Shown here: one piece after another, positions 1 to 64,000 of the stretch
How positions within the stretch are numbered: the stretch's first letter is position 1
Layout of the letters: each line of letters begins with the position of its first letter
From: Actinomycetota bacterium
GTDB lineage: Bacteria > Actinomycetota > UBA4738 > HRBIN12
DNA: 64,000 nt
Assembly: GCA_036374435.1 (NCBI GenBank)
Contig: DASUTU010000123.1
Span: 1,241 to 65,240 of the forward strand
Direction: 5' to 3'
The notes under the pieces: model-generated
What the model saw: the letters and a program-made list of their open reading frames with translations, nothing else
The model's database searches: none
Told to the model about the DNA's origin: nothing
Made by a program: the position numbers and the translations under genes

Positions 1-676
1 ACGGGTAGGTCGTACGCGCCCCCGCTGGGGGTCGCGGCTCGATCAGATCCTCGACCTCGAGGCCGTGAGCCCGGAACAGCCGGATCCACTCGCCGAAGGG
101 CAACATGAAGTCCACGGTCTCCTGGTCCCACGGACGCATGTCGAAGTAGTCGCGGGACAGCCGGTCGGTGACGCGGTGTTTCGTGTCGTCCCAGCAGACG
201 AAGTGGATGGGGCTCGAGTGGCCGAACGCCAACAGTCCTCCGGGCCGCAGCACCCGCGCTGCCTCGGGGACGGTTCGCCAGGGGTCGGCGAACGTCATGG
301 CCCCGTGATCGCACATGACCACGTCGAACCGCTCGTCGGCGAACGGGAGGCGTTCGGCGTCCCCGGCCACGAACGGCACGCGGCGGCGGACGAGCCGGGA
401 GGCGTGTTCGAGCTGGCGGATCGACAGGTCGAGCCCCACCGGCCGGGCGCCCATCTTCGCGAGCCACCTCGACCACTGGCCGCCCCCGCATCCGAGCTCG
501 AGGACGTCCCTGCCGCGGACGGCGCCGAGCACCCGCAGGCGCGACTCGGGGATCGACCACACCCCCCAGGCGGGGGTCCGGCGGCCGAGCTGGGCGGCGT
601 GTTCGGCCTGGTACCGAGCGCTCTCCGCGTCCCAGTACCGGCGGTTCTTGCGGACGTGGCGGGCGCTCCGGCTCAC
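1..676 (-). CDS. class I SAM-dependent methyltransferase (partial; 3' end runs off the window)
   Basis: The minus strand opposite listed ORF 65..847 translates to [85 protein letters not shown]... This contains the glycine-rich SAM-binding motif I (LELGCGAAQW) and the acidic motif (VGLDLS). The GTG start at 676 overlaps the TGA of the upstream gene (GTGA). No stop codon appears before position 1. Confidence 0.6.
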
Positions 677-1899
677 CCGGCGTCCAGCCAGCCGCCGTCG
701 CGCTCGTGGCGGGCCGCCACGATGCCCGCGGCGATCGAGAGCGCGATCTCCTCCGGCCGGCGACCCCCGAGGTCCAACCCCACCGGCGACCGGATCCGGC
801 CGATCGCGACCTCGTCGAGCCCCATCGCGCGGAGCTCCTCGAGGTAGGGGCCGACGTGCCCGCGGCTGCCCATCACCCCCACGAAGCGCGCCGGCGAGCG
901 CACGACCTCGGCGAGGAGCTCGGCGATGCCGGGCTCGTCGTGATCGGTGAAGACGACGTCGGTGCGTTCGTCGAGCTCGACGTCCCCGGTCGTGGAGGCG
1001 ACCCGGCCGGGCTCGGCGCGGTCGCGAGCGGTGACGCGTTCGGCCCGCGGCTCGAGCAGCACGGTCTCGTCGCCGAGGACCGCGGCGTGCCGGCGGAGCT
1101 CCCGCGCCACGTCGGTGGCCGAGACCACCACGAGGGTGGACCGCAATGTCGGCGGGTCGAAGAACACGACCACCTCGCCCTGCTCGTGGGTGTAGCGGAG
1201 GCTCCGCGGGGTGCCGGCCTTTGCGATCTGCGCGGCGTCGCGGACGGCGGCCTCGTCGAACTCGGCGCACCCGAGGGTGCCGTGCACCTCCCCTCCGGGG
1301 ACGATGCGCATGGCGTTGCCCACCGCGCAGGGCGGGGAGCCCATGACCTCGACCGCCCGCACGTCCACCCAGCGCCGAGGAGCTTCGGGTTCGCGGCGAT
1401 GCCCGGTGGGGTGTTCGCCGGTTCGGCCGCCGAGCACCTCGACGGCGTGGGGCAAGAGTGGCAGCACCGCCTCCAGGCTCTCTCGCACCCCGTTCGGGCT
1501 CCCCGGAAGGTTGACGATCAGCGTGCTCCGGCGCGTGCCGACGACCGCGCGGGACAGCGCCGCCAGCGGCGTCTTGTCGAGGCCGGCGCGGCGCATCAGC
1601 TCGGCCAGGCCCGGCGCCTCGCGGTCGAGCACGGCCCGGGTCGCTTCCGGGGTCACGTCGCGAGGCCCGAACCCCGTCCCGCCGGTGGTGACGACGAGAG
1701 GGATCGCGCGGGCGTCGGCGAGCTCACGCAGGAGCGACTCGATCTCGAGCTGCTCGTCCGGCACCACGGCGCGTTCGGCCACCTCGAACCCGGCCTCGGC
1801 CAGGAGGCGCTCGGCGGCATCGCCGGACTCGTCCACCCGGGTGCCGTGCGTGACGCCGTCGGAGACCGTGATCACCGCCGCCGTCCGAGGGACGTCCAT
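673..1899 (-). CDS. fusion of MogA/MoaB-type molybdopterin adenylyltransferase (N-terminal) with an XdhC/CoxI-family Moco insertion chaperone (C-terminal)
   Basis: A single 408-aa ORF with no internal stop. The N-terminus ([33 protein letters not shown]...[19 protein letters not shown]...NLPGSPNG) is MogA/MoaB-like. The middle ([42 protein letters not shown]) matches the XdhC_CoxI N-domain. The C-terminus ([60 protein letters not shown]) matches the XdhC Rossmann-like C-domain. Confidence 0.75.
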
Positions 1900-1933
1900 C
1901 GACGCACATCCTAGGACGCGCCGCTCCGAGCGC

Positions 1934-3163
1934 TCAGGCTCCCCACACGTCGAGCTGCCGCCGGGTGAGCGCCGGAGTCCTTCCGAGCGGCCCGAACGCC
2001 CACGCCTTCAGCAGGGCCAGGCCGCCCCCGCCGAGCGCCAGCCCGGCACCGACCGCCGCCGACCCGCCGCCGATCCATCCGGCGCCGCCCAGCGCGAGCA
2101 GCGCCACCCCGACGTTGAACGTGACCACCTGCAGCGTCCCGCCGAGCTCGATCGCGGCGAGCTGGCGGCGGCGGTCGTCCGGATGACCGGGGTGGGCCAT
2201 CGGGAGCAGGTATTGCCACGCGCCGAGCAGCGTCTGGAGCACCCACCCGGCGACGAACACGGCCAGGAACACCTCGCGGTGCCGGGCGAACGACGCGGCG
2301 CCGCCGGCGAGGACCACCGGGAGGGTCAGCGATCCGGCCACGAACCAGGCCAGGGCGAACAAGAGGTGCTTCGCGGCGACGGGGACCGGCCAGCGGCGCG
2401 GCGTGCGGACGCTTCGAACCGCCATCCACGCCACGCCGAGAGCGCCGAGTGCGACCGCGATCCCCCCGGCGGCCGCGACCGGGGCCACGCCCACCCCGAG
2501 GCCGAACGCCGTCCCCGCGACGCCGGTCCCGAGCGCCACCCCGGTGGCGGTCCCGTGCCACGCGGGCATCCGGATGCGAAGGACGGTCGGGAGCAGCGTG
2601 ACGAGCGTCCCCACGATCGTGAACGACGCCCACCCCAAGACGTTCAGCGTGAGGTGGGCCTGGCGGACGGCCACCCAGCCCCGCCCCGGCATCGCTCGGG
2701 AGCCGAGCAGCGCCCCGAGCGTGCCGCCGGCGAGGACGGCGGCGACCGCGGCCAGATACATCGCGATCGGCAAGGGGTGCCGTCGGTTGAGGCCGATCCA
2801 CCGCGCTCGGACCACCAGCCAGCCGAGGACGGCGGCCGATGCCACGAACACGGTCCCGCCGGCGGCCACCAGGCCGGTGCGGCCGAGAGGGTGTCCCGCG
2901 GCCAGCAGCAGGACCCCGACGTTCAGCGCCCCGAACTGGGTTCCGACCAGCCACCCGGCGGGGGCGGGGGCCGCGGTCAAGGTGAGGGCGAAGTTCTGCA
3001 TCGCCCCGGCGATGGCCACCGAGACCGCGCCGGCCAACGCCAGGTGCAGCGGCAGCCACAACCCGAGGCGGTCGCTCTCGGGCAGCAGGAGCGACAGGGC
3101 GGCGGCGGTGAGCCAAAGGCGGGCGGCCGCCTGGTACCAACGGATCGTGGTCCGCGCGTTCAC
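1934..3163 (-). CDS. integral membrane protein, about 10-12 TM helices, unknown function
   Basis: This is the long hydrophobic frame within listed ORF 1934..3454. The GTG at 3163 ([27 protein letters not shown]) is the first plausible start. The upstream part of the listed ORF is antisense to the moaA-associated small gene. High GC3. Confidence 0.6.
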
Positions 3164-3220
3164 CCCCGAGAGCCTAGCTACCGGCGTGTAGCGTTCGGAC
3201 GTGCGACGAGGGAGGAACGT

Positions 3221-3457
3221 ATGGAGTGGATCGACGAGCTGGCCGAGGCGCTCGGCGAGGAGCCGCTCTCGGCCGAGCAGACGACGCGGCTGCTGAGCTC
3301 GGCACGGGCGGTGGCCCACCGCGTGGAGCGCCGCGTGACGCCCCTCGCGGCGTTCCTGCTCGGCGTCGCGGTGGGCCGCCGGACGGCCGCCGAGCGGGAC
3401 CTCGCTCTCGCGGAGGTCCTCGAAGCACTGGAGGCCCGCCTGCCCTCGGACCACTGA
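3221..3457 (+). CDS. small DUF6457-like protein, of the kind commonly found next to moaA in Actinobacteria
   Basis: ATG at 3221 preceded by GGAGGAACGT. It gives a 78-aa product MEWIDELAEALGEEPLSAEQTTRLLSSARAVAHRVERRVTPLAAFLLGVAVGRRTAAERDLALAEVLEALEARLPSDH, ending 27 nt before moaA. Confidence 0.55.
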   Translation: MEWIDELAEALGEEPLSAEQTTRLLSSARAVAHRVERRVTPLAAFLLGVAVGRRTAAERDLALAEVLEALEARLPSDH

Positions 3458-3483
3458 CGAGGATCGGGGTACGCTGGAGGTTC

Positions 3484-4512
3484 ATGTCCGAGACCTGGCT
3501 GCCGCCGTCCACCCCACCCCCGCCGTCCGGGCCGCTCGTCGACACGTTCGGGCGGGTCGCCGACGACCTGCGGATCTCGGTGACGGACCGCTGCAACTTC
3601 CGCTGCACGTATTGCATGCCGGCCGAGGGCCTGGCCTGGCTCCCGAAGTCGGAGATCCTCACGTTCGAGGAGCTCACGCGGCTGCTGCGGCTGTTCGTCC
3701 GGCTGGGGATCGGATCGGTCAAGGTCACCGGCGGCGAGCCCACGGTCCGGGCCGACCTCCCGGACCTGGTCCGGATGTTCCGCGAGGCGGCGCCCGGCAT
3801 CGACCTGTCGATGACGACCAACGGCGTGTTGCTCGACCGGCTCGCGGTTCCGCTTGCCGAGGCGGGCCTGGACCGCGTCACGATCTCGCTCGACTCGCTC
3901 CTGCGCCACCGGTTCCAGGAGATGACCCGCCGGGACGCCCTCGACCGCGTGCTCGCGGGCGTCCGGGCCGCCGAGGCGGCCGGCCTGGTGCCGATCAAGA
4001 TCAACTGCGTCGTGATCGGCGGTACGAACGACGAGGAGGTCGTGGACTTCGCCGCGTGGTCCCGGGAGCACGGTCACGTCGTCCGGTTCATCGAATACAT
4101 GCCGCTCGACGCCGACCACGCGTGGGAGCGAGCCAAGGTGGTGCCCTCGGCCCGGATCCTCGACGCCATCGACGCGGTGTATCCGCTGCGGCCCGCGGGG
4201 CCGGACCACGAACCGGCCACCAGCTACCGCTTCGCCGACGGTTCCCCCGGAGGGATCGGGGTGATCGGGAGCGTGACCGAGCCCTTCTGCGAGAGCTGCA
4301 ACCGGCTTCGGCTGACCGCCGAAGGCGAGGTGCGCTCGTGCCTGTTCGCGCTCGAGGAGACCGACCTGCGGGGTCCGATGCGTGAGGGCGCGAGCGACGC
4401 CGAGCTCGAGTCGTCGATCAGAACGACCGTCTGGCGCAAGTGGTCCGGCCATCGGATCAACCACCCGGACTTCGTGCAGCCCGAACGCAGCATGTCCGCG
4501 ATCGGCGGCTGA
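3484..4512 (+). CDS. moaA: GTP 3',8-cyclase MoaA (radical SAM)
   Basis: The ATG at 3484 follows GGAGG. It carries CNFRCTYCMP (CxxxCxxC radical SAM motif), a C-terminal auxiliary cluster CESCNRLRLTAEGEVRSCLF, and the GG tail typical of MoaA. Confidence 0.93.
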   Translation: MSETWLPPSTPPPPSGPLVDTFGRVADDLRISVTDRCNFRCTYCMPAEGLAWLPKSEILTFEELTRLLRLFVRLGIGSVKVTGGEPTVRADLPDLVRMFREAAPGIDLSMTTNGVLLDRLAVPLAEAGLDRVTISLDSLLRHRFQEMTRRDALDRVLAGVRAAEAAGLVPIKINCVVIGGTNDEEVVDFAAWSREHGHVVRFIEYMPLDADHAWERAKVVPSARILDAIDAVYPLRPAGPDHEPATSYRFADGSPGGIGVIGSVTEPFCESCNRLRLTAEGEVRSCLFALEETDLRGPMREGASDAELESSIRTTVWRKWSGHRINHPDFVQPERSMSAIGG

Positions 4513-4513
4513 G

Positions 4514-5236
4514 CTACGCTCCCGCGTCGACCGCCGCCAGCCGGGCGAGCCCCGCGATGTTCTTGAGCACGAACCGGCGTCCCTCCCGCTCAACGAACCC
4601 TCGCCGCTGGAAGTCCGAGAGGATCCGGGTGACGTTCTCGCGGCTTCCGCCGCAAAGGCTGGCGAGGTCGGCGTGGGTCACGACCGCGGGAACGACGGCC
4701 CCGTTCTCGGGAAGCTCGTCGAGCGAGGGAGCGACGAGCTGGAGCAAACGCTTCGCCACGCGCCCCTTGAGATCGAGGTAGAGCAGGTCCTCGACGAAGG
4801 CCTCCTGCGCTTGGACCTGGCGGGCCAGGGCCCGCAGCAACGCCAGCGCGGCGGCCGGCTCGTCGGTCAGGAACTCGAGGAACGTGGCGGCCGATACCCG
4901 CCACACCGTGGACTCCTCAAGAGCGATCCCGGCCCCGGTGCGCGGCATCCCGCCCAGGACTCCCAGCTCACCGAAGAACTGCGAGCGGTCCAGCGTCGTG
5001 TGGAGCTGCCGATGCCCGCCGACGGAGAGCGAGCTGATCTCGACGCGGCCGTCCACCAGGAAGAACACGTCCGGGGACTCTTCGCCCTGATGGAAGAGGT
5101 AGGTCCCTCGCCGATACGTCCGGATCGATCCGCGTTCCGCCAGGCGGGCCACGGTCTCCCGGGACGCGTCCTGCAAGAGTGGTGCGCCGGCCATCTCGTC
5201 GACGAGGGCGGCGGATCGGACGGTGGCTGCGCGCAC
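4514..5236 (-). CDS. Crp/Fnr family transcriptional regulator (cNMP-binding domain plus C-terminal HTH)
   Basis: N-terminal cNMP-binding domain (FFGELGVLGGMPRTGAGIALEESTVWRV). C-terminal HTH (THADLASLCGGSRENVTRILSDFQRRGFVE). Confidence 0.85.
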   Translation of the reverse strand: MRAATVRSAALVDEMAGAPLLQDASRETVARLAERGSIRTYRRGTYLFHQGEESPDVFFLVDGRVEISSLSVGGHRQLHTTLDRSQFFGELGVLGGMPRTGAGIALEESTVWRVSAATFLEFLTDEPAAALALLRALARQVQAQEAFVEDLLYLDLKGRVAKRLLQLVAPSLDELPENGAVVPAVVTHADLASLCGGSRENVTRILSDFQRRGFVEREGRRFVLKNIAGLARLAAVDAGA

Positions 5237-5286
5237 GAACCGAAAGCGTAGTCAACCGCTCGCCCGAGGCATAGCCCGCACATGAC

Positions 5287-5316
5287 GGCGGACCCGCCTC
5301 TCAGGGCGGGTCCGCC
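5287..5316. terminator. perfect 12-bp stem / 6-nt loop hairpin (GGCGGACCCGCC-tctcag-GGCGGGTCCGCC)
   Basis: Seen directly in the sequence. It lies downstream of the minus-strand small basic ORF and upstream of the crp-family gene. Confidence 0.5.
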
Positions 5317-5338
5317 GAGGGATTCGACCGAGGTTCGG

Positions 5339-5479
5339 CTATCTCGCCGCGCGCTTCGTGACGCGCTTGGAGACGCGCTTCAGCGACCGCTTCGTCACGC
5401 GGGTCGCCGCCGCCTTCTTCTCGCCGCCCTTCGTGCTCTTGGAGGGCGCCGCCTTCGGCGTGATCTTCTTCTCCGCCAC
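5339..5479 (-). CDS. small lysine/arginine-rich basic protein (histone-like tail composition), hypothetical
   Basis: GTG at 5479 with a GAGGGGGG Shine-Dalgarno 7 nt upstream. Product VAEKKITPKAAPSKSTKGGEKKAAATRVTKRSLKRVSKRVTKRAAR. The listed ORF 5339..5557 extends upstream without an RBS. Confidence 0.35.
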   Translation of the reverse strand: MAEKKITPKAAPSKSTKGGEKKAAATRVTKRSLKRVSKRVTKRAAR

Positions 5480-5583
5480 CTGCTCACCCCCCTCGCCACG
5501 TCCGGGCCCTTGGGCCACTCCTGCTGGTCGGCATCCTGCACCGCCCGGCACATCCAAGATGTGCCGGGCGTCACCACCTCCGG

Positions 5584-5623
5584 CGTGACGTGTGTCACAC
5601 GGGGGGATGTGACGCCCGTCACA
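5584..5623. promoter_or_regulatory. two adjacent CRP/FNR-type boxes: cGTGA-cgtgtg-TCACa (5584-5599) and TGTGA-cgcccg-TCACA (5608-5623)
   Basis: Direct match to the TGTGA-N6-TCACA consensus. Located about 105-145 nt upstream of the small basic ORF start and just downstream of the DUF2180 ORF. Confidence 0.55.
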
Positions 5624-5625
5624 CG

Positions 5626-5844
5626 TCAGGGGTCCGTCTCGACCTCGGGGAGATCGATCGGGTCCGGCCGGGGGGTGCAGGCACCGCAGTAGAGCGCGTC
5701 CTCCACGACGAGGGCTCGCGTCGTGTTCGCGCCTCGGAAGAGCTCCAGGATGAACGGCTGGGTCTCGACGTGGTCCTCACAGACGCCGCGGCCGCAGAAG
5801 CGACAGCTCCCCACGGCGGTTCGTCGGCAGTGCCAGCAGTCCAT
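5626..5844 (-). CDS. DUF2180-like zinc-ribbon protein (6 Cys in CxxC pairs)
   Basis: MDCWHCRRTAVGSCRFCGRGVCEDHVETQPFILELFRGANTTRALVVEDALYCGACTP. Same strand as the upstream S2P gene and 25 nt downstream of it. Confidence 0.6.
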   Translation of the reverse strand: MDCWHCRRTAVGSCRFCGRGVCEDHVETQPFILELFRGANTTRALVVEDALYCGACTPRPDPIDLPEVETDP

Positions 5845-5869
5845 CGCCCTCCTCCCGCCCGATCCCGGG

Positions 5870-8194
5870 CTAATGCTGCCAGGTTCGGTGGAGCGCTGCC
5901 GACGGGTTCAACGTGCCGCGGGTGAACGCCCCCGCGATGGCGCGATCGAAGCCATCGCGGCCCAGGCGGAACAGGCGGGCCGGCGTCCGGGCGATCACCG
6001 AGGCCGTCCTCGGCGCGTCGGTCAACAACGCCACCTCGCCGAAGTGAGCCCCAGCCCCCAGCGTGCCCACCCGCTCGCCGTCGCGGACGATCTCGACTTG
6101 GCCGGAGCCCAGGCCGTAGAACGCGTCCCCCTCCTCGCCCTGCCGGATGATCGTCTCGCCCGGACCGGCGTTGATCCAACGCCCCTGCGACACCACCGCG
6201 GCCAGGTCGTCGGCGCCGAGGGACGCGAAGGCCTCCACCACCCTCAGCTCGGCCGCCGCCTGGAGCGTGGGCGAGAACTGCGGGACCTCGATGGCCCGGG
6301 CCAGCAGCCGATCGAACGTGTTGGCGTCGACCACGAACAACTCGGCGTCTTCCACCGGGCGCACGGTCGCCGATCTCGGCGCCCGGTCGACGAGCCCGAG
6401 CTCCCCGAACGACTCTCCGCGCCCGAGCGTTCGCAAGACCCGGTCGCCCCCCGCCTCCGGATCCTCCTCCACCACCACGAACGTGCCGGACCGGACCACG
6501 TAGAAGGCCTCGGGCCGATCCCCCTGGCGGAACACCGGTTTGCCGGCCGGATACGCTCGTAGCCGAACGCGGCCCGCGAGGTCGGACAACAGGTCCTCCC
6601 CCAGGTCCTCGAACACCGGGAGCGCGTCGATCATCCGCGCGGCCTCCACTCGCCACCTGGTCTCGAGCCGGAAGGTGACGGCCCGAACCAGGGCCCTCGC
6701 CCGTCGCGCAAGCGATCGCAGCACGGCGATCCCCGCCCGAACGACCGGGCCCGTCACGAACAGGACCGCCGCCAGGAGCAGCAGGCGCGTCCCGATCCCG
6801 CCGTGCCACAACGTCCGGACCAGGCCGCCGAAGACGGCCTCCCAGAAGAACGCGGACCAGTACAACGAGAGCACGGTGAACGCGATGCCGAGCGCCGCGT
6901 AGAGCCCGATGCCGATCTCCTGCTTCGTGAACCGCTCTCGGCGACGGAGCTTGCGCCACAGGTCGTACCGGGCGAACCTCAGCGACCGGGGGCGCAGATC
7001 GGGGACCTGGATCGCGTCGGACAAGATGAAGTAGCCGTCGAGCTCGAGAAGCGGAACGAGGTTGAGGAAGATCACGAAGTAGTTGAGCAGCGCGAACTTG
7101 TACAGGAGCGAGGCCGGCGCGGAGTCCGGGAACGCCCACACGGCCAGCGACGCCGCTCCGGCCACGACCAGCTCGGAGTACGGACCGGCGAACGCCTGCG
7201 CGATCCGTTGACGCCGACCGAGCATCAATGCGTCGGAGGCCTCCACGAAGAACGCCGGCGACCCGAAGTAGATCATGAAGCCGGCGCTCTTCACGCGCCG
7301 GCCGTGGCGAACGAGCACCAGGGCGTGCGCGAGCTCGTGCACGAACGTGAGCACGTAGTTCATGGCGAGCAGGAGCAGCGTCGCCGTGACGGCGTCGCCG
7401 TCCGACAAGGAGAATCGCCCCTCTCGGTAGACCGCGACGAACGCGACGAAGCCGAGCACCGCCACGAATCCCACGGGGACCGACACCCACGGGAGAAAGA
7501 ACCACTTCAAACCGGAGCGATAGAACCAGTCGACGAGCCGGTGGGCGCCCCGCCAGTCGACCGAGAGGGTCTTCGCGAACTCTCGCGCCTTCCGTCGGGC
7601 CTTGGACACCGGATCGAGCGCTCGCCGGACCGCCGCGTCGACGTCGACGAACGGGGCGGCGAGGAACCCGCCTTCGTGGAGCTCCCGGACCAGATCGGCG
7701 ACGCCCGAGAGCTCGAGATCGCCGGAGGTCCGGAACCGCTCCATCACGATCTCCTTCACGGTCCTCGTCCCGTCCATCAGGCGAACCACCTCGACCTCTC
7801 CGGCTTCGAGGCGGTAGTGGAGCTGCTCCCGGGGGTTGGCGATCATCGCGTAGTCGTTGCCCCAACGGAGCGTGAACTCCTTCAGCTCCACGTCCGGGGC
7901 GAGCCGGGGTCGCAGGCGCGCCGGGTCCAGCCTCCGCTCGAGGGCCTCCCACACCCCCGCTGCCGGTTCGGCCTCGGATGGCGAGCCCATCCGCTCCTCG
8001 GAGAGCACGGGGCCGTGAACGGGCGCCGGCGGGCTCGACCGGTCGGCCTGGCTCGACGTCGGCGCCGTGTCCAGCCGCGTTCGGAGCAGCGAATAGACGG
8101 ACGTGCGGGGCGCCCGGCGGCGAGAGGCATACAGGTTACCGACGAAGGCTCCCACGAGAAGGACCAGCGTGGGGGTGCCGAGGGCGATCTCCAC
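5870..8194 (-). CDS. multidomain membrane protein: PqqD/RRE-like domain + site-2 protease (peptidase M50) core + two cNMP-binding domains
   Basis: The HELAHALV HExxH motif and the LELDGY motif sit within multiple TM helices. The segment EFTLRWGNDYAMIANPREQLHYRLEAGEVEVVRLMDGTRTVKEIVMERFRTSGDLELSGVADLVRELHEGGFL fits the PqqD/RRE pattern. The two C-terminal CAP-type domains carry FGELGLVD...RSATV and FGEVALLTD...RTASV. The GTG start at 8194 (GAGGA 7 nt upstream, high GC3, N-terminal TM helix) is preferred. An alternative ATG at 7993 also has GAGGAG. Confidence 0.8.
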   Translation of the reverse strand: MEIALGTPTLVLLVGAFVGNLYASRRRAPRTSVYSLLRTRLDTAPTSSQADRSSPPAPVHGPVLSEERMGSPSEAEPAAGVWEALERRLDPARLRPRLAPDVELKEFTLRWGNDYAMIANPREQLHYRLEAGEVEVVRLMDGTRTVKEIVMERFRTSGDLELSGVADLVRELHEGGFLAAPFVDVDAAVRRALDPVSKARRKAREFAKTLSVDWRGAHRLVDWFYRSGLKWFFLPWVSVPVGFVAVLGFVAFVAVYREGRFSLSDGDAVTATLLLLAMNYVLTFVHELAHALVLVRHGRRVKSAGFMIYFGSPAFFVEASDALMLGRRQRIAQAFAGPYSELVVAGAASLAVWAFPDSAPASLLYKFALLNYFVIFLNLVPLLELDGYFILSDAIQVPDLRPRSLRFARYDLWRKLRRRERFTKQEIGIGLYAALGIAFTVLSLYWSAFFWEAVFGGLVRTLWHGGIGTRLLLLAAVLFVTGPVVRAGIAVLRSLARRARALVRAVTFRLETRWRVEAARMIDALPVFEDLGEDLLSDLAGRVRLRAYPAGKPVFRQGDRPEAFYVVRSGTFVVVEEDPEAGGDRVLRTLGRGESFGELGLVDRAPRSATVRPVEDAELFVVDANTFDRLLARAIEVPQFSPTLQAAAELRVVEAFASLGADDLAAVVSQGRWINAGPGETIIRQGEEGDAFYGLGSGQVEIVRDGERVGTLGAGAHFGEVALLTDAPRTASVIARTPARLFRLGRDGFDRAIAGAFTRGTLNPSAALHRTWQH

Positions 8195-8339
8195 CCGCGC
8201 ATCCTCGGCCGGAACCCCCCATCCCGCAACGTGCTCGCCGTCACGTCCCGGTGGTGAGCGTCGTCACCTCGCGGCGTCGGCGCCCCCCAATACCGTCCCG
8301 GAAGAAGACGGCGCGGGATGTCGACGAGAGGAGGCCGAG

Positions 8340-8531
8340 GTGCTGAACGGAGACATCCAGATGCTGGCCGGGGAACTTTCGCACCATCGGGTGGCCGAAT
8401 TACGCCGCGAGGCGGACTCGGATCGGTTGGCCCGGGGGGCCCGCGGCTCCCGGGTAGCCAGAAGCCGAGGCACCGTCAAGCGGCTGGCTCAGGCGGCCCT
8501 GGCCGCGGCCACGTGGCCGATCCGCCGCTGA
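8340..8531 (+). CDS. small hypothetical protein (63 aa)
   Basis: GTG at 8340 preceded by GAGAGGAGG. Product VLNGDIQMLAGELSHHRVAELRREADSDRLARGARGSRVARSRGTVKRLAQAALAAATWPIRR. No homology recognised. Confidence 0.25.
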   Translation: MLNGDIQMLAGELSHHRVAELRREADSDRLARGARGSRVARSRGTVKRLAQAALAAATWPIRR

Positions 8532-8686
8532 GCACCGCCGGACGGTCGAATTCACGGGGCCGTCACATCGAGGTCGCGAGCGCGCCACGAGTGACGGCTA
8601 CGGTTCGGGTCGCCAAGAGGCATTCGCCCCTCTGGAGCGGGGGGTCGGACCGTCACCCGGCCCCCCGCGCCCCCCTCCGCGAAGCC

Positions 8687-9373
8687 TCAGGCCAGCGAGG
8701 CGATCAACTCGCGGAGGCCCTCCTCCCCGACCTCACCCTCCCCCGCGTAGACCACGACCCCGTCGGCGTCGACGAGGTAGAGGGTGGGGGTGCCGCGTAT
8801 CCCGAGAGCGGTGGCCGCCGTGCCGCCCTCGTCGTCGATGAGTGTCGGCGCCGTGATGTCGTTCTCGCGCAGGAACTCGCCGGCGTCGGGTCCGGGAGCC
8901 GCTCCGATCGAGGTCACGACCGTGACGAACCCGATGTCCGGGAAGTCCCCCAGGACCCGGCTCAGGACGGGGAGCTCGACCTGACAGTGGCTGCACCACG
9001 GGGCCCAGATCGACAGGGCCGTCGGGCGGCCGTCGAAGTCCGACCAGCTGACGGTTCCGCCCCCGATGGCGGGCCCGGAGAAGCCGGGCACGGTCTCGCC
9101 CACGGCCAGGGGTTCGCCCTGCCGCGAGGGCCCGTCGACGGTGACCTTACCCGCGGCCGAAGGGCCCACGGATGAGCCCTGGCCGCCGTCGTCTCCCTCC
9201 ATCAAGGCGAAGACGGCCAGCGCCACGAACGCGATCAGCGCCAGGCCGCCGATGACGTAGGCGACCGTGCGGCGTTGCGCCTGTCGTCTGCGGGCGGCCT
9301 CCCGGACCTCAGCCGCGGCCCGCCGGCGCTCCCGCTTGCTCTGCTTGTCGATCGGCTCCGTCGTCTTGCTCAT
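8687..9373 (-). CDS. TlpA/ResA-like thioredoxin-fold thiol-disulfide oxidoreductase, membrane anchored
   Basis: WAPWCSHCQ CxxC motif. N-terminal TM (VAYVIGGLALIAFVALAVFAL). ATG at 9373 after GGAGG. Confidence 0.8.
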   Translation of the reverse strand: MSKTTEPIDKQSKRERRRAAAEVREAARRRQAQRRTVAYVIGGLALIAFVALAVFALMEGDDGGQGSSVGPSAAGKVTVDGPSRQGEPLAVGETVPGFSGPAIGGGTVSWSDFDGRPTALSIWAPWCSHCQVELPVLSRVLGDFPDIGFVTVVTSIGAAPGPDAGEFLRENDITAPTLIDDEGGTAATALGIRGTPTLYLVDADGVVVYAGEGEVGEEGLRELIASLA

Positions 9374-9836
9374 GGTCGGCCTCCGTCGTGGCGAACAGGT
9401 TGTCGAGCTGCCACGGCCCACGCGGCCGAACCGCGAGGTAGACGCCGAACAGCACGATCGGGATGTCTCGGACGATGTCCCACCAACTCACGCCCTGGCC
9501 CGGGCCGCCGCCACCGAAGCAGCCGCAGTCGATCTCGAGGCCTCGTGCCTTGGCCTGCCCCATCGCCGCGATGAACATCACGCCGAGCGCCGCGGTCGTC
9601 ACGCCGGCGAACCGGACGAACAACCCGGCCACGAGCAGGAACGCCACGGCGATCTCGACCCAGGGCAGGACCGCGGCCACCAGGCGGACCCCGGCCTCCG
9701 GGAGCAGGTCGTAGGCGTCCACGGCCAGGATCGACTCCTGGCGGTCGAACGCCTTGGACAGACCCGCCCACAGCAGCAGGGCGGCCGGGCCGAGCCGACC
9801 GACCAACCTGAGCGCGAGCAGGGCCGTGCGAGACAT
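9309..9836 (-). CDS. MauE/DoxX-family membrane protein (methylamine utilisation MauE-like)
   Basis: Four predicted TM helices, a CGCFGGGG motif and DoxX-like topology. It overlaps the downstream TlpA-like gene by 65 nt, suggesting a coupled redox pair. Confidence 0.7.
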   Translation of the reverse strand: MSRTALLALRLVGRLGPAALLLWAGLSKAFDRQESILAVDAYDLLPEAGVRLVAAVLPWVEIAVAFLLVAGLFVRFAGVTTAALGVMFIAAMGQAKARGLEIDCGCFGGGGPGQGVSWWDIVRDIPIVLFGVYLAVRPRGPWQLDNLFATTEADHEQDDGADRQAEQAGAPAGRG

Positions 9837-9944
9837 GTCCCTTCATGCTCGGGACACGGATCGTCGGAGGGGAAGGCCCTTCGACCCGTTCCCGCTAGGA
9901 CGGGCGGACCGATTCAGCTGTGAGCGGGCGCCCGACCGGACCCG

Positions 9945-10811
9945 TCAGGGCCACCGGGCGACCATGACCCGAGTGACCTTGAATCCTCGATCCATCGTGC
10001 TCCGTACGTCGCGGAACCCGGCGGCGCGCAGGACCGAGGCCACCGCCCGCGAGCGGTCGGGGCTGACCTCGACGAGGAGCCAGCCTCCCGGCTCGAGCCA
10101 GGCGCCGGCCTCCTCCACGGTCCGCCCGATCAGGCCGAGGCCGTCCCAGCTCCGATCGGTCAAGGTGTGGGCCGGCTCCCACCGCCGGATCTCCTCGGGG
10201 AGGTCGCGGACCTCCTGCCGGGCCACGTACGGCGGGTGGAGCGTCACCACGTCCACCGTCCCGCGCAGCGACGACGGCAGGGCGTCGAAGAGGTCGCCGA
10301 CGAAGAACGTGGCCCGTTTCGCCAGGCCGAGACGAGCGGCGTTCTGGCGGGCCACCCGGACGGCCTGACGCGAGATGTCGGTCCCGACGGTGCGGGCGGT
10401 CCGGACCTCGTTTGCCACCGCCAGGGCCACCGTCCCACCGCCCGTGGCGACGTCCACGTGGACCGGCCGGCGACGGCGCCGGAGCCGCCGGACGGCCTGC
10501 TCGGCGAGGAACTCGGTCGAGTCGCGGGGAACGAACACGCCCGGACGGATCAGGATCTCGAGGCCGCGGAACGTCGCGTACCCCTTGATGAGCTGCGTGG
10601 GCTCGCCGAGGGCTCGCCGATCCACGTACCGGTCGAACCGGCGACGGGCCGCCGCCGGGATCTCCGCGTCCGGATCGAGCTCGTCCACGCCCAGCGCGTG
10701 GCACAGGAGGTCCTCCGCCTCGATCAGCTCGCGGTCGCGCTGCCAGTGGTCGATGGCCTCCGAGGCCTCGAGCACCCGGACCGCGCGATCGAGCGCCTCC
10801 GCCGTGTTCAC
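9945..10811 (-). CDS. PrmC/HemK-related protein N5-glutamine methyltransferase family protein
   Basis: GTG at 10811 (VNTAEALDRAVRVLEASE...). SAM-binding motif VDVATGGGTVALAVANE. Catalytic motif VVTLHPPYV, i.e. HPPY in place of the canonical NPPY. The upstream 150 codons of the listed ORF are shadow. Confidence 0.7.
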   Translation of the reverse strand: MNTAEALDRAVRVLEASEAIDHWQRDRELIEAEDLLCHALGVDELDPDAEIPAAARRRFDRYVDRRALGEPTQLIKGYATFRGLEILIRPGVFVPRDSTEFLAEQAVRRLRRRRRPVHVDVATGGGTVALAVANEVRTARTVGTDISRQAVRVARQNAARLGLAKRATFFVGDLFDALPSSLRGTVDVVTLHPPYVARQEVRDLPEEIRRWEPAHTLTDRSWDGLGLIGRTVEEAGAWLEPGGWLLVEVSPDRSRAVASVLRAAGFRDVRSTMDRGFKVTRVMVARWP

Positions 10812-10868
10812 GGGCGAGGACGGTACCAGCGGGGCGTGTGCTCGCCACCGCCGTGGGACAATCGGCGC

Positions 10869-11228
10869 ATGGCGAAGAGCGGCGCCGCCAAGGTGAAGAC
10901 GGCTCGACCCAAGGCCGACGACGTTCGCCTGACGGGCGACCGCATCGTGGTGCACCACCCCGAAGACGGGGAACGCAAGACTCGCGGTGGCCTGCTGATC
11001 CCCGCGACGGCGGCCCCGGCCCCGCGACGATGCATCTGGGGCGACGTCCTGCTGGTTGGCCCCGACGTCCGCAACGTCCGGCCGGGAGACCGGATCCTGT
11101 ACCTGCCCCAGGCCGGGCTCGAGCTCGAGCTGGACGGCCACGACTACCTGCTCCTGCGCGAGCGCGACGTCCAGGCCGTCCAGTCGCCGGCCGACGGCGC
11201 CGAAGGACAACCCGGCCAGTACCTCTAG
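10869..11228 (+). CDS. GroES (Cpn10)-like co-chaperonin family protein, orphan and divergent
   Basis: MAKSGAAKVKTARPKADDVRLTGDRIVVHHPEDGERKTRGGLLIPATAAPAPRRCIWGDVLLVGPDVRNVRPGDRILYLPQAGLELELDGHDYLLLRERDVQAVQ follows the GroES pattern (DRI.V...E..T.GGL.IP.TA....G.V.AVGP......GD.I.Y......E.E..G..YL.L...D.LAV). High GC3. Confidence 0.55.
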   Translation: MAKSGAAKVKTARPKADDVRLTGDRIVVHHPEDGERKTRGGLLIPATAAPAPRRCIWGDVLLVGPDVRNVRPGDRILYLPQAGLELELDGHDYLLLRERDVQAVQSPADGAEGQPGQYL

Positions 11229-11629
11229 CCGCCGACGAACGTCAGCCGCAGGTGGCGCACGTCGTTGTCGCGGTTCGGGTCGATCAACACGACCCGCTGC
11301 CACGTCCCGAGCGCGAGCCGGCCGCCGTCCACGGGCAGGACCAGTGAAGGCGAGACGAACACCGGGAGGAGGTGGTCGCCGCCGTGCCCGGGCGAGCCGT
11401 GTCGGTGCCGGTACCGATCGTCCCGCGGGAGGAACCGCTCGAGGGCTTCGTCCAGATCCTCCTCGGAGCCCGACCCGGTCTCCATCAGCGCCAGGCCCGC
11501 CGTGGCGTGCGGGGCGAAAACGTGGACGAGCCCGTCCCGCCCGGCCGAGGACGCGAAGGCGAGGACGCGGTCCGTCACGTCAACGACGCGTCGCCCTCGG
11601 GTCTCGAGGCGGATCTCCTCGACGTCCAC
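11225..11629 (-). CDS. YjbQ/UPF0047 family protein (secondary thiamine-phosphate synthase-like)
   Basis: ETRGRRVVDVTDRVLAF...HATAGLALMETGSGSEEDLDEALERFLP...HLLPVFVSPSLVLPVDGGRLALGTWQRVVLIDPN is typical of YjbQ. Confidence 0.75.
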   Translation of the reverse strand: MDVEEIRLETRGRRVVDVTDRVLAFASSAGRDGLVHVFAPHATAGLALMETGSGSEEDLDEALERFLPRDDRYRHRHGSPGHGGDHLLPVFVSPSLVLPVDGGRLALGTWQRVVLIDPNRDNDVRHLRLTFVGG

Positions 11630-11635
11630 CGAGGT

Positions 11636-12235
11636 CTATGGGGACGGTGGTGGCGGTGGCGGCGCTCCGCCCGTCTCCTGGATCGGGGCTGCCGGTGAAG
11701 GGGCGACGGCCATGCCAACGGGTGCCTGGGCCGGCTCGGCCCCCGCCTGCTCCTTGCGTCGAGCAAGCATCAACAGGCCGCCGATCAGCGCGAGCGCCCC
11801 GCCCGCGAGGACCAAAATCAACCCGATCCCCATCGAGATCTCGAGCTGGCCACCGTCGACCAGCAGGTCGACCCCGGCGCGAGCCTCCTCGACGCTCACC
11901 CCGAGCTGCGGCGCCAGCTCCTCGGCGATCGAGTCCCGGACGGTGAGCGCGTCGTACACGCCGAGGCCCCCGCCGACGAGTCCGGCCAGGATCACCACCA
12001 CGGCGATGGCGCGACGGCCGCTGCGGATCGCCAGGAAGCCGGCCAGGATCGCGACCAGCCCGGCGGCGAAGGTGATCCATCCGTCGGAGCCGTCGACGCC
12101 GGTGGTCGACTCGTCGAACCCGCCCCCGGACAGCGTCACCCACACCAGGAACGATCCGATCGCGAGCAGGGCTCCGCCCACGATCGCCAGGGCGCTTCCG
12201 ATCGGCGTTGCTCCACCCGCGCTGGGCTGCTGCAT
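11636..12235 (-). CDS. membrane protein (4-5 TM), hypothetical
   Basis: ATG at 12235 after GGGGGGA. Product MQQPSAGGATPIGSALAIVGGALLAIGSFLVWVTLSGGGFDESTTGVDGSDGWITFAAGLVAILAGFLAI... with a Pro-rich C-terminus. Confidence 0.6.
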   Translation of the reverse strand: MQQPSAGGATPIGSALAIVGGALLAIGSFLVWVTLSGGGFDESTTGVDGSDGWITFAAGLVAILAGFLAIRSGRRAIAVVVILAGLVGGGLGVYDALTVRDSIAEELAPQLGVSVEEARAGVDLLVDGGQLEISMGIGLILVLAGGALALIGGLLMLARRKEQAGAEPAQAPVGMAVAPSPAAPIQETGGAPPPPPPSP

Positions 12236-12765
12236 GCCATCCCCCCGTGTCGACGACGCCCCATCCTTCCATCCGGGGCGGGCGGGGTCCAACGCCGGTT
12301 GAGCGCGGACGCCGGCTCGTCGAACACCAGGAGCTCGGGCTCGGACACGATCGTCGCCGCGATGCCCAGGCGCTGGAGCATGCCTCGGGAGAAGCCACCC
12401 ACGCGACGCCGGGCGACGTCGGCGAGCCCGACCTCCGACAGCGCGGAGCCCACCGACGACGCCCCGAGCTCCGGGGCCACCATGGCCCGGGCCAGGTCGA
12501 CCACCTCGTGGGCCGTGAGCCAGGGGTCGAACCGTGGCGTGTCCGGCATCACCGCCAGGCGACGGCGTTCGACCCCCAGCCCGACCTGGCCGCCGGTCGG
12601 CCGGCGGAGCCCCGCGACCAGGCCGATCAGCGTGCTCTTGCCCGCCCCGTTCGGGCCGACGAGCCCGTACACCGTCCCCGACTCCACCGACAGGTCCACG
12701 TCGGCAAGGGCGACGGTCGAGCCGTAGGTCTTCCGCAGGCCCGAGGTCTCCAAGACGGCGCTCAC
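12136..12765 (-). pseudogene. ABC transporter ATP-binding protein, truncated or degenerate after the Walker B motif
   Basis: Walker A GPNGAGKST, signature FSRGMLQRL and Walker B LLVFDEPASAL are present. The frame then runs into non-ABC sequence (NRRWTPPAPDG...) with no D-loop or H-loop. The 3' 100 nt overlap the next gene. Confidence 0.45.
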
Positions 12766-12855
12766 GGCCCAAGACTACGGAGCGCGATGGAGCCGATTGA
12801 CGTATGTGTGTAATGGTGTAATCATCCCGTCGAGGAGATGGGCTTGGAGGCGGGC

Positions 12856-13365
12856 ATGGACGAAGAGCTTCAGGGCTGGTTCGCCGGGCGCCTGCCCGAG
12901 GACTGGTTCGTCGGGCAGGCGGAGGTCCGCTCCGACCGGGAGGAGATCCTCGTGGTGGGGACGCTCTCGGATCCCGAGTTGCCCGAAGGGGCCTCGGCGG
13001 AGACGGCCTCGGCGGCGCGCCTGGCCCGGATCGACGGGTTCCGGGAGGACACGCGGCAGCGGCGGATGCGCATCGCCCAGGAGGCGCAGCATCGGTTCGG
13101 CCGGCGGGTGTCCTGGGGGGCGCAGTGCGGCGACCTCCGGAAGCTGTTCACGACCGTGAGCGTCCCGGCCATGACGCGACTGCGGATGGCCGAACGCCAC
13201 GTGCTCGACACGCTGGTCGAGGCCGGGGTGGCGCGTTCACGCAGCCACGCGCTCGCCTGGTGTGTGCGTCTGGTGGCCGAGCGGCAGGAGGAGTGGCTGA
13301 AGGACCTGCGCGAGGCGCTCACGCACGTGGAGAAGGTGCGCAAGGAGGGGCCCACCTCGGCCTGA
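12856..13365 (+). CDS. hypothetical protein
   Basis: ATG at 12856 after GGAGGCGGG. High GC3. Product MDEELQGWFAGRLPEDWFVGQAEVRSDREEILVVGTLSDPELPEG... Confidence 0.5.
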   Translation: MDEELQGWFAGRLPEDWFVGQAEVRSDREEILVVGTLSDPELPEGASAETASAARLARIDGFREDTRQRRMRIAQEAQHRFGRRVSWGAQCGDLRKLFTTVSVPAMTRLRMAERHVLDTLVEAGVARSRSHALAWCVRLVAERQEEWLKDLREALTHVEKVRKEGPTSA

Positions 13366-13372
13366 GCGAGGC

Positions 13373-13567
13373 CTACTCGGCCCCGAGGCCCATCCGGTAG
13401 AGCTTGCGGCCGCGCCCCCGGTCATACAGGACGACTTCCTCCACCCCGTTCTCGGCGAGGTCCCGCCACGACACGCCGATCCAGTCCTCGGCCGCCTCGG
13501 GGTCAGGGAAGTGCGAGGAGCGGCCCACCTCCTGGCCGCTCTGGTCGAGGTAGGTCCAGCCGTACAT
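13373..13567 (-). CDS. small hypothetical protein (64 aa)
   Basis: MYGWTYLDQSGQEVGRSSHFPDPEAAEDWIGVSWRDLAENGVEEVVLYDRGRGRKLYRMGLGAE. Coupled to the upstream small ORF. Confidence 0.35.
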   Translation of the reverse strand: MYGWTYLDQSGQEVGRSSHFPDPEAAEDWIGVSWRDLAENGVEEVVLYDRGRGRKLYRMGLGAE

Positions 13568-13776
13568 CAGGGCCTCCGAATGGCCACGATCATGTTGGCG
13601 GCGCTGCTCACGAGCACGCGATCTCCCGCTTCGAGGTCTTCGGGGATGGATTCGGCGCCCAGGCGGGCCGTCTGGATCCTCTGATCCGGGTAGACGACCG
13701 TCACGTCGGCAAACGGCGATCCGTGGATCTCGAACCGGCGGACCTCGCGAACCTCGGCCTCTTGCTCCCCCAGCAC
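13567..13776 (-). CDS. small hypothetical protein (69 aa)
   Basis: GTG start. Its stop overlaps the start of the next small ORF (TGATG), so the two appear translationally coupled. Confidence 0.35.
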   Translation of the reverse strand: MLGEQEAEVREVRRFEIHGSPFADVTVVYPDQRIQTARLGAESIPEDLEAGDRVLVSSAANMIVAIRRP

Positions 13777-13894
13777 GATCGCGCAGGCTACCGCAGCTTC
13801 GGCCGGTCGTCAGGGCCCGAATCCGTGCGCGGAGCGCGTTCGTCCTCTTCCAGGCTCAAGCGGGCGTCCCGCAGGGTCGAGGACCTCTTACGAG

Positions 13895-15148
13895 ATGACC
13901 ACGCGGCCCCTGCGGCGTCTCGTCGCCGTCTCCGTTTGCCTTGCCGTCGTGCTGCTCCCACAGCCGGCCTCCTCCGACGACGCCGGTCGCTGGGATCGCG
14001 CGGGCGACCGCGCGTCCGGTCCGCCCGACTGGCGGGTCCAGGCCCCCTTCTCGACGAACGGCATCAAGTGGGCCGACGTGCCGAAGGACCATTGGGCCAA
14101 GACGGCCATCGACTACGTCGCCGCGACGAACACGTGGATGCGCGACCGGCGGAGGGCCGGACCCGACGGGCGACACGAGTTTCGTCCCGACGCCCTCGAG
14201 CCGCGGAGGTTGTTCGCGAGAGCGCTGGTCCGCGCGTTCGGTGCCGGACTCGCCTCAGACGCGACGGTTACATTCACGGATCTTCCCGACACGCACCGTC
14301 TCTACCGGTTCGCGAACATCGCCGTCTCGCAGGGATGGATCGAGGCGGAGGACGGCGCCTTCCTTCCCCGGCGCAAGGTGACGACGCGCGAGGTGCATCG
14401 GGCGCTCGTCCTCGCCCTCGGCCTCGGCGACGTGGCGACGGCCGCCGAGGCGATCACGCTGCGCGACGGCACGACGGTCGCCGCGCCGGAGGGGTCCGGC
14501 ACATTGCTCCTCGGGATGCGGATGGGCCTGCGCTACAACCACGACGACGAGGCCCTCGACGTCGGACCCGACTCGCCGCTCACCCGAGCCGAGGTGGCAT
14601 GGTCCCTGTACCGAGGCTCGACGATGCCGAGCTGGGTGCACGCCTCGCTCGCCGAGTACTCGGCGATCGAGCTCCCGACCCTGTCGGAGACGATGCGGCA
14701 GGTCCTGGACTGGGGCCTGCGATACGTGGCGTACCCGTACATCTGGGCCGGCGAGTGGGACCAGGAGTCGCCGGACGGCTACTGCTGTGGCTACCAGCCG
14801 CAGGGCGGGTTCGACTGCTCGGGGCTGGCGTGGTGGCTGATGAAGAAGGCCGAAGGGGGCTGGAGCAACGTCCCCCCGCGTGACTACGAGGGATGGAGCC
14901 TTCCCCAGCGGAGCTCGGCGCAGATGTCCTCGGTCGGCGGCACGCTCGCCTGGGACGACGCCCGGCCCGGAGACCTGATGCTCTACGACGGGAACGACGA
15001 CGGCGTCGTGGACCACGTCAACGTGTACCTCGGCAACGGCTGGGCGCTGGACTCGAGCAGCGGCGGTGGAGGGGTCACGCTGCTGAAGGTGGCGGGGAGC
15101 TGGTACGAGGACCACTTCGTGCACGCCCGACGCATCACGAAGAAGTAG
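13895..15148 (+). CDS. secreted cell-wall hydrolase: SLH-domain repeats + C-terminal NlpC/P60 peptidase domain
   Basis: Signal peptide (LVAVSVCLAVVLLPQPASS). SLH-like motifs (WADVPKDHWAKTAIDYVAA; FTDLPDTHRLYRFANIAVSQGWI). NlpC/P60 catalytic Cys (GGFDCSGLAWW) and His (VDHVNVYLGNGW). Confidence 0.8.
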   Translation: MTTRPLRRLVAVSVCLAVVLLPQPASSDDAGRWDRAGDRASGPPDWRVQAPFSTNGIKWADVPKDHWAKTAIDYVAATNTWMRDRRRAGPDGRHEFRPDALEPRRLFARALVRAFGAGLASDATVTFTDLPDTHRLYRFANIAVSQGWIEAEDGAFLPRRKVTTREVHRALVLALGLGDVATAAEAITLRDGTTVAAPEGSGTLLLGMRMGLRYNHDDEALDVGPDSPLTRAEVAWSLYRGSTMPSWVHASLAEYSAIELPTLSETMRQVLDWGLRYVAYPYIWAGEWDQESPDGYCCGYQPQGGFDCSGLAWWLMKKAEGGWSNVPPRDYEGWSLPQRSSAQMSSVGGTLAWDDARPGDLMLYDGNDDGVVDHVNVYLGNGWALDSSSGGGGVTLLKVAGSWYEDHFVHARRITKK

Positions 15149-15554
15149 CCGGCTCGGCGCTGCTTCCGATCTCCTCTTCCAGGGCCTGCCGCTCGCCGTC
15201 GGAGAGTGGCCGCGACGCTCCGGTCGCCGGGTCCCGTGGCACCGTGACGGCGGACGCGACCGCCGACACCGTCCCGTCGAGCTTCACGATCTCCTCGCGC
15301 GTACGAACGCTCGACCGGCCGATCGACTCGAGCCGGCATCGGACGATCACGGCGCCATCCTCCTGAACCAGCTCGCTGCGGTAGTCGATCTCGACGCGGG
15401 CCAGGACGAAGTGCCACGTATCGATGACCGGCCCCAGCACCCTGGCCACCCAGGCGTCGCGCGCCTCCTCGAGGTAGGTCAGGTACACCGCGTTGTTGAC
15501 GTGGCCGTAGGCGTCCACGTCGCGCCAGCGGATCTCGATGCGGCGTTCGAGCAT
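15135..15554 (-). CDS. acyl-CoA thioesterase, 4HBT (hotdog) family
   Basis: IRWRDVDAYGHVNNAVYLTYLEEAR... matches the YbgC/4HBT signature. Confidence 0.75.
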   Translation of the reverse strand: MLERRIEIRWRDVDAYGHVNNAVYLTYLEEARDAWVARVLGPVIDTWHFVLARVEIDYRSELVQEDGAVIVRCRLESIGRSSVRTREEIVKLDGTVSAVASAVTVPRDPATGASRPLSDGERQALEEEIGSSAEPATSS

Positions 15555-15784
15555 CAGGGCTCGATCCGGTCCACCTGGAGACCCTGCTCGGCCAGCCAGG
15601 CGATCGCCGAGGCCACCCGGTCGTCCTCGCCGGTCACCTCGAGGATGATCCAGCCACCTCGCTCTTCCTCCAGGTTGGCCCGCCGGATGTTCACCAGGAG
15701 CTCGAAGTCGGCTCCCAGCGTATGCACGATCGGCTGAGACATCAGGTGCTGCGGGAACGTGAGGTGCAACCGAGACGTCGTCAC
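15554..15784 (-). CDS. NIL domain-containing protein
   Basis: MTTSRLHLTFPQHLMSQPIVHTLGADFELLVNIRRANLEEERGGWIILEVTGEDDRVASAIAWLAEQGLQV. The TGA-ATG overlap with the thioesterase shares one base. Confidence 0.65.
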   Translation of the reverse strand: MTTSRLHLTFPQHLMSQPIVHTLGADFELLVNIRRANLEEERGGWIILEVTGEDDRVASAIAWLAEQGLQVDRIEP

Positions 15785-15824
15785 CGGCGGATCATGCCAC
15801 GCGGGAGGCGGACCGGCCCCTGTG

Positions 15825-16556
15825 TCAGGCGGGCTGGTCGAAGCGCACCAGCTCCTCGCGGGCCGAGCCGCCGGAGACCTCGAGCACCAGAACAGGCCCG
15901 ACGCCGCGAGCGTAGAGCTTGTATTCGAGGACCCTCGGCTCGAGCGGCGTGAAGTCCTTGGTCAGGAGCACGTCGCGGAACGTTCCGACCCGGACCTGCG
16001 CCCGCTCCTGGACGCTCAATACCTGCGCGGCGTCTTCGGCGTGGCCGGCGTAGTGCTCCTGCCGGTACGAGAGGCCCGCGACCGGCTCGGCGGGCATCAC
16101 GACGCCCGCCTGAGCTCCGTCGACCCCGGCCTCCCACGATCCCTCCGTGCTCACGACCTCCCCGTCCTCATACTCCTTGCTCCGCTCGCCGAGGTACCAG
16201 ACGTTTCCGCAGACGTCTTGCGCGAACCAGTCCAGGGTGTCTTCGACCGGCTCTCCGCGCTCGGTGACGACGTCGCGGGCCACCGTAGTGTCGATGCCGA
16301 GGATCCGCCGGGTCCGGTCCTTGACGGTGACCACGACCTTCTGCGCCCCGCCGGTCTGCCGATACACCCACCGCGTTCCGGGAGCCATCGGCCAGTAGGG
16401 GTTGTCGATCCGGTCTAAGAAGTCGGCCGGGTCCAGCTCGACCGGCTCGTCGCCCGTGGGCATCGGGACGGGGCACGTGCTCCGTCCGGCGGCTCCGGCC
16501 GGGACGATCCCGAGGATCGAAAGCGCGATCACGAGCGCGATCCTTACGGGTCTCAT
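15825..16556 (-). CDS. secreted hypothetical protein
   Basis: N-terminal signal peptide MRPVRIALVIALSILGIVPAGAAG. High GC3. No recognised domain. Confidence 0.55.
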   Translation of the reverse strand: MRPVRIALVIALSILGIVPAGAAGRSTCPVPMPTGDEPVELDPADFLDRIDNPYWPMAPGTRWVYRQTGGAQKVVVTVKDRTRRILGIDTTVARDVVTERGEPVEDTLDWFAQDVCGNVWYLGERSKEYEDGEVVSTEGSWEAGVDGAQAGVVMPAEPVAGLSYRQEHYAGHAEDAAQVLSVQERAQVRVGTFRDVLLTKDFTPLEPRVLEYKLYARGVGPVLVLEVSGGSAREELVRFDQPA

Positions 16557-16589
16557 CGCGAACCTCCTCCATCCGGCTTTCGGCAGTGT

Positions 16590-16653
16590 CGAACCGGTTC
16601 GCTGAACCGGTGCTGAAGGCGCCGTGCCGGTGGTTCAGCCGGGATTCAGCCGG
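16590..16653. promoter_or_regulatory. repeat-rich promoter region of the two-component operon: 12-bp palindrome CGAACCGGTTCG plus direct repeats TTCAGCCGG x2 spaced 11 bp
   Basis: Seen in the sequence 37-100 nt upstream of the response-regulator start. OmpR/PhoB-family regulators characteristically bind direct repeats with about 11-bp periodicity. Confidence 0.4.
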
Positions 16654-16689
16654 TCGAGGGATGATGAGCCGGCTCGAAAGGAGGGGTGC

Positions 16690-17367
16690 GTGCGCGTCCT
16701 GGTCGTCGAGGACGAGAGACGGCTCGCCGCCGGGCTCAAGAAGGGGCTCGAGGCCGAGGGGTTCGCGACCGACGTCGCGTTCGACGGGACGGACGGCTTG
16801 TGGATGGCGCGGGAACGGCCGTACGACGCCATCGTTCTCGACATCATGTTGCCCGGGATCAACGGCTACCGGCTCTGTGCCACGCTTCGCGAGGAGGGCG
16901 TGTGGGCGCCCATCCTCATGCTCACCGCCAAAGACGGCGAGTTCGACGAGGCGGAGGCGCTCGACACCGGCGCGGACGACTACGTCACCAAACCGTTCTC
17001 CTACGTCGCCCTGGTGGCGCGGCTCCGCGCCCTGATACGGCGCGGCGCGACCGAACGGCCCGCCCTGCTGGAGGCGGGGGATCTGCGCTTCGACCCCGCC
17101 GCCCGGCGCGCCTGGCGCGGGGAGACCCCGGTCCCGCTTACCGCTCGGGAGATGGCGTTGCTCGAGTTCCTGCTGCGGCGGAAGGGACAGGTCGTCTCGA
17201 AGACCGAGATCCTCGATCATGTCTGGGACGACGGCTTCGACGGCGACCTCAACATCGTCGAGGTCTACGTCCGCCACCTGCGGAACAAGCTCGACCGGCC
17301 GTTCGGTCTCGCCGCGATCGAAACGGTTCGTGGAGCCGGCTACCGACTGGCGGCCGACGGTGGCTGA
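16690..17367 (+). CDS. OmpR/PhoB-family response regulator
   Basis: GTG at 16690 after AAGGAGG. Receiver domain (VLVVEDE...D...LDIMLPG...K) plus winged-helix (LTAREMALLEFLLRRKGQVVSKTEILDHVWD...VRHLRNKL). Confidence 0.9.
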   Translation: MRVLVVEDERRLAAGLKKGLEAEGFATDVAFDGTDGLWMARERPYDAIVLDIMLPGINGYRLCATLREEGVWAPILMLTAKDGEFDEAEALDTGADDYVTKPFSYVALVARLRALIRRGATERPALLEAGDLRFDPAARRAWRGETPVPLTAREMALLEFLLRRKGQVVSKTEILDHVWDDGFDGDLNIVEVYVRHLRNKLDRPFGLAAIETVRGAGYRLAADGG

Positions 17368-18835
17368 GGGCTCGCCCCCCACCGGCCGCCGTCGCCCGTC
17401 GAGCTCGATCCGCGTGCGGACGGCGGTCGCCGCCGTGGCGGTCGTCGGGATCTCGCTGCTGGGAGCCGCGATCGGCATGGTGGCGTTCCTGGAGCGGTCG
17501 CTGCGGGACGAGGTGCGGGCAGCGGCGGGCTCGCGAGCGGTGGCGGTGGCGGACTCGATCGCCCTCGGCGAGCTGGACGGCGCCCTCGACGCCGGCGACG
17601 CCGAGGAGGAGTTCGTCCAGGTCCTGGCCGGGGACGGGTCGGTCGCGGCGTCGAGCCGCAACCTCGCCGGGGAGCCCGCCCTGATCGCGCTCGACCCCGG
17701 CGAGTCCGTAACGGTCGAACGCGTCCCGTTCGAGGACGGCCCGTTCCTCGCCGTCGCGGCGAGGACGACCTCCCCCGACGGTCCGGCCGCGGTGGTCGTC
17801 GGGCGCAGCCTCGAAGACGTCGCGGACGCGACGGCCGCGGCCACCCGCGCCCTCGCCATCGGGATCCCGATCCTCGTGGTTCTTGTCGGCGCGGTCGCGT
17901 GGCGCGTGGTGGGCCGGGCCCTCGCGCCCGTCGAGCGGATCCGCGACGAGGTCGAGGCCATCTCCGCCGCTGAGCTCCACCGGCGGGTCCCGGCGACGAC
18001 CGGCGCGGACGAGATCGCCCAGCTGGCCGAGACCATGAACGGGATGCTCGACCGTCTGCAGCGGAGCCAGGAGCGCCAGCGGCGATTCGTGTCCGACGCG
18101 TCGCACGAACTGCGCTCGCCGGTGGCCTCGATCCGGCAGCAGGCCGAGGTGGCGATCGCCCACCCGGAGACGACGGCCCTCGGCGAGCTCGCCGAGGGTG
18201 TCCTCGAAGAGGGCCTTCGGCTGCAACACATCGTCGAGGACCTGTTACTCCTGGCCCGGATCGACGAGGGGAGGGGGCCGCTGCGAGCCGGGCCGGTCGA
18301 CCTGGACGACCTCCTGCTGGACATCGCCGAGCGCCTGCGGAACTCCTCGACCCTGCGTGTTTCGACGGGCGGCGTCTCGGCGGCGCGGGTGGTCGGCGAC
18401 CGCGGCCAGCTCGAACGGCTGATCCGGAACCTGGCCGACAACGCCGTTCGCCACGCCCAAGGTGAGATCGCGCTCTCGCTCGGGCGAGACGAACGAGGCG
18501 TCCTCTTGGCGGTCGACGACGACGGCGTCGGGATCGGGGCCGCCGAGCGCGAGCGCGTCTTCGACCGGTTCGTCCGGCTGGCCGACGCACGGGACCGCGA
18601 CACGGGCGGGGCCGGCCTCGGGCTCTCGATCGCCAGGGAGATCGCGGCCCTGCACCGGGGAACGGTCGCCGCGGTCGAGAGCCAGCTCGGGGGCGCCCGA
18701 CTCGAGGTCCACCTCCCGCCGGCGCCGGATCGAGCGTCTTCAGCTTCGTTCAGCGAGGAGTCAGACCCCGCGCCGCACCATGGGGACGGACCCGAGGAGC
18801 GGGTGCCGGTCCGGGAGGCGAGGAGGCGGAGATGA
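17360..18835 (+). CDS. sensor histidine kinase (2 TM, HAMP, HisKA, HATPase)
   Basis: GTG at 17360 overlaps the response-regulator stop (GTGGCTGA). H-box SHELRSP. N/G boxes (DNAVRHA..., GGAGLGLSIA). Confidence 0.88.
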   Translation: MAEGSPPTGRRRPSSSIRVRTAVAAVAVVGISLLGAAIGMVAFLERSLRDEVRAAAGSRAVAVADSIALGELDGALDAGDAEEEFVQVLAGDGSVAASSRNLAGEPALIALDPGESVTVERVPFEDGPFLAVAARTTSPDGPAAVVVGRSLEDVADATAAATRALAIGIPILVVLVGAVAWRVVGRALAPVERIRDEVEAISAAELHRRVPATTGADEIAQLAETMNGMLDRLQRSQERQRRFVSDASHELRSPVASIRQQAEVAIAHPETTALGELAEGVLEEGLRLQHIVEDLLLLARIDEGRGPLRAGPVDLDDLLLDIAERLRNSSTLRVSTGGVSAARVVGDRGQLERLIRNLADNAVRHAQGEIALSLGRDERGVLLAVDDDGVGIGAAERERVFDRFVRLADARDRDTGGAGLGLSIAREIAALHRGTVAAVESQLGGARLEVHLPPAPDRASSASFSEESDPAPHHGDGPEERVPVREARRRR

Positions 18836-19161
18836 CGAAGGGGCGCAAGCTGGCCGTCGGGGCCGTCGCGGCGACCGCCGCGTTGGCGCTCGGGACGGGC
18901 GTCGGGATCGCGGCAAGCTCCGGCGACGACGAGCCGCTGCGCGGGAGCGCCCGCGACCGCGCGGTCGAGGCGGCGCTGGAGCACGTCGGGGGCGGCACCG
19001 TGGTCGAGACCGAGGTCGGCGACGACGGCGCCGCCTACTCCGTGGAGATCCGGCTCGACGGCGTCCGCGTGGTCGAGGTGAACCTCGACGCCGCCTTCAA
19101 CGTGATCGGCGACGAGCCCGACGACGGCGAGGAGTCGGAGGGCAGCCCAGGCGACGACTGA
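18832..19161 (+). CDS. PepSY domain-containing secreted protein
   Basis: The ATG overlaps the histidine-kinase stop (ATGA). Signal peptide. PepSY-like ...AVEAALEHVGGGTVVETEVGDDGAAYSVEI... Confidence 0.7.
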   Translation: MTKGRKLAVGAVAATAALALGTGVGIAASSGDDEPLRGSARDRAVEAALEHVGGGTVVETEVGDDGAAYSVEIRLDGVRVVEVNLDAAFNVIGDEPDDGEESEGSPGDD

Positions 19162-19244
19162 CGCCGGGTCCGCACGGAAACATCAGCTCGAGCACGCGGG
19201 CCTCAAGAAACGAGCCGCCAGGCGAGCGTAGGCCCTCCCACGGA

Positions 19245-19273
19245 GAAGGGGCCCCGCGAAGCGGGGCCCCTTC
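19245..19273. terminator. bidirectional hairpin GAAGGGGCCCCGC-gaa-GCGGGGCCCCTTC between convergent genes
   Basis: Perfect 13-bp stem located between the end of the PepSY gene (+) and the end of groEL (-). Confidence 0.55.
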
Positions 19274-19292
19274 GAGTGACTCGGGTCGCGAC

Positions 19293-20912
19293 CTAGAAGT
19301 CCATGTCGCCGCCGCCGGGCATCGGCGGGGCCTTCTCCTTCTCGGGCTTCTCGGCCACGACCGCCTCGGTCGTGAGGAACAGGGCCGCGATCGAGGCCGC
19401 GTTCTGCAGCGCCGAACGCGTGACCTTGGTCGGGTCGATGATCCCGGCCTTGAACATGTCCTCGTAGTCGCCGGTCGCGGCGTTCAGGCCGGTTCCGACG
19501 TCCAGGCCCCGGACCTTCTCCACGACGACCCCGCCCTCGAGGCCGGCGTTCACCGCGATCTGCTTGATCGGCTCCTCGAGCGCCCGGCGGACGATCGCCG
19601 CGCCGGTGAGCTCGTCGCCCTCGAGGTCCACCTTGTCGAGCGCGGCCTGCGCGCCCAGCAGGGCCACGCCGCCGCCGGGCACGACGCCCTCCTCGACGGC
19701 CGCCTTGGTGGACTGCACGGCGTCCTCGATGCGGTGCTTCTTCTCCTTGAGCTCGACCTCGGTGGCCGCGCCGACCTTGATCACCGCGACGCCGCCGGCC
19801 AGGCGCGCCAGGCGCTCCTGGAGCTTCTCGCGGTCGTAGTCGGAGTCGGTCTTCTCGATCTCGGCCTTGATCTGGTTGATCCGGCCCTTGATGTCCTCTT
19901 CCTTGCCGCCGCCCTCGACGATCGTGGTGTCGTCCTTCATCACCATGATCTTGCGGGCGGTGCCGAGCAGGTCGAGCGTGGCGTTCTCGAGCTTCAGGCC
20001 GACCTCCTCGGAGATGACCTGGCCGCCGGTCAGGATCGCGATGTCCTGGAGCATGGCCTTGCGGCGGTCGCCGAACCCGGGGGCCTTGACGGCGGCCGAG
20101 CGGAACGTGCCGCGGACCTTGTTCACGACCAGCGTGGCGAGCGCCTCACCCTCCACGTCTTCGGCGATGATCAGCAGCGGCTTGCCCGTCTGCATGACCT
20201 TCTCGAGCACGGGCAGAAGGTCCTTGACCGCGCTGATCTTCGAGTTCGCGATCAGGATGTAGGGCTCCTCGAGATCGGTCTCCATCCGCTCGGGGTCGGT
20301 CACGAAATACGCCGAGATGTAGCCCTTGTCGAACCGCATGCCCTCGACGAGCTCGAGCTCCATGCCGAAGGTGTTCGACTCCTCGACGGTGATGACCCCG
20401 TCTTTGCCGACCTTGTCGACGGCCTCGGCGATCTGTTCGCCGATCTCGGGGTCGGCCGCCGAGATCGCGCCGACGTGGGCGATCTCGTCTTTCGCCTCGA
20501 TGTCCTTCGACTGGTTCTTGATGCTCTCCACGGCGAGCTCGACGGCGCGCTCGATGCCCCGCTTGATCGCCATGGGGTTGGCCCCGGCGGCCACGTTGCG
20601 CAGGCCCTCCTTGACGATGGCTTGCGCGAGCACGGTCGCCGTGGTCGTCCCGTCGCCGGCGACGTCGTCGGTCTTCTTCGCGACCTCCTTGACGAGCTCG
20701 GCGCCGACCTTCTCGAGGGGGTCCTCGAGCTCGATCTCCTTGGCGATCGAGACGCCGTCGTTGGTGATCGTGGGGGCGCCCCACTTCTTCTCGAGGACGA
20801 CGTTGCGTCCCTTGGGCCCGAGGGTGATCTTCACCGCGTTCGCGAGCATGTCCATGCCGCGCTCGAGGGCCCGACGCGCTTCCTCGTCGTACGAGATGAT
20901 CTTCGGTGCCAT
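19293..20912 (-). CDS. groEL: chaperonin GroEL (Cpn60), orphan copy without adjacent groES
   Basis: [42 protein letters not shown]... is full-length GroEL with a Gly-Met-rich C-terminal tail (PGGGDMDF). Confidence 0.97.
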
Positions 20913-20984
20913 ACCCTGCCCTCCTCTTCTGGCTCTGGTTGGCCCTGCTTCCGATGCCTGCCCAGCGACTCCCGGCTCCGACTG

Positions 20985-21011
20985 CTAGCACTCTGAGGCG
21001 CCGAGTGCTAA
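20985..21011. promoter_or_regulatory. CIRCE element (HrcA operator) CTAGCACTC-N9-GAGTGCTAA
   Basis: Near-perfect match to TTAGCACTC-N9-GAGTGCTAA, about 70-100 nt upstream of the groEL start codon. Confidence 0.85.
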
Positions 21012-21068
21012 GAATGCTAACCAGGACCCGCGTCGGTGGCAAGGTCCAGATCCCGCGTCCGACCGCCC

Positions 21069-21650
21069 TCAGGCGCGGCCGGAGCAGTTCCGGGGGACCT
21101 CGACGGAGATCAGGAGATCGCCCGGGTCGGCGTCGTACGTGTCTCGGGCGGAGCCGCCGTTTCCGACGTCGTTGCCCTCCACCCCGTCGTTCGTGGTCAC
21201 GCAGAAGTCGAGGGCGCGGCCGCCCCGAGCGATGTCCGACCCAGGACCTCCGCCCACGTAGTCCCGCCCCGGGCCCCCCTTCGCGCGGTCGTTCCCGGGG
21301 CCGCCGTTGACGAGGTCGGCGCCGCGCTCGCCGTGGACCAGGTCGTCGCCGGGGCCGCCGTTGATCCGGTCGTTCCCCCGGCCGCCGAAGATCCGGTCGT
21401 CGCCACCCCGCCCGACGATGGCGTCGTCGCCGTTCAGGCCGCAGATGACGTCGTCGCCGGGCGTTCCGCGCAGGTGGTCGTTGCCGTTGGTTCCGACGAT
21501 CGTGCACACGAGGTCGGACTGGGGACCCGGACGGACCGGGGCCGGCGAGGCCGGGGTGACGATCTCGGGCGCGACCGTCGGCGGCGCCTCCTCACCGCCG
21601 GTGCCGCCCGGCGTGCAGCCGAGGAGCAGCAGGCCGCCGGCGACGGCCAC
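21069..21650 (-). CDS. calcium-binding lipoprotein with hemolysin-type (RTX-like) GGxGxD repeats
   Basis: GTG start. Lipobox-like LLLLGC. Repeats such as GTNGNDHLRGTPGDDVICGLNGDDAIVGRGGDDRIFGGRGNDRINGGPGDDLVHGERGADLVNGGPGNDRAKGGPGRD. Confidence 0.7.
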   Translation of the reverse strand: MAVAGGLLLLGCTPGGTGGEEAPPTVAPEIVTPASPAPVRPGPQSDLVCTIVGTNGNDHLRGTPGDDVICGLNGDDAIVGRGGDDRIFGGRGNDRINGGPGDDLVHGERGADLVNGGPGNDRAKGGPGRDYVGGGPGSDIARGGRALDFCVTTNDGVEGNDVGNGGSARDTYDADPGDLLISVEVPRNCSGRA

Positions 21651-21697
21651 GATCCCGGCTCGAACGCTCCCCGAGATGCCCTAGTTCCCCACCCGGA

Positions 21698-23665
21698 TCA
21701 CTCTTCACCGCCGCCCGCGCCGGCGTCGACCATCGTGTGGATCTGCTCGACGATCTCGGCGTTGGCCAGCGTGGTGACGTCGCCGAGCGGGCGTCCCTGC
21801 GCGACGTCGCGGAGGAGGCGGCGCATGATCTTCCCCGACCGCGTCTTCGGCAGGTCGGCGCTGAAGATGATCCCGTGCGGGCGGGCGATCTTCCCGATCT
21901 TCTCCGAGACGTGGTTCCGGAGCTCCTTGGCGACCTCCTCGGTGCCCTCGAACCCGGATTTCAACGTGACGAACGCCACGATGGCCTCGCCGACCAGCTC
22001 GTCGGGGCGCGAGACGACCGCGGCCTCCGCCACCTTCGAGTTGTCGACGAGCGCGCTCTCGATCTCGTAGGTCGACAGCCGGTGGCCGGCGACGTTCATC
22101 ACGTCGTCGATCCTCCCGAGGAGCCAGTAGTACCCCTCCTCGTCGCGTTTGGCCCCGTCGCCCGCCACGTAGACCTCGTTGCCGTATTGGGAGTAATAGG
22201 TCTGCACGAACCGATCGGGGTCGCCCCAGATCGTCCTGGCGATCGCCGGCCACGGCCGCGTGAGGACGAGGTACCCACCGCCGCCCAGCGGCACGGAGTT
22301 GCCCGTCTGGTCGTAGACGTCGGCCACCACCCCCGGGAAGGGGAACGTCGCCGAGCCGGGCTTGAGCGGGGTGATGCCCGGGAGCGGCGTGATGAGGATC
22401 GCGCCGGTCTCCGTCTGCCACCACGTGTCCACGATCGGGCACTTCTCGCCGCCGATGAACTCCCAGTACCACACCCAGGCCTCCGGGTTGATCGGCTCGC
22501 CGACGGTGCCGAGCAGCCGGAGCGAGGACAGGTCGTGTTTCTGGGGGAACTCCACGCCCCATCGCATGAACGCCCGGATGGCGGTGGGCGCCGTGTACAG
22601 GATCGTGGCCTTGTACTTCTCGACGATCTGCCAGAACCGGTCCTTGTCCGGCCAGTCCGGGGCGCCTTCGTAGATGATCCCGGTCGTGTGGTTGGCCAGC
22701 GGGCCGTACACGATGTACGAGTGTCCCGTGACCCACCCGATGTCCGCGGCGCACCAGAACACGTCGTCGTCGTGGATGTCGAAGATCATCTGGTGGCTCG
22801 CCGCGACCTGCGTCAGGTAGCCGCCGGTCGTGTGCACGATCCCTTTGGGTTTGCCCGTGGTGCCGCTCGTGTACAGCAGGTACAGCGGGTCCTCGGCCTC
22901 CATGTGTTCGGGCTCGCACTGAACGGGTTGGTCCGCGATCAGCTCGTGGTACCAGACGTCGCGTCCGGGGGTGAACGCGTGGTCGCCGCCGGTCCGCTTG
23001 ACGGTCACCACGTGCTCGATGGAGGGGCAGTCGGCCACGGCCTCGTCGGCGTTGGCCTTCAGCGGAACCTCGCTGCCTCGCCGGTACCCGCCGTCGGAGG
23101 TGACCAGGACCTTGGCCTGAGCATCGTTGATCCGATCGCGGAGGGAGTCGGCGGAGAACCCACCGAACACCACCGAGTGCGGAGCGCCGATGCGCGCGCA
23201 GGCGAGCATCGCCACGGGCAGCTCGGGGACCATGCCCAGGTAGATCGCCACGCGGTCGCCCCGCTGCACGCCGAGCGACTTGAGCCCGTTGGCGAATCGG
23301 CATACCTCGTCCAGAAGCTCGCCGTAGGTGATGACCCGCTCTTCTCCGGGTTCGCCTTCCCAGTGGTAGGCCACCTTGTCGCCCCCGCCGGCCTCGACGT
23401 GCCGGTCCAGGCAGTTGTAGGTGGCGTTCAGGGTGCCGCCCGAGAACCACCTGACCCACGGCGGGGTCCAGTCCATGACCGTGTCCCAGCGCTTGAACCA
23501 CGACAGGCGGTCGGCCTGCTCTGCCCAAAACCCCTCGTGGTCGGCATCCGCCTTCTCGTAAGGCGAACGATCCTGAACCAATGCGTGGGCGCGAAACTCC
23601 TCGCTCGGCTCGAACACCCGGTCCTCGGAGAGCAGCGCGGCGATGTTCTGCTGGACGTCGGCCAT
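21698..23665 (-). CDS. acs: acetyl-coenzyme A synthetase (AMP-forming)
   Basis: ATG at 23665 after GGAGGAAGG (the upstream 90 codons of the listed ORF are shadow). Motifs [11 protein letters not shown] and WWQTETG. Full-length alignment to Acs. Confidence 0.95.
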
Positions 23666-23867
23666 GTCGGTCCTTCCTCCTGTTCTGGAGTCCCGACCAG
23701 GCATGGTAGCCCGGTGCCTGGGCGTTCGGGGACCCGCCCAGCCCTGCCCAACACGTCCGAACGGCCCGGGTGCTTGCATCCGTGCCTGGGACGGGCCAGC
23801 ATCGTGCCTACGAGGCCGCCATGAGGCGGCCTCCGAGCCTGTTGGGGGAAGGAGGCCCGGGGTGGCC

Positions 23868-24017
23868 ATGTACGAGGCGTACTGCGTCAAGTGCCGCGCC
23901 AAACGGGAGTTCGAGGGCACGGTCGTCGAACTCAAGAACGGCCGGAAGGCCGCTCAGGGCACGTGCCCGGTGTGTGGCACCAAGGTGATGCGGATCCTGG
24001 GCAAGAGCGCATCGTAG
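23868..24017 (+). CDS. DUF5679-like small zinc-ribbon protein (49 aa)
   Basis: [49 protein letters not shown]. CxxC...CxxC. RBS GGAAGGAGG. Confidence 0.55.
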
Positions 24018-24081
24018 GAAGCCGGCCGGGCCGAGGACCGGCCTCGCCCACCTCTGCCCCGGCTCGGGTCCTGCTCGGGCC

Positions 24082-24552
24082 TCAGCTCAGGCCGGAGAGA
24101 AGTTGCTCCGGCGTGAAGACCGTCGGGCCGGCGGTGCGCTGGTGGCGCTCCACCAGGTCCGCCACGGAGGTCTCCTCGAAGACCCGCTGGATGGCGCGGG
24201 CGACCTCGCCCCAGAACCCCTGGAGGCCGCATCTGGAGTCGGCGAAACACGTGTGATCGGTGGGCTCGAGGCAGAACATCGGGTAGAGCTGACCCTCGAT
24301 CGCGTCGGCGATCTGGGCCACCGAGATCTCCTCGGGGGCCCCGGCCAGCCGGCAGCCCCCACCGGCACCCCGGAAGCTCTGCACGAGCCCCGCCTTGTGC
24401 AGCGCCCCGAGCTGCTGTTCCAGGAACCGAAGCGGGATCTGCTGCGCCGTGGCGATCTCCCTCGCCGGAACGAGCGTGGGGCTCTCGCGGCGCAAGGCGA
24501 GCTCGATCATCGCCCGCATGGCGTATTCGAGCTTCTGCGAGATCTTGAGCAT
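24082..24552 (-). CDS. Rrf2-family transcriptional regulator with a 3-Cys cluster (C-x7-C-x5-C), probably an Fe-S or redox sensor
   Basis: N-terminal winged HTH (MLKISQKLEYAMRAMIELAL...). CLEPTDHTCFADSRC. Confidence 0.8.
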   Translation of the reverse strand: MLKISQKLEYAMRAMIELALRRESPTLVPAREIATAQQIPLRFLEQQLGALHKAGLVQSFRGAGGGCRLAGAPEEISVAQIADAIEGQLYPMFCLEPTDHTCFADSRCGLQGFWGEVARAIQRVFEETSVADLVERHQRTAGPTVFTPEQLLSGLS

Positions 24553-24722
24553 GTCAGGCCTAGTTTAGCCAGCGTGAGGGCCGATTCGGGAGTGGCGGCG
24601 AGCCCGCCCAGGGGGCGGGTCAGACCCCGTCGGGCCCGGCCTGAGACAGGAGCGCCCGACTAGACTCGGGTTGTGCTTCCCGTCGCCCCCGCTCCGGTCC
24701 CTCGCGCACCGGGAGGCCGGAC

Positions 24723-26237
24723 GTGAGCCCGACGGGCCGCCCGTTGATCGTCGCCTCCAACCGCGGGCCGGTGACGTTCGAGCCGGGCCCGGACGGTGAG
24801 CTCGAGCTCCACCGCGGCGCCGGGGGCCTGGTCACCGCCCTGATCGGGGCCATGCACGACGCTGGAGGCCTGTGGGTGGCGGCGGCTCGCTCCGAAGGCG
24901 ACCGGCAGATGGTGGCGCAGACCGGGGACGGCCGGATCGACCTGCAGAAGTACGGATCCCCGTACCACGTGCGGTACCTCGACATCGCGCCGGACGACTA
25001 CGACGCGTACTACAACGGCGTCTCGAACGGGCTGTTGTGGTTCGCCCATCACTACCTCTGGGACACGGTGCGCTCCCCCGCGTTCGGGGACGAGGCGAAG
25101 CAGGCGTGGCAACGATACGTCGAGGTCAACCACCGCTTCGCCGAGGCGCTGGCAGAAGAGGGCGCCGCATCGTCCGAGGAGCCCGCGTACCTGGTCCAGG
25201 ACTACCACCTCGCGCTCGTGCCGAGGTTCCTTCGCGAGCTCCGGCCGCAGGCCCTGATCTCGCACTTCTCGCACACCTCGATCGCCGGACCCACCTACTT
25301 CCGGATGCTCCCGGTCGAGATCCACGACCAGCTCCTGCACGGGATGCTCGGCGCCGACGTGTTGGGGTTCCACTCCCATGCCTGGGCGGAGAACTTCATG
25401 CTCTCGGCCCGGCAGCTTCCCGGTGCCCGGGTCGACCTCGGTCGCTCGCGGGTCGTGGTCGGCGGCCGGGACGTGGCCGTCCGCGTCCACCCCATCTCGG
25501 TCGACGGGGCGGCCATGCGCGAGGCGGCGGCGAGCCCCGAGGTTCGGACGCTGCGCCGGGACCTGGCGCGCTGGAAAGGCGATCAGCGTCTGCTGCTGCG
25601 CGTCGACCGGCTCGAGCTGACCAAGAACATCGTCCGCGGGTTCCACGCATTCGAGATGTTGCTGAAGCGACGGCCGCCCTGGCGAGGCCGAGTGCGGTTC
25701 CTCGCGATGTTGTCTCCCTCGCGCGGCGACGTCCCGGAGTACCGGGAGTACGGGGACCTCGCTCTGGCCGAGGCCGAGCGGATCAACCGCGAGCTCGGGG
25801 ACGACGGCTGGACACCGATCGAGGTTCGACTGGCCGACGACTACCTGGGGGCGCTCGCCGCGTACGGCCTGTATGACGTGTTGTTCGTCAACCCGGTGAT
25901 CGACGGGATGAACCTGGTGGCGATGGAGGGGCCGGTGCTCAACCGGCGGCAGGGGGTCCTGGTCCTGTCGCGCAACGCCGGGGCGTTCGGACGGCTGGGT
26001 CGGTACGCCCTGCCGGTGAACCCATTCGACCTCGGCGAGATGTGCGAGGCGCTCGAGCGGGCGCTCGACATGCCGTTCGACGAACGCACCAGGCGGGCGC
26101 GGGGGCTGTCCCGTCTGGTGTTGTCCAACCCGCCCGAGCGGTGGGTCCGCGAACAGCTCGAAGATCTGGAACGTTCGCGCCGACGTCGTCTCGAGGTGGC
26201 GGAAGGTCAGCCGCGCCGAGGGCAGCTCAGCGCGTGA
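24723..26237 (+). CDS. otsA: alpha,alpha-trehalose-phosphate synthase (GT20)
   Basis: GTG at 24723 after GGAGG. VASNRGPV...LWVAAA...HDYHL...FHSHAW...LGVDRLELTKNI is characteristic of OtsA. Confidence 0.88.
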   Translation: MSPTGRPLIVASNRGPVTFEPGPDGELELHRGAGGLVTALIGAMHDAGGLWVAAARSEGDRQMVAQTGDGRIDLQKYGSPYHVRYLDIAPDDYDAYYNGVSNGLLWFAHHYLWDTVRSPAFGDEAKQAWQRYVEVNHRFAEALAEEGAASSEEPAYLVQDYHLALVPRFLRELRPQALISHFSHTSIAGPTYFRMLPVEIHDQLLHGMLGADVLGFHSHAWAENFMLSARQLPGARVDLGRSRVVVGGRDVAVRVHPISVDGAAMREAAASPEVRTLRRDLARWKGDQRLLLRVDRLELTKNIVRGFHAFEMLLKRRPPWRGRVRFLAMLSPSRGDVPEYREYGDLALAEAERINRELGDDGWTPIEVRLADDYLGALAAYGLYDVLFVNPVIDGMNLVAMEGPVLNRRQGVLVLSRNAGAFGRLGRYALPVNPFDLGEMCEALERALDMPFDERTRRARGLSRLVLSNPPERWVREQLEDLERSRRRRLEVAEGQPRRGQLSA

Positions 26238-26252
26238 CGGACGCTTGACGAG

Positions 26253-26786
26253 TCAGCCTCCCGCGATGCGGTTGGGGTAGGCCTGAGCGTAGTCCTGGCC
26301 GATGTTGACCACGAGTTGAACGCCCTCCTCGACCTCCTGGTCGGCAGGAAGGCGAGCCGACCGGATGGTGTCACCGATCCTCCTGAAGAAGCGGCTGTTG
26401 GTCAGGAACTCGGCCTCGATGCGATCGCGGCGGCTCGCGTAGAAGACCGTGGTCGTGGACGACACCGCAGGGGCGTTCCCGGGGTCGATGGCCTGGTACT
26501 CGAACTCCTCGACGAGAAGGGTGGTGGTGTCGCCGGCCAGGCCGTCCACGCCGGCCGCGTTCAGCACCTGGACGACGGTGCCGGCCACGGACGGGCTGGG
26601 CTGGTTCTGAGGCGGTTCGGTCTCCGTCGGGCTCGGGGAGGGCGTGGTCGTGACAGTCGGACCGTCGTCGGGGAGCGCGCCGGTGCCGCCGGCTCCGGGC
26701 GAGGTCAGGAACGCCTGGTTGATCACCACCACCCCGCCGACCACGAGGGCGACGATGAGGGCGAACCGGATCGTGCTGGTGGCCAT
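26253..26786 (-). CDS. LytR C-terminal (LytR_C) domain-containing membrane-anchored protein
   Basis: Starts at MATSTIRFALIVALVVGGVVVI (TM), then a Pro/Thr-rich linker, then a LytR_C-like domain (VQVLNAAGVDGLAG...). Confidence 0.6.
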   Translation of the reverse strand: MATSTIRFALIVALVVGGVVVINQAFLTSPGAGGTGALPDDGPTVTTTPSPSPTETEPPQNQPSPSVAGTVVQVLNAAGVDGLAGDTTTLLVEEFEYQAIDPGNAPAVSSTTTVFYASRRDRIEAEFLTNSRFFRRIGDTIRSARLPADQEVEEGVQLVVNIGQDYAQAYPNRIAGG

Positions 26787-26832
26787 GGAGAAGAGGAAGC
26801 TCCTGTTGGTCGGCGGCTCGTGCCGGCCCATC

Positions 26833-27120
26833 CTACCCTTGCGAGACGGGGCGCCCAAGCTGGCGCACCAGGCGAGCCACGCGGCGAGAGTCGCGGAGGC
26901 GGCGGAGGCGGCGCACGAGCACCGGATCGAACGCGAGCGCCTCCGGCCGATCTAGGGCGCTCACCAGGATCTGGTGGTAGCGGGTCGGGGTGATGCCCAG
27001 CCGCTCGCGGATCGCTCGCTCCTTCGACCACCCGGGGACGCGTCCCGACCGCTCGAACTCGAGCACCCGCAGGGCCAGCTCGTCCAGGCTGGGAGCCGGG
27101 ACCGATCGCGTCACGCTCAC
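26833..27120 (-). CDS. DUF3263 domain-containing protein
   Basis: MSVTRSVPAPSLDELALRVLEFERSGRVPGWSKERAIRERLGITPTRYHQILVSALDRPEA... Confidence 0.6.
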   Translation of the reverse strand: MSVTRSVPAPSLDELALRVLEFERSGRVPGWSKERAIRERLGITPTRYHQILVSALDRPEALAFDPVLVRRLRRLRDSRRVARLVRQLGRPVSQG

Positions 27121-27150
27121 GCCTCGGAGGCTACCAACGGCCTCTGACGA

Positions 27151-30100
27151 TCATCCGGCCAGGGCCCGGACCTGGCGGACGGCCACGGTGACGGCGGCCA
27201 GGTCGCTGACCTCCTCGAGCACGAGCCCCCGCATGAAGCGGGCCAGTCGCCGCATGGGGTCCTCGTGCTTCTGCACGAAGGCGGCGACGGCTTCGTCCAC
27301 CGACCGCCCCTCGCCGTCCTCAAGCACTCGTTCGGCCAGGCGGCGGCGGGCCGTCAGCAGGTCGTCCTCGACCGCCTGGAGCGCCCACCGGTGCCACCTC
27401 GTGGCCGCCGGGACCTCCGACAGTCGCGACTCGAGCCAGTCGATGTAGGCGACGTCGCCGGCCGCGAAGAAGGCCCGCGCCACGTCCTCGACGGGCCGGC
27501 CGGACGAGGCGGCCACGCTGACCACGTCGGGGCCGTGCACGAGGAACGGTTCGATCACATGCCGCCGCGCCACCTCTTCGGGGACCCCCAAGTCCATCAG
27601 GCTCCACGTCTCCCGTTCCTGCTGCGTTCGCCACCCGTCGGGCGCCACCGAGAGCAGCGACTGGGTGAACCGGGTGAACGGCTCGCGATGGGCCTCGATC
27701 TCGCGCCCGAGGCGACCGGGGGCGTTCTGCAGGTACCAGCGGGCATTGACGGCCACGAGCCGGTCCACGCCGCTCATCAGTCGGTCGACCAGCGGCGGGT
27801 CCAGGGTGCCGAACAGGGACTCGATGGCCTCCCACCGCTTCACCGCACCGGTGACGTCACGGGCGATGCGGTAGGCACGAACGACGTCGGCGGGTTCGGC
27901 GCCGCTCTCGCTCACCACGCGGGACACGAACGTGATACCCATCGAGTTCACGACGTCGTTCGCGACGAGCGTCGCCACGAGCTCTCGACGTAGCGGATGC
28001 TCGGGCAGCAGGTGGTCGTAGCGCTCCACCAGCCTCGACGGGAAATACTCGCGTAGGTCCTGCTTGAGGTACAGCGAGTCGGGCAGCGACGACGCCAGGA
28101 GGGCGTCGCTCAGGCTCTGCTTCGCGTACGCGAGCAACACGGCGAGCTCGGGACGCGCCATCCCTCCGCCGGCCCGCCGGCGCTCCGCCATCTCCTCGGC
28201 GCCCGGGAGCGCCTCCAACGCTCGGTCCAGCAGCCCCGCGCCCTCGAGCGTCTGCATCAGGTCCTCGAACGCCTCCATCCGTCCGGCCGACAGGTCGGAC
28301 TCCTGCGACAGGATCTGCGCCTGGAGGAAGTTGTCGTGCAACACGTGCCGGACCACGTCCTCCTCGACGTCCTGGAGCAGCCGGTTGCGCTCCTCCAGGG
28401 TCAGCTCGCCTCGCTGCATGGCCAGGCCCAGGAGGATCTTCAGGTTGACCTCGTGGTCCGAGCAGTCCACCCCGCCGGAGTTGTCGATGAAGTCGGTGTT
28501 GATGCGCCCTCCCGCGAGGGCGAACTCGACCCGGGCCCGCTGGGTGAACCCGAGGTTCCCGCCCTCCGCCACCACTCGGCACCGAAGCTCGGACGCATCG
28601 ACTCGGAGCCCGTCGTTGACGCGGTCGCCGACGTCGGCATGAGACTCGCCGGAGGCCTTGACGTACGTGCCGATGCCGCCGTTGTAGAGCAGGTCCACCG
28701 GGGCTCGGAGGATGGCCCGGATGAGCTCGTTCGGCTCGAGCTCCGACTGCTCGATGCCGAGCGCGAGCCGGGCCTCGGGCGAGACCGGGATCGACTTGGA
28801 CGACCGCAGCCACACCCCGCCCCCCGGCGAGACCTTGGACCGGTCGTAGTCGTCCCAGCTCGACCCCGGAGTCTCGAACAGGCGCCGGCGCTCCGCATAC
28901 CCGACGGCGGGATTCGGCGCCGGGTCCACGAACACGTGGCGGTGATCGAACGCCGCCACCAGGCAGGTCTGGCGCGAGTACAACATCCCGTTGCCGAACA
29001 CGTCGCCCGACATGTCGCCGATGCCGACCACGGTGAACGGCTCGTCCGTCACGTCGGTGCCGATCTCGCGGAAGTGGCGCTTGATGGACTCCCACGCTCC
29101 GCGCGCCGTGATGCCGAGCGCCTTGTGGTCGTAGCCGGCCGAGCCGCCCGAGGCGAACGCGTCGCCCAGCCAGAACCCGTGTTCGGCGGCGACGGTGTTC
29201 GCGGTGTCCGAGAACGTCGCCGTTCCCTTGTCGGCCGCCACCACCAGGTAGGGGTCGTCCTCGTCGTACACGACCACGTGGTCCGGATGGACCACTCCGC
29301 CCTCCACGAGGTTGTCGGTCAGGTCGAGCAGGCCGTGCATGAACGCGACGTATTGCCTCGAGACCTCCTCGCGCAGCGCCCGCGGCTCGGTGATCTGGCG
29401 CTTCAGCACGAACCCACCTTTGGAGCCGGTGGGGACGATCACCGCGTTCTTGACCATCTGCGCCTTCATCAGGCCGAGTACCTCGGTGCGATAGTCCTGG
29501 CGCCGGTCCGACCACCGGATGCCGCCGCGGGCGACCTTGCCTCCGCGCAGGTGGATGCCCTCCACCTCGGTCGAATACACGAAGATCTCGTACCGGGGCG
29601 TGGGCTTCGGCATCTCCGGGACGTCGGCCGAGAGGAACTTCATCGCGAGGGTCGACGCCCGCGGCTTGAAGGCGTTCGTTCGCACCGTGGCGTCGATCAC
29701 CCCGAGCGCGTTGCGCAGGATCCGATCCTGCTCGAGCGAGACCACGGCGTCGAGATCGGCCTGGAGCTGGGCGCGGATCGACTCGACCGAGTCGGGATCC
29801 CGGGGACGAGTGGGATCGAACCGTTCCTCGAACAGTCGCACGAGATTGGCCGCGATATGCGGATGGGCGGCGAACGCCTCGTTCTTGTACTCGACCGGGA
29901 AGCTGGCGTTCACGCGATGGTGATACTTGCGGTAGGCGCGGAGGACCTGCACCTGCCGCCAGTCCAGGTCGGCGGTCACGACGAGCCGGTTCAGCGAGTC
30001 GAGCTCGCAGTCGCCCTTCCACACGGCCACGATCGAGTCCGCGATCCGCGCTCCGGTCCCCTCCACGTCGAGGGGGTGCTGGTCCGAGCCAAGGACGCCG

Positions 30101-31947
30101 AAGTCGTGCAGGTACCGCTCTTCGTCTCCCGGGAGCTGGGTCGGGATCTCCTCGACCACCCGCAGCCCGAGCGACTCGAGCGTCGGAACGAAGTCGGAGA
30201 GCTGGATCTTCCCCCCGATCTTGTACAGGCGGACCCTCGTCAGCGTGACGCCGTCGTTGGTCTCGTTCGACAACCCGACGATGAACGGTTCCCCGCTCGC
30301 GTCGAGCTCCTCGAACCGGAGGAGGTCCTCCGAGGCGAGCTCGACCGGCGTGATCGCCCGGTAGTGCTCGGGGAAGCGGTGCGCCCACCGGTCGAACAAG
30401 ACGCGGGCCCCCTCAAGCCCGTGGCGCTCGACGAGGTGTTCGTGCAGCCGGTCCTCCCACGTCCTGGCGATCTCGACGACCTCGTGCTCGAGCTCGTCGA
30501 ACGACACGTCCGGGATCTGGCCGACGGCCACGTGCACCGTGAAGTGGAGCTGGGCCAAGCCGCTCTCCCCGAACTCGAGGTGCTCGTCGATGGAGGACCC
30601 TTGGAACCGCTCGAGGAACAGGTCTTGGAGCCGTTGCCCGACCGCCGGCGTGTAGCGATCCTTGGGGAGCGTCACCAGGAGCGAGACGCTCCGGCCGTAG
30701 AGATCGCGGCGTACGAACAGCCGGACGTGTTGCTGCTCCTGCAGATGGAGCAGCTGCACGACCTGCGCCCGGATCTCCTCGGCCGAGGCCGCGAGCAGCT
30801 CGTCTTTGGGGTAACTCTCGTAGATCGAGACGATCGCCTTGTAGTCGTGGGATCCCTCGATCAGGTCCTCGGCCCCCAGGATCTGCTTGAGCTTTCGGGC
30901 CAGCACCGGAGTCCTGCTCGCCGGCTCCATGTACGCCTTCGAGGTGAACAGCCCGATCATCCGGGCCTCGCCCACGATCCGTCCGTCCGGCGAGACCTTC
31001 CGGACACCGATGTAGTCCATCCGAGCCCGGCGGTGGACCGTCGAGGGCCGGTTGGTCTTCGAGTAGATCAGCTGATCGCCGCCCTCGATGCGCGCTCGGA
31101 GTTTGGGCTCGATCCGCGCGAGCAGGACGGGCTTCTCGTACGCGGACCATCCCGACTTCGACAGGATCCCCAGGCCGCTCCCCGGCACGGCGGTGAGCGC
31201 TCGTCCGTCAGGCGTGTCCAGCAGGTCGTACTCGCGATAGCCGAGGAAGACGAAGTTCAGGTCGAGGAGCCACTCCAGGAACGCCACGGTCTCCTCGATC
31301 TCGTCGGCCGCATACATCTCCGCCCCGGCCCGGGCCGTCTCGATCATGCCCCGGAGCGCATTCCGCATCGCGTCGAAGTCGCGGACCGCGAGCAGGACGT
31401 CGCCGAGGATCCGACGGATCGCGTCCTCCAGCTCGACGGCCTTCGCGGAGGAGAGCCGCCGCCGGAGCTCGAAGTGCATCACCGACTCCCGTTCGCCGGT
31501 CTCGCGCACCGGGCGCACGCGGCGGATGCGGCCGTCGGGACCACGCTCGACGCCGATCACGGGGTGGATCACGCGCCGGATCTGGAGCCCCCTCGCCTCG
31601 AGCTCCTCCTCCACCGAGTCGAACAGGAACGGGGCGTCGACGCTGTTGGTCTGGAGCACCGTGCCGAGGGCCTGGAAACCGTCCCGGACCCTCGTCGGGG
31701 TGAACACGCGCACGGCCACCTCGCCCGATGGCCGGGCGTCGGCGAGATCAAACGCGCACCGGACGAGACCGGCCAGGTCGTCGGCGCCGAGCTCCGCCAG
31801 GTCGTTGGGCGGCAGCCGCCGCGTGAACGCCGCGGCGAACGCGGCCGCGACCCCCACCCGCTCCGGCGGCACCTCGGACGCGATCCGCTCGACCACCCCG
31901 TCGAGCGCGGCCCGGGACGCCGGAGCGGCCTCGTCCGTCGCGCTCAC
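27151..31947 (-). CDS. NAD-specific glutamate dehydrogenase, large (about 1600 aa) Bac_GDH type
   Basis: 1598-aa ORF with high GC3. The catalytic region (KGGIRWSDRRQDYRTEVLGLMKAQMVKNAVIVPTGSKGGFV) and overall size are typical of the large NAD-GDH family. Confidence 0.92.
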   Translation of the reverse strand: MSATDEAAPASRAALDGVVERIASEVPPERVGVAAAFAAAFTRRLPPNDLAELGADDLAGLVRCAFDLADARPSGEVAVRVFTPTRVRDGFQALGTVLQTNSVDAPFLFDSVEEELEARGLQIRRVIHPVIGVERGPDGRIRRVRPVRETGERESVMHFELRRRLSSAKAVELEDAIRRILGDVLLAVRDFDAMRNALRGMIETARAGAEMYAADEIEETVAFLEWLLDLNFVFLGYREYDLLDTPDGRALTAVPGSGLGILSKSGWSAYEKPVLLARIEPKLRARIEGGDQLIYSKTNRPSTVHRRARMDYIGVRKVSPDGRIVGEARMIGLFTSKAYMEPASRTPVLARKLKQILGAEDLIEGSHDYKAIVSIYESYPKDELLAASAEEIRAQVVQLLHLQEQQHVRLFVRRDLYGRSVSLLVTLPKDRYTPAVGQRLQDLFLERFQGSSIDEHLEFGESGLAQLHFTVHVAVGQIPDVSFDELEHEVVEIARTWEDRLHEHLVERHGLEGARVLFDRWAHRFPEHYRAITPVELASEDLLRFEELDASGEPFIVGLSNETNDGVTLTRVRLYKIGGKIQLSDFVPTLESLGLRVVEEIPTQLPGDEERYLHDFGVLGSDQHPLDVEGTGARIADSIVAVWKGDCELDSLNRLVVTADLDWRQVQVLRAYRKYHHRVNASFPVEYKNEAFAAHPHIAANLVRLFEERFDPTRPRDPDSVESIRAQLQADLDAVVSLEQDRILRNALGVIDATVRTNAFKPRASTLAMKFLSADVPEMPKPTPRYEIFVYSTEVEGIHLRGGKVARGGIRWSDRRQDYRTEVLGLMKAQMVKNAVIVPTGSKGGFVLKRQITEPRALREEVSRQYVAFMHGLLDLTDNLVEGGVVHPDHVVVYDEDDPYLVVAADKGTATFSDTANTVAAEHGFWLGDAFASGGSAGYDHKALGITARGAWESIKRHFREIGTDVTDEPFTVVGIGDMSGDVFGNGMLYSRQTCLVAAFDHRHVFVDPAPNPAVGYAERRRLFETPGSSWDDYDRSKVSPGGGVWLRSSKSIPVSPEARLALGIEQSELEPNELIRAILRAPVDLLYNGGIGTYVKASGESHADVGDRVNDGLRVDASELRCRVVAEGGNLGFTQRARVEFALAGGRINTDFIDNSGGVDCSDHEVNLKILLGLAMQRGELTLEERNRLLQDVEEDVVRHVLHDNFLQAQILSQESDLSAGRMEAFEDLMQTLEGAGLLDRALEALPGAEEMAERRRAGGGMARPELAVLLAYAKQSLSDALLASSLPDSLYLKQDLREYFPSRLVERYDHLLPEHPLRRELVATLVANDVVNSMGITFVSRVVSESGAEPADVVRAYRIARDVTGAVKRWEAIESLFGTLDPPLVDRLMSGVDRLVAVNARWYLQNAPGRLGREIEAHREPFTRFTQSLLSVAPDGWRTQQERETWSLMDLGVPEEVARRHVIEPFLVHGPDVVSVAASSGRPVEDVARAFFAAGDVAYIDWLESRLSEVPAATRWHRWALQAVEDDLLTARRRLAERVLEDGEGRSVDEAVAAFVQKHEDPMRRLARFMRGLVLEEVSDLAAVTVAVRQVRALAG

Positions 31948-32071
31948 GGATTCATCGTACCCTTCACCTCCCGCCCACTTCCCGCCCGGCGGCCTGCCCG
32001 AGCTTCACTCCGGCCTCCAACCTGCCGACTCAGTTGAGGAGGAGCGGCCGGCTCACCCGGCCGATGCCGTG

Positions 32072-34252
32072 ATGCTCGATCTCGAGCCCGGGGATCGCCG
32101 GGCGGCGCAGGAAGACGATGAGCTGCGCTCCGTCGCCCAGCTCCGCTTCCTCCACGGCCTCGCCCCGCGCCTGAACGCGCTCGGTGACGTGGAGGCCATC
32201 GCCGGAGCCATCACCGACGAGCTGCGGACCCTGATCGACTACCACAACTGCCGCATCTACCTGCTGCAGAACGATGGGGTCACCCTGTGGCCCATCGTCT
32301 TCCGCGGTTCGCTGAGCGAATACGAAGGCGAGACACTCGACGAGCTCGTCACGGTGGTCGGCGAGGGCATCACCGGGCGGGCCGTGGAGAGCGGCTCGAC
32401 GTATTACGCCCCCGACGCCCTGAACGACCCGACCGCGGTGCAGATCCCCGGCACGTCGGAGATCGACGAGTCGGTGCTGGCGGTGCCCCTGTCCATCGGG
32501 GACCGGGTGACCGGCGTGATCGTTCTGTCGAGCCTCGGGATCGACCAGTTCGACCAGGAGGACGTCCGGGTCCTGGAGGTGCTGGCCTCCCACGCGGCGG
32601 TCGCGTTCGAGAACGCGCGGCTGCTGCAGCAGGAGCGCGAGGCGGCCAGGACGGCCTCGGCGCTGCTCGGCCTCTCGCAGGCGCTGACGGGGACCCGCGA
32701 CGTCGTGACGGTCCTGGAGCGGGTCACGGCCGCGGTTCCGTCGCTGGTCGAGGCCGAGGCGGTGGTCGCCTATCTTCGGGATCCGCAGACCGGCGGCTAT
32801 CGCCTCGCCACCCACCGCGGGCTCCCCGACGGCGTCCTCCGCAACGTCGAGCGGGTCGACCCGAAGATGGCGGCGGCGCTGCTCAATTCGGTGTCGCATC
32901 CGTTCCAGCTGGTCCCCGAGGACCTCGCGTGGGTGCCCCGCGGGTACCTGTTCTTCGACGAGCCGCGGGCCTGGTTGATCGTCCCGCTCCGTTGGGAGAC
33001 GGACGAGCTCGCGGTGGTCATCGCGGTGGCCCACGACGCCGAGGCCCGCTATACCGACCGTGACCTGACCTTGGCGCGTGGCATCGGCGACATCGCGTCG
33101 CTCGCACTCGGAAGCGCTCGGCGGTTCCACGAGCTGGAGCGGTTCCACGAGCTCGTGGACAGCCTGGACGCGATCTTCTGGGAGGCCGAGCCCCACAGCC
33201 TGCGGTTCACGTTCCGCTCGCGCAAGGCGTACACCACCCTGCTGGACGGGGGCGACGCCGACGCTCCGCCACCCGCGTGGGGGGACCACGTCCACCCCGA
33301 GGACCGGTCCCAGGCCGTCCGCGCGCTCCGCGAGAGCATCGCGACGCCCGGGCACCAGCTGAGCCTCGAGTACCGCGCGGCGGGACGGAACGGAGACCCG
33401 ATGTGGCTCCGGGACCTGGTCCACGTCACGACGTCTCCACAGGGCGAACCGGTCGTCCGAGGGTTGATCGTGGACATCACGGCCCGCAAGAAGGCGGAGG
33501 AAGCCCTTCGGCGCAGCGAGCAGAAGTATGCGGAGGCGTTCCGCAGGGAGCGGGAGGCCGCCCATCGGCTCCGGACCCTGGACGAGATGAAGAACACCTT
33601 CCTCCAGGCCGTATCGCACGACCTGCGGACCCCGCTCACCTCGATCCTGGGGTCGGCCGTGACCCTCGAACACGCGGGGTTCGAGATCCCGCGCGAAGAC
33701 GCGATCGACCTCCTGCACCGGATCGCGGCCAACGCCCGAAAGCTCGAGCGCCTGCTGTCGGACCTGCTCGACCTCGACCGGCTGCAACGAGGCATCGTCT
33801 CCCCGCAGCGGCGGCGGATCGACGTCGCCGAGCTCGTCACGCGGGTCGTCCGCGAGTCCGACATGCTCAACGGCCGGCAGATCGAGCTGGAGACGGATCG
33901 GGTGGTCGTGAACGTGGATCCGGCGAAGGTCGAGCGGATCGTCGAGAACCTCGTCGCCAACGCCGGGCGGCACACCCCTCCGGAGGCCCCGTTGTGGATA
34001 CGGGTGTGCGGCCAGGACGGCGGCGTCCTCCTCGCCGTCGAGGACGCCGGACCCGGCGTGGCGGACGACCTGAAAGAGGCCATCTTCGAACCCTTCCGCA
34101 GCGCCGAGCTGGCTCCCAGCCCGTCACCCGGGGTCGGCATCGGGCTGTCCCTGGTGGCGCGATTCGCCGAGCTCCACGGCGGACGGGCCTGGGTGGAGGA
34201 CCGGCCCGGGGGCGGGTCTTCCTTCCGGGTCTTCCTGCCCGACGCCGCCTGA
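32072..34252 (+). CDS. cytoplasmic sensor histidine kinase (GAF-GAF-PAS-HisKA-HATPase), orphan
   Basis: No TM segment. Two GAF domains, a PAS domain, H-box VSHDLRTPLTSI, and an ATPase domain (GVGIGLSLV). The start (ATG 32072 or GTG 32069) is uncertain and lacks a clear RBS. Confidence 0.85.
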   Translation: MLDLEPGDRRAAQEDDELRSVAQLRFLHGLAPRLNALGDVEAIAGAITDELRTLIDYHNCRIYLLQNDGVTLWPIVFRGSLSEYEGETLDELVTVVGEGITGRAVESGSTYYAPDALNDPTAVQIPGTSEIDESVLAVPLSIGDRVTGVIVLSSLGIDQFDQEDVRVLEVLASHAAVAFENARLLQQEREAARTASALLGLSQALTGTRDVVTVLERVTAAVPSLVEAEAVVAYLRDPQTGGYRLATHRGLPDGVLRNVERVDPKMAAALLNSVSHPFQLVPEDLAWVPRGYLFFDEPRAWLIVPLRWETDELAVVIAVAHDAEARYTDRDLTLARGIGDIASLALGSARRFHELERFHELVDSLDAIFWEAEPHSLRFTFRSRKAYTTLLDGGDADAPPPAWGDHVHPEDRSQAVRALRESIATPGHQLSLEYRAAGRNGDPMWLRDLVHVTTSPQGEPVVRGLIVDITARKKAEEALRRSEQKYAEAFRREREAAHRLRTLDEMKNTFLQAVSHDLRTPLTSILGSAVTLEHAGFEIPREDAIDLLHRIAANARKLERLLSDLLDLDRLQRGIVSPQRRRIDVAELVTRVVRESDMLNGRQIELETDRVVVNVDPAKVERIVENLVANAGRHTPPEAPLWIRVCGQDGGVLLAVEDAGPGVADDLKEAIFEPFRSAELAPSPSPGVGIGLSLVARFAELHGGRAWVEDRPGGGSSFRVFLPDAA

Positions 34253-34280
34253 CCCGACGACCCCGGCCCGGGAAAGGGGT

Positions 34281-34321
34281 GAGGGCCGGGAGGCGGTGGG
34301 GGACTGAACCTCCCGGCCCTC
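34281..34321. terminator. 13-bp stem hairpin GAGGGCCGGGAGG-N15-CCTCCCGGCCCTC between convergent genes
   Basis: Seen in the sequence between the kinase end (+) and the DsrE-like gene end (-). Confidence 0.5.
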
Positions 34322-34402
34322 GTTGTCGGGGTGCGATGGACTTATCCCGACACCCGTGGGCGATCCGGGGCGCGACCGCGTCGCGGCCCCGGACCCCCGA
34401 TC

Positions 34403-34930
34403 TCAGATGAACAAGGTCACGGCGTCCTGCGCCTCCATGAGCATCGTGGTGGCTCCGGCTGGCTCGGCCAGCCCGTCGATCATGTCCTCACGTTTGAGCC
34501 CGAGCAGGTCCATCGTCATCTGGCACGGCACGAGCTTCACGCCGAGCTCGACGGCCATCTCGAGCAGCTCGCCCGGGCTGGCGACCTTGTGGTCCTTCGC
34601 CAGGCGCTTCATCATCGCCGGCCCGGCTCCGGCGAAGTTCATCTGCCCCAGCTTCAGGTGGTCGATACCGGGGCGATCCATCATCGCCATCATCTTCTGC
34701 ATCCAGTTGTCGCCGGTGATGCGGCGGTTGTCCTTCACCACGGCGAAGAGCCCCCAGAACGTGAAGAAGACGGTGGTCTCCATGCCCATGGCGGCCCCGG
34801 TGGTGGCCATGATCATCTGCGGCCACACGCGGTCCAGGTCGCCGGACCAGGCGATGATCACCAGCCGCTGGTGAGGCGCGTGTGGATGGTCGTGCGCCGG
34901 GACCGTGAGCTCGGCCTCCTGAACGGTCAT
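34403..34930 (-). CDS. DsrE/DsrF-like (COG2210) sulfur-relay family protein
   Basis: ATG at 34930 after GGAAGGGGTGAGG. Product MTVQEAELTVPAHDHPHAPHQRLVIIAWSGDLDRVWPQMIMATTGAAMGMETTVFFTFWG... Confidence 0.7.
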   Translation of the reverse strand: MTVQEAELTVPAHDHPHAPHQRLVIIAWSGDLDRVWPQMIMATTGAAMGMETTVFFTFWGLFAVVKDNRRITGDNWMQKMMAMMDRPGIDHLKLGQMNFAGAGPAMMKRLAKDHKVASPGELLEMAVELGVKLVPCQMTMDLLGLKREDMIDGLAEPAGATTMLMEAQDAVTLFI

Positions 34931-34935
34931 CCGCC

Positions 34936-35169
34936 TCACCCCTTCCGGATCACGAACCGGTACACGCCGTCGGCCTCGCCGCTCTCGATGAGCTCGTTCT
35001 GGGTGCTCTTGCACCACGCGGCGAAGTCGGCGACCGAACCCGGATCGGTGGCGATGGCCTCGATCAGGTCGCCTGCCTCCAGTTCCTTGGTGGCCTGCGC
35101 CGTCTTGACGATCGGAAGCGGACAGGAAAGCCCCTTCAGGTCCAGGCTGCGCGCGATCTGCATGCTCAT
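34936..35169 (-). CDS. TusA-like sulfurtransferase (CPxP motif)
   Basis: MSMQIARSLDLKGLSCPLPIVKTAQATKELEAGDLIEAIATDPGSVADFAAWCK... RBS GGAAGGAG. The ATGA overlap with the upstream gene indicates coupling. Confidence 0.8.
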   Translation of the reverse strand: MSMQIARSLDLKGLSCPLPIVKTAQATKELEAGDLIEAIATDPGSVADFAAWCKSTQNELIESGEADGVYRFVIRKG

Positions 35170-36344
35170 GTCCGACTCCTTCCCGTGGGGATCGGCAGGG
35201 GCAGCTCGTCGGGCAGTCGCCCCTGCGGAACGGTCTCCCAGTAGATCCGGTTGAACATCCACTTGGCCGAGTGCCACAACAGGTTCGGCTGCGGTGGCGC
35301 CGGCGGGTGTTCGTAGTCGAAGCGCAACACGGTGGCCCGGCGGTCGCCGGTCTCGAGGAAACACATCACCCGGCCCCCGTAGTTCGTCTTCGGCGCGCTT
35401 CCCCGCACCAGGCTGGCGATCCGGCTGGCGACGACCGGCGCCTCGAAGTGCGCGGTCGACCCGCTCTTGCTGATCGGCAGGTTGGTGGCGTCACCCAGGG
35501 CGAAGATCCGCTCGTGCCCCTCGACCTGCAGGGTGTGCCGGTCGGTCGGCAACCATCCCGAGGCGTCCCCGAGGTGGGAGTCGATCACCACCTGCTGCCC
35601 GCGGTGCGGCGCGACGAGGACCAGGAGGTCGTACTCCTCCTTCTCGCCTTCGAGCGAGGACACGGTCTGCGCGTCCGGGTCGACCTCCTCGACGTTGAAG
35701 AAGGTCCGGAGCTCGATCCCGCGCTCCTCCATGATCGGCTGGATCACCTTGCTGGCCGACTCGATCGTGAAGGCCCGGTTCAGTGGCGACAGCAGCGTCA
35801 CGGAGCTGCGGTCCCGGATGCCCCGGCGGCGAAGGTACTCCTCGAGCATGAACACGAACTCCACCGGCGCCGGCGGGCACTTGTAGGGGATGCCCGCGAT
35901 GCCCACGAGGATGCGACCGCCGCGGAACCGTCGAAGGGCCTCGCGCAGGCGCTGGGCGTCGTCGAGCGAGTAGAAGCCGTGGGCGCCCGCGACCAGCCCG
36001 GGGATCTCCTGCGGCATCAGGCGGGCGCCCGTGGCCACGACGAGGTAGTCCCATTCCAGGCTCCCGCCGCGATGGAGCTGCACCGTGCCGACCTCGGGAT
36101 GGATCCGGACCGCCGGCTCGACCACCAGGTGCACGTCCTTGCGCAGCAGGGACCGTTCGTCGCGCACCAGCCAGCGGCCGTTGGCCTGGCCGAGCGCCAC
36201 GTACAGGTAGCCGGGTTGGTAGTGATGCATCCCCGTGGGGTCCACCACGGTGACCTCGGCCTCCCGGCCGAGGCTCTTGGACAGGAGGTTCGCGGCGAGC
36301 GTCCCGCCGACCCCCCCACCCAGCACCACCACCTGCGCGGGCAT
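35166..36344 (-). CDS. FAD-dependent pyridine nucleotide-disulfide oxidoreductase, sulfide:quinone oxidoreductase-like
   Basis: N-terminal GGGVGG FAD motif. Conserved Cys in KCPPAP and MCFLETGD. About 390 aa, the usual SQR size. Confidence 0.65.
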   Translation of the reverse strand: MPAQVVVLGGGVGGTLAANLLSKSLGREAEVTVVDPTGMHHYQPGYLYVALGQANGRWLVRDERSLLRKDVHLVVEPAVRIHPEVGTVQLHRGGSLEWDYLVVATGARLMPQEIPGLVAGAHGFYSLDDAQRLREALRRFRGGRILVGIAGIPYKCPPAPVEFVFMLEEYLRRRGIRDRSSVTLLSPLNRAFTIESASKVIQPIMEERGIELRTFFNVEEVDPDAQTVSSLEGEKEEYDLLVLVAPHRGQQVVIDSHLGDASGWLPTDRHTLQVEGHERIFALGDATNLPISKSGSTAHFEAPVVASRIASLVRGSAPKTNYGGRVMCFLETGDRRATVLRFDYEHPPAPPQPNLLWHSAKWMFNRIYWETVPQGRLPDELPLPIPTGRSRT

Positions 36345-36350
36345 CGGAGC

Positions 36351-36590
36351 TCAGCGGGCCTTCTGCACGACGAAGCGGGCGAAAGCGTCCTCCTCGACGA
36401 CCTCGACCATCTCGTGGCCGGCCTTCGAGATCCACGCCGGGATGTCGGTGCGAGAACCCTCGTCCGAGGACAACACCTCCAACACGTCGCCGACCGTCGC
36501 CTCACGGATCGCTCCGATCAGCGACATCAGCGGACCCGGGCACGGCATGCCTCGAGCGTCGATCGAGCGCGTCACGTTCGCCGTCGTCAT
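36351..36590 (-). CDS. TusA-like sulfurtransferase (CPxP motif), second copy
   Basis: MTTANVTRSIDARGMPCPGPLMSLIGAIREATVGDVLEVLSSD... RBS AAGGAGG. Confidence 0.8.
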   Translation of the reverse strand: MTTANVTRSIDARGMPCPGPLMSLIGAIREATVGDVLEVLSSDEGSRTDIPAWISKAGHEMVEVVEEDAFARFVVQKAR

Positions 36591-36604
36591 CGTCGCCTCC
36601 TTGG

Positions 36605-37009
36605 TCAGATGAAGGTCACGGGGCCGTCGACGTCCAGGAAGAACGACGCCACCCCCTCCTGGCCGTCGACGAGGGGATCCAGGTCGTCGACCGACAGGTC
36701 GAACATCTCCATCGAGAGCGAACACGCCTTGATGCCGACGTCGCCGATCTCTTTGGCCTGCCGGAGGATCTCGCTCCAGTGCTGCCCTCCGTGGCGCTGG
36801 TACGCCGCCAGCCCCTCGGCGCCCGCTTCGGGCGCGACCCCGTGTTCCTTGTGGATCCGGTCGGCCCGGAACGCGTCGAGGGCCCAGTACTGGAGGAACA
36901 CGTTCACTTTGCGGCCCATGGCCGCGGCACCGGCCGTCAGCACGGCGGCGGCGTTGAGCTTGTCGTCCGTACCCGAGAACAGCACCAGCGACAACGTGGT
37001 CTCGTCCAT
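36605..37009 (-). CDS. DsrE/DsrF-like sulfur-relay family protein, second copy
   Basis: MDETTLSLVLFSGTDDKLNAAAVLTAGAAAMGRKVNVFLQYWALDAF... The upstream 165 codons of the listed ORF are shadow. Confidence 0.65.
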   Translation of the reverse strand: MDETTLSLVLFSGTDDKLNAAAVLTAGAAAMGRKVNVFLQYWALDAFRADRIHKEHGVAPEAGAEGLAAYQRHGGQHWSEILRQAKEIGDVGIKACSLSMEMFDLSVDDLDPLVDGQEGVASFFLDVDGPVTFI

Positions 37010-37223
37010 CTCGCACCCCTGTGTGGGTTCACAACGTCGTACCGTTCGCCATGTACTGTCGCCGGAATCCGGGGGTGGGAAAGGGGTCGGTCCGCCCGGC
37101 CCGGACGGGACCTTCGGTCCGAACCGCGGGCACGAGGCAGTTCGTGGTCGGGAGTGGTCCGTTCGGCGGTTGTCTGCACCCCGGGGCAGCCGGTAGCGTG
37201 GCGCGGGTTCCCCGCCCCCTGCT

Positions 37224-38432
37224 ATGGCCGACCCCCAAGACCAACCAGAGATGTCCGACGACGCCACCCAGCCCGGGGACCCCGTCACCACCGTGACCAG
37301 TACGGCGGCCGGAGCTGGCGCCGGTTCGACCACGGCGTCGGTTGGAGCCGAACGCGGTCGCGACTGGGCGGCCGTGGCACTCAAGCTGGCGTTCCTCGCC
37401 GTCGCGCTGTTCTTGTTCGTGCTGGCCATCCAGCTGATGAAAGAGGGCGCAAAGGCGATCGGCCCCACGCTCAGCGGGAGTCCCTTGTTCAGCAATGCGT
37501 TCTCCACGCTCGGGGCCGGGTGGCTCGGTGCCTACGTGGTGCTGTCGGGATCCCCGGTGGCGGCCGTGGCGTTGAGCCTGTTCGTGGGCGGCGCCGCCAC
37601 AGAGCTTCAGACGTTCACGATGTTGTCGGGCTCGAGGCTCGGAGCCTCGTTCGTGGTGCTGTTGGTCGGGTTCCTCTACGCGATCCGCAATCGAGGCCGA
37701 AACCGAAGTGAGTCGATCGGCATGGGAATCCTGGCGCTCGGGCTGACGGCGATCGTCTACGTCCCCGGCATGTTCCTGGGCTACGGGATCCTGAAGGCCG
37801 GGTGGCTGGACGGGGTCCGGCTGCAGGCTTCGGGGGAGTTCCAGTCCGTCGTCGATCGCATCTGGGGACCTGCTCTGGACGGATTGACCCGTCTCCCCGA
37901 CTGGGCCCTCCTGCCGGTGGGCCTCGCGATCGTCCTGCTGTCGTTCCGGCTGTTGGACCGCGTCTTGCCTCAGCTCGACGGCGAACGCCACGGCGGCAAA
38001 CGCCTCGAGTGGTTGACTCGCCCGTGGCCGATGTTCCTTCTCGGCTGCGCCGTGGCGACCCTGACCCTCTCGGTCTCGGTCGCGCTCACCCTGCTGGTTC
38101 CCCTGGCCAGCCGCGGCTACATCAACCGCCGCCAGGCCATCCCGTACATCATGGGCGCGAACATCACGACGCTCGCCGACACGCTCGTCGCCGCCATGGT
38201 GCTCGGGAACGCGGTGGCGGTGCAGATCGTTCTGGCGCAGGCGATCGCGGTGTCGGTCGTGTCCCTCGCGCTGCTGGCGTTCGCCTACCGGCCGATGGTC
38301 ACGGCGATCCTTCGGATGGACGAATGGGTCATCGCCTCAAACCGGCGCCTGTGGCTGTTCGTCGCCGTGCTGTTCGTGATGCCGGCGATCTTCCTCACGT
38401 CCGGCATCTGGATCGGCCCGATCGCCGGCTGA
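37224..38432 (+). CDS. integral membrane protein with two internal repeats, Na/Pi-cotransporter (PNaS)-like fold; putative transporter
   Basis: About 10 TM helices. Two homologous halves each end in a PNaS-like motif (LSGSRLGASFVV / IMGANITTLADTLVAAM). Divergent from the sulfur cluster. Confidence 0.5.
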   Translation: MADPQDQPEMSDDATQPGDPVTTVTSTAAGAGAGSTTASVGAERGRDWAAVALKLAFLAVALFLFVLAIQLMKEGAKAIGPTLSGSPLFSNAFSTLGAGWLGAYVVLSGSPVAAVALSLFVGGAATELQTFTMLSGSRLGASFVVLLVGFLYAIRNRGRNRSESIGMGILALGLTAIVYVPGMFLGYGILKAGWLDGVRLQASGEFQSVVDRIWGPALDGLTRLPDWALLPVGLAIVLLSFRLLDRVLPQLDGERHGGKRLEWLTRPWPMFLLGCAVATLTLSVSVALTLLVPLASRGYINRRQAIPYIMGANITTLADTLVAAMVLGNAVAVQIVLAQAIAVSVVSLALLAFAYRPMVTAILRMDEWVIASNRRLWLFVAVLFVMPAIFLTSGIWIGPIAG

Positions 38433-38445
38433 CCGGGACGCCCGC

Positions 38446-39388
38446 TCAGGCGGGACAGTCCGAGCGTCCGCTGCTCGGCGAGAGCATGCACGCCGAGACG
38501 TCCACGGCCTCGAACACGTCCGCGGGAACGGACTTGAGCTGGTCCAGCAGGCGGTTGCGCCAGTGTCGGCCGCGGGTCCCCTGGAAGTACCAGTCCGACC
38601 CCTTGTCGGCCACCATCATCCCGAACCGCTTCATGGCGCGCAGGATCACCCGAGCCTTGGGGCTGAACCCGGACAGGTCGACGTCCGACCGCAGCCGGAA
38701 CCGAGCCCCCCCGGCGGGCAGTCCGAGTCGGCCGCCGGCCTCGTGGCGGGCCGGCCAGACGTACGCGTCGGTGGTGCAGGAGGCCGTGAACCGGAGGGCG
38801 TGGTCGATCCGGCCCGACTTCACCTCGTCCCAGCGGACCAAGCCGGCGAAGATGGGCAACCCTGCCGCGTCCGCCGAGGTCCAGCCGTCGGGGGCGAAGC
38901 CGATTGCGGTCGAGGTCCCAGATGGCCCCGCTCCCGGCCGACGGGTCACCGTCGTTCCACTCGGCCGCAAACAGCTCGTAGAGGCGGCACGTGCCGCGTT
39001 CGACCATGAGGGCATGGCGGTCCGACCCACCTTCGACGGGCGTTCGCGCATCGAACGGATACGGGCCGCGGTTGCTCTCGTCCTCGTAGAGGAACTCGAT
39101 GGCCACTTTGGGGTGCATTCGCGCCACCGTCTCGAACGGCAGCCCGTAGGCCGGCGGGCCGAAGTCCGGGTGCAGGTTCCTCGACGAGGCATTCATCGCG
39201 TCCAGCCACGTCCCGCTCATCTCGTGGACGGGGAGGCGGTCGATCCTCGTGTTCCAGATGTTGGTTGCGGGGAACACGCGAGATCGCGTGCCGGGGACCT
39301 CGGCCGCCGACGCCGGCGCGAGCGAGCCGGCCGCGAGGGACGCCGCCACGAGAGCTGCGGCCGCTCGACGCCGGGACCGACCGATCAC
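38446..39388 (-). pseudogene. secreted hypothetical protein with an apparent frameshift near 38880 (authentic pseudogene or sequencing error)
   Basis: Signal peptide MIGRSRRRAAAALVAASLAAGSLAPASAAE, then a coherent protein through ...GSGAIWDLDRN in one frame. The coherent sequence continues in the adjacent frame (IGFAPDGWTSADAAGLPIFAGLVRWDEV...) down to the stop at 38446. The continuation of the first frame is Arg/Gly-rich nonsense. Confidence 0.45.
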
Positions 39389-39449
39389 GGCCGGAGCGTA
39401 CCGCGGTGGATCCTGGGCGCGGTCCCCAGGATCGGGGCAACGTCTCGGC

Positions 39450-39524
39450 TGGAGCCGGCGGTCGGATTCGAACCGACGACCACCCGCTTACAAGGCGGGC
39501 GCTCTGCCCCTGAGCTACGCCGGC
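39450..39524 (-). tRNA. tRNA-Thr (anticodon UGU), CCA encoded
   Basis: Minus-strand sequence GCCGGCGTAGCTCAGGGGCAGAGCGCCCGCCTTGTAAGCGGGTGGTCGTCGGTTCGAATCCGACCGCCGGCTCCA. 7-bp acceptor stem, D-arm GCTC/GAGC, anticodon loop CTTGTAA, T-arm GTCGG-TTCGAAT-CCGAC. Confidence 0.9.
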
Positions 39525-39536
39525 GCTCGACCGAGT

Positions 39537-40283
39537 CTAGTGGCCGCCGCCGGGGCGATGCGGCAGCACGAACGCGTAGAGCAGGGCCGCCAGGGCCGCC
39601 GAGGCGTTGAGCGAGCCGACGCGCCCTCGCATCGGCAAGGCGACGAGCAGGTCGCACGTTCGCCTGGTCAGGCGCGACAACCCCTGCCCCTCCGAGCCGA
39701 CCACGACGGCGACGCGGCCGTCGGGGGGTTCGGCCCCGAAGACGCCGACCGGCGACGTCTCGTCGAGCCCGATCACGACGAAGCCCGCCTCCTTCAGCCG
39801 TTCGAGCGCGCGGGGCACGTTGGCCACGCGAGCCACGGGCAGGTGCAGCAACGCGCCGGCCGAAGCCCGGATGGCCGCGGCGGTGACGGCGGCGGCGCGG
39901 TGGGTTCGAAGGACCAGGAGCGTCGCGCCGGCGGCCTCCGCGGACCGCGCCGCCGCTCCCAGGTTCTGGGGGTCCTCGATCCCGTCGAGCACGACGACGA
40001 GGTCCTGCGGGCCGTACTCCCTCGTGGCGAGCTCCCGCTCTCCGACGGGCTCCCGCATCCGGGCCCGAGCCGCGACACCGTGGTGGTCTCGGGCCAGGGC
40101 GTCGAGCTCGGACCGGTCCACCTCTCGGGCGGTCACGCCGGCTCGCCGGGACGCCTGGAGCACGTCCCGGAGCGCCGCGGTGGAGCGAGCGCCGCGCGCC
40201 ACCAGCACCTCGGTCGCCAGACCGGCCCGGACGGCCTCGAGCACGGCCCGGCGCCCGGCCACAACCAGCGACGACCGGGTCAT
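39537..40283 (-). CDS. rlmB: 23S rRNA (guanosine-2'-O-)-methyltransferase RlmB (SpoU/TrmH family)
   Basis: ATG at 40283 overlaps the ispF stop. SpoU motifs VVVLDGIEDPQNLGAAARSAEAAGA and VVGSEGQGLS...SLNASAALAALL. Confidence 0.85.
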   Translation of the reverse strand: MTRSSLVVAGRRAVLEAVRAGLATEVLVARGARSTAALRDVLQASRRAGVTAREVDRSELDALARDHHGVAARARMREPVGERELATREYGPQDLVVVLDGIEDPQNLGAAARSAEAAGATLLVLRTHRAAAVTAAAIRASAGALLHLPVARVANVPRALERLKEAGFVVIGLDETSPVGVFGAEPPDGRVAVVVGSEGQGLSRLTRRTCDLLVALPMRGRVGSLNASAALAALLYAFVLPHRPGGGH

Positions 40284-40756
40284 CCCGCTCGGACGGTCAC
40301 GAGCGCGAGGCACCCCACGCCGTCGCCGGACAACCCGAGCCCCTCCGGCCGCGTGGCCTTCACCGACACGCGCTCGATCGGTACCCCGAGCGTCGCGGCG
40401 AGGGTCTCGCGCATCCGGTCCCTTGCCGGCGCGATCGCCGGCCGGTCCGCGATCACCGTCACGTCCGCGCCTTCCGGGACGAACCCGGCCTCGCGCACCC
40501 GCCGGACCACGCCGGAGAGCAGCTCCGGACCGGCGATCCCCTTCACTGCTGCGTCGTCGTCGGGGAAGTGGTCGCCGAGATCGCCGAGCGCGGCCGCCCC
40601 GAGCAGCCCGTCGGCCACCGCGTGGCAGACGGCGTCCCCGTCGGAGTAGCCGGCCAACCCCTCCTCGCCGTCGAACGCCACCCCGCCGAGCCGCAGTGGG
40701 CGCCCCCGGGCTCGGGGATGGACGTCGAACCCGAGACCGGTTCGGAGCTCAGCCAC
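40280..40756 (-). CDS. ispF: 2-C-methyl-D-erythritol 2,4-cyclodiphosphate synthase
   Basis: LRTGLGFDVHP...GYSDGDAVCHAVADGLLGAAALGDLGDHFP... is the IspF signature. Confidence 0.93.
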   Translation of the reverse strand: MAELRTGLGFDVHPRARGRPLRLGGVAFDGEEGLAGYSDGDAVCHAVADGLLGAAALGDLGDHFPDDDAAVKGIAGPELLSGVVRRVREAGFVPEGADVTVIADRPAIAPARDRMRETLAATLGVPIERVSVKATRPEGLGLSGDGVGCLALVTVRAG

Positions 40757-41432
40757 GGGCGACCTCCGCGACGACGGCCTCGGCCCGGGCCAGGTCCTCC
40801 GCGGTCGTGATCTTGAACGCCCGCCGGTCGCCGGCCACGGCGCGGACCCGGTACCCGGCCGCCTCGAGGGCGGAGGCGTCGTCGGTGACCTCCAGGCCGT
40901 CGCGTTCGGCCCGCGCGTGGGCCTCGCGCAGCGCCGCGGCCACGAACGCCTGGGGCGTCTGCGCCAGCGCGAGCTCTGCGCGCGGCTCCGTGCGTTCGAC
41001 CACCTCCCCCCGCACCCGCTTCACGGTGTCGGTGACGGGCAGGATCGGTACCACGCCGTCCCACCCCTCCAGCGATCCCACGACCGCGTCGAACAGCTCG
41101 GCCGGCGCGAGCGCCCGCGCGGCGTCGTGACAGAGGATCACCGGCGCGTCTCTGGGAACTGCCGCAAGGGCGGCCCGAACCGATGCCTGCCGGGTCTCGC
41201 CGCCCCTGACGACCGCATGGGCGCCCAACGCCTCGACCACCGCGTGGGCTGGGTCCTCCCAGCCATCGGGCGCGGCCACGACGACCAACGAGATGCCCCG
41301 GGCCGCGCAGGCGGCAACGGCGGCGTGGGCGAGCAGGGGACGGCCCGCCAGCGGCGCGAACGCCTTGGGAGTCTCGCCGCCGAACCGGTCCCCGCGCCCG
41401 GCGGCCAGCAGGATCACCACGGCGCCCTCCAC
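40749..41432 (-). CDS. ispD: 2-C-methyl-D-erythritol 4-phosphate cytidylyltransferase
   Basis: VVILLAAGRGDRFGGETPKAF...VLCHDAARA... The 8-nt overlap with ispF indicates an operon. Confidence 0.9.
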   Translation of the reverse strand: MEGAVVILLAAGRGDRFGGETPKAFAPLAGRPLLAHAAVAACAARGISLVVVAAPDGWEDPAHAVVEALGAHAVVRGGETRQASVRAALAAVPRDAPVILCHDAARALAPAELFDAVVGSLEGWDGVVPILPVTDTVKRVRGEVVERTEPRAELALAQTPQAFVAAALREAHARAERDGLEVTDDASALEAAGYRVRAVAGDRRAFKITTAEDLARAEAVVAEVARG

Positions 41433-41475
41433 GTCGCCGAGCCTAGCCGCTCGCGCGCCGGCGCGGCCGAGGACG

Positions 41476-42573
41476 TTACTGGAGGTTGGCGAACACCATC
41501 CGGCCGGTGGCGGTCTTGATCACGTTGCGAACGAGGATCCCGACCTCGCGTCCGATGTCGTCGTGAGCGGACTCCACCACGACCATCGTGCCGTCTTCGA
41601 GATACCCGATCGCCTGCCCGTGGTCTCGCCCGGCCTTGACGAGCTCGACCCGCAGCACATCACCGGGTGCCACCGGCACCCGGAACGCCTCGGCGAGCGC
41701 GTTCAGGCTCGGGGAGGGCACGGAGAGCGCCTGGGCGATCTTCGCCAGGTTGTGGTCGGTCGTGATAAGCGAGGCGCCACGATCGCGGGCGAGCGCCACC
41801 AGCGCCGCATCCACGTCCGGAACGCCGTCTTCCTCGACCAGATGCACGTTCGCCGTCGCCGCCCGCTTCAGCTGGCCCAGCGCGTCCAGGCCGTGGCGGC
41901 CCCGGGTGCGCCGTTTGGGATCGGACGAGTCCGCAACGGCCTGGAGCTCCCGCAGGACCCCGGAATGGATCAGCAGGTCGCCCGAGAGGAAGCCCGACAT
42001 CACCAGGTCGACGATCCGGCCGTCGATCAAGGCGCTCGTGTCGATCACGCTCACCTCGCCACGGGTCACGCCGGCGGCGCGCGGCTTGAGCCCGATGAGC
42101 CCGAACAGCTCGTCGGACTTGGTCCTGCCGACGCGGAACCCCACGTAGGCGAGCGTCACGTACATGAACGCCACGGTGGTCCAGGCGGTGAGTGGCGGAA
42201 GCCGGAAGATGGGGATCGATAGCAGCGCGGCGATGCCAAGCCCGGTGATGAGCCCGCCCATCCCGGAGACGACCTCGGCCGCGGGGACGCGGCGAAGGTC
42301 GGCCTCGAGCGTTCGCACCGCCGTCGCGGTCTGGCGCCCCAGGACACCGCCGAGCACGAACCCGGTGGCCGAGCCCAGGACCACGATCAGGATGGTCTGG
42401 ACCCGGTTCCCCGCGCTGACGCTGGTGCCGATCGTGTACCCGGCCACCGTGAACAGCAGGACGAAGATCAGGCGGACGAACTCGACCAGCCTGCCCCGGG
42501 GCAGGCGCTCCCGGTCATCCGCCACGCGGGCGCGAAGACGACCGGCCCTCCAGCGGGAACCGTGGACGAGCAT
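41476..42573 (-). CDS. PIN/TRAM domain-containing membrane protein (YacL-like)
   Basis: Four N-terminal TM helices, a PIN-like domain (VIDTSALIDGRIVDLV...) and a C-terminal TRAM-like barrel. This is the conserved actinobacterial neighbour of ispD/carD. Confidence 0.75.
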   Translation of the reverse strand: MLVHGSRWRAGRLRARVADDRERLPRGRLVEFVRLIFVLLFTVAGYTIGTSVSAGNRVQTILIVVLGSATGFVLGGVLGRQTATAVRTLEADLRRVPAAEVVSGMGGLITGLGIAALLSIPIFRLPPLTAWTTVAFMYVTLAYVGFRVGRTKSDELFGLIGLKPRAAGVTRGEVSVIDTSALIDGRIVDLVMSGFLSGDLLIHSGVLRELQAVADSSDPKRRTRGRHGLDALGQLKRAATANVHLVEEDGVPDVDAALVALARDRGASLITTDHNLAKIAQALSVPSPSLNALAEAFRVPVAPGDVLRVELVKAGRDHGQAIGYLEDGTMVVVESAHDDIGREVGILVRNVIKTATGRMVFANLQ

Positions 42574-42665
42574 GTCCTTGAATGCCTCGACCCGAAACCG
42601 TCGAGACTTGACCGAACGGACTACCCTTTTCGGCCCGCGAGGGACCGGATGGCCTCAGCCGTATC

Positions 42666-43175
42666 TTAGGCCTGAGCCATCACCCGGGCGCCGTGGGAGT
42701 CGTCCAGCACCTTGTCGATCATCGTCTCGGCCTTCTCCTCGTCCCCGCCCGTGGCGTACATGAGCTCGGAGACCAGGATCTGGCGAGCTTTAGTGATCAT
42801 CCGTTTCTCGCCGGCGGACAGGCCCCGCTCGCGCTCGCGGATCGAGAGGTTCCGGACGACCTCGGCGACCTGGTAGATATCGCCGGAGCGCAACTTCTCG
42901 ATGTTGTTCTTGAAGCGGCGGCTCCAGTTGGCGGCCATCTTGGACTCGTCCTCCTTGAGGACGTTCAGGACCTTCTTGACCTCGTTCTTGCTCACGACCG
43001 AACGCAGCCCGACCTCTTCGGTGCTGTCGACCGGGACCATGAGCGTGAGGTCGCCGTAGGAGACCCGAAGCTTGAAGTACTTGCGCTTCTCTCCCAGGAA
43101 CTCGCGGACGCAGAGTTCTTCGATCACTGCTGCGCCGTGCTCCGGGTGGACAACCGTGTCACCTTTGCGGAACAC
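42666..43175 (-). CDS. carD: CarD-family RNA-polymerase-binding transcription regulator
   Basis: GTG at 43175 after GAGGGGG. VFRKGDTVVHPEHGAAVIEELCVREFLGEKRKYFKLRV... followed by a C-terminal DNA-binding region. Confidence 0.9.
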   Translation of the reverse strand: MFRKGDTVVHPEHGAAVIEELCVREFLGEKRKYFKLRVSYGDLTLMVPVDSTEEVGLRSVVSKNEVKKVLNVLKEDESKMAANWSRRFKNNIEKLRSGDIYQVAEVVRNLSIRERERGLSAGEKRMITKARQILVSELMYATGGDEEKAETMIDKVLDDSHGARVMAQA

Positions 43176-43336
43176 AAGACCCCCTCGGATCGGTGGATGG
43201 CGAAGCTGAGCCGTGCGCCCAGCGTAACACGGCCGGCGTTTGTACCGCAAATCAAAACCCCTGGTCAGAGGGCCTTTTCCGTCGATCTTCGTCGCTTCTC
43301 CGATGCCGTTCGACCACCTCCGGTGGGCCCCGAGAC

Positions 43337-44690
43337 CTAGGCCGGCCGGTCCACGGATCGCCCGCGCCGGCCCGCCCCGGCCGCAGCCGCCCAGGTCAGG
43401 GCATCTTTCACGTGCCGCACCGGGACGAGCCGGACGTCCGGGGACGTCTCGCCGTCCGGGGGTCCGAACACGGTTCGGATCCCGGCACTTCGAGCCGCCG
43501 CGACCCGCGACCCCATCGACGGAGCGGGACGCACCATCCCCGTGAGGCCGATCTCTCCGACGAACGCGCACGAGGGCGGCGCCGGTGCCCCCGTGGCCGC
43601 GGAGGCGAGCGCCGCCGCCACCGCCAGGTCGCAGGCCGGATCGTCCACCCGAACCCCGCCGGCGGAGGCGCCGAACAGGTCCGAGCGCCCCACGCGCCAC
43701 CCGGCGCGATCCAGAACGGCGGCCACGAGCTGGAACCGGCGCGGGTCCAGTCCCGTGACCTGCCGCCGTGGCGGCGATTCCGTGGGCGCCACCAGACCCT
43801 GGACCTCGACCGCAAGGGCTCGCCGGCCGGCGCGAGGCAGGGCCACGGCCGCCCCCGCCTCCCCTTCGCCGGGAAGCAGCAACGTCCCGGGGTCGATCTC
43901 CCGCAGCCCGTTCCCGCCCATCTCGAACCACGCCACCTCCCCGTCGGGACCGAACCGGTTCTTCGCGCCCGAGAGCACGCGCAGGCCCGACCGCGGATCG
44001 CCGTCGAAGGTCAAGACGACGTCCACCGCGTGTTCGAGCGTGCGGGGCCCCGCCACGTCCCCGTCTTTGGTGACGTGGCCCGTCAGCAGCACCGCGATAC
44101 CGTCGGACTTGGCCAGCCCGACCAACGCGTCCGCACAGGCGCGCACCTGAGCGGGCCCGCCGGGCACCTGGGTCCCGGCGGGGTCCCGCAGCGTCTGGAC
44201 CGAGTCCACTGCGAGCAGGAACGGCCGGGCGGACCCGGCGGCATCCAGCACGGCCGGCAGCTCTCGTCCCGGGACGAACGAGATCCTCGAGCCGTCGATG
44301 CCCAGGCGGGTGGCCCGGGCGGCCACCTGCTGCCGCGACTCCTCGCCCGAGGCCAGCAGGCAGGAGAGCCCGGCGCTCGACATCGCGTCCACCAGTTGGA
44401 GGAGAAGGGTGGACTTGCCGATGCCGGGCTCGCCGGCCAGGAGGGCGACCGCAGCCGGCACCAAACCTCCGCCGAGCACCCGATCGACTCCCGCGATCCC
44501 GGTCGAGACCCGGCGGTCGTCCCCGGGCTCGGCGACAAGCGGGTGGACGTCGAGCGGAGCGGACGCCGTGCCACCGAAGGTCCGCTCCTCGATCGTTCCC
44601 CAGGCCCGGCAGCCGGGGCACCGTCCCACCCACTGCGCGAGCTGCTGCCCGCAGTCGCGACACGCGAGGACGTTTCGCCTTCTATCCGTC
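43337..44690 (-). CDS. radA: DNA repair protein RadA/Sms; start codon unresolved
   Basis: Zinc finger CRDCGQQLAQWVGRCPGC, Walker A GEPGIGKST, KNRFG motif and a Lon-like C-domain. No ATG/GTG/TTG lies in frame between the zinc finger and the upstream 15-bp tandem repeats. The open frame continues to 44929. Confidence 0.85.
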
Positions 44691-44745
44691 CGCGTCTTGA
44701 TCCCTCCGCGTCTTGATCCCTCGCGTCTTGATCCCTCGCGTCTTG
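44691..44745. repeat. tandem direct repeat, about 3.6 copies of a 15/16-bp unit CGCGTCTTGATCCCT
   Basis: Seen directly: cgcgtcttgatccctc / cgcgtcttgatccct / cgcgtcttgatccct / cgcgtcttg. It lies over the 5' end or leader of radA. Confidence 0.9.
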
Positions 44746-44976
44746 CCCATGCGGTGGACCCTACCCTGCGGCTCTGACAGCCCCGGGTCGGAGCGGTACA
44801 CTCGGCACGCACGTCGGTCGAACGCTCGAAAGGAGGGATGGCCACATGGCAGCCACCGCCGTCGTCGTGATGCCGCATCCCTCGGGGAGCGTGCGCTAGC
44901 CGACCCGTCCCGGGTCCAGGACCGACCACGCCGCCCCGCGGGGCGGCGTTTCTCTTTGTGCGACGTCGGCGCCACG

Positions 44977-45810
44977 ATGGACCGCCGACGAGTCGGCAGC
45001 GTAAGCGCTCACCCCAACGACCGAAAGGAACCTCCGTTGAACCCAGAGCAGAACGAACGGGACGGCCCCGTGCAGTTCTTCGTCGACGAGGGGCTGATCA
45101 CGGACGTCGTCCGGATCATCAAGACCGGCAAGGAGGCATCCGTCTACCTGTGCCGGGCCAATCCGTCCACCGGCGAGGACCTGCTCGCCCTGAAGGTCTA
45201 TCACCCGCTCGACCGCCGGGACTTCCGAGACGAATGGCTGTATCGAGACGGCGAATACATCAAGGAGCGCCGCGTCCGGGTGGCGCTCGAGAAGCGGACC
45301 CGGTTCGGCCGGGAGGTCCAGGGCGCCCTGTGGGTGGTCCGCGAGTGGGAGACCCTCGGGGCCCTCGCCGACGCGGGGGCGCCGGTGCCCCGGCCCCTGG
45401 ACGCGACCGAGGAGGCCATCCTCATGACCTACATCGGCGACGAGGAGCACGCCGCGCCGCAGCTTCGGGCGTACCGCCCCTCGCCGGAGGAGGCCGAGGA
45501 CCTGTTCGCGCAGGTCGTCCGCGCGATCGAGCACATGCTGTACCGCAACGTGATCCACGGCGACCTCTCGGCGTTCAACGTCCTGGTGTGGGAGGGGCGG
45601 GCCATCGTCATCGACCTTCCGCAGGCCGTGGACCCCAGGAAGAACCGGCACGCGCCGACGCTGCTCGAGCGCGACGTGGTCCGGATCGCGGAGCACTTCG
45701 GCAGGTACGGAGTTCGCTCCTCGCCACAACGCATCGCGAAGGACCTGTGGACGGCGTGGCAGTTCGCCGACCTCGTCCCGGAGGACCTGCGGGTGGGGAT
45801 CGAGATCTGA
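44977..45810 (+). CDS. RIO-type serine/threonine protein kinase (RIO1 family)
   Basis: ...KTGKEASVYLC...LKVY...VIHGDLSAFNVLVWEGRAIVIDLPQAV... The start is ATG 44977, or alternatively TTG 45037 after GAAAGGA. Confidence 0.8.
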   Translation: MDRRRVGSVSAHPNDRKEPPLNPEQNERDGPVQFFVDEGLITDVVRIIKTGKEASVYLCRANPSTGEDLLALKVYHPLDRRDFRDEWLYRDGEYIKERRVRVALEKRTRFGREVQGALWVVREWETLGALADAGAPVPRPLDATEEAILMTYIGDEEHAAPQLRAYRPSPEEAEDLFAQVVRAIEHMLYRNVIHGDLSAFNVLVWEGRAIVIDLPQAVDPRKNRHAPTLLERDVVRIAEHFGRYGVRSSPQRIAKDLWTAWQFADLVPEDLRVGIEI

Positions 45811-45813
45811 GGC

Positions 45814-46194
45814 TCAGCCCTCGCGCGCGCCGCGGAACTCGAGCACGTACCGCCAGCTCGAATCGTCCTCGGCGTGTTCGAAGTCCTGGAGCCGTCCGAT
45901 CTCGCCGCCCGGAAGGAGCATGGGGAGGCCGATGTGGCGACCGTTCGGCCAGAGGTCCTCACGCGCGCGTTCCTCCATCCGGACCAGCGTGACCGGGCGG
46001 TCCCCCGGGGTCTCGAGCGGCTCACACCACTCGGACTCTTCGACCGGCAGGAGCTGTCGAAACCGCACGAACCGCACCGGCGCATGGAGGAGAACGGGTT
46101 CGCCGGGCGACTTCCACGCCTTGCCGAAGAACCGCCAGCGTTCGCCGTCGCGCGAGGTCTCGACCGCCCAGCACTCCTCGTTGCCCAGCGACAT
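45814..46194 (-). CDS. hypothetical protein
   Basis: ATG at 46194. High GC3. Product MSLGNEECWAVETSRDGERWRFFGKAWKSPGEPVLLHAPVRFVRF... Confidence 0.45.
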   Translation of the reverse strand: MSLGNEECWAVETSRDGERWRFFGKAWKSPGEPVLLHAPVRFVRFRQLLPVEESEWCEPLETPGDRPVTLVRMEERAREDLWPNGRHIGLPMLLPGGEIGRLQDFEHAEDDSSWRYVLEFRGAREG

Positions 46195-46267
46195 GGAACA
46201 GACCCTATGCCCGATCCCCGACAAACGTGACCGCTCCGACACAACGGACCGGCAGCCGGATCGGACG

Positions 46268-46699
46268 TCAGGAGGCCAGCGGATCCTCGATCCTCAGCCC
46301 CGGGAACCGTGTGAAGTCTCGATCCGAGGTGCAGAGCGTCGCCCCGTGCTCGATCGCGAGCGCGGCGACATGGGCATCCATCAGGAGGGGTCCGCGGGCC
46401 TTCCCCGCTTGGGCGAGCTCTCCGATCACCTCGAAATGCCGGCGCGTGGGCTGGACGATGCCGACGTTCGGCCGAGCCAGCCAGCCGGAGGCGATTCCCA
46501 TCGCCTCGTCGGCCATCAGCGGGCGCTCGAAGACCCGAGCGTCAGTTCCAATACGCAGGAAGGCCAGCACCGAGACGAGCGCGAGGCCGACTTCATCCTC
46601 CGAACTGAGGGCCTCCTCCAACCAGTTGACCGCCCGATCGTGGATGGGCGACAAGCGGTCGTACGCGTACAGCAGGAGGTTGGCGTCGATGAGGATCAA
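46268..46699 (-). CDS. vapC: type II toxin VapC (PIN domain ribonuclease)
   Basis: MILIDANLLLYAY...D...TSDRDF. The ATGA overlap with the upstream antitoxin gene indicates coupling. Confidence 0.85.
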   Translation of the reverse strand: MILIDANLLLYAYDRLSPIHDRAVNWLEEALSSEDEVGLALVSVLAFLRIGTDARVFERPLMADEAMGIASGWLARPNVGIVQPTRRHFEVIGELAQAGKARGPLLMDAHVAALAIEHGATLCTSDRDFTRFPGLRIEDPLAS

Positions 46700-46941
46700 C
46701 GGCGCCGGGGACCCTCGAGACGGTCGAGGAGCCCTTCGATGTCATCCACGTCGAACCCGGGCTTGAGGCCCATCGGCCGTGCCTCGACCTTGAATGGAGG
46801 AGGCGCCTTCGAACGGCGACTCAGCCCGGTCCTGAGGGTCTCGTTGACGAGGGCCTTGAAGCTCTTGCCGGTGCGCCGGCTCTCCTCGAGCAACCGCTCG
46901 GCCACGTCGTCCTCGAGGGTGAGGGTCGTCCTGCGGCTCAC
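46696..46941 (-). CDS. vapB: type II antitoxin VapB-like
   Basis: 81 aa. MSRRTTLTLEDDVAERLLEESRRTGKSFKALVNETLRTGL... GTG start. Confidence 0.75.
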   Translation of the reverse strand: MSRRTTLTLEDDVAERLLEESRRTGKSFKALVNETLRTGLSRRSKAPPPFKVEARPMGLKPGFDVDDIEGLLDRLEGPRRR

Positions 46942-46955
46942 ATCATGAAGTCTAG

Positions 46956-46970
46956 CATGATGACATCATG
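46956..46970. promoter_or_regulatory. perfect 15-bp palindrome CATGATG-A-CATCATG upstream of vapB, with a flanking CATCATGA/TCATGATG inverted repeat; probable VapBC operator
   Basis: Seen in the sequence 15-30 nt upstream of the vapB start. Confidence 0.6.
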
Positions 46971-47143
46971 ATGCCTCGCAGCAACCGAGCAGAGGGCGCC
47001 ACGCGCGGAGCGGGGGCCGGCTGGACCCGACGCCGTCGCTGCGGCATCCTGCCCCACCTAAGCGTTTCGCGTCCGATCGGCATCTTTCGTCCATGCAGGC
47101 AGAGGGCAACGTCGTGCGGCTCCCGGTCGCGGAGGAGCGCCCC

Positions 47144-47611
47144 ATGGACTTCTCGGCGTTCTTCGCCGAGGAGCACCGAGGGCTGTTCAAGCTCCTGTAC
47201 TTCGTGACGGGGAACCGGGCGGATGCCGCCGAGCTGATGCAGGACGCATTCCTGAAGCTGTGGGAGCGGTGGGACCGGATCGATCGGATCTCGGACCCAC
47301 GGGCGTACCTGTTCCGCGTGGCGTTGAACGGATCCCGGATGCGGGCGCGCGCCGCACGCCGGGCTGCGCGGAAGCTGGTCTCCGTCGCCGCGTCTCACGA
47401 TCCGTACGACGAGGTGAACCTCAGGGAGGACGTCCGGAAGATGCTGCTGGGGCTTTCGCCGCGACAACGTGCCGCCCTCGTCCTGCTCGACCTGCACGGC
47501 CTCGACTCCGACGAGGCCGCCCGGATCATGGGGATCCGTCCCTCGACGGTCCGGGCGCTCGCCTCGCAGGGCCGAGCCGTGCTCCGGGCCTCAGGAGGCC
47601 TGCATGTCTGA
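47144..47611 (+). CDS. ECF-type RNA polymerase sigma factor (sigma-70 regions 2 and 4), copy 1
   Basis: ATG at 47144 after GGAGGAG (the listed ORF starts at 47093 without an RBS). ...FLKLWERWDRIDRISDPRAYLFRVALNGSRMRAR... and a region-4 HTH (LSPRQRAALVLLDLHGLDSDEAARIMGIRPSTVRALASQGR). Confidence 0.85.
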   Translation: MDFSAFFAEEHRGLFKLLYFVTGNRADAAELMQDAFLKLWERWDRIDRISDPRAYLFRVALNGSRMRARAARRAARKLVSVAASHDPYDEVNLREDVRKMLLGLSPRQRAALVLLDLHGLDSDEAARIMGIRPSTVRALASQGRAVLRASGGLHV

Positions 47612-48587
47612 GCTGAGGGAGGTGTTCGAGATGGTGACCAAACAGGCCGAGCCGGACCTCGACGTCTGGAGGGAGCAGGAGCGGCGCCAACGGCGGCACA
47701 CAAACCGTAGGAAGGTCGGCGTCTACGCCCTGGTGGCCCTGATCGCGATCGGCGTGGCGGCCGCAGCCGTGGGCCTGCTTCGCCGGGCCGACCCGGCGGG
47801 CGTCCCCGCCGACGACCCGAACGAGGTTCCACAGGAGCGACCGGAGGGAGCGCCGCCGACGGCGGGGGGGCTCGCCGGGCTCTGGCTCGAGGACGTCGCC
47901 GAGCGCGGGATCGCCGGAGCGGGCGTCAGTCCCACCGTCGTGTGGTTCACGGCGGACGGGCAGGTCCGGCTCGACAACGGAGGCGACCTGTCGTTCCCGT
48001 ATTGCCCCGGGACCTACGCGCTCGACGGCGACCGGATCGCGTGGGACTGCGGCAACGACGAGTGGGTGATGAGGGCGGGGCTGACCGAGGACGGCTGGCT
48101 ACGAGCCGTGGTGGTGGAGAGCCGGGCGGTCCCGGCGCCCGTGGGAGCGCGGCGCGGCTGGATGCGGGTGTTCCCGGGCTCGCCCGCAAGCGCGGCGATC
48201 CGGGTCGGTGGGGACACCGACTGGGCGCCCTACGACCTCGAGAACGCCTCGGCGTTCCAGGGCGTCTGGGTGAGCGACGACGGCGAGCTCCTGGTCTCGG
48301 TGGGGCTCACCGGCACCTACGAGATCCACGAGGCCGGCGGGCGGGGCGTCGAGCCGCTCGACGTCGGCACGGTCGAGTTGGACGGGGACGAGATCACGTT
48401 CACGAGCGGATCCGAATCTCCGAGCTGTGCCGAGGGCGACCGGATGGCCTGGTCGGTCGAACGCGGCACGCCCGCACCGGCGCCGGGGATCCACGGCGTG
48501 GTCCGTTCCACCGTGGGTGAGGACGCCTGTGCGGCTCGGGCCGAGCTCGACCTGGAGAGGATCTGGCTCCGGCTCAGCATCAGGTGA
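47606..48587 (+). CDS. membrane-anchored anti-sigma-factor-like protein, copy 1
   Basis: The ATG overlaps the sigma-factor stop (ATGTCTGA). N-terminal cytoplasmic segment, a single TM (VGVYALVALIAIGVAAAAVGLL), then an extracytoplasmic domain. Confidence 0.65.
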
Positions 48588-48594
48588 CGCGACA

Positions 48595-48632
48595 CCGACG
48601 GCCCGGCAGCCCTTTGGTTGCCGGGCCGTCGG
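48595..48632 (+). terminator. 17-bp stem hairpin CCGACGGCCCGGCAGCC-cttt-GGTTGCCGGGCCGTCGG; copy 1 of a repeated element
   Basis: Starts 8 nt after the anti-sigma stop. A near-identical element recurs at 50866-50906. Confidence 0.55.
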
Positions 48633-48754
48633 TTCGCACGCTCCGGCTCGGCCGCCCGGCTGCTCGAGCCGTAGGCTGATCGAATCTCACCGTGCCCGCT
48701 AGACGCGAGGAGTGGCTCGTGCATCCATGGTCCATGCGGGCGGAGGGTGAGGTC

Positions 48755-49258
48755 GTGCACTTCCCGACCGAGCGCGTCGAGGCCAGGGCCCGCTTCGACG
48801 AGTTCGTCGAGGACGAACACGAACGCCTCTACAAGGCTCTGTACTTCGTGACCGGGAGCCGTGAGGACGCCGAGGACCTATCGCAGGAGGCGTTTCTCAA
48901 GCTCTGGGAGCGATGGGACCGGATCGATCGGATCGACGATCCGACGGCCTACCTGTTCCGGGTGGCGCTGAACGGATTCCGGATGCGGCGTCGCCGGGCG
49001 GCGATGGCGCTCCGGAGACTTCCGCCGGTCCAGGGACCGCGGGACGAGTTCGCGGAGGCGGAGATGCGCGCGGACGTTCGCCTGCTCCTCCTCGGCCTCT
49101 CGCCCCGGCAGCGGGCCGCCCTCCTGCTCGTGGACCTGCTCGGGTACCCCTCCGAGCAGGCGGCGCGCATCCTGCGCGTCCGGCCGTCGACGGTGCGGAA
49201 CCTGGCGAGCCAGGGACGACGGGCCCTCAGAGCGGCGGAAGGAGCGCGGGATGCCTGA
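48755..49258 (+). CDS. ECF-type RNA polymerase sigma factor, copy 2 (paralogue of 47144..47611)
   Basis: GTG at 48755 after GGAGGG. FLKLWERWDRIDRIDDPTAYLFRVALNGFRMRRR... is almost identical to copy 1. Region-4 HTH present. Confidence 0.8.
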   Translation: MHFPTERVEARARFDEFVEDEHERLYKALYFVTGSREDAEDLSQEAFLKLWERWDRIDRIDDPTAYLFRVALNGFRMRRRRAAMALRRLPPVQGPRDEFAEAEMRADVRLLLLGLSPRQRAALLLVDLLGYPSEQAARILRVRPSTVRNLASQGRRALRAAEGARDA

Positions 49259-50198
49259 CGTACAGGAGGTGTTCCGTATGGCCACCCAGAAGGTTCGTCC
49301 CGACGAGGGCTTCGTCGATCGGCAGCTCGAGCACCAGCGACGGCGGAGCCGGAACCGACGAGTCGGCACCTACGTTCTGGTCGGAGCGATCGGCATCGTG
49401 GGCGCGATCGTCGCTTTCAGTCTCGGCTTCCGAGGCGACCAGCAGGTCCCCGCGACTCGGCCCACGCAAGCACCGGTCGTGGCGGAGGCTCTGGAGCTGA
49501 GCGACCTCGTTGGTGTGTGGTTCGAGGTGGACGGATCGCACCTGCTCAACATCAGCCGGGACGGCTCGTACGCGCTGGACGACTCGGGTCTTCTCGACAC
49601 CAGCCCCGATGACGCCGGATCCGTCGAGATCGGCGACGATGGGTCCATCCGCTTCGTGAGCAGCGCGGCGTCGCGAGAATGCACCCTTGGTGCCACGTGG
49701 GTCTGGAGATCTGCCGAGCTCGAGCAGCGAGGACTCCTGCGTGTCGCCGAGGCCGATACCGCCTGTCCCGCTGGGGTCCTCGGGTCATCCAGCTGGGGCC
49801 TGGTGGGAGGAGGCCCGGTGAGCCCGCTGAGCGAGCCCGTCCCGGGTCCCGACCAGCGGGAGGGGAGACCCATCACGAGGGACGACCTGATCGGGTTCTG
49901 GGACAACCCCAATGGTCCTGGTCTGTTCCGGTTCTCGGCGGACGGGACGTTCGCGGGCTACTTCCCCGAGAGTCTCGATAGCCCGCCGCTCCTGACTGGG
50001 ACCTGGGAGGTCCGGGGCAATCGGATTCGCCAGGTCTTCACGTCGACCCGAATCCCCGGATGCACCGCCGGCGACGTCGAAGTCTTTGAGGCGGAACTGA
50101 TCGAACTGGCGGACGGCGTCGCGCTGCGCACCAACGTGTTGCGAAGCTGCGGGGAGATCCTTCCGCCCCCCGTACAGGTGCGCATCTCTCCGCGATAG
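49251..50198 (+). CDS. membrane-anchored anti-sigma-factor-like protein, copy 2
   Basis: ATG after GGAAGGAG overlaps the sigma stop. The N-terminus (MPDVQEVFRMATQKVRPDEG...RRVGTYVLVGAIGIVGAIVAF) is paralogous to copy 1. Confidence 0.65.
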   Translation: MPDVQEVFRMATQKVRPDEGFVDRQLEHQRRRSRNRRVGTYVLVGAIGIVGAIVAFSLGFRGDQQVPATRPTQAPVVAEALELSDLVGVWFEVDGSHLLNISRDGSYALDDSGLLDTSPDDAGSVEIGDDGSIRFVSSAASRECTLGATWVWRSAELEQRGLLRVAEADTACPAGVLGSSSWGLVGGGPVSPLSEPVPGPDQREGRPITRDDLIGFWDNPNGPGLFRFSADGTFAGYFPESLDSPPLLTGTWEVRGNRIRQVFTSTRIPGCTAGDVEVFEAELIELADGVALRTNVLRSCGEILPPPVQVRISPR

Positions 50199-50258
50199 GT
50201 GGTGTACGCGGTGGGAAGCCAACGTCGACCCCGAGCCTTTCGCTGGAAGGAGGCAGAC

Positions 50259-50741
50259 ATGAACCGCAGGCTTCTCTCGGTGCTCGCCGTCTTGGCGGTC
50301 CTCGGAGCGTCCGGAGTGGCGCACGCATCGCCACCAACAACCGCGAGCGGGACGTACGTCGTCACGGCCATCACCGGCTTCGCGCTCCACCCCGCCGGCC
50401 CAAACGCCTTCGGCGAGCAGACCACGACAGGAGTCTTCGCCGGGACGTTGACGGGCACCTTCGAAGACGAGATCAGGTTCATCGTCCATCCCAACGGGCT
50501 CGTCGGGGCTCGGGGCACGTTGACCTGTGTCTGCACGGTCTCCGGAAGGTCGGGCACCCTGGAGTTCGTTCAGGTGAGCACCGGGGACTTCGAAGCGCAG
50601 GCCTTCGAAGGTCGCGCGATCATCACGCGGGGGACAGGAGACCTCGTCGGTCTTCACGGAGTTCTGCACTTGCTTGGCACCGTTGATCCAGGAGGACTGG
50701 CCACCGTCAGCTACGCAGGGCAGATCAACTTCGCTCCGTGA
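50259..50741 (+). CDS. secreted hypothetical protein (signal peptide)
   Basis: ATG after GGAAGGAGG. Product MNRRLLSVLAVLAVLGASGVAHA... Confidence 0.55.
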   Translation: MNRRLLSVLAVLAVLGASGVAHASPPTTASGTYVVTAITGFALHPAGPNAFGEQTTTGVFAGTLTGTFEDEIRFIVHPNGLVGARGTLTCVCTVSGRSGTLEFVQVSTGDFEAQAFEGRAIITRGTGDLVGLHGVLHLLGTVDPGGLATVSYAGQINFAP

Positions 50742-50844
50742 CCCGGTGGCCTCGAGCCGAGTCTCGGTGGTGAGCTGAGCGATGGCCCGTCGCCGCTGCC
50801 CCCGAGCGCAGGTACCCCCCGAGGCATGGCTAGCGGCTCCAGCC

Positions 50845-50906
50845 AGGACACCGAACGGCCCAGGACACCGAACGGCCCGGCAGCCTCTCGGTTGCCGGGC
50901 CTTCGG
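50845..50906 (+). repeat. 17-bp tandem duplication (CAGGACACCGAACGGCC x2) followed by hairpin copy 2 of the 48595 element
   Basis: Seen directly: caggacaccgaacggcc caggacaccgaacggcc cggcagcc tctcg gttgccgggccttcgg. Confidence 0.6.
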
Positions 50907-50959
50907 TCTTGCGGCCGGGCGGCCGGAGCCGCCCGACGTCCGGATCCTCCGCTACCGGA

Positions 50960-53452
<2,493 letters not shown>

Positions 53453-53818
53453 ATGACTCCCCCGGGGCCCACGGGCCCCTCTTCCTCTGGCGCAACAGCC
53501 CTCGGGGATCCTCGGACCCCGTCCTACCCCCGAGGCAGGTCGGGCGCCTCGATGGTGCGCTTTACAGCGCGCCTTCCGAAGCGCCCCACGTGGGTCAGTA
53601 TACCCCTGGGCCCCGATACGGCCGTTCGGCCGACCCACTCACCCTTTCCCCGATCCACGCGTTCGTACCGTATATTCGGTCACGATCGCGTTCGGGATGA
53701 GCCGAAGGGAAAGATGTAGGCCGCCGCACGCGATATCGGCCGAATGGGCCAATTGAGATTCCCCCTTCTGGGGCATGGGCGGAAGCGCCGTCCTCGGAGA
53801 GGATTCTTACGGCGAGCC

Positions 53819-53850
53819 GGATCTTCCCCGAGGATCCTTCCCCGGAAGGA
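53819..53850. promoter_or_regulatory. direct repeat GGATCTTCCCC / GATCCTTCCCC followed by palindrome CCTTCC-CC-GGAAGG overlapping the RBS of the receiver gene
   Basis: Seen in the sequence immediately upstream of the TTG start at 53860. Confidence 0.35.
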
Positions 53851-53859
53851 GAGCTTCTG

Positions 53860-54264
53860 TTGCGGATCCTGGTGGTCGACGACCACCCGGCGTTTCGCCG
53901 GGCGCTGACCTCTGCCCTGAGGCTGGTGAAGGACATCGAGGTCGTCGCCGAGGCCGGCGGGGGCGTGGAGGCGGCCGAACGCGCCGTCCAGGGCAACCCG
54001 GACCTGGTGTTGATGGACCTGTCCATGCCCGACCTCGACGGCATCGCGGCCATGCGCCGGATCCACGAGACCAAGCCGGATCTCCGGGTGGTCATCCTGA
54101 CGGCGCACGCGGACCCCGGGGTCGAACGCGAGGCGCGCGAGGCCGGCGCCTCGGGGTTCCTCGCGAAGGGAACCGCCCTCGAGGAGCTCGTGGTCGTCCT
54201 GCACGAGGCCGCCGACAACCGCCCACCCATTCGGCCGCCCGAGCCCGTGGAGGAAGTGATCTAG
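53860..54264 (+). CDS. stand-alone response-regulator receiver domain protein (CheY-like, no output domain)
   Basis: TTG start after GGAAGGAGAG. ILVVDDHP...DLVLMDLSMPDLDG...ILTAHAD...FLAKG. Confidence 0.75.
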   Translation: MRILVVDDHPAFRRALTSALRLVKDIEVVAEAGGGVEAAERAVQGNPDLVLMDLSMPDLDGIAAMRRIHETKPDLRVVILTAHADPGVEREAREAGASGFLAKGTALEELVVVLHEAADNRPPIRPPEPVEEVI

Positions 54265-55760
54265 CCGCCGCCCTCGGGACGGTGGTGCGGGAACAGGATG
54301 AGGTCGCGGAGCGACGGCGCGTCCGTGAGCACCAGCAGGAGCCGGTCGATCCCGATCCCGACGCCGCCGGCCGGCGGCATGCCGTGTTCGAGAGCGACGA
54401 GGAAGTCCTCGTCGTATGGATGTGTCTCCTCGGCTCCCGCAGCGCGTTCGGCGGCCTGCAGCTCGAACTTCGCGCGCTGCTCGTCCGGGTCGGTGAGCTC
54501 GCTGAACGCCGTGCCCTGCTCGACGCCGCCGATCACGACGTCGAAGTGCTCGGTGAGGTTCCGGTCCGCTCGGTGGGGACGAGCCAGCGGGGAGACCTCA
54601 CGAGGGAAGTCGCACACGAACGTCGGCTCCCACAACGTGGGTTCGACGAGCTTCTCGAACAGCTCCAGGGCGATCTTGCCCGGACCCCAGGCCTCGTCCA
54701 CCCGAACGTCGTGGCGCTCGGCGAGCTTGCCGAGATCCGTTCGGTCCAGCGCGACCTCCTCGCCCACGACCCCGGACACGCTGTCGAGGACCGTCACCCG
54801 GCGCCACGGCGGCTGGAGATCGAGCTCGCGCCCCCGGAACTCGAACACGAGTCCACCCCGGACGGCGCTCGCCGATGCGGTGAGAAGCTCCTCGGTCAGC
54901 CGCATGATGTCCTCGTAGTCCGCGAACGCCTGGTACAGCTCGACCATCGTGAACTCCGGGTTGTGCTCGCGGTCGATCCCCTCGTTCCGGAAGGTGCGCC
55001 CGATCTCGTAGACGCGCTCCAGGCCGCCCACCAGCAGGCGCTTGAGGTACAGCTCGAGCGAGATCCGCAGCTTCAGATCGATGTCGAGGACGTTGTGGTG
55101 CGTCGTGAACGGCCTGGCCATGGCGCCGCCGGCGACGTTCTGCAGGACGGGCGTCTCCACCTCGACGAACCCGCGAGCGTCGAGCTCCGACCGCAACGTC
55201 CGAAGGACCGTCGCGCGCGCCATGGTGTACCGACGCACGGTCGGATCGGTGGCCAGGTGGAGGTATCGCTGTCGCTGCTGCAGGTCCGGGTCGCGCAACC
55301 CGTGCCACTTCTCGGGAAGCGGCCGGAGCGCCTTCGTGAGCATGGCCAGACGGTCCACGAAGATCGAGAGCTCGCCCTTGCGAGTCGTTCCGATCCGCCC
55401 GGTCGCGCCGATGATGTCGCCGAGATCGATCTCGTCCACCAGAGCCCACACGGCATCGTCCAACGCCCCGCGATCACACACGAGCTGGACCTCGCCGTCC
55501 CGGTCGCGAACGACCAGGAACACGAGCTTGCCGAACTTCCGCCGAAGGACGACGCGGCCGGCGACCGTCGCCACGTCGTCCGTCGCGGTCTCGGACGGCA
55601 GGCCCGAGTGTCGTTCCCTGATCGTCGACGTCGAGGTCGGTTCGCGAGCTCCGAGCGCCTGTTCGAGGGTGAGCGCGAACGCCTTGTCGCCCAGCCGTTC
55701 GCGGCTGGCGCGGCGAGCCCGTAATACCTCGGCCTCGCGCCCCGTGGCCTCCTCAGTCAT
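54261..55760 (-). CDS. lysS: lysine--tRNA ligase (class II)
   Basis: OB-fold anticodon-binding N-domain plus class II motifs (FRNEGIDREHNPEFTMVE; GGVGIGIDRLLLVLTD). Confidence 0.93.
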   Translation of the reverse strand: MTEEATGREAEVLRARRASRERLGDKAFALTLEQALGAREPTSTSTIRERHSGLPSETATDDVATVAGRVVLRRKFGKLVFLVVRDRDGEVQLVCDRGALDDAVWALVDEIDLGDIIGATGRIGTTRKGELSIFVDRLAMLTKALRPLPEKWHGLRDPDLQQRQRYLHLATDPTVRRYTMARATVLRTLRSELDARGFVEVETPVLQNVAGGAMARPFTTHHNVLDIDLKLRISLELYLKRLLVGGLERVYEIGRTFRNEGIDREHNPEFTMVELYQAFADYEDIMRLTEELLTASASAVRGGLVFEFRGRELDLQPPWRRVTVLDSVSGVVGEEVALDRTDLGKLAERHDVRVDEAWGPGKIALELFEKLVEPTLWEPTFVCDFPREVSPLARPHRADRNLTEHFDVVIGGVEQGTAFSELTDPDEQRAKFELQAAERAAGAEETHPYDEDFLVALEHGMPPAGGVGIGIDRLLLVLTDAPSLRDLILFPHHRPEGGG

Positions 55761-56538
55761 CGGCGGCCGGCCCGACGTTGCGCTCGAACACCAGCCGGAG
55801 CCCCTCGAGCGTGAGCCACGGCTCGTGCTCGTCGACGAGCTGGCAGTGAGGGACGATCAACGGCGCGAGCCCCCCGGTGGCGACGACCGTGGCCGACCCG
55901 CCGAGCTCCTTGCGGATCCGTTCGACCATGCCGTCGGCCTCGGCGGCCGAGCCGAACAGGAGCGCCGACTGGATGGCCTCGACGGTGTTCTTTCCGATGG
56001 GGGCCCGGGGCGCCTGGAGCTCCACCTGCGGCAGCCGCGCGGTCGCGCGAGCCAGCGACGTGTTCCTCGTCTGAACGCCGGGGGAGATGGCGCCCCCGAG
56101 CAGCTCGCCACGGTCGGAGACGGCGTCGTAGGTCGTGGCCGTCCCGAAGTCGATCACGATGCACGGCCCCCCGTAGCGGTCGAATGCCGCGAGCGCATTC
56201 ACCACGCGATCGGCGCCGAGCTCACGCGGATTGTCGGTGAGGATGGAGATCCCGGTCCTGGTCCCGGGCTCGACGACGACCGGCGGGAAGGCGAAGTACC
56301 GATGCACCATGTCGCGCAGGGCCGAGGTCGACCTCGGGACGACCGAGCTGATCGCCACCCCGGTGATCTGTCGGGAGAACGACAACCCGGCCTGTTCGAG
56401 CAGGCCGGCGAACAGCACCGCGAGCTCGTCGGCCGTGCGTTCGGGTTCGGTCGAGGCGGCCCACTGGTGTTCGAGCGTGGTGCCCTGGAACACGCCGAGG
56501 ATGGTGTTCGTGTTCCCCACGTTCACGGCCAGCAGCAC
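55753..56538 (-). CDS. coaX: type III pantothenate kinase
   Basis: GTG at 56538 after GAGGAGG. VLLAVNVGNTNT...IDFGTATT...GGLA. Confidence 0.88.
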   Translation of the reverse strand: MLLAVNVGNTNTILGVFQGTTLEHQWAASTEPERTADELAVLFAGLLEQAGLSFSRQITGVAISSVVPRSTSALRDMVHRYFAFPPVVVEPGTRTGISILTDNPRELGADRVVNALAAFDRYGGPCIVIDFGTATTYDAVSDRGELLGGAISPGVQTRNTSLARATARLPQVELQAPRAPIGKNTVEAIQSALLFGSAAEADGMVERIRKELGGSATVVATGGLAPLIVPHCQLVDEHEPWLTLEGLRLVFERNVGPAADD

Positions 56539-56595
56539 GGGTTCACCTCCTCGGTCGCGCCATCCTGCCACGCTCGGCCGGGCGCGACACCCGCG

Positions 56596-57441
56596 TCATG
56601 CCGTCGGCAGGGCGAGCGTGTCGATGAGTCGGACTTCGCCGAACCGAGCGGCCACGAGGGCCCGCGCCGGGGCGCGGATCTCCTGCACCTGGTCGAAGGT
56701 GGCCTCGTCGACCACCGCCGCGTAGTCGAGCCGGGCCGCCGCGGTGGCCCCGATCTCCCTCGCCATCGCGGCCACGAGGACTCGGGCGTCCCGCTCGCCC
56801 TCCCGGGACAGCTCGGCGGCCTCGGACAGCGCGAGGAACAGGCACCCGGCCGCCTCCCGCTGCTCGCGCGACAGGTGTTCGTTCCGCGAGGACATCGCCA
56901 GGCCGTCGGGCTCTCGAACGGTCGGGCACGGCGTCACGTGGACCGGGAACGAGAGATCGCGCACCAGGCGCCGCACCACGGCGAGCTGCTGCGCGTCCTT
57001 CTCCCCGAAGTACGCGGTGCAGGGCCCCACGGCGTGCAGGAGCTTCGACACGACCGTGGCCACCCCCCGGAAGTGACCGGGCCGGACGGCGCCCTCCAGC
57101 CGGTCGCCGAGCGGGCCGGGATCGACGGTGACCTCCGGCTGCCCGGCCGGGTACATCTCGCGCTCGTCCGGGGCGAACACGACGTCGGCCCCGAGGCCTT
57201 CCAGGACCGCCAGGTCCCGTGGCTCGTCCCGTCGGTACCCCGACAGGTCCGAGGGGTCGTCGAACTGGAGCGGGTTCACGAAGATCGACGCCACGACCAG
57301 ATCGTTCTCCTCACGCGCGCGCCGGACCAGCGAGGCGTGTCCCTCGTGAAGGGCCCCCATCGTCGCCACGTATCCCACCCGGCTGCCGGTCGCGCGGGCC
57401 CGCTCGCAGGCGGCGAACGTTCCGGCGATGGTGCGGATCAC
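56596..57441 (-). CDS. panC: pantoate--beta-alanine ligase
   Basis: GTG at 57441 overlapping the upstream stop (GTGA). MGALHEGHASLV (HIGH-like motif). ...FGEKDAQQLAVV. Confidence 0.9.
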   Translation of the reverse strand: MIRTIAGTFAACERARATGSRVGYVATMGALHEGHASLVRRAREENDLVVASIFVNPLQFDDPSDLSGYRRDEPRDLAVLEGLGADVVFAPDEREMYPAGQPEVTVDPGPLGDRLEGAVRPGHFRGVATVVSKLLHAVGPCTAYFGEKDAQQLAVVRRLVRDLSFPVHVTPCPTVREPDGLAMSSRNEHLSREQREAAGCLFLALSEAAELSREGERDARVLVAAMAREIGATAAARLDYAAVVDEATFDQVQEIRAPARALVAARFGEVRLIDTLALPTA

Positions 57442-58301
57442 CTCCAGCGCGCCAGCACCTCCTCGACCGCCTTTCGGCGGTCGCCGGGCAACCGCCCGGC
57501 CCGCTCGGCCAGGTCGAGCGCCAGGTCGGCGAGCGCCACGTACGGGCGGACCGCCTGCGGCGCCGAGCGGGCCAGCGCCTCGAGGTTGCGAGCGACCGTG
57601 CCGGCGTCGCCGCGGACAGCCGGCCCCGTCAGGGCCTCCGCCGGGCCGACCCGGGCCACGTTGGCCAGGGTGGCCTCCTGGAGGGGGGCGAGCGCCGCGG
57701 CCGGGTCGGGGACCCCCGCGGCACCTTCGAGCTCGACTGCGAGCGCCGTGATCGCGACCAAGTAGTTCGAGGCGAACACGGCGGCCGCGTGGTACAGGGG
57801 TTTGGCCGCGTCCTCGAGCGCGAACGGCCGCCCCCCGGCGTCCCGCGCCAGTCGCTCGCCGAGCGCCCGACCCTCGTCGGACTCCGAGGTGACGGCGAAC
57901 GCCGCCCCCGGCAGCTGCTCCACCGCCGCCTCCACCGTCGGACACGTCTGGAGCGGGTGCAAGGAGAAGGTCGTCGCTCCCGCCGACTCAGCCGACGCCA
58001 GCGCGGCGAGCGCCAAGGCACCCGAGACGTGCGCCACGGCCACGCCGGGCCCGATCGCTCTGGCCCGCACGACGTCGTCACAGGCCGCGGCGATGGCCGC
58101 GTCGGGCGTCGCGATCACCACGACGTCCGCGCCGCGAGCCGCTTCGGCGTTGCCGACGACCGGGACCCCCGGCAGATGTTCGGCAGCGCGCGCCGGGGTG
58201 GCGGATCCACCGGAGACGGCGGCGATCCGATGCCCGGCCCGCCACCACAGCACGGCCAGCGCGGTCCCGACGCGGCCGGCGCCGACCACGGCGACATCCA
58301 T
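57438..58301 (-). CDS. Rossmann-like / DUF2520 domain-containing protein (conserved upstream partner of panC in Actinobacteria)
   Basis: MDVAVVGAGRVGTALA... dinucleotide-binding motif, followed by an Ala-rich C-terminal domain. Confidence 0.7.
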   Translation of the reverse strand: MDVAVVGAGRVGTALAVLWWRAGHRIAAVSGGSATPARAAEHLPGVPVVGNAEAARGADVVVIATPDAAIAAACDDVVRARAIGPGVAVAHVSGALALAALASAESAGATTFSLHPLQTCPTVEAAVEQLPGAAFAVTSESDEGRALGERLARDAGGRPFALEDAAKPLYHAAAVFASNYLVAITALAVELEGAAGVPDPAAALAPLQEATLANVARVGPAEALTGPAVRGDAGTVARNLEALARSAPQAVRPYVALADLALDLAERAGRLPGDRRKAVEEVLARWR

Positions 58302-58318
58302 GCGCCGCAGTATGCCGC

Positions 58319-59413
58319 TCAGGGCAGCCAGGCGGCTGGGCCGGTCGGTGGTGGTGCGTCCGGCGGCGGGAGCACGGGCAGCGGCGTGGACCCATCGAAC
58401 GCCAGGATGCCGCTCGCACCCACGACGTAGAGCACGTCTTGATCGTCGAACGCGGCCGCCAAGAGTCGGCCGGCCGACGTCGCGTCGACGGGCCGCGCGG
58501 TGCCGGCCGCCGCGTCCACGACCCACAGGCCCTGCAAGCCGTCGATCACCCCGTCCACGGCCACGTACCGGCCGCTCCGCGACGTGGCCACGATCCGCCC
58601 CCGAGTGATCGAGCCCGCGACGACGGCGCGGGACGTGCCGTTCCCGGCCCAGACCAGCAGTTCCCCTCCCAGCTCCAGGAACAAGAAGCCGCCGGACGAC
58701 ACGAGAACGCGCCCCGGGAGAACGCGCATGGACGTTCCCGGCACCAGCACGTGCGAGCGCAGGAGGCCGCCGCCTTCGGACACGCTCACCACGGTCACCC
58801 TGGACGAGTACATGACCGCGGAGAGGAGCCGGCCGCACGGCAGAGGGATGGGGTGCGCCGGACGGTGTCTGCTGTCGACCAGGACGACGCGTTCCAACTC
58901 GAAGGAGGGATCGGGGCACCCGGGTGGATGGTCGGTCTCGACGCGGCCGATCAGGAGCGCCTGCCGATTCGAGGAGACCGAGACGTGATCGCCGCGAGCC
59001 ACCTCGATCGGATCCAGGAGCCGGTTGAGCAACAGCCAGGCGACCTCCTCGGCGCCGTCGACGACCGATAGGACCAGCCAGTCGCCGCGGGGCCCGGCGG
59101 GGACCATCGCCTCGACCTCGGAGAGGGCGGGCCCCTCCCGGAGGATGCCGGTGCGGACGTCGAGGAAGTACAGCCGCTGCCCGGCGCCGCCGCGTTCGTC
59201 GCCCACGTACACGAGCCGGCCCCGAAGCGTGACGGGAGTGGGAGACGGCTCCGCGCGGGACGTGACCGCCGGCGGCGCGGATTCCCCCGGTGCCGGTCGG
59301 GCCGTGACGCCCGCGACCAGGCGCACCAGGAGCACGGCCGCGATCGCCGCCGCGATCACGAGGAACCAGCGGCTGCGCCGGTACCGGCCCTCGACGGCCT
59401 CGTCGCCGTTCAC
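58319..59413 (-). CDS. membrane-anchored hypothetical protein (single TM, Pro/Ala-rich)
   Basis: The GTG at 59413 overlaps the folK stop (GTGA). TM helix WFLVIAAAIAAVLLVRLVAG. Occupies the position between folK and DUF2520-panC. Confidence 0.5.
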   Translation of the reverse strand: MNGDEAVEGRYRRSRWFLVIAAAIAAVLLVRLVAGVTARPAPGESAPPAVTSRAEPSPTPVTLRGRLVYVGDERGGAGQRLYFLDVRTGILREGPALSEVEAMVPAGPRGDWLVLSVVDGAEEVAWLLLNRLLDPIEVARGDHVSVSSNRQALLIGRVETDHPPGCPDPSFELERVVLVDSRHRPAHPIPLPCGRLLSAVMYSSRVTVVSVSEGGGLLRSHVLVPGTSMRVLPGRVLVSSGGFLFLELGGELLVWAGNGTSRAVVAGSITRGRIVATSRSGRYVAVDGVIDGLQGLWVVDAAAGTARPVDATSAGRLLAAAFDDQDVLYVVGASGILAFDGSTPLPVLPPPDAPPPTGPAAWLP

Positions 59414-59913
59414 GAGCCCACCCGCAGGGGCGGAGCGAAGACCCGGAGTCCGAACACCGCGTTCGGCGCCATCCGCACCGAGGCCAGGGAGCGGCCGCCG
59501 GGGAGCATCGGTTCGGGATCGAGCTCGGCGAGCGGGACCAGCACGAAGCCGCGCTCGTGCATCCGCGGATGCGGGATCGTGAGCTCGGGTTCGTCCACGA
59601 CGCGCCGATCGAACGTGAGGACGTCCACGTCGATCGGCCGCGGCCCCCACCGCTCGGCCCGGACGCGCCCGAGCTCGGCCTCCACGTCGAGGCAGGTCCG
59701 GAGCAGCTCGAGCGGCTCCAGGGTGGTCCGGACCTCCACCACGGCGTTGAGGTAGTGGGGCTGAGGCGGCCCCACCGGCTCGGTCTCGTAGACGCGCGAG
59801 GACCGAACGACCTCGATCCCCTCCCGCCGGTGCAGGAGGTCCACGGCGCGCTGCAACAGGTCGAGCCGGTCACCCAGATTCGACCCGAGCCCCAGGAAGG
59901 CCGAGGCCGCCAC
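59410..59913 (-). CDS. folK: 2-amino-4-hydroxy-6-hydroxymethyldihydropteridine diphosphokinase (HPPK)
   Basis: AFLGLGSNLGDR...PHYLNAV...GPRPIDVDVL...HPRMHERGFVLVPLAEL. Confidence 0.92.
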   Translation of the reverse strand: MAASAFLGLGSNLGDRLDLLQRAVDLLHRREGIEVVRSSRVYETEPVGPPQPHYLNAVVEVRTTLEPLELLRTCLDVEAELGRVRAERWGPRPIDVDVLTFDRRVVDEPELTIPHPRMHERGFVLVPLAELDPEPMLPGGRSLASVRMAPNAVFGLRVFAPPLRVGS

Positions 59914-59920
59914 GGGCCGG

Positions 59921-60277
59921 TCAGGCCCCCGACTCGGCCGAGGCGGCCGCGGCCACGCCCTGGACGTCGTTCGAGGCGGCGGCGGCCGGTTTGTGCACGA
60001 CCGCGCTCGCCCGGACCACGGCGGGTCGGCTCGCCACGGCCCGGGCCACGGCGTCGGCGAGGTTCTCGAGGAGGTCGAACCGTTCCGCTTCCACCGTCTC
60101 GCGGGCCACCCGGATCAGCTCGCGGTAGTCGGCCGTCGTCCCGATCTCGTCCCCGGACACCTGAACCTCGACGTCGAGGTCGACGACGAAGTCCTGCGCC
60201 CGGTCCTGCTCCCCCGGGTTCGCGCCGTGGTGCCCGGCCGCGGTGATCCCGCTCAGGAACAACCTCGAGGTCCTCAC
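59921..60277 (-). CDS. folB: dihydroneopterin aldolase
   Basis: GTG at 60277 after GGGAGGA. ...GHHGANPGEQDRAQDFVVDLDVEV...DYRELIRVARETVE. Confidence 0.85.
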   Translation of the reverse strand: MRTSRLFLSGITAAGHHGANPGEQDRAQDFVVDLDVEVQVSGDEIGTTADYRELIRVARETVEAERFDLLENLADAVARAVASRPAVVRASAVVHKPAAAASNDVQGVAAAASAESGA

Positions 60278-61173
60278 TCTCGTTCCTCCCCCGGCGGGCG
60301 GCGACCGAGCGAGACGGTCACCGGTCCGCCCTCGTGGCGATGTTCGAGCTTCAGGTACTGGGACTGCAGCCACCGGAACACCAGCGGCGCAACGGTCTCG
60401 AGCGCATCCTCCAGCAAGAAGTGCCGGCACCCGGGGAGCAGGGCCACGGCGGCGCGAGGCAGGACCTCGCCCAGGCGCTCGGCCACCTCCGGCGGGACGA
60501 ACCGGTCGTCCTCGCCCCAGAGCACCAGGGCCGGGATCTCGAGGGCGGCGAGTCGCGACTCGAGGCCGGTCAGTCCCTCGCCGTCGAACGAGGCCGCGAC
60601 CCGAGCCAGACGGTCGAAGCCGTCGTCGCCGGCGAAGGGCCGCACGTACCCCTCGACCACCTCCGCGGAGAGCCGGTCGGCGCGCGACGTCCCCGCCTCG
60701 ACCATCGCGCGCACCCATTCCCGCGGATCGACGTGGCCTCCCGCCGCGATCGTCTCGCGGAGGGCCCCGACGCCCGGGGCCGGCCAGGCGTCGAACGCGA
60801 TGCTGTCCACCAACACGAGCGCCTCGGCCCCGCCGTCGAGGGCCAGGTGCTGGGCCACTCCGCCCCCGTGGCCGTGGCCGAGGACGGCGAACCGCTCGAC
60901 GTGGAGCTGCTCGAGGAGCTCGCGAACGGTCCGGGCGTGGCCGGCAACGTCGAGGTCGGCGCCCGGGCCTGCCGCGGAGTCCCCCGAGCCCAACAGGTCC
61001 GGGGCGAGGACGTGCAGGAACGGCGACAACATCGGAACCATGCCCCGCCACAGGAACGAAGACGTGAACCCGCCGCTCAGCAACACCACCGCCGGCGCCT
61101 CCGGGTCGCCGGCCTCGACCACGGCGAGCTCGCCGCCGGTGACGGCCACGGGCCGCTTGTCGCCCACGCTCAT
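60274..61173 (-). CDS. alpha/beta hydrolase fold protein
   Basis: GHGHGG nucleophile-elbow-like motif, the HGGG / VLLSGG pattern and a C-terminal His. 4-nt overlaps with folP upstream and folB downstream. Confidence 0.75.
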   Translation of the reverse strand: MSVGDKRPVAVTGGELAVVEAGDPEAPAVVLLSGGFTSSFLWRGMVPMLSPFLHVLAPDLLGSGDSAAGPGADLDVAGHARTVRELLEQLHVERFAVLGHGHGGGVAQHLALDGGAEALVLVDSIAFDAWPAPGVGALRETIAAGGHVDPREWVRAMVEAGTSRADRLSAEVVEGYVRPFAGDDGFDRLARVAASFDGEGLTGLESRLAALEIPALVLWGEDDRFVPPEVAERLGEVLPRAAVALLPGCRHFLLEDALETVAPLVFRWLQSQYLKLEHRHEGGPVTVSLGRRPPGEERE

Positions 61174-62027
61174 GGACCGGACCCCGCGATCGCGTCGGCC
61201 ACCCGCACGGCGCGCACCACCTCAAGGACGTCGTGAACGCGGACGAGGTTCGCCCCGCGCGAGACCATCCACACGACCGCGGCGATGGTCCCCTCCACGC
61301 GCCGGTCCTCGGGCACGTTCAGGATTGTTCCCAGGAACCGCTTTCGCGACGGCCCCACCAGCACGGGCCGCCCCAGCTCGGTCAGCGCGTCGATGCGGCG
61401 GATCAGCTCGAGGTTGTGCTCCAGCTCCTTGCCGAACCCGATCCCCGGATCGACCGCGATCCGCTCCGGCTCGATCCCGGCAGCCCGCGCGGCCTCGACC
61501 CGTTCGCGCAGGTGCTCGCGGACCTCGGCCACGACGTCCCGGTACGCCGCGGTCTCCTGCATCGTCTTCGGCTCACCTTTCATGTGCATCAGGACGATCC
61601 CCGCACCGCGCCCGGCGACGAGCGGGAACATCTCGGGGTCGCCGCCCGCGGAAACGTCGTTGACGATCGTCGCGCCCACGTCGAGCGCCGCCGCGGCGAC
61701 CGCCACCTTGCGCGTGTCGATCGAGATCGGGGTGTCCGGCACCGCCCCGGCCAGGGCGGCGACCACCGGAACCACTCTGGCCGTCTCCTCCTCGACGGAA
61801 ACGGGGTCGGAGCCGGGCCGGGTGGACTCACCGCCCACGTCGATCACATCCGCGCCGTCCGCCACCATCCGGACGGCGTGGTCGACAGCCGCGTCGGAGG
61901 CCAGGAACCGCCCGCCGTCGGAGAACGAGTCGGGGGTGACGTTCAGGATCCCCATCACGAACGTGCGCTCGGAGCAGTCGAGCACGCGATCGCCGAACCG
62001 CCAGACGAGGCCGCCCACGACGGCCAT
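61170..62027 (-). CDS. folP: dihydropteroate synthase
   Basis: MGILNVTPDSFSDGG...DVGGESTRPG...NDVSAG... Confidence 0.92.
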   Translation of the reverse strand: MAVVGGLVWRFGDRVLDCSERTFVMGILNVTPDSFSDGGRFLASDAAVDHAVRMVADGADVIDVGGESTRPGSDPVSVEEETARVVPVVAALAGAVPDTPISIDTRKVAVAAAALDVGATIVNDVSAGGDPEMFPLVAGRGAGIVLMHMKGEPKTMQETAAYRDVVAEVREHLRERVEAARAAGIEPERIAVDPGIGFGKELEHNLELIRRIDALTELGRPVLVGPSRKRFLGTILNVPEDRRVEGTIAAVVWMVSRGANLVRVHDVLEVVRAVRVADAIAGSGP

Positions 62028-62062
62028 CGTAACGACGCCCGCCAGTGTCGTAGCCTTCGCCC

Positions 62063-62740
62063 GTGGCGGCCACCTCGACCACGGAGCGGCACCCCTCCGC
62101 CGATTACCTCGAGGCCCTCTACGAGATCCGCGAGGAGAACCTCCCGCCGGTCCAGGCCGAGCTCGCGCGGTGGATGGGCGTCAGCCGGACCTCGGTCTCC
62201 GACCACGTCCGACGCCTCATCGCCGACGGCCTGATCTCGACGGCCGGCCGCGAGCTCGGGTTCACGCCGGCCGGCGAGGCCATGGCGGTGGTCCTGGTCC
62301 GGCGGCACCGGCTGGCCGAACACCTGCTGGTCGGCGTGATCGGGTTGCCGTGGCATCTCGCCCATGCCGAGGCCGAACGGTGGGAGCGGGTGATCTCGGA
62401 CGCGGTCGAGGAGCGCCTGGTCGCGCTGCTCGACGACCCGGGCGCGTGCCCCCACGGGAACCCCATCCCCGGCTCGGCCAACCTCGTGGACTACCGCGAC
62501 CTGCGGCCGCTCGCCGAGGTCGGCCCACCCGCCGACGTCACATTGCGCCGGCTCACCGAGGACCTCGAGCTGGAAATCGACGTGATGCGCTTCCTGGAGG
62601 ACAGCGGCTTGATGCCGGGGGCCACGTTCCGCGTGCAGGGGATCGCGCCCGACGGCGCGATGAGCCTGGCCGTTGACGGGCGCCCCGTCGCGCTCGGGGC
62701 GCACCTGGCCGACAACCTCTGGGTCGAGCCGCGGTCCTAA
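62063..62740 (+). CDS. DtxR/IdeR/MntR-family metal-dependent transcriptional regulator (with C-terminal FeoA/SH3-like domain)
   Basis: GTG start. N-terminal wHTH (YLEALYEI...ARWMGVSRTSVSDHVRRLIADGLI). Metal-site residues (H...E...C.HG). C-terminal TLRRLTEDLELEIDVMRFLEDSGLMPG. Confidence 0.85.
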   Translation: MAATSTTERHPSADYLEALYEIREENLPPVQAELARWMGVSRTSVSDHVRRLIADGLISTAGRELGFTPAGEAMAVVLVRRHRLAEHLLVGVIGLPWHLAHAEAERWERVISDAVEERLVALLDDPGACPHGNPIPGSANLVDYRDLRPLAEVGPPADVTLRRLTEDLELEIDVMRFLEDSGLMPGATFRVQGIAPDGAMSLAVDGRPVALGAHLADNLWVEPRS

Positions 62741-62747
62741 CCGGCGC

Positions 62748-63743
62748 CTACGGCAACGCCCCGACGTCCTGTAGCAGCTCGAGCGTGCCCTGCAGATTCT
62801 CCAGCGCGCCGAGGTCGATGTCGGGTGGATCGAGCTCCTCCAGTGGCGTCAGTCCCGCCTCGACCGGGACACCCTCGACGAGGGGGTACTCGTGTGTCTG
62901 CTCCGCGAAATAGGACTGGGCCTCTTCGGAGAGCAGGAACTCCACGAACCGCTCGGCCGGGCCGACCCCGTCGGACGCGTTCAGGATCGCGACGCCGGCC
63001 ACGTTGACCAACGCCCCGGCGTCGCCCCCGCCGAGGAAGGCGTTTTCCACCGGATAGTCGGGGCCCTCCTCGTCCCGCTTCACGAACAGGTAGTAGTGGT
63101 TGATGAACGCGACGTCCACCTCGCCGGCCGCGATCCCCTCGAGCGCCGGCGTGTTGCTGTCGTAGACGACGGGATCGTTCGCGAGGATGCCTTCGAGCCA
63201 CTCCCGCGCGGCGTCTTCGCCCTCGAGCAGGCGGAGCGCCGTGACGAACGCCTGGAAGGACCCGTTGGTGGGCGCCCATCCGATCCGCCCGGACCACGCC
63301 GGATCCGTGAAGCCGAAGATCGAGTCGGGCAGCTCGGCGGGGTCAACACGCTCGGTGGAGTAGGCGACGACCCGCGCCCGTCCGGAGATGCCCACCCACG
63401 TCCCCGCGGGGGAACGGAAGCGGGCAGGGACCGCCTCGAGGACCTCGCCGGGAAGCTCGCGCAGCATCCCGGCTGCGTCCAGGGCGCCGAGCGCGCCGGC
63501 GTCCTGGGCGAAGAAGACATCGGCCGGCGTTCCCTCGCCCTCCTCAAGGATGGTCGAGGCCATCTCGGCCGTGTCGCCGTACCGAACCTGTACCTGGATG
63601 CCGGTTTCTTCCTGGAATTGGTCGAAGAGCGGCTGGACGAGGGATTCCTCCCGGCCCGTGTAGACCGTGAGCTCTCCGTCCTCGCCGCCACAGGCCGGCA
63701 CGGCGGCGAGGACGAACATGACAGCGAGCGTGGGACGTAGCAT
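62748..63743 (-). CDS. iron(III) ABC transporter periplasmic substrate-binding lipoprotein (FbpA/AfuA-like)
   Basis: Lipobox LAAVPACGG. ...LTVYTGREESLVQPLFDQFQEETGIQVQVRYGDTAEMA... is typical of Fe3+ binding proteins. Confidence 0.8.
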   Translation of the reverse strand: MLRPTLAVMFVLAAVPACGGEDGELTVYTGREESLVQPLFDQFQEETGIQVQVRYGDTAEMASTILEEGEGTPADVFFAQDAGALGALDAAGMLRELPGEVLEAVPARFRSPAGTWVGISGRARVVAYSTERVDPAELPDSIFGFTDPAWSGRIGWAPTNGSFQAFVTALRLLEGEDAAREWLEGILANDPVVYDSNTPALEGIAAGEVDVAFINHYYLFVKRDEEGPDYPVENAFLGGGDAGALVNVAGVAILNASDGVGPAERFVEFLLSEEAQSYFAEQTHEYPLVEGVPVEAGLTPLEELDPPDIDLGALENLQGTLELLQDVGALP

Positions 63744-63746
63744 GGG

Positions 63747-63778
63747 CGCGAAATCCTATGGCGGAGGTAGGATTCGCG
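63747..63778. promoter_or_regulatory. inverted repeat CGCGAAATCCTA-N9-TAGGATTCGCG abutting the start codon of the iron-binding-protein gene
   Basis: Seen in the sequence 4-35 nt upstream of the ATG at 63743. It may be a metalloregulator operator or an mRNA hairpin. Confidence 0.35.
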
Positions 63779-63893
63779 TCAAGAAGCCCTGACAGAGTTC
63801 GTCAGGACCCCCGAACAGGCGGGTCCGCGCCGGCGTCGGAGGGGCGGGGGATTGAACACGAACACTGAGGAGCGGGCTCGACGCGAGGCCGGG

Positions 63894-64000
63894 ATGCCGG
63901 CCCGAGGGGCGCGTCATCCCCCGCCTACGGCTACGGCCAGCCTGGCGGCGCTCGTTGGCGCCGCGGCGCTCCTGCCGGCCGGGTACCTCGTGATCCGGGC
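63894..64000 (+). CDS. possible start of a membrane protein (partial; hydrophobic N-terminus)
   Basis: ATG 63894. Product MPARGARHPPPTATASLAALVGAAALLPAGYLVIR... runs off the window. Confidence 0.25.
   Translation, partial: MPARGARHPPPTATASLAALVGAAALLPAGYLVIR

Follow-up and report, generated by a model that had tools for sequence, protein, structure and literature searches.

Intramembrane metalloproteases of the M50, or site-2 protease (S2P), type are known from several classes of RiPP. The daptide leader peptidase MpaP/DapP has an N-terminal RRE joined to an intramembrane S2P and has been described as an "RRE-dependent intramembrane peptidase." The enzymes TglG/TmoG (pearlins), EpeP/YydH (epipeptides), and TmcP (DUF3267) are, like the protease described here, membrane proteins of the M50/S2P clan; theirs is an activity on ribosomal peptides, and none is reported with cyclic-nucleotide (cNMP)-binding domains or a zinc-finger partner.

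S2P activity usually depends on an earlier site-1 cut, on gating by PDZ domains, or on ATP acting through CBS domains. SpoIVFB-type S2Ps, studied in the Kroos laboratory, reportedly carry a C-terminal CBS domain and cleave within the membrane in an ATP-dependent manner. Cyclic nucleotides are sensed by other proteins: in the PKA regulatory subunit and in mycobacterial Pat (Rv0998), cNMP-binding domains exert allosteric control over a catalytic unit attached or bound to them, and proteins of family TIGR03896 (cyc_nuc_ocin) have two such domains and are linked by gene context to NHLP/Nif11 bacteriocin transport operons.

In the window (the whole stretch of 64,000 nucleotides that was analyzed), two adjoining genes are found that we consider, with a probability of roughly 0.55, to form a conserved two-gene module: an RRE-guided S2P-type protease with a PKA-R-like cNMP sensor and an obligate two-zinc finger. 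Their features are as follows.

5870..8194, minus strand: gene for the RRE - M50/S2P - 2x cNMP-binding membrane protein, 774 aa read from the GTG at 8194
7661..7906, minus strand: RRE (PqqD-like winged-helix) domain, aa 97-178, cytoplasmic by prediction
6725..7510, minus strand: six-TM M50/S2P core, aa 229-490, from PF02163, invariant catalytic residues, and TM and loop analysis
7325-7339, minus strand: M50 motif HELAH, aa 286-290
7034-7063, minus strand: M50 motif NLVPLLELDG, aa 378-387
5921..6598, minus strand: tandem cNMP-binding domains, aa 533-758, from Pfam, Foldseek, and invariant residues
5626..5844, minus strand: gene for the 72-aa two-zinc cross-brace finger, with ligands C3, C6, C14, C17, C22, H25, C53, and C56

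Both open reading frames had been proposed by a sequence-only reading of this DNA, and both are present on the minus strand with third-position GC of the coding type (GC3 0.91 and 0.88). The true start of the protease is uncertain, as homologues mostly begin at about aa 50 to 80. Its proposed three-part architecture (RRE, M50 core, and two cNMP-binding domains) is borne out by Pfam, NCBIfam, and the comparison of AF2 models with Foldseek; the models, of the full-length protein and of the N-terminal domain, are of moderate confidence (pLDDT 72 to 76). The family is large: at E<1e-30 it has about 800 representative clusters, its close relatives number over 1,400, and it is plentiful in soil metagenomes, where its annotation is generic only. 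A C-terminal RTWQH tail was considered as a general autoinhibitory element and ruled out, its conservation being confined to an actinobacterial subgroup of about 700 aa.

The catalytic core is that of an M50/S2P enzyme. Peptidase_M50 (PF02163) matches at 33.6 bits (gathering score 27.2), with HExxH in one TM helix and NxxPxxxxDG in a later one, and H286, E287, H290, and D386 are invariant in an alignment of 55 homologues, so that the M50 assignment first made from HELAH and LDG holds. The positive-inside rule predicts a cytoplasmic location for the RRE, for the sensor, and for the ends of TM2 and TM4 that carry the active site.

With its six-TM core intact, the protein might be a classical S2P that acts, following a site-1 cut, on a membrane-spanning anti-sigma factor or on some other membrane protein, with the RRE-like domain as a generic cytoplasmic substrate binder. 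In two distantly related loci (L085 and L167), genes for an ECF sigma factor and a ZAS-type multi-TM anti-sigma factor do directly follow the protease-finger pair. However, neither the window nor the close loci have a sigma/anti-sigma pair next to the module, the PDZ domain typical of RseP/Rip1-type enzymes is absent (a Pfam search matched neither PDZ nor CBS domains in the protease), and the closest named relatives process soluble peptides. We therefore regard this explanation as very unlikely.

The N-terminal domain required a comparison of folds, because the PqqD HMM and a profile search against PDB sequences gave nothing usable. The protease has no match to PF05402 (PqqD) at E<=1, only 2 of 24 homologues match that HMM weakly (E of about 0.02), and the profile of the domain returned only noise from PDB sequences. 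RREs are divergent in sequence. In the AF2 model, aa 97-178 form a winged helix of the order beta-beta-beta-alpha-alpha-alpha (strands 103-107, 115-120, and 125-129; helices 131-138, 146-157, and 162-174), and the top four Foldseek matches are leader-peptide-bound B1 RREs of lasso peptides (TM 0.71). The best NCBIfam match of the protease, daptide_HExxH (4e-48), spans both the RRE and the M50 core (aa 97-460). Thus, the PqqD/RRE-like fold suggested earlier fails as a PqqD HMM assignment and stands as an RRE on the strength of the model, its structural neighbors, and the daptide alignment.

Judged by sequence, then, the closest named relatives of the protease are RiPP leader peptidases. It shares RRE and M50/S2P with MpaP/DapP, and the alignment covers positions 2-347 of the 379 in profile NF041824; at 164.4 bits, the match lies well below the cut-off of 300. 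A still weaker match (8e-11, 42 bits, below a cut-off of 225) links it to the YydH/LiaK profile NF058609. Unlike MpaP/DapP, the protease here has no DapB/C/D/M genes or Thr-terminated precursors nearby, and it adds a tandem cNMP sensor of about 270 aa and an obligate finger partner. Literature searches on S2P with a cyclic-nucleotide domain, on DUF2180, and on Peptidase_M50 with cNMP_binding returned nothing relevant, and a search on NHLP with cyclic nucleotides returned unrelated material only. The suggestion of a hitherto undescribed combination must accordingly be divided: the RRE-S2P fusion is already known, as the published daptide leader peptidase, whereas the C-terminal cNMP-sensor fusion and the obligate finger partner appear to be undescribed.

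The two cyclic-nucleotide-binding domains read from the sequence are confirmed. Both stretches match PF00027 (cNMP_binding; E 1.2e-43; 147 bits, which exceeds the gathering score). Each retains an intact phosphate-binding cassette (FGELGL..RSAT in one, FGEVALL..RTAS in the other), and the Gly, Glu, and Arg residues of the two cassettes (G597, E598, R607, G719, E720, and R729) are invariant in the 55-homologue alignment. The RSAT and RTAS motifs alone cannot distinguish cAMP from cGMP. The tandem is structurally similar to the domains of the PKA regulatory subunit (Foldseek match to 3of1, 5e-19) and of Pat, whose profile NF058543 matches the protease over the sensor domains in NCBIfam. The output domain here differs from those of PKA-R and Pat in being an intramembrane metalloprotease, a combination for which we found no described precedent. 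Matches to TIGR03896 are weak (1e-7 for the protease here and 5e-15 for the relative P0274, both far below the cut-off of 161), and the members of that family are stand-alone soluble proteins, whereas the protease is a membrane fusion.

In the AF2 model, one long helix (466-523) joins TM6 to the sensor tandem. TM5 and TM6 are the proposed substrate gate of S2Ps, and a sensor hung on a continuous helix from TM6 suggests that the cyclic nucleotide would control access. The logic we propose resembles that of SpoIVFB, in that a cytoplasmic nucleotide-sensing domain past the last TM helix would condition cleavage. The differences are that the domain here is a cNMP-binding beta-barrel rather than a CBS domain and would respond to a second messenger rather than to ATP, and that SpoIVFB lacks an RRE and has BofA and SpoIVFA, not a zinc finger, as partners.

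The second gene begins 25 nt past the protease stop codon and is preceded by GGGAGGAGG. The co-directional 72-aa frame noted earlier at this distance is thus present, but two details of its description require correction. Rather than a six-Cys ribbon, the product has seven Cys and a conserved His25, eight ligands in all (C-x2-C-x7-C-x2-C-x4-C-x2-H...C-x2-C), followed by a conserved, acidic, Pro-rich C-terminal tail (P-R-P-D-P-x-D-L-P-E-L-D). Nor can it be called DUF2180-type: the match to PF09947, at 20.3 bits, is marginal, the gathering score being 22.2, and it extends over residues 1-29 only; membership would mean exceeding that score along most of the profile's 68 positions. One finger homologue scores 22.4, and 6 of 120 relatives carry the precomputed DUF2180 label. 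The first six ligands have the spacing of NSD-type C5HCH and AN1-like cross-brace fingers (C-x2-C-x7-C-x2-C-x4-C-x2-H), and weak matches to C5HCH (4e-4), DUF2180 (6e-4), and PDB entry 4gnd (0.011) all fall below family cut-offs. The finger departs from C5HCH, AN1-like, and DUF2180 proteins in that its last CxxC pair comes after a 27-aa insert and its acidic tail is without a counterpart in any of them.

The sequence-only reading had staked its proposal beforehand on the gene neighborhood of orthologues, and there the finger proved to be co-conserved. All of the related genome loci (80/80) have it next to the protease gene, 1 to 46 nt downstream and with a Shine-Dalgarno sequence. Reciprocally, in all 77 of 77 metagenome loci found through the finger, the protease gene ends no more than 80 nt upstream of it; scanning metagenomes with the profile of the finger yielded close relatives only and so added no diversity. 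These large counts overstate the number of independent observations, because a single clade of soil Actinomycetota, with synteny that extends over MoaA, methyltransferase, and UPF0047 genes, supplies most of the loci. It could be argued on this basis that the adjacency is the inherited synteny of a single clade and has no functional meaning. The distant relatives bring this explanation close to refutation, and we consider it most improbable. At 31-36% protease identity and with unrelated flanks, the finger is adjacent in 7 of 8 informative loci (at L168, no finger gene was found nearby), and look-ups that started from the finger found the protease upstream in both cases. Adjacency thus holds across GC contents of 53-68%, entirely different flanks, varied architectures (protease lengths of 740, 876, 908, and 1105-1151 aa), a swapped gene order (L082), and a 4-nt overlap of the two genes (L085).

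Is the finger a partner of the protease or its substrate? The earlier reading named it as the obvious candidate for either role. One possibility is that it is a regulated substrate, whose tail docks on the RRE and whose cleavage is licensed by the cyclic nucleotide, so that the finger is released or destroyed as an effector. The logic would be like that of sigma/anti-sigma regulated intramembrane proteolysis with a soluble client. It is in keeping with the near-universal co-occurrence and operon structure, with the predicted cytoplasmic location of all relevant parts, and with the action of RiPP M50 enzymes such as TglG on peptide C-termini; moreover, the tail ...PRPDPxDLPELD, at or near the C-terminus, resembles in composition the daptide leader motif ELExMEAP, which is read by RREs. 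Nevertheless, conservation extends along the entire finger and exceeds that of the protease: inside the clade, identities are 70-87% for the finger and 52-74% for the protease, and between clades they are 42-63% and 31-36%, respectively. Such conservation is unusual for a mere substrate. A folded two-zinc domain would be a poor client of an intramembrane protease, the tail excepted, and many lineages hold better candidates, the Os17 precursors, in the same cluster. We regard the substrate role as doubtful. Because the finger evolves more slowly than the protease and is near-universal, whereas the presence of Os17 precursors varies between lineages, the role of conserved partner or subunit fits better, and the RiPP-like clusters around the pair in other lineages point the same way. 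We conclude that the finger is more likely a conserved partner than the sole substrate; of the earlier proposal, the partner role is favored, and the substrate role is not the best reading.

The gene context in other lineages bears on the function of the protease as a whole. Os17/NHLP-clan precursors (NF038399, above the cut-off) occur in 6 of 11 distant loci, with genes for radical-SAM, PqqD, DUF692, or M16 proteins, and one relative (L083) adjoins a DUF692 enzyme of the MbnB/TglH type. Together with the homology to daptide and epipeptide M50 peptidases and the tie that TIGR03896 provides between a protein with two cNMP-binding domains and bacteriocin transport, these clusters would suit an ordinary RiPP leader peptidase or exporter accessory, for which the precursor and tailoring genes lie elsewhere in the genome and the cNMP domains and finger act as peripheral regulators and do not themselves signal. 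Against this, the flanks of about 150 close loci hold no precursor-like gene; their stable neighbors are instead Crp, a K-rich open reading frame, and housekeeping genes (MoaA and a methyltransferase), and the score against the daptide profile falls far short of its cut-off. Over some 10 kb around the protease, neither the window nor the 80 close loci contain a recognizable RiPP precursor or tailoring enzyme, an absence that also weighs against our own explanation; tblastn found no Os17/Frankia_peptide precursors in either, and the daptide genes (DapA precursors, DapB DUF-RRE, ADH, aminotransferase, and methyltransferase) do not surround the protease as a biosynthetic gene cluster. An ordinary RiPP peptidase therefore seems unlikely.

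For the two-gene module, we propose the following sequence of events. The cytoplasmic RRE would catch a short linear peptide motif and hand it to the cytoplasm-facing M50 active site, while occupancy of the sensor by cAMP or cGMP would open or close the TM5/6 gate, by analogy with the CBS domain that makes SpoIVFB ATP dependent. The finger may act as adaptor or regulator or as an effector that docks, with its C-terminal tail as the likeliest element to dock on the RRE or at the active site. The cleaved substrates are probably lineage specific: elsewhere they are likely to be NHLP-clan Os17 precursors, and here the candidates are the finger itself and the neighboring K-rich peptide. In its strongest form, which we put forward tentatively, this would be the first second-messenger-gated intramembrane protease: the cyclic nucleotide would move the TM5/6 gate, an RRE-docked client (the finger or a lineage-specific peptide) would be cut, and the cut would switch a cellular program or free a peptide product, in a pathway widespread in soil Actinomycetota and reaching Chloroflexota and other phyla.

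If true, a cyclic-nucleotide-controlled S2P would link second-messenger signalling directly to intramembrane proteolysis, would be the first RiPP case of leader removal or maturation gated by cAMP or cGMP, and would make the two-zinc finger a new and almost invariant accessory protein. Since the family is large and generically annotated, one biochemical characterization would annotate thousands of genes. Given such characterization, the protease-finger pair could serve as a new genome-mining marker for NHLP-clan (Os17) peptide clusters.

The window also holds redoxin, MauE, PrmC-like methyltransferase, and MoaA genes near the module, as do the close loci, and a regulatory region beside it with these features.

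4514-5236, minus strand: Crp/Fnr-family regulator (cNMP_binding and HTH_Crp_2), downstream, co-directional, and kept in most loci
5339..5479, minus strand: K-rich basic open reading frame of about 46 aa, VAEKKITPKA...AATRVTK followed by a basic repeat tail that varies, lying between Crp and the boxes
5560..5623, no strand assigned: three CRP-type boxes GTGAC-N6-GTCAC in 24-bp phasing, one perfect (TGTGACGCCCGTCACA), in the K-rich ORF/Crp regulatory region
8253..8268, no strand assigned: weak box resembling the CRP type (GGTGAGCGTCGTCACC), some 60 nt upstream of the GTG start of the protease

Scanning 4300-8800 for promoters and terminators gave nothing informative, and an Rfam scan of 4000-10000 gave no RNA family. 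Crp and the CRP boxes had been read as a second cNMP-responsive layer. Both are real, and Crp is adjacent, but the boxes belong to the unit of the K-rich frame and Crp rather than to the protease. The array is kept as two to four boxes in 69 of 71 loci and, where Crp is displaced by about 1.4 kb, shifts along with it, whereas a box comparable to that at 8253..8268 occurs in only about 10 of the 71. Boxes that regulate the protease were therefore rejected as the main reading. The K-rich frame is present in all 71 loci that hold both finger and Crp; it was rejected as a general partner, being absent from distant loci except L085, and is a candidate for a clade-specific substrate. In this lineage, the pair lies next to the Crp-family gene and is probably regulated together with it; Crp, with its operator of several CRP boxes, would add a transcriptional cNMP layer to the posttranslational one. 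The window holds no class III cyclase gene; in a few related loci, one follows Crp. At L084 and L171, a gene for such a cyclase lies adjacent to the pair, and the cluster at L170 is headed by a Crp regulator.

We conclude that the protease and the finger protein encoded next to it constitute a widespread, uncharacterized module. The region has a G+C content of ~72%, and its minus-strand genes were accepted by third-position GC:

4514-5236, minus strand, Crp/Fnr-family regulator (cNMP_binding and HTH_Crp_2)
5626-5844, minus strand, 72-aa Cys-rich ORF (the finger)
5870-8194, minus strand, 774-aa ORF (the protease)
8687-9421, minus strand, TlpA-like redoxin
9309-9836, minus strand, MauE
9945-11303, minus strand, PrmC-like methyltransferase

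The 774-aa product has an identical counterpart on deposit from an Actinomycetota MAG, labeled solely "cyclic nucleotide-binding domain-containing protein." Pfam identifies two cNMP_binding domains (PF00027; E, 1.2e-43) and Peptidase_M50 (PF02163; 33.6 bits, above the gathering score). The top NCBIfam match, to the daptide biosynthesis intramembrane metalloprotease (164 bits versus a cut-off of 300), spans aa 97-460 and so takes in the M50 core as well as the N-terminal domain. Across an alignment of 55 homologues, H286, E287, and H290 of HELAH, N378, P381, D386, and G387 of NLVPLLELDG, and the Gly-Glu...Arg residues of both phosphate-binding cassettes are invariant. Because the PqqD HMM had no match on the N-terminal domain, aa 80-215 were modeled separately (pLDDT 72). 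The best four PDB matches of this model (Foldseek) are the lasso-peptide B1 RREs TbiB1/TfuB1 with leader peptides bound (TM 0.71), so that the predicted structure identifies the domain as an RRE by fold. The three-part architecture proposed in the sequence-only reading therefore holds, with Pfam supporting the M50 and two cNMP domains and the fold match supporting the RRE.

The full-length AF2 model (pLDDT 76) comprises a beta-beta-beta-alpha-alpha-alpha unit (aa 97-178), six long TM helices, and two beta-barrel sensor domains, the sensor region being joined to TM6 by what is predicted to be a single continuous helix (466-523). The C-terminal half resembles the tandem CNB-A/B of PKA regulatory subunits (Foldseek, 3of1, 5e-19). 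The positive-inside rule places the RRE-containing segment, the loops TM2-3 and TM4-5, and the C-terminal sensors in the cytoplasm (7, 7, 7, and 6 K+R residues, versus 2, 0, and 2 in the remaining loops). As HELAH lies at the cytoplasmic end of TM2 and LDG at that of TM4, the docking domain, active-site mouth, and sensor share one membrane side. Residues 1-68 (window 7990-8194) form an extension in which RRR comes directly after a hydrophobic helix (aa 2-24); it is common to the closest relatives only, the majority of homologues beginning near aa 50-80, so the start codon and the extra N-terminal TM anchor are uncertain. The extreme C-terminus, RTWQH (aa 770-774, window 5870-5884; REWEH or RTWEH in relatives, with R770 and H774 invariant), is kept in a ~700-aa actinobacterial subgroup and absent from other architectures.

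The finger gene starts 25 nt past the protease stop, preceded by GGGAGGAGG. It lies 3' of the protease in 80/80 genome loci, across a gap of 1-46 nt with a Shine-Dalgarno sequence, and its product is more conserved (70-87% identity) than the protease (52-74%). When the search began from the finger, a protease 3' end was found ≤80 nt upstream in all 77 metagenome loci with sufficient upstream sequence. Because the genome and metagenome loci are largely a single clade with extended synteny, which might by itself account for the adjacency, distant relatives were sampled too, out of the 810 representatives that an exhaustive search yielded at E<1e-30. These include ~700-755-aa proteins (31-45% identity), a ~1030-1170-aa class with additional TM helices, and variants with an N-terminal FHA or C-terminal redoxin domain. 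The finger gene abuts the protease in seven of eight informative distant loci (L081, L082, L083, L084, L085, L086, and L167), lying upstream in L082 and overlapping by 4 nt in L085; L168 has no finger gene at the protease locus, and L169 is uninformative because a contig end cuts it. In two more loci, found via divergent finger proteins, the protease is directly upstream. Relative to the window copies, distant fingers are 42-63% identical and the proteases 31-36%. Since the adjacency persists where flanks are all unrelated and G+C ranges from 53 to 68%, synteny alone is effectively excluded as its cause, and functional coupling of what appears to be a near-obligate gene pair is well supported. 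The co-conservation of the DUF2180-like neighbor, proposed as a check in the sequence-only reading, is thus borne out.

The finger had been taken for a 6-Cys DUF2180-type zinc ribbon. It is indeed a Cys-rich ORF, but with seven Cys and a conserved His (C3-x2-C6-x7-C14-x2-C17-x4-C22-x2-H25...C53-x2-C56), a pattern indicative of a two-zinc cross-brace finger. Its match to DUF2180 (PF09947) is marginal (6e-4, under the gathering score, N-terminal portion only), and those to C5HCH (4e-4) and the NSD3 C5HCH structure (E, 0.011) are weak. Some 500 database clusters, each of ~70 aa, are 71-87% identical to it, and the consensus tail CGxCxP(R/K)x(D/E)PxxLPELD is the C-terminus or lies ≤3 residues from it. 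The distant homologue in L167 (3449-3664) has Asp for Cys at the second zinc ligand (CWID versus CWHC).

We infer that the RRE would dock a linear peptide and deliver it to the M50 active site, with the finger tail possibly serving as a docking element. Cyclic-nucleotide occupancy may be relayed along the TM6 helix to the TM5/6 gate, much as in SpoIVFB, where the sensor is an ATP-sensing CBS domain. The sequence-only reading cast the finger as a candidate partner or substrate; we consider the substrate role possible but the less likely one. Precursors that look like substrates differ from lineage to lineage, whereas the finger is present almost everywhere and changes more slowly than the enzyme, so that a conserved partner is a more probable role for it than that of the only substrate. 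Overall, both ORFs and their domains were confirmed with small corrections, and the interpretation placed on them is partly supported.

The system had also been considered undescribed. The combination of RRE and S2P is of a known kind, as daptide BGCs and M50 RiPP maturation enzymes have been described: daptide BGCs were located via RRE domains, M50 enzymes mature epipeptides (EpeP), the pearlin M50 enzymes TglG/TmoG act on peptide C-termini, and the TMcin leader is removed by an S2P-clan DUF3267 enzyme. The cyclic-nucleotide sensor and apparently obligate two-zinc finger partner set the protease apart from RRE-dependent S2P peptidases; a literature search covering few subscription journals found no paper on S2Ps with cNMP-binding domains, DUF2180, or the present finger partner.

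Precursors, cyclases, and Crp in distant loci show that the module recurs in RiPP-like, cNMP-linked settings. One to three small precursor-like genes occur in 6/11 distant loci, matching Frankia_peptide (Pfam) and, above cut-off, NCBIfam NF038399 ("Os1348 family NHLP clan protein"); Os17-type (NHLP-clan) precursor genes are present in L081, L082, L083, L084, L170, and L171. They have a RiPP-precursor layout, with an NHLP-like leader of ~60 aa, a shared ...(D/E)xR(I/L/V)(S/T)K motif that looks like the leader/core junction, and a core of 6-12 residues (e.g., GGIRFMP, MGIWLIP, and WCGINVIIAEV). No precursor-like gene was found within the flanks in the window's own clade.

Neighbors include radical-SAM enzymes, a stand-alone PqqD, and a halogenase-like flavoenzyme (L084), a DUF692 MbnB/TglH/ChrH enzyme (L083), M16 peptidases (L167 and L170), a fusion of class III nucleotide cyclase and STAND ATPase immediately 3' of the finger gene (L084 and L171), and an ECF sigma/anti-sigma pair (L085 and L167, of ZAS type in L167). 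L084 (270-13002) and L171 (11-9200) are compact RiPP-like clusters with two radical-SAM enzymes, PqqD, the halogenase-like flavoenzyme, Os17/NHLP-clan precursors, an FHA-RRE-M50-2xCNB protein, the finger, and a fusion of a double-zinc-ribbon class III cyclase with a STAND/TPR protein. In L167, the pair is followed by the M16 peptidase and the sigma/anti-sigma genes. L170 (2106-8213) encodes, co-directionally, a Crp-family regulator, an Os17 precursor (72 aa), an M16 peptidase, a 1105-aa M50-2xCNB protein, the finger, and ABC transporter genes, so that here, too, Crp is tied to the module, although the lineage is unrelated. No class III cyclase was found in the window; homologues lie within 10 kb in the close relatives L044, L051, L054, and L058, immediately 3' of the Crp gene in L044 and L051.

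Upstream of the protease, a small divergent ORF (8361-8531, plus strand; MLAGELSHHRVAELRREADSDRLARGA...) is conserved in at least 26/80 genome loci and 8 metagenome loci (tblastn), and L167 has a comparable 69-aa ORF at the equivalent position. Beyond it lie the redoxin and MauE genes (8687-9836, minus strand), the redoxin being present in 20/80 loci. An AhpC-TSA/redoxin domain, apparently without a CxxC motif, is fused C-terminally to RRE-M50-2xCNB in some distant relatives (Dehalococcoidia; P0318 and P0338/P0422), a possible Rosetta-stone link.

Three CRP-type boxes (core GTGAC-N6-GTCAC; 5560-5623), in exact 24-bp phasing and including one perfect palindrome, sit between the finger stop and the K-rich ORF preceding Crp. 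Of 71 related loci, 69 carry arrays of 2-4 boxes of this type, spaced by 23-24 bp; only ~10 loci have a weak box 5' of the protease. The regulator and boxes seen in the sequence-only reading are real, but because the boxes travel with Crp where it is displaced by ~1.4 kb, we assign them to the K-rich/Crp unit, which they probably control. The K-rich ORF (5339-5479, minus strand), present between boxes and Crp in 71/71 loci, has no Pfam match. Its conserved head (VAEKKITPKA...AATRVTK) and hypervariable, often tandem-repeat basic tail (e.g., KRQTKRQT, KVQKVQ, and RVKRVK) resemble a precursor peptide or a small nucleoid- or ribosome-binding protein.

Follow-up and report, generated by a model that had tools for sequence, protein, structure and literature searches.

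The 64,000-nucleotide stretch of DNA analyzed here (the window) comes from an uncultured soil actinobacterium and contains one operon of five genes, all on the minus strand, in which a gene for a relative of sulfide:quinone oxidoreductases (SQR) occupies the centre and a pair of small sulfur carriers, one DsrE-like and one TusA, is encoded on either side. This arrangement raises the question whether the symmetric set forms a functional unit, and what two pairs of carriers around a single flavoprotein might serve for. The features of the locus are:

DsrE_L, 36605-37009, minus strand, 134 aa: short DsrE2B-like sulfur-carrier protein
TusA_L, 36351-36590, minus strand, 79 aa: TusA-family sulfur carrier
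SQR, 35166-36344, minus strand, 392 aa: type III-like sulfide:quinone oxidoreductase
TusA_R, 34936-35169, minus strand, 77 aa: TusA-family sulfur carrier
DsrE_R, 34403-34930, minus strand, 175 aa: long DsrE2-like sulfur-carrier protein
Divergent intergenic region, 37010-37223, 214 nt: presumed operon promoter region
PNaS-like polytopic membrane protein gene, 37224-38432, plus strand, 402 aa: divergent neighbour

The junctions from DsrE_L through TusA_L, SQR and TusA_R to DsrE_R measure 14, 6, -4 and 5 nt, with the start of TusA_R overlapping the stop codon of SQR (ATGA), and a Shine-Dalgarno-like motif is found ahead of every start codon but one; the start codon of DsrE_L is backed by the conserved 'AGGGGTGCGAGATG'. 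An earlier note, made from the sequence of this region, had described a co-directional set with tight or overlapping junctions and the composition DsrE-TusA-SQR-TusA-DsrE, and both descriptions stand, the latter by Pfam matches to PF13686 (twice), PF01206 (twice) and Pyr_redox_2 with FCSD_central. Neither a sigma-70-type consensus nor a match to an Rfam family was found in the 214-nt intergenic region.

Identity of the flavoprotein and the sulfur carriers

The central protein matches Pyr_redox_2 (E 4.6e-23) and FCSD_central (27.3 bits, cutoff 27), and carries the GxGxxG FAD motif near its N-terminus ('VLGGGVGGT', residues 7-15). In comparisons with characterized families, human SQOR is matched with an E-value of 4.8e-43, other SQR and flavocytochrome-type (FCSD) sequences with values from 1e-17 to 1e-23, and NDH-2 with 2.3e-11. 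A Foldseek search with the AF2 model (pLDDT 71, pTM 0.74) returned exclusively SQR or FCSD structures at ranks 1-23, with TM-scores up to 0.74. Among NCBIfam families, the protein matches the selenoprotein subtype of type III SQR (NF049943) over its full length with an E-value of 7.4e-108 and 361 bits, which is below the curated cutoff of 525 bits of this 'exception' model, while the runner-up family is found at 2.5e-15. By profile, sequence and structure comparison the flavoprotein thus groups with SQRs and not with NDH-2, as the earlier note had proposed, and its profile score places it closest to type III, albeit under the family cutoff.

The protein contains only two cysteines, Cys156 ('YKCPPAP') and Cys328 ('VMCFLETG'), both invariant in 42 loci. 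They align with the catalytic cysteine pair of human SQOR (C201/C379). In SQRs the redox-active pair faces the FAD, and in type III enzymes it corresponds to Cys159/Cys339 in the numbering of the protein from cable bacteria (PMC13047784). No transmembrane segments are predicted; residues 355-371 ('LLWHSAKWMFNRIYWETV') are modelled as a helix, with pLDDT below 50. Hallmarks of type III SQRs are quinone reduction that depends on sulfide and attachment to the membrane by amphipathic helices at the C-terminus. Homology thus shows the central enzyme to be a putative peripheral-membrane flavoprotein of the SQR family, with an FAD-binding fold and two redox-active cysteines.

Both TusA proteins match PF01206 (TusA_R, E 9.5e-23, 80.3 bits; TusA_L, E 8.1e-22, 77.3 bits; cutoff 28.6) and retain the N-terminal cysteine of the Cys-Pro-x-Pro motif ('SCPLP' and 'PCPGP'), namely Cys16 in 'LSCPLP' of TusA_R, invariant in 43 loci, and Cys17 in 'MPCPGP' of TusA_L, invariant in 46 loci. 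They share 36% identity. The E. coli-type TusA (NCBIfam equivalog NF001423) was rejected for both, with 50.3 and 42.5 bits against a cutoff of 78; both are TusA-family members distinct from the tRNA-thiolation equivalog.

The two DsrE-like proteins, which share 26% identity, match the DsrE/DsrF/DsrH-like family PF13686 (DsrE_R, E 2.9e-46, 157.7 bits; DsrE_L, E 6.9e-14, 52.5 bits; cutoff 25), and DsrE_R contains a Met-rich insertion. Each possesses a single cysteine, Cys96 in 'IKACSLSME' of DsrE_L (invariant in 45 loci) and Cys136 in 'LVPCQMTMD' of DsrE_R (invariant in 42 loci), and both are aligned with the cysteine of PDB entry 2qs7 in 'FACSTTME', i.e. the DsrE active-site position. This entry, the DsrE2B protein of S. 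solfataricus (PMC11094781), is the top PDB match of DsrE_L (E 2.9e-21) and is also matched by DsrE_R (E 1.8e-18; 3pnx, E 9.4e-16). The DsrE2A subgroup (prototype Alvin_2601) has two strictly conserved cysteines (PMC4175335); it was rejected for both proteins, which have one cysteine each and score 92.9 (DsrE_R, over the full length) and 25.4 bits against the cutoff of 210 of the NCBIfam DsrE2 model NF047629. NCBIfam scores thus lie under the curated cutoffs for SQR, TusA and DsrE2 alike. DsrE3A was rejected as well, with 2qs7 matching far better than 3mc3 and the Cys-x7-Cys motif missing. The DsrE4 group (prototype Mcup_1724) takes its definition from a gene position downstream of SQR (PMC4175335), and the DsrE_R gene has this position as well. 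Both proteins are therefore best described as DsrE2B-like, with 2qs7 as the nearest structure and DsrE2B of Metallosphaera cuprina as the nearest characterized type; in vitro, the latter proved inert towards every sulfur compound tried and failed to bind TusA (PMC4175335).

The earlier note had named as counter-evidence a flavoprotein grouping with non-SQR NADH dehydrogenases and DsrE-like proteins devoid of the conserved cysteine. Neither objection applies: the flavoprotein falls among the SQRs, and none of the six active cysteines (two in SQR, one in each TusA and each DsrE-like protein) varies across the 42-46 related loci.

Conservation of the cassette and its variable neighbours

The five genes occur in identical order in 73 independent genome and metagenome loci from Actinomycetota and Dormiibacterota, and the cassette is common in metagenomes from soils and sediments. 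In three further loci the carrier genes are found upstream of the SQR gene in an altered order; two of these end at contig edges, and the third, L147, is the single complete permuted locus, in which all five genes remain together. The retention of the order in 73 loci, together with the regrouping of the carriers in three, argues that the five genes form a functional unit and that their arrangement is not due to chance. Symmetry without functional meaning, i.e. an SQR-TusA-DsrE module that happens to lie beside an unrelated DsrE-TusA pair and is kept by shared ancestry only, would be compatible with the origin of many loci from related lineages with conserved flanks. However, it is very improbable in view of the tight or overlapping junctions, the permuted locus, the persistence of the cassette down to 54-60% SQR identity, and its retention where the flanks change completely and the upstream neighbour is swapped.

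The divergent upstream neighbour may be a PNaS-like membrane protein, a repressor of the CsoR/CstR family (11 related loci) or one of the ArsR/SmtB family (about 20 related loci), the repressor genes lying beyond the intergenic region at the place occupied in the window by the membrane-protein gene. Both repressor families contain known persulfide sensors, and the CsoR-family proteins of the relatives have two cysteines and no histidine at the Cu-ligand position. In the window itself no persulfide-type regulator adjoins the cassette. At other sites, relatives of the SQR are accompanied by genes for TusA, DsrC, DsrE2, rhodanese or components of the thioredoxin system.

The membrane protein encoded in the window has about 9-10 hydrophobic segments and a single match to Na_Pi_cotrans (PF02690; residues 238-345, 35.6 bits, cutoff 29.1), while the NCBIfam Na_Pi_symport model yields 31.7 bits against a cutoff of 50. 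It had been described as a divergent two-repeat transporter-like protein; its polytopic, transporter-like character is retained, and the two repeats can be made out by eye as paired motifs (LSGS and LSVS, where PNaS has QSSS), but the internal repeat is non-significant in hhalign. Its position beside the cluster is real in the window but does not extend to most cassette loci: it is limited to the closest clade (about 20 genome and 10 metagenome loci), in which the whole region around the cassette is syntenic. There is therefore no sign that it is part of the unit, and its linkage to the sulfur genes is unproven.

The surroundings of the cassette in the window consist of housekeeping genes. Among the approximately 40 window proteins scanned there is no persulfide dioxygenase (PDO) and no rhodanese, in agreement with the earlier note, and enzymes of downstream sulfur oxidation (PDO, sHdr, Dsr, Soe) or a sulfite exporter are likewise absent from the window.

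Relation to known sulfide-handling clusters

The order SQR-TusA_R-DsrE_R corresponds to the type III SQR-TusA-DsrE2 operon of Methylacidiphilum fumariolicum SolV (MFUM_v2_0219-0221), a verrucomicrobial thermoacidophile, which, compared by description, comprises three genes and lacks the second, upstream DsrE-TusA pair. The SolV operon is up-regulated in H2S-adapted cells, by only ~1.7-fold, and was proposed to oxidize sulfide to sulfur as a means of detoxification (PMC10205796). In the 'sulfur island' of the archaeon M. cuprina (Mcup_1722-1724) TusA is encoded directly upstream and DsrE4 directly downstream of SQR (PMC4175335), but there is a single carrier of each kind, and DsrE4 is likened to DsrE_R by position. 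The (rhd-)tusA-dsrE2 genes of Allochromatium vinosum (Alvin_2599-2601) also show tusA followed by dsrE2, with the gene of a sulfur-mobilizing enzyme just upstream; there, however, a rhodanese has this role and DsrEFH, DsrC and rDsrAB receive the sulfur, whereas the window cassette has SQR in that place, no linked Dsr or sHdr genes, and one cysteine per DsrE protein instead of the two of DsrE2A. The cst operon of Staphylococcus aureus and the yrkD-J/sqr-pdo genes of Bacillus likewise combine SQR with TusA- and DsrE-type sulfurtransferase modules, and some cassette relatives also have a CsoR-family (CstR-like) repressor, but these systems possess a type II SQR, rhodanese, persulfide dioxygenase and the TauE sulfite exporter, none of which is present in the window. 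A cst-type detoxification operon was rejected for the window, which lacks CstR, the rhodanese-containing CstA, the persulfide dioxygenase CstB and the TauE exporter.

The composition is thus less unusual than had been claimed: Methylacidiphilum and Metallosphaera are known to combine SQR with TusA and a DsrE-type protein. Only the doubling of the carrier pair, for which no describing paper was found in the literature, appears to be undescribed, and the cassette is otherwise an elaborated form of a known type of sulfide-handling cluster. The role in sulfide or persulfide handling suggested in the earlier note fits both the H2S induction in SolV and the CsoR/CstR- and ArsR-type repressors of the relatives.

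Proposed sulfur relay and its alternatives

We consider it fairly likely that the cassette is an operon for sulfide oxidation and sulfane-sulfur trafficking, in which SQR hands sulfur to protein carriers. The enzyme would oxidize H2S/HS- and, through FAD, feed the electron pair into the quinone pool, which in Actinomycetota is menaquinone, and the sulfane sulfur would stay bound to the enzyme's cysteine pair in persulfide form, with neither release of polysulfide nor loading of low-molecular-weight thiols by SQR. The co-translated TusA proteins could take it over as a protein persulfide on the cysteine of the CPxP motif, after which it may be carried on to the two DsrE2-type proteins, with one cysteine each, or be retained by them; reactive sulfur would thus stay shielded until its transfer to acceptors whose genes lie elsewhere. 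SQR-TusA_R-DsrE_R mirrors the rhd-tusA-dsrE2 genes of sulfur oxidizers, with SQR replacing rhodanese as the sulfur-mobilizing enzyme.

The low identity between the paralogs suggests that the two TusA/DsrE pairs are ancient and non-redundant, and since each paralog forms a conserved orthologous group of its own, the pairs probably have different jobs. One may speculate about two destinations of sulfur, or about a DsrE_L/DsrE_R hetero-oligomer analogous to DsrEFH. A closed, fully protein-bound relay, in which the type III SQR loads dedicated TusA proteins directly and the two non-redundant TusA/DsrE2B pairs, perhaps with such a hetero-oligomer, split the sulfur between two fates, is a tentative proposal that we regard as rather doubtful; if true, it would provide the first function for DsrE2B-type proteins, inert in vitro, and define a way of handling sulfide that is typical of the abundant uncultured Actinomycetota and Dormiibacterota of soils.

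The cassette might instead serve assimilation and cofactor supply, with an SQR-like enzyme that converts free sulfide to persulfide and charges TusA for the supply of Moco, thiolated tRNA, Fe-S clusters or thio-cofactors in place of a cysteine desulfurase, detoxification being secondary. TusA of E. coli is a biosynthetic carrier of this kind (tRNA thiolation, Moco), the housekeeping surroundings and the lack of sulfur-oxidizing enzymes nearby would suit such a role, and Moco genes (MoaA and a MoaB/XdhC fusion) share the window, though about 30 kb away from the cassette. Nevertheless, we find this explanation unlikely: both TusA proteins score under the E. coli equivalog cutoff, genes for biosynthetic acceptors do not accompany the cassette in any of the more than 100 loci, the repressors of the relatives fit stress-type regulation, and the SolV homolog responds to H2S exposure (PMC10205796). 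It is quite unlikely that the carriers bind groups derived from thiosulfate or tetrathionate, with the PNaS-like protein moving a sulfur oxyanion and SQR supplying or consuming an intermediate, for both DsrE-like proteins resemble DsrE2B and not DsrE3A, and most cassette loci lack the membrane protein; this handling of thiosulfonates or oxyanions has a precedent in DsrE3A and TusA of M. cuprina, which carry thiosulfonate (PMC4175335), and would accord with the anion-cotransporter family of the divergent protein and with a TusA-SQR-like pair of Halopiger near YeeE/YedE and a PiT-type 'phosphate' transporter. Distant relatives of the SQR (35-45% identity) found with genes for DUF1641, methyltransferase, glutaredoxin and thioredoxin reductase in place of partners in sulfide oxidation, as well as weak NCBIfam similarity to the YedF and 'N-terminal to SelD' families, would agree with a flavoprotein that does not oxidize sulfide in the cell and instead reduces or otherwise processes carrier-bound persulfide or polysulfide (TusA-SSH, DsrE-SSH), or acts on another small sulfur or selenium compound, its substrate being presented by the carriers. 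This too we hold to be improbable, as the scores for YedF and TIGR03169 fall well short of their cutoffs, SelD or other selenium genes are absent nearby, both catalytic cysteines and the overall fold agree with those of genuine SQRs, and the type III SQRs of Caldivirga and Sulfurimonas oxidize sulfide with reduction of quinone (PMC10205796).

Organisation and conservation of the cassette

The cassette comprises five minus-strand genes, in which a sulfide:quinone oxidoreductase-family flavoprotein (SQR) is flanked by TusA-like and DsrE-like carrier genes, labelled L upstream and R downstream of it. Listed in the order of transcription, with their divergent neighbour, they occupy the following positions in the window:

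36605-37009, minus strand, DsrE_L, 134 aa
36351-36590, minus strand, TusA_L, 79 aa
35166-36344, minus strand, SQR-like flavoprotein, 392 aa
34936-35169, minus strand, TusA_R, 77 aa
34403-34930, minus strand, DsrE_R, 175 aa
37224-38432, divergent membrane protein, 402 aa

An earlier note, made from the sequence alone, had described five co-directional genes with tight or overlapping junctions, and this agrees with the coordinates and with the junction lengths, which from 5' to 3' are 14, 6, -4 (an ATGA overlap) and 5 nt. Four of the five genes have a Shine-Dalgarno-like motif ahead of the start codon, and the start of DsrE_L is backed by the sequence AGGGGTGCGAGATG, conserved across about 30 related loci. 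DsrE_L is separated from the divergent membrane-protein gene by 214 nt. No sigma-70-type consensus was found in window positions 34000-39000; in the aligned upstream regions of the window's clade the ribosome-binding site is conserved, and no convincing operator was detected. The GC content of the window is about 70% throughout. Recent horizontal transfer of the cassette was considered and rejected, because its GC content (0.69) matches that of the window and the genes on either side are chromosomal and syntenic.

When species-representative genomes were scanned with SQR, 64 loci emerged. In about 48 genome loci with 69-95% SQR identity, which belong to uncultured Actinomycetota MAGs, Dormiibacterota and one "Acidoferrum" bin, the genes and their order are identical wherever the contig permits. 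A metagenome scan with an alignment of DsrE_L identified at least 410 contigs, chiefly from soil and sediment; 80 loci were kept for analysis, and all sufficiently long contigs among them continue as DsrE_L-TusA_L-SQR(-TusA_R-DsrE_R), down to 54-60% SQR identity. Among the matches listed, the complete canonical order is present in 73 genome and metagenome loci. The shorter patterns are nearly all prefixes of this order, ended by contig ends, and L113 is the single locus among the matches listed in which TusA_R and DsrE_R were not detectable. Three loci among the matches listed (L147 5001-7730, L137 780-2596, and L141, the last two ending at contig edges) exhibit the permuted order DsrE_L-TusA_R-DsrE_R-TusA_L-SQR, in which SQR comes after both carrier pairs. 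Families of neighbouring genes were counted only after confirmation by Pfam or tblastn, because GC3-based gene calling in loci of 70% GC gives antisense artefacts. Judged by gene order and spacing, the cassette is shown to be one tightly coupled operon, conserved as a unit. Its recovery from these metagenome contigs and from over 40 species-level MAGs suggests that oxidising or buffering sulfide is routine among uncultured soil Actinomycetota and Dormiibacterota.

The SQR-family flavoprotein and its proposed sulfur carriers

The flavoprotein contains the Pfam domains Pyr_redox_2 and FCSD_central. In NCBIfam it matches "type III sulfide quinone reductase, selenoprotein subtype" over its full length (E 7.4e-108), with a score of 361 bits that falls below the cutoff of 525 of this exception model; the second-ranked family is far weaker (E 2.5e-15). 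A role in selenium metabolism was rejected: similarities to YedF and to "N-terminal to SelD" are far under the cutoff, and no selD is nearby. Among proteins of known structure in the PDB, the top match is human SQOR (E 4.8e-43), followed by the Acidianus SQR (1.8e-23), FCSD (about 1e-21) and the SQRs of A. ferrooxidans and Aquifex (about 1e-18), whereas NDH-2 is reached only at 2.3e-11; the choice between an SQR-like protein and an NDH-2 is thus decided for the former. The only two cysteines of the flavoprotein, Cys156 ("YKCPPAP") and Cys328 ("VMCFLETG"), align with the catalytic cysteines of human SQOR and correspond to the canonical type III pair by the numbering in PMC13047784. An AlphaFold2 model built from a shallow alignment (pLDDT 71, pTM 0.74, with a poorly defined C-terminus) retrieved exclusively SQR or FCSD structures at Foldseek ranks 1-23. 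SQR has no predicted transmembrane segments. Homology thus shows the flavoprotein to be an SQR-family enzyme with the catalytic cysteine pair.

TusA_L and TusA_R both match PF01206 (TusA), while both DsrE-like proteins match PF13686 (DsrE/DsrF/DsrH-like; E 2.9e-46 for DsrE_R and 6.9e-14 for DsrE_L) and have 2qs7 as their top PDB match (E 1.8e-18 for DsrE_R and 2.9e-21 for DsrE_L), identified by Tanabe et al. as DsrE2B of S. solfataricus (PMC11094781). No transmembrane segments are predicted in either. DsrE2A is characterized by two conserved cysteines and DsrE3A by a Cys-x7-Cys motif (PMC4175335). DsrE_L and DsrE_R possess one cysteine each, aligned with that of 2qs7, and by sequence comparison both are therefore DsrE2B-like, and neither DsrE2A nor DsrE3A. 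The six putative active cysteines of SQR, TusA and DsrE are invariant in 42-46 loci. With an SQR-like flavoprotein and the conserved cysteine present in both DsrE-like proteins, the earlier reading as a sulfur-trafficking cluster is not refuted on either count.

The paralogous carriers are only distantly similar (36% identity between TusA_L and TusA_R, 26% between DsrE_L and DsrE_R), and in every locus each of the four falls into a separate orthologous group. These relationships therefore show an ancient and maintained doubling of the carriers, as opposed to a recent duplication.

Divergent neighbours and possible regulators

The divergent upstream neighbour of the cassette varies between loci. 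The PNaS-like membrane protein adjoins it only in the window's closest clade (about 20 genome and 10 metagenome loci among the matches listed), where synteny extends over the whole region: CarD, IspD, IspF, SpoU methylase, an amidohydrolase, the membrane protein, the cassette, a GAF-PAS histidine kinase and NAD-GDH. The earlier note had seen in this protein two transporter-like repeats. One Na_Pi_cotrans repeat passes the Pfam gathering score, and the protein has about 9-10 hydrophobic segments; the second repeat is visible by eye only and was not significant in hhalign. As the membrane protein is kept only under synteny of the whole region and is replaced elsewhere by regulators, its membership in the cassette is not demonstrated by these comparisons.

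Two families of repressors occupy the divergent position elsewhere. A CsoR-family protein (PF02583, E 9.1e-24; 89 aa) is found in 11 other loci among the matches listed (L021, L045-L047, L082, L083, L085, L087, L092, L102 and L125); it has two cysteines and a copper-ligand position without His, and is CstR-like. An ArsR/SmtB-family protein (NF033788, 76 bits against a cutoff of 55) is present in about 20 more loci among the matches listed, including those of Dormiibacterota, with more distant cassettes (L033, L034, L117, L118, L133, L136, L142 and about 12 more). Its conserved C-terminal Cys-x3-Cys ("VCELMCASL") is unlike the cysteine pattern of SqrR/BigR. Persulfide sensors are known in both families, namely CstR in the one and SqrR, BigR, SoxR and sHdrR in the other. 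Representative repressors, and two genes of regulatory type in the window, are:

L046 2471-2737, minus strand, CsoR-family repressor, about 150 nt upstream of DsrE_L
L133 4561-4899, minus strand, ArsR/SmtB-family repressor, divergent, upstream of DsrE_L
window 32072-34252, plus strand, orphan GAF-PAS-HisKA-HATPase histidine kinase, about 726 aa
window 24082-24552, minus strand, Rrf2-family regulator

The kinase is convergent with the operon, 150 nt from the stop codon of DsrE_R, has no adjacent response regulator, and is a conserved neighbour of the cassette, found there in at least 23 genome loci. By analogy with NreB, a PAS histidine kinase beside sqr in B. licheniformis that senses H2S (PMC9918477), a regulatory link is possible, or the proximity may be mere synteny. 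In many relatives the interval between DsrE_R and the kinase holds one or two small Ala/Glu-rich genes of about 100-170 aa without Pfam match (e.g. L065 12153-13047; L077 7739-8104); in the window they are absent and only the 150-nt gap remains (34253-34402). Homologs of the Rrf2 regulator lie a few kb beyond the cassette in L022, L024, L026 and L032, accompanied by genes for a response regulator and a LytR_C protein, which is probably just synteny.

Related systems, functional reading and the rest of the window

Components of the cassette recur in known systems. In Methylacidiphilum fumariolicum SolV, an operon of type III SQR, TusA and DsrE2 is about 1.7-fold upregulated in H2S-adapted cells, and oxidation of sulfide to sulfur has been proposed as its function (PMC10205796). 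The "sulfur island" of Metallosphaera cuprina encodes TusA (Mcup_1722), SQR (Mcup_1723) and DsrE4 (Mcup_1724), a DsrE type whose defining trait is a gene position downstream of SQR (PMC4175335). These gene orders therefore provide precedents for the SQR-TusA_R-DsrE_R half and for the TusA_L-SQR junction. The (rhd-)tusA-dsrE2 cluster is widespread among sulfur oxidisers, CstA of S. aureus, a fusion of rhodanese, TusA and DsrE domains, is encoded next to SQR, and in Bacillus yrkE/F/I occur together with sqr-pdo. More distant flavoprotein relatives (35-45% identity) are found in TusA-SQR-rhodanese-glutaredoxin on a Chlorohelix plasmid (with TusA, DsrE and TrxB nearby), in TusA-SQR-DUF1641 near YeeE in Halopiger, and in SQR-DUF1641 on P. 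aeruginosa pKLC102. For a further such relative, in an Anaerolineae MAG (L044 1590-4453), the SQR-like gene is followed by DUF1641, a DsrC/TusE-like gene (its product ending in "...PTGCI") and a DsrE2-like gene, so that DsrC occupies the place of TusA. In the full-text literature searched, no account of the doubled five-gene set was found. The composition is less unusual than had been claimed: the doubled, mirrored carrier pairs are a variation on a known cluster type, common in soil and sediment metagenomes, and since its parts, and one half of the way they are arranged, were already known, the advance would be incremental.

It is reasonable to read the cassette functionally as a sulfide/persulfide module, and we regard sulfide oxidation coupled to a protein-persulfide relay as the probable role, with moderate confidence. 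SQR would oxidise sulfide and pass the electrons to the quinone pool, and the resulting sulfane sulfur would move first to TusA and from there to the DsrE2-type proteins or through them, so that reactive sulfur would be sequestered for delivery to acceptors encoded elsewhere. By comparison with rhd-tusA-dsrE2, SQR would stand in the position of the rhodanese. Speculatively, the two carrier pairs could serve different destinations, or DsrE_L and DsrE_R could form a hetero-oligomer like DsrEFH. A caveat to the relay is that M. cuprina DsrE2B was inert with every sulfur compound tested and did not bind TusA (PMC4175335).

Pfam scans of about 40 window proteins detected no persulfide dioxygenase, rhodanese, sHdr, Dsr, Sox or TauE, in agreement with the absence of the first two remarked on earlier; the remainder of the window consists of housekeeping genes. 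A function in sulfur assimilation appears rather unlikely. It is improbable that the flavoprotein, with its SQOR-like cysteine pair, catalyses a non-SQR reaction, and we give just as little credence to the handling of thiosulfonates or oxyanions with participation of the membrane protein, a neighbour confined to one clade. A meaningless juxtaposition of the five genes, given their common order, is the least credible explanation, and very improbable. The physiological acceptor of SQR-generated sulfane sulfur and the role of DsrE2-type proteins are poorly settled in bacterial sulfide metabolism; the cassette, which is small, highly conserved and frequent in the environment, consists solely of SQR and four candidate protein acceptors and so offers a clean system for reconstitution.

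Other features of the window include:

673-1899, minus strand, MoaB/Mog-type domain fused to XdhC domains
3226-4512, plus strand, MoaA (radical SAM and Mob_synth_C)
39450-39524, minus strand, tRNA-Thr (anticodon TGT)

TusA of E. coli can supply molybdenum-cofactor synthesis; the molybdenum-cofactor genes lie about 30 kb from the cassette, and no linkage to it was seen in other loci. The tRNA is the sole RNA gene in the window according to ARAGORN and Rfam, with no other Rfam family detected there. At 38446-39388 (minus strand), a gene of a secreted protein family without Pfam match is interrupted near 38893 by a frameshift that lies at a C-run; residues 25-194 align in frame -1 and 166-314 in frame -2. 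The family is intact elsewhere (342 aa in L003, 323 aa in L065), and the interruption marks either a pseudogene or a mistake in the assembly. At 4514-8194 (minus strand), a Crp-family regulator lies beside a 774-aa protein of unusual architecture, in which two cyclic-nucleotide-binding domains occur alongside a Peptidase_M50-like membrane region.

What the first reader, a model, noticed from the sequence alone, without database searches (positions are those of the whole stretch)
47144..50198. Tandem duplication of an ECF sigma / anti-sigma module
Two consecutive sigma-factor genes are near-identical in regions 2 and 4 (FLKLWERWDRIDRI[S/D]DP.AYLFRVALNG.RMR). Each is translationally coupled to a single-TM anti-sigma-like gene. 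The anti-sigma N-termini are paralogous while the extracytoplasmic domains have diverged. This suggests sub-functionalisation of a duplicated signalling module. The anti-sigma factors lack a ZAS HxxxCxxC motif.
Basis: seen in the sequence. Interest (0 to 1): 0.55.

Follow-up and report, generated by a model that had tools for sequence, protein, structure and literature searches.

The report
Two adjacent paralogous ECF sigma/anti-sigma modules
Two neighbouring gene pairs, each an alternative sigma factor plus its membrane-bound inhibitor, are real, but they come from two long-separated subfamilies and sit in a genomic slot where such pairs are repeatedly gained, lost and reshuffled; this is an ordinary kind of signalling system from an uncharacterised family of soil actinobacteria.

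Summary
Two ECF sigma genes (47093-47611, 48734-49258; 61% aa identity) each overlap by 8 nt (ATGnCTGA) a gene for an N-in, single-pass membrane protein (47604-48587, 49251-50198). Neither membrane protein has a ZAS motif.

The pair is not a recent local duplication:
- dS is about 0.95, against 0.20 for the sigma1 ortholog in a sister genome.
- In 79 related loci the sigmas split into three deep clades (S1, S2, C). Each clade has its own conserved ~35-aa anti-sigma N-terminus and its own variant of an upstream motif, TA[AG][AG]CG-N15-GCATC[CT], placed 7-9 nt before the start codon. This is probably an autoregulated, leaderless promoter.
- The modules occupy a conserved RIO1-kinase/ClpC slot that holds 1-3 units in varying type and order.
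- The sister genome (ClpC 99% identical) has only module 1, plus a decayed remnant of a different second anti-sigma.
- Ectodomains are swapped between types. Anti2's ectodomain together with the downstream DUF3224 gene recurs behind an S1-type sigma elsewhere.

The ectodomains are modelled as two lipocalin-like beta-barrels. This is a new member of a known kind, of moderate interest.

The parts
47059..47085 (+). Candidate autoregulated promoter of module 1 (TAAGCG-N15-GCATCT). It ends 7 nt before the ATG, which implies a leaderless mRNA.
   Evidence: One of only two exact matches to the motif in 64 kb. The same S1-type motif lies at a fixed distance before the start codon in 27 of the 35 S1-type upstream regions examined. 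In 748 kb of loci there are 53 strict hits against about 0.65 in shuffles, and all are upstream of family sigma genes.
47093..47611 (+). ECF sigma factor 1 (172 aa), S1 clade.
   Evidence: Pfam Sigma70_r2 and r4_2. NCBIfam sigma70-ECF scores above its cutoff. The ortholog in L001 is 94% identical. The NJ tree places it in the S1 clade.
47604..48587 (+). Anti-sigma 1 (327 aa): type-A N-terminal cytoplasmic peptide, one TM segment, two-repeat beta-barrel ectodomain.
   Evidence: 8-nt overlap with sigma1. TM segment at residues 38-56 and no ZAS motif. The type-A N-terminus co-varies with S1 sigmas. No Pfam or NCBIfam hit.
48589..48637 (+). Strong hairpin ending module 1. It is probably an intrinsic terminator without a U-tract, and it is a copy of the clpC-side hairpin.
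   Evidence: dG -49.9 kcal/mol, z -7.9. 36 nt are 89% identical to 50872-50907 (D4). There are only two full copies in the window.
48700..48726 (+). Candidate autoregulated promoter of module 2 (TAGACG-N15-GCATCC). It ends 7 nt before the ATG.
   Evidence: Exact motif match. The S2-type variant is conserved in about 34 S2 loci.
48734..49258 (+). ECF sigma factor 2 (174 aa), S2 clade.
   Evidence: Pfam and NCBIfam hits. The nearest relatives are in L071 (89%) and L060 (85%).
49251..50198 (+). Anti-sigma 2 (315 aa): type-B N-terminal peptide, one TM segment, and an ectodomain of two lipocalin-like beta-barrels, each with a conserved Cys pair.
   Evidence: 8-nt overlap with sigma2. AF2 model with pLDDT 81.7. 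Foldseek domain-level hits to lipocalin-like proteins 4qrl, 5byp, 4iab and 2mhd. Conserved Cys columns in the family alignment.
50259..50741 (+). Secreted DUF3224 protein, probably the third gene of the module-2 operon.
   Evidence: Pfam PF11528, E 7.8e-6. The gap to anti2 is 60 nt, has a Shine-Dalgarno-like GGAAGGAGG, no significant RNA structure (z -0.8) and no promoter motif. A DUF3224 homolog also follows the anti2-like ectodomain in L083.
50872..50907 (.). Hairpin between DUF3224 and the convergent clpC gene (a shared terminator). It is the second copy of the repeat that brackets module 2 plus DUF3224.
   Evidence: The same hairpin lies next to clpC in the sister locus L001.
50960..53452 (-). 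ClpC, the conserved right-hand flank of the slot.
   Evidence: 99% identical to L001 ClpC. ClpC lies downstream of the modules in about 30 loci.
45046..45810 (+). RIO1-type kinase, the conserved left-hand flank of the slot. DUF7712 (45814-46242, minus strand) and a VapBC pair (46268-46941, minus strand) lie between it and sigma1.
   Evidence: RIO1 is found upstream of the modules in about 40 loci. Pfam annotations for L001. VapBC is absent from L001.

Best explanation
The region holds two self-contained ECF signalling units of one lineage-restricted family, found in uncultured soil Actinomycetota.

Each unit has four parts:
- its own candidate promoter;
- a probably leaderless ECF sigma gene;
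- a translationally coupled gene for an N-in single-pass anti-sigma factor;
- a strong terminator hairpin.

Proposed mechanism (inferred):
- The first ~35-40 cytoplasmic residues of the membrane protein form a short helix, a loop, and a second helix that runs into the TM segment. They bind and sequester the cognate sigma.
- An extracytoplasmic signal is sensed by the ectodomain, which is modelled as two lipocalin-like beta-barrels, each probably stapled by a disulfide.
- The signal inactivates the anti-sigma, most likely by regulated proteolysis. The freed sigma transcribes its own operon and an unknown regulon.

The two units are ancient paralogs (clades S1 and S2). Each has a matched anti-sigma N-terminus (type A or type B) and a matched promoter variant: TAAGCG..GCATCT for S1, TAGACG or TCAGCG..GCATCC for S2. 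They probably work as insulated parallel channels.

They sit in a conserved slot between the RIO1 kinase and ClpC genes. Units there undergo birth-and-death turnover, and sensor domains are exchanged by recombination. Module 2 plus its DUF3224 gene is the variable part here.
For: Shown:
- Sigma identity and domain content.
- The 8-nt overlap occurs in 28 of 35 S1 loci and 32 of 36 S2 loci.
- Single TM segment and positive-inside topology.
- Three deep sigma clades.
- In every S1 and S2 locus with a readable downstream start, the anti-sigma N-terminus type matches the sigma clade, while ectodomain lengths range from about 100 to 440 aa.
- The bipartite motif has fixed 15-nt spacing and lies 7-9 nt from the start codon. 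It has clade-specific variants and is found only upstream of family sigma genes: 53 hits against about 0.65 expected.
- Hairpin terminators follow each unit.
- The RIO1-ClpC slot is conserved and holds 1-3 units in varying type and order.
- The sister locus has module 1 only, plus a PD40-type anti-sigma remnant (tblastn E 3e-9).
- dS is 0.95 between the paralogs and 0.20 for the ortholog.
- In L083, an ectodomain 64% identical to anti2's, with a DUF3224 gene behind it, follows an S1-type sigma and a type-A N-terminus.
- The N-terminal domain family has 551 clusters at 50% identity, and the domain lies at or near the predicted N-terminus in the listed hits.
- The AF2 model and Foldseek give a lipocalin-like fold.

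Inferred: sigma binding by the N-terminal peptide, autoregulation, leaderless transcripts, and the release mechanism.
Against: - There is no experimental or structural evidence that the membrane proteins bind the sigmas. A sigma/anti-sigma complex prediction could not be run.
- The N-terminal part of the AF2 model has only moderate confidence (pLDDT 56-78).
- Foldseek E-values are weak (0.02), although domain-level probability is 0.9-0.99.
- The motif could be read by another sigma factor or bound by a regulator.
- No regulon member other than the operons themselves was found.
- The data do not decide whether module 2 was inserted here or lost in the sister genome.
Confidence: 0.8

Rival explanations
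1. This is a recent, in-place tandem duplication of one module in this lineage. The sensor domains then diverged (sub-functionalisation).
For: The units are adjacent and co-oriented, with the same 8-nt overlap and a 1644-nt start-to-start spacing. The hairpins bracketing module 2 are 89% identical. A genuinely recent tandem pair exists elsewhere: the two S2 copies in L052 group together in one S2 sub-clade.
Against: - dS is about 0.95 and sigma nucleotide identity is 66%.
- The two sigmas fall in different deep clades, each with many closer relatives in other genomes.
- The N-terminal peptide types A and B are each conserved across hundreds of proteins.
- The sister genome lacks module 2 at this locus.
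- The nearest relative of anti2's ectodomain is attached to an S1/type-A module.
Confidence: 0.04
2. S1 and S2 units stood in tandem in the RIO1-ClpC slot in the ancestor of the clade. The window keeps the ancestral pair, and relatives such as L001 lost or replaced the second unit (differential loss). No new cassette was inserted here.
For: - S1 followed by S2, in the same order, occurs in L009, L023 and L024. The reverse order occurs in L015, L017 and L019.
- Slots holding only an S2 unit exist (L043, L056, L071).
- L001 retains a decayed fragment of a second anti-sigma.
Against: - The L001 remnant is PD40-type, not the lipocalin-type of anti2.
- The order and number of units vary between genomes.
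- The closest sigma2 relatives (85-89%) carry different ectodomains.
- The hairpins flanking module 2 plus DUF3224 are far more alike (89%) than the genes are. This fits a later recombination event.
- The sister genome has its S2 unit elsewhere (L079).
Confidence: 0.35
3. The downstream membrane proteins are not anti-sigma factors. They could be co-transcribed envelope proteins, or positive partners of the sigma.
For: They have no sequence match to any described anti-sigma domain. The cytoplasmic segment of about 37 aa is too short for a class I anti-sigma domain.
Against: - The N-terminal peptide type matches the sigma clade in every S1 and S2 locus with a readable downstream start, despite unrelated ectodomains.
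- The first ~30 cytoplasmic residues are extremely conserved.
- Translational coupling is conserved.
- The architecture is the one typical of ECF anti-sigma factors, and two-helix class II domains of similar size are known (PMC6101532).
Confidence: 0.08
4. The conserved upstream motif is not the cognate ECF promoter. It could be an operator for another regulator, or a promoter read by a different sigma factor.
For: The hexamers do not resemble the common ECF GGAAC/CGTC consensus (own knowledge). No further copies occur in front of other genes. This would be unusual for an ECF sigma that controls a regulon.
Against: - The motif is bipartite with a fixed 15-nt gap and a fixed 7-9 nt distance to the start codon.
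- Both halves vary with the sigma clade.
- No sigma-70-like promoter is present in the region.
Confidence: 0.15

Closest known systems
Mycobacterial ECF pairs with single-pass, non-zinc anti-sigma factors (SigK-RskA, SigD-RsdA)
   Same: They are actinobacterial. An ECF sigma gene is followed by a gene for an N-in single-pass membrane anti-sigma without HxxxCxxC. The cytoplasmic N-terminus is the presumed sigma-binding part (own knowledge; RskA is listed as a class I ASD in PMC6101532).
   Different: RskA and RsdA have a cytoplasmic domain of about 80-90 aa with four helices. Here there are only about 37-41 residues before the TM segment. There is no sequence similarity to these proteins. The best solved sigma match is only M. 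tuberculosis SigE, at E 1e-15.
Class II anti-sigma domains (CnrY, NepR), which form a two-helix clamp
   Same: The sigma-binding module is very short, about two helices. CnrY is also a small membrane-anchored protein (PMC6101532).
   Different: There is no sequence similarity. Here the second helix runs straight into the TM segment, and a large sensor ectodomain is attached. The binding mode is untested.
Streptomyces SigE-family ECF sigma factors (NCBIfam TIGR02983)
   Same: This is the best-scoring named subfamily for both sigmas (E 1e-30 and 4e-29). It is an actinobacterial family known for paralog expansion.
   Different: The scores (106.6 and 101.6 bits) fall below the family cutoff of 141.55 bits. 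The sigmas are therefore not members by NCBI's criterion.
Orthogonal ECF sigma / anti-sigma / promoter sets and ECF paralog expansions (ECF classification, PMC7826278)
   Same: Sigma sequence, anti-sigma type and promoter motif are correlated within a group. Actinobacteria carry many ECFs per genome, 17.7 on average.
   Different: Here three sub-lineages that are only about 60% identical already show distinct anti-sigma peptides and promoter variants. They are clustered as exchangeable units at one conserved locus. Assignment to an ECF group could not be tested.

Membership tests
ECF (group 4) sigma-70 family | [quoted passage not shown] | tested here: met
   PF04542 and PF08281 hit both proteins. 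TIGR02937 sigma70-ECF scores 68.2 and 70.9 bits against a cutoff of 42.9. Lengths are 172 and 174 aa.
SigE-fam_strep (TIGR02983) | Score at or above the curated cutoff of 141.55 bits | tested here: not met
   106.6 and 101.6 bits.
ECF Hub / ECF classification 2.0 group | Match to a group-specific HMM, with the group's typical anti-sigma and promoter | not testable with these tools
   The group HMMs are not available and the paper's supplements are not held. Candidate actinobacterial groups with a 'putative anti-sigma factor' are ECF219, ECF221 and ECF222.
ZAS (zinc-binding) anti-sigma factors | HxxxCxxC motif in the cytoplasmic anti-sigma domain | tested here: not met
   A regular-expression search finds none. 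No Cys lies before the TM segment, and there is no zf-HC2 hit.
Class I anti-sigma domain | Three-helix bundle plus a fourth helix (about 80-90 cytoplasmic residues) | tested here: not met
   Only 37-41 residues precede the TM segment. AF2 gives one short helix (residues 4-11) and a helix from residue 21 that runs into the TM segment. The definition is from PMC6101532.
Class II anti-sigma domain (CnrY/NepR) | Two-helix clamp around sigma-2 and sigma-4 | tested here: inconclusive
   The size and helix count are compatible, but there is no sequence similarity.
Cognate anti-sigma factor (functional class) | Encoded next to and co-expressed with the sigma; sigma-binding part co-evolves with the sigma | tested here: met
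   8-nt overlap in 60 of 71 S1 and S2 loci. In every S1 and S2 locus with a readable downstream start, the N-terminal type matches the sigma clade. Direct binding is not testable here.
Lipocalin-like (calycin) beta-barrel, for the ectodomain repeats | Eight-stranded antiparallel barrel similar to solved lipocalin-like proteins | tested here: inconclusive
   The AF2 model shows two units of about 8 strands with pLDDT around 90. Foldseek hits 4qrl, 5byp, 4iab and 2mhd with probability 0.90-0.99 and target-normalised TM 0.48-0.55, but E is only 0.02-0.16. There is no Pfam hit.
Recent tandem gene duplication | The copies are each other's closest relatives, with low synonymous divergence | tested here: not met
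   They fall in different deep clades. dS is 0.95, against 0.20 for the ortholog.
Autoregulated ECF promoter | Conserved bipartite -35/-10 motif upstream of the sigma gene that varies with sigma type | tested here: met
   Dependence on the sigma itself is not testable here.

The most novel reading that the evidence does not exclude
The ~35-residue N-terminal peptide (M.E/D..EVF.M.T.... then a basic helix) may be a previously undescribed minimal anti-sigma domain. It occurs in at least three mutually insulated specificities (A, B, C), each co-evolving with its sigma clade and with a promoter variant. The RIO1-ClpC slot may act as a recombination hot spot. There, complete units and sensor ectodomains are exchanged between specificities; in one case (L083) the ectodomain moves together with an accessory secreted protein, DUF3224. 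This would be a natural plug-and-play system for rewiring envelope sensing.
Probability: 0.3. Interest if true: 0.55.

Novelty: new member of a known kind. Interest (0 to 1): 0.35.

Why it matters
The logic, an ECF sigma held by a membrane anti-sigma, is textbook. The finding therefore does not change how such systems are understood.

Its value is as a resource. It is a compact, uncharacterised family: 551 clusters at 50% identity for the N-terminal domain, and at least 490 sigma loci in species-representative genomes. Three closely related sigma lineages each carry their own anti-sigma peptide and promoter variant, while sensor domains are freely exchanged. This offers a natural system for studying two questions:
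- how paralogous sigma/anti-sigma/promoter triads become insulated from each other;
- how small a sigma-binding module can be.

It also corrects the annotation of the two sigma start codons and links DUF3224 to one sensor subtype.

Tried and rejected
- Complex prediction. I built a paired alignment (A5, 36 rows) of sigma, a Gly-Ser linker and the anti-sigma N-terminus, to predict the complex with AF2. The binding mode remains untested.
- Pfam at E up to 10 on each ectodomain repeat and each N-terminal segment gave nothing meaningful. NCBIfam gave nothing for the anti-sigmas.
- PDB sequence search with anti2 at E up to 10 gave no hits.
- ECF group assignment from the ECF classification paper failed because its supplements are not held.
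- The sigma-70-type promoter scan found 0 sites. The U-tract terminator scan found only two irrelevant minus-strand sites. The real hairpins lack U-tracts.
- Relaxing the promoter motif to 2 mismatches gives chance-level counts (28 against 20.6 +/- 4.9) and no site before DUF3224. The single 1-mismatch hit lies inside tRNA-Thr.
- Profile comparison of the ectodomain family with DUF3224 found no homology.
- Base composition shows no atypical GC for module 2.
- Rfam found no RNA family in the region.
Full report
ANATOMY. The window is 69-74% G+C. Its proteins match an uncultured 'Actinomycetota bacterium' MAG exactly (P0001).

The plus strand carries these features, in order:
- sigma1, 47093-47611;
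- anti-sigma1, 47604-48587;
- a very stable hairpin, 48589-48637 (dG -49.9 kcal/mol, z -7.9);
- sigma2, 48734-49258;
- anti-sigma2, 49251-50198;
- after a 60-nt unstructured gap with a Shine-Dalgarno-like sequence, a secreted DUF3224 protein, 50259-50741;
- a second copy of the hairpin, 50872-50907;
- the convergent clpC gene.

Upstream lie a RIO1-type kinase gene, a DUF7712 gene and a VapBC pair. A Logan contig from an independent sequencing run is 99.97% identical across 47943-51048, so the arrangement is not an assembly artefact.

CHECK OF THE OBSERVATION.
- The two sigmas are 61% identical (E 1e-61).
- Each sigma stop codon overlaps the next ATG by 8 nt.
- Each downstream protein has one hydrophobic segment after a strongly basic stretch, which indicates an N-in topology. 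Neither has HxxxCxxC, and all Cys lie outside the membrane.
- The two membrane proteins align over about 305 residues (28% identity, E 4e-13) and share an internal two-repeat structure. The ectodomains are therefore diverged homologs, not unrelated domains.
- Conservation of the peptide M[QR]AEG.VV..P, and of an upstream motif at a fixed distance, places the starts at 47093 and 48734.

AGE OF THE PARALOGY.
- The sigma genes are 66% identical in DNA, with dS about 0.95. The sigma1 ortholog in the sister genome has dS 0.20.
- A scan of species-representative genomes found at least 490 related sigma loci, and I analysed the best 79.
- The sigmas form three deep clades. S1 is 70-94% identical to sigma1 and about 60% to sigma2. 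S2 is 70-89% identical to sigma2. C is about 60% identical to both.
- Sigma1 groups with L001, L002 and L005. Sigma2 groups with L071 and L060.

The two genes are therefore old paralogs, not products of a duplication in this lineage.

COGNATE PAIRS. The first ~30 residues of the downstream protein fall into sharply conserved types, each following one sigma clade:
- Type A, M.EL[RK]EVFEMVTKQ.EPD.D.W..QE.RQRR, follows S1 sigmas.
- Type B, MPDVQEVFRMATQKVRPD.G...RQ, follows S2 sigmas.
- Type C, MPDV.EVYEMVTKQKPPEPGALERQ, follows C sigmas.

I saw no mismatch among the S1 and S2 loci with a readable downstream start. The type-C peptide follows most, but not all, of the sigmas I placed in clade C. 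The rest of the protein varies from about 100 to 440 residues and includes PD40 propellers, a ~275-aa domain, and one or two beta-barrel repeats. The 8-nt overlap ATGnCTGA is present in 28 of 35 S1 loci and 32 of 36 S2 loci. A profile of the N-terminal 62 residues finds 551 clusters at 50% identity among 1.84 billion representatives, and the domain lies at or near the predicted N-terminus in the listed hits. This co-variation is the main argument that the N-terminal peptide is the sigma-binding anti-sigma domain.

The peptide matches no Pfam, NCBIfam or PDB entry. With about 37-41 cytoplasmic residues, it is too short for a class I domain as defined in PMC6101532. AF2 models it as one short helix plus a helix that continues into the membrane. 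Its size resembles class II domains such as CnrY and NepR, but the binding mode could not be tested.

PROMOTERS.
- It occurs exactly twice in the window, at 47059-47085 and 48700-48726.
- In 748 kb of related loci it occurs 53 times, against about 0.65 in shuffles. Of these, 44 lie directly before the tabulated sigma genes. Most of the other 9 lie before further or frameshifted sigma copies, and none lies before a recognisable unrelated gene.
- Both halves vary with the clade. S1 has TAAGCG/GCATCT. S2 has TCAGCG, TAGAC[GA] or TAAGCG with GCATCC. C has TAAACG/GCATCC.
- No sigma-70-type promoter is present.

The fixed short distance to the start codon, and the lack of a usable Shine-Dalgarno sequence, suggest leaderless transcripts from autoregulated promoters. 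This is an inference. No copy lies before DUF3224, which is therefore most simply co-transcribed with module 2.

THE LOCUS IS A SLOT WITH TURNOVER. RIO1 upstream and clpC downstream flank these modules in about 30-40 loci. The slot holds:
- S1 alone (for example L001, L008, L020);
- S2 alone (L043, L056, L071);
- C alone (L031, L058);
- two or three units in either order: S1 then S2 in L009, L024 and the window; S1, S2, S2 in L023; S2 then S1 in L015, L017 and L019; C with S1 or S2 in L010, L027, L033 and L039.

In L023 and L024 whole units repeat with a period of 1648-1665 nt. The window's spacing is 1644 nt. Within a genome, the terminator hairpins at unit ends are more alike (87-97%; 89% in the window) than the sigma genes are (64-77%). 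This points to recombination or gene conversion at unit ends.

The sister genome L001 has ClpC 99%, sigma1 94% and anti1 79% identical to the window. At this locus it has only module 1, followed by a secreted cupin. Between those two genes lies a fragment of a PD40-type anti-sigma C-terminus (tblastn E 3e-9 to 1e-7). Its S2-type unit lies on another contig (L079). VapBC and DUF3224 are absent from L001.

SENSOR SWAPPING. On contig L083, an S1-type sigma (71% identical to sigma1, with an S1-type promoter) is followed by a type-A anti-sigma. That protein's ectodomain is 64% identical to anti2's and at most 37%, over a short stretch, to anti1's. A DUF3224 homolog follows it. Conversely, the closest sigma2 relatives (85-89%) carry different ectodomains. 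Ectodomains are thus exchanged between specificities, with a breakpoint near the TM segment. In this one case DUF3224 accompanies the exchanged ectodomain, which suggests a functional link. DUF3224 could be a partner in sensing or an output, and this remains open. DUF3224 and the ectodomain show no detectable homology.

ECTODOMAIN. The AF2 model, built from a 24-sequence alignment, has pLDDT 81.7 overall and about 90 in the domains. It shows two beta-rich units of about eight strands each. Foldseek's best domain-level matches are lipocalin-like Bacteroides proteins and avidins (probability 0.9-0.99, target-normalised TM about 0.5, E 0.02-0.16). Each repeat of anti2 has a conserved Cys pair, which fits an extracytoplasmic disulfide. 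A small-ligand-binding sensor is plausible but unproven.

MECHANISM AND VERDICT. The best reading is two independent, probably insulated, ECF signalling channels of one uncharacterised lineage-specific family. Each channel has a promoter, a sigma, a coupled anti-sigma and a terminator. They stand side by side in a locus prone to unit turnover. The release mechanism is inferred by analogy only; regulated proteolysis is the usual one for single-pass anti-sigmas (own knowledge).

This is a new member of a known kind, of moderate interest.

Noticed in passing
L001:8985-9251: The sister genome's spacer between the anti1 ortholog and a cupin gene encodes a frameshifted remnant (WSPNGMQVTYPDAGEAFVVDVARGESTKV...) of the C-terminus of a PD40-propeller-type anti-sigma factor of this family. 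It is the relic of a lost second module.
   Followed up: yes
L083:811-2481: An S1-type sigma with a type-A N-terminus is joined to an ectodomain 64% identical to anti2's, followed by a DUF3224 homolog. The sensor domain and DUF3224 move together between sigma specificities.
   Followed up: yes
window 46268-46941 (minus strand) and 46942-46975: A VapC/VapB toxin-antitoxin pair is inserted between DUF7712 and sigma1, relative to the sister genome. The divergent spacer holds repeated CATCATGA/TCATGATG elements that look like a VapB operator. A partial copy of the terminator hairpin (46243-46257) lies at the other end of the insertion.
   Followed up: partly
window 50843-50876: A perfect 17-nt tandem duplication (CCAGGACACCGAACGGC, twice) lies immediately before the clpC-side hairpin. 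The sister locus has a single copy of the GACACCGAACGGC part.
   Followed up: partly
window 47604-48587 vs L001:8001-8984: The anti-sigma gene evolves much faster than its sigma between the two close genomes (dN 0.13 against 0.03). Even dS differs (0.58 against 0.20), which hints at recombination or different constraints within one operon.
   Followed up: no
L023:5001-9884; L024:5001-8212; L015:3135-6616: Tandem arrays have a unit period of about 1.65 kb. Within them, the PD40 ectodomain segments and terminator hairpins of neighbouring units are 80-97% identical, although the sigma genes belong to different clades. This indicates homogenisation of unit 3' ends within the array.
   Followed up: partly
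window 47093-47143 and 48734-48790: Both sigmas carry a conserved N-terminal extension of about 17-20 aa (M[QR]AEG[EDN]VV.[FL]P...) before region 2.1. It is shared by all three clades, and its function is unknown.
   Followed up: no
L010:3572-4099, L027:6722-7249 and about 20 other loci: A third sigma clade (C) has its own anti-sigma N-terminus (MPDVrEVYEMVTKQKPPEPGALERQ) and a TAAACG/GCATCC promoter variant. In about half of these loci a gap of about 10 nt replaces the 8-nt overlap.
   Followed up: partly
window 45046-45810 and 50960-53452: Synteny between a RIO1-type kinase, the sigma/anti-sigma units and ClpC is conserved across the clade. In mycobacteria, a kinase and ClpC1 are reported to control turnover of an anti-sigma factor (own knowledge). 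Whether the linkage is functional here is unknown.
   Followed up: no
window 39450-39524 (minus strand): A tRNA-Thr (TGT) gene. Its T-arm gives the only 1-mismatch chance hit to the promoter motif.
   Followed up: yes
L074: One S2-type locus with an upstream RIO1 gene is labelled as a Planctomycetaceae MAG. It is probably a binning contaminant from an actinobacterium.
   Followed up: no
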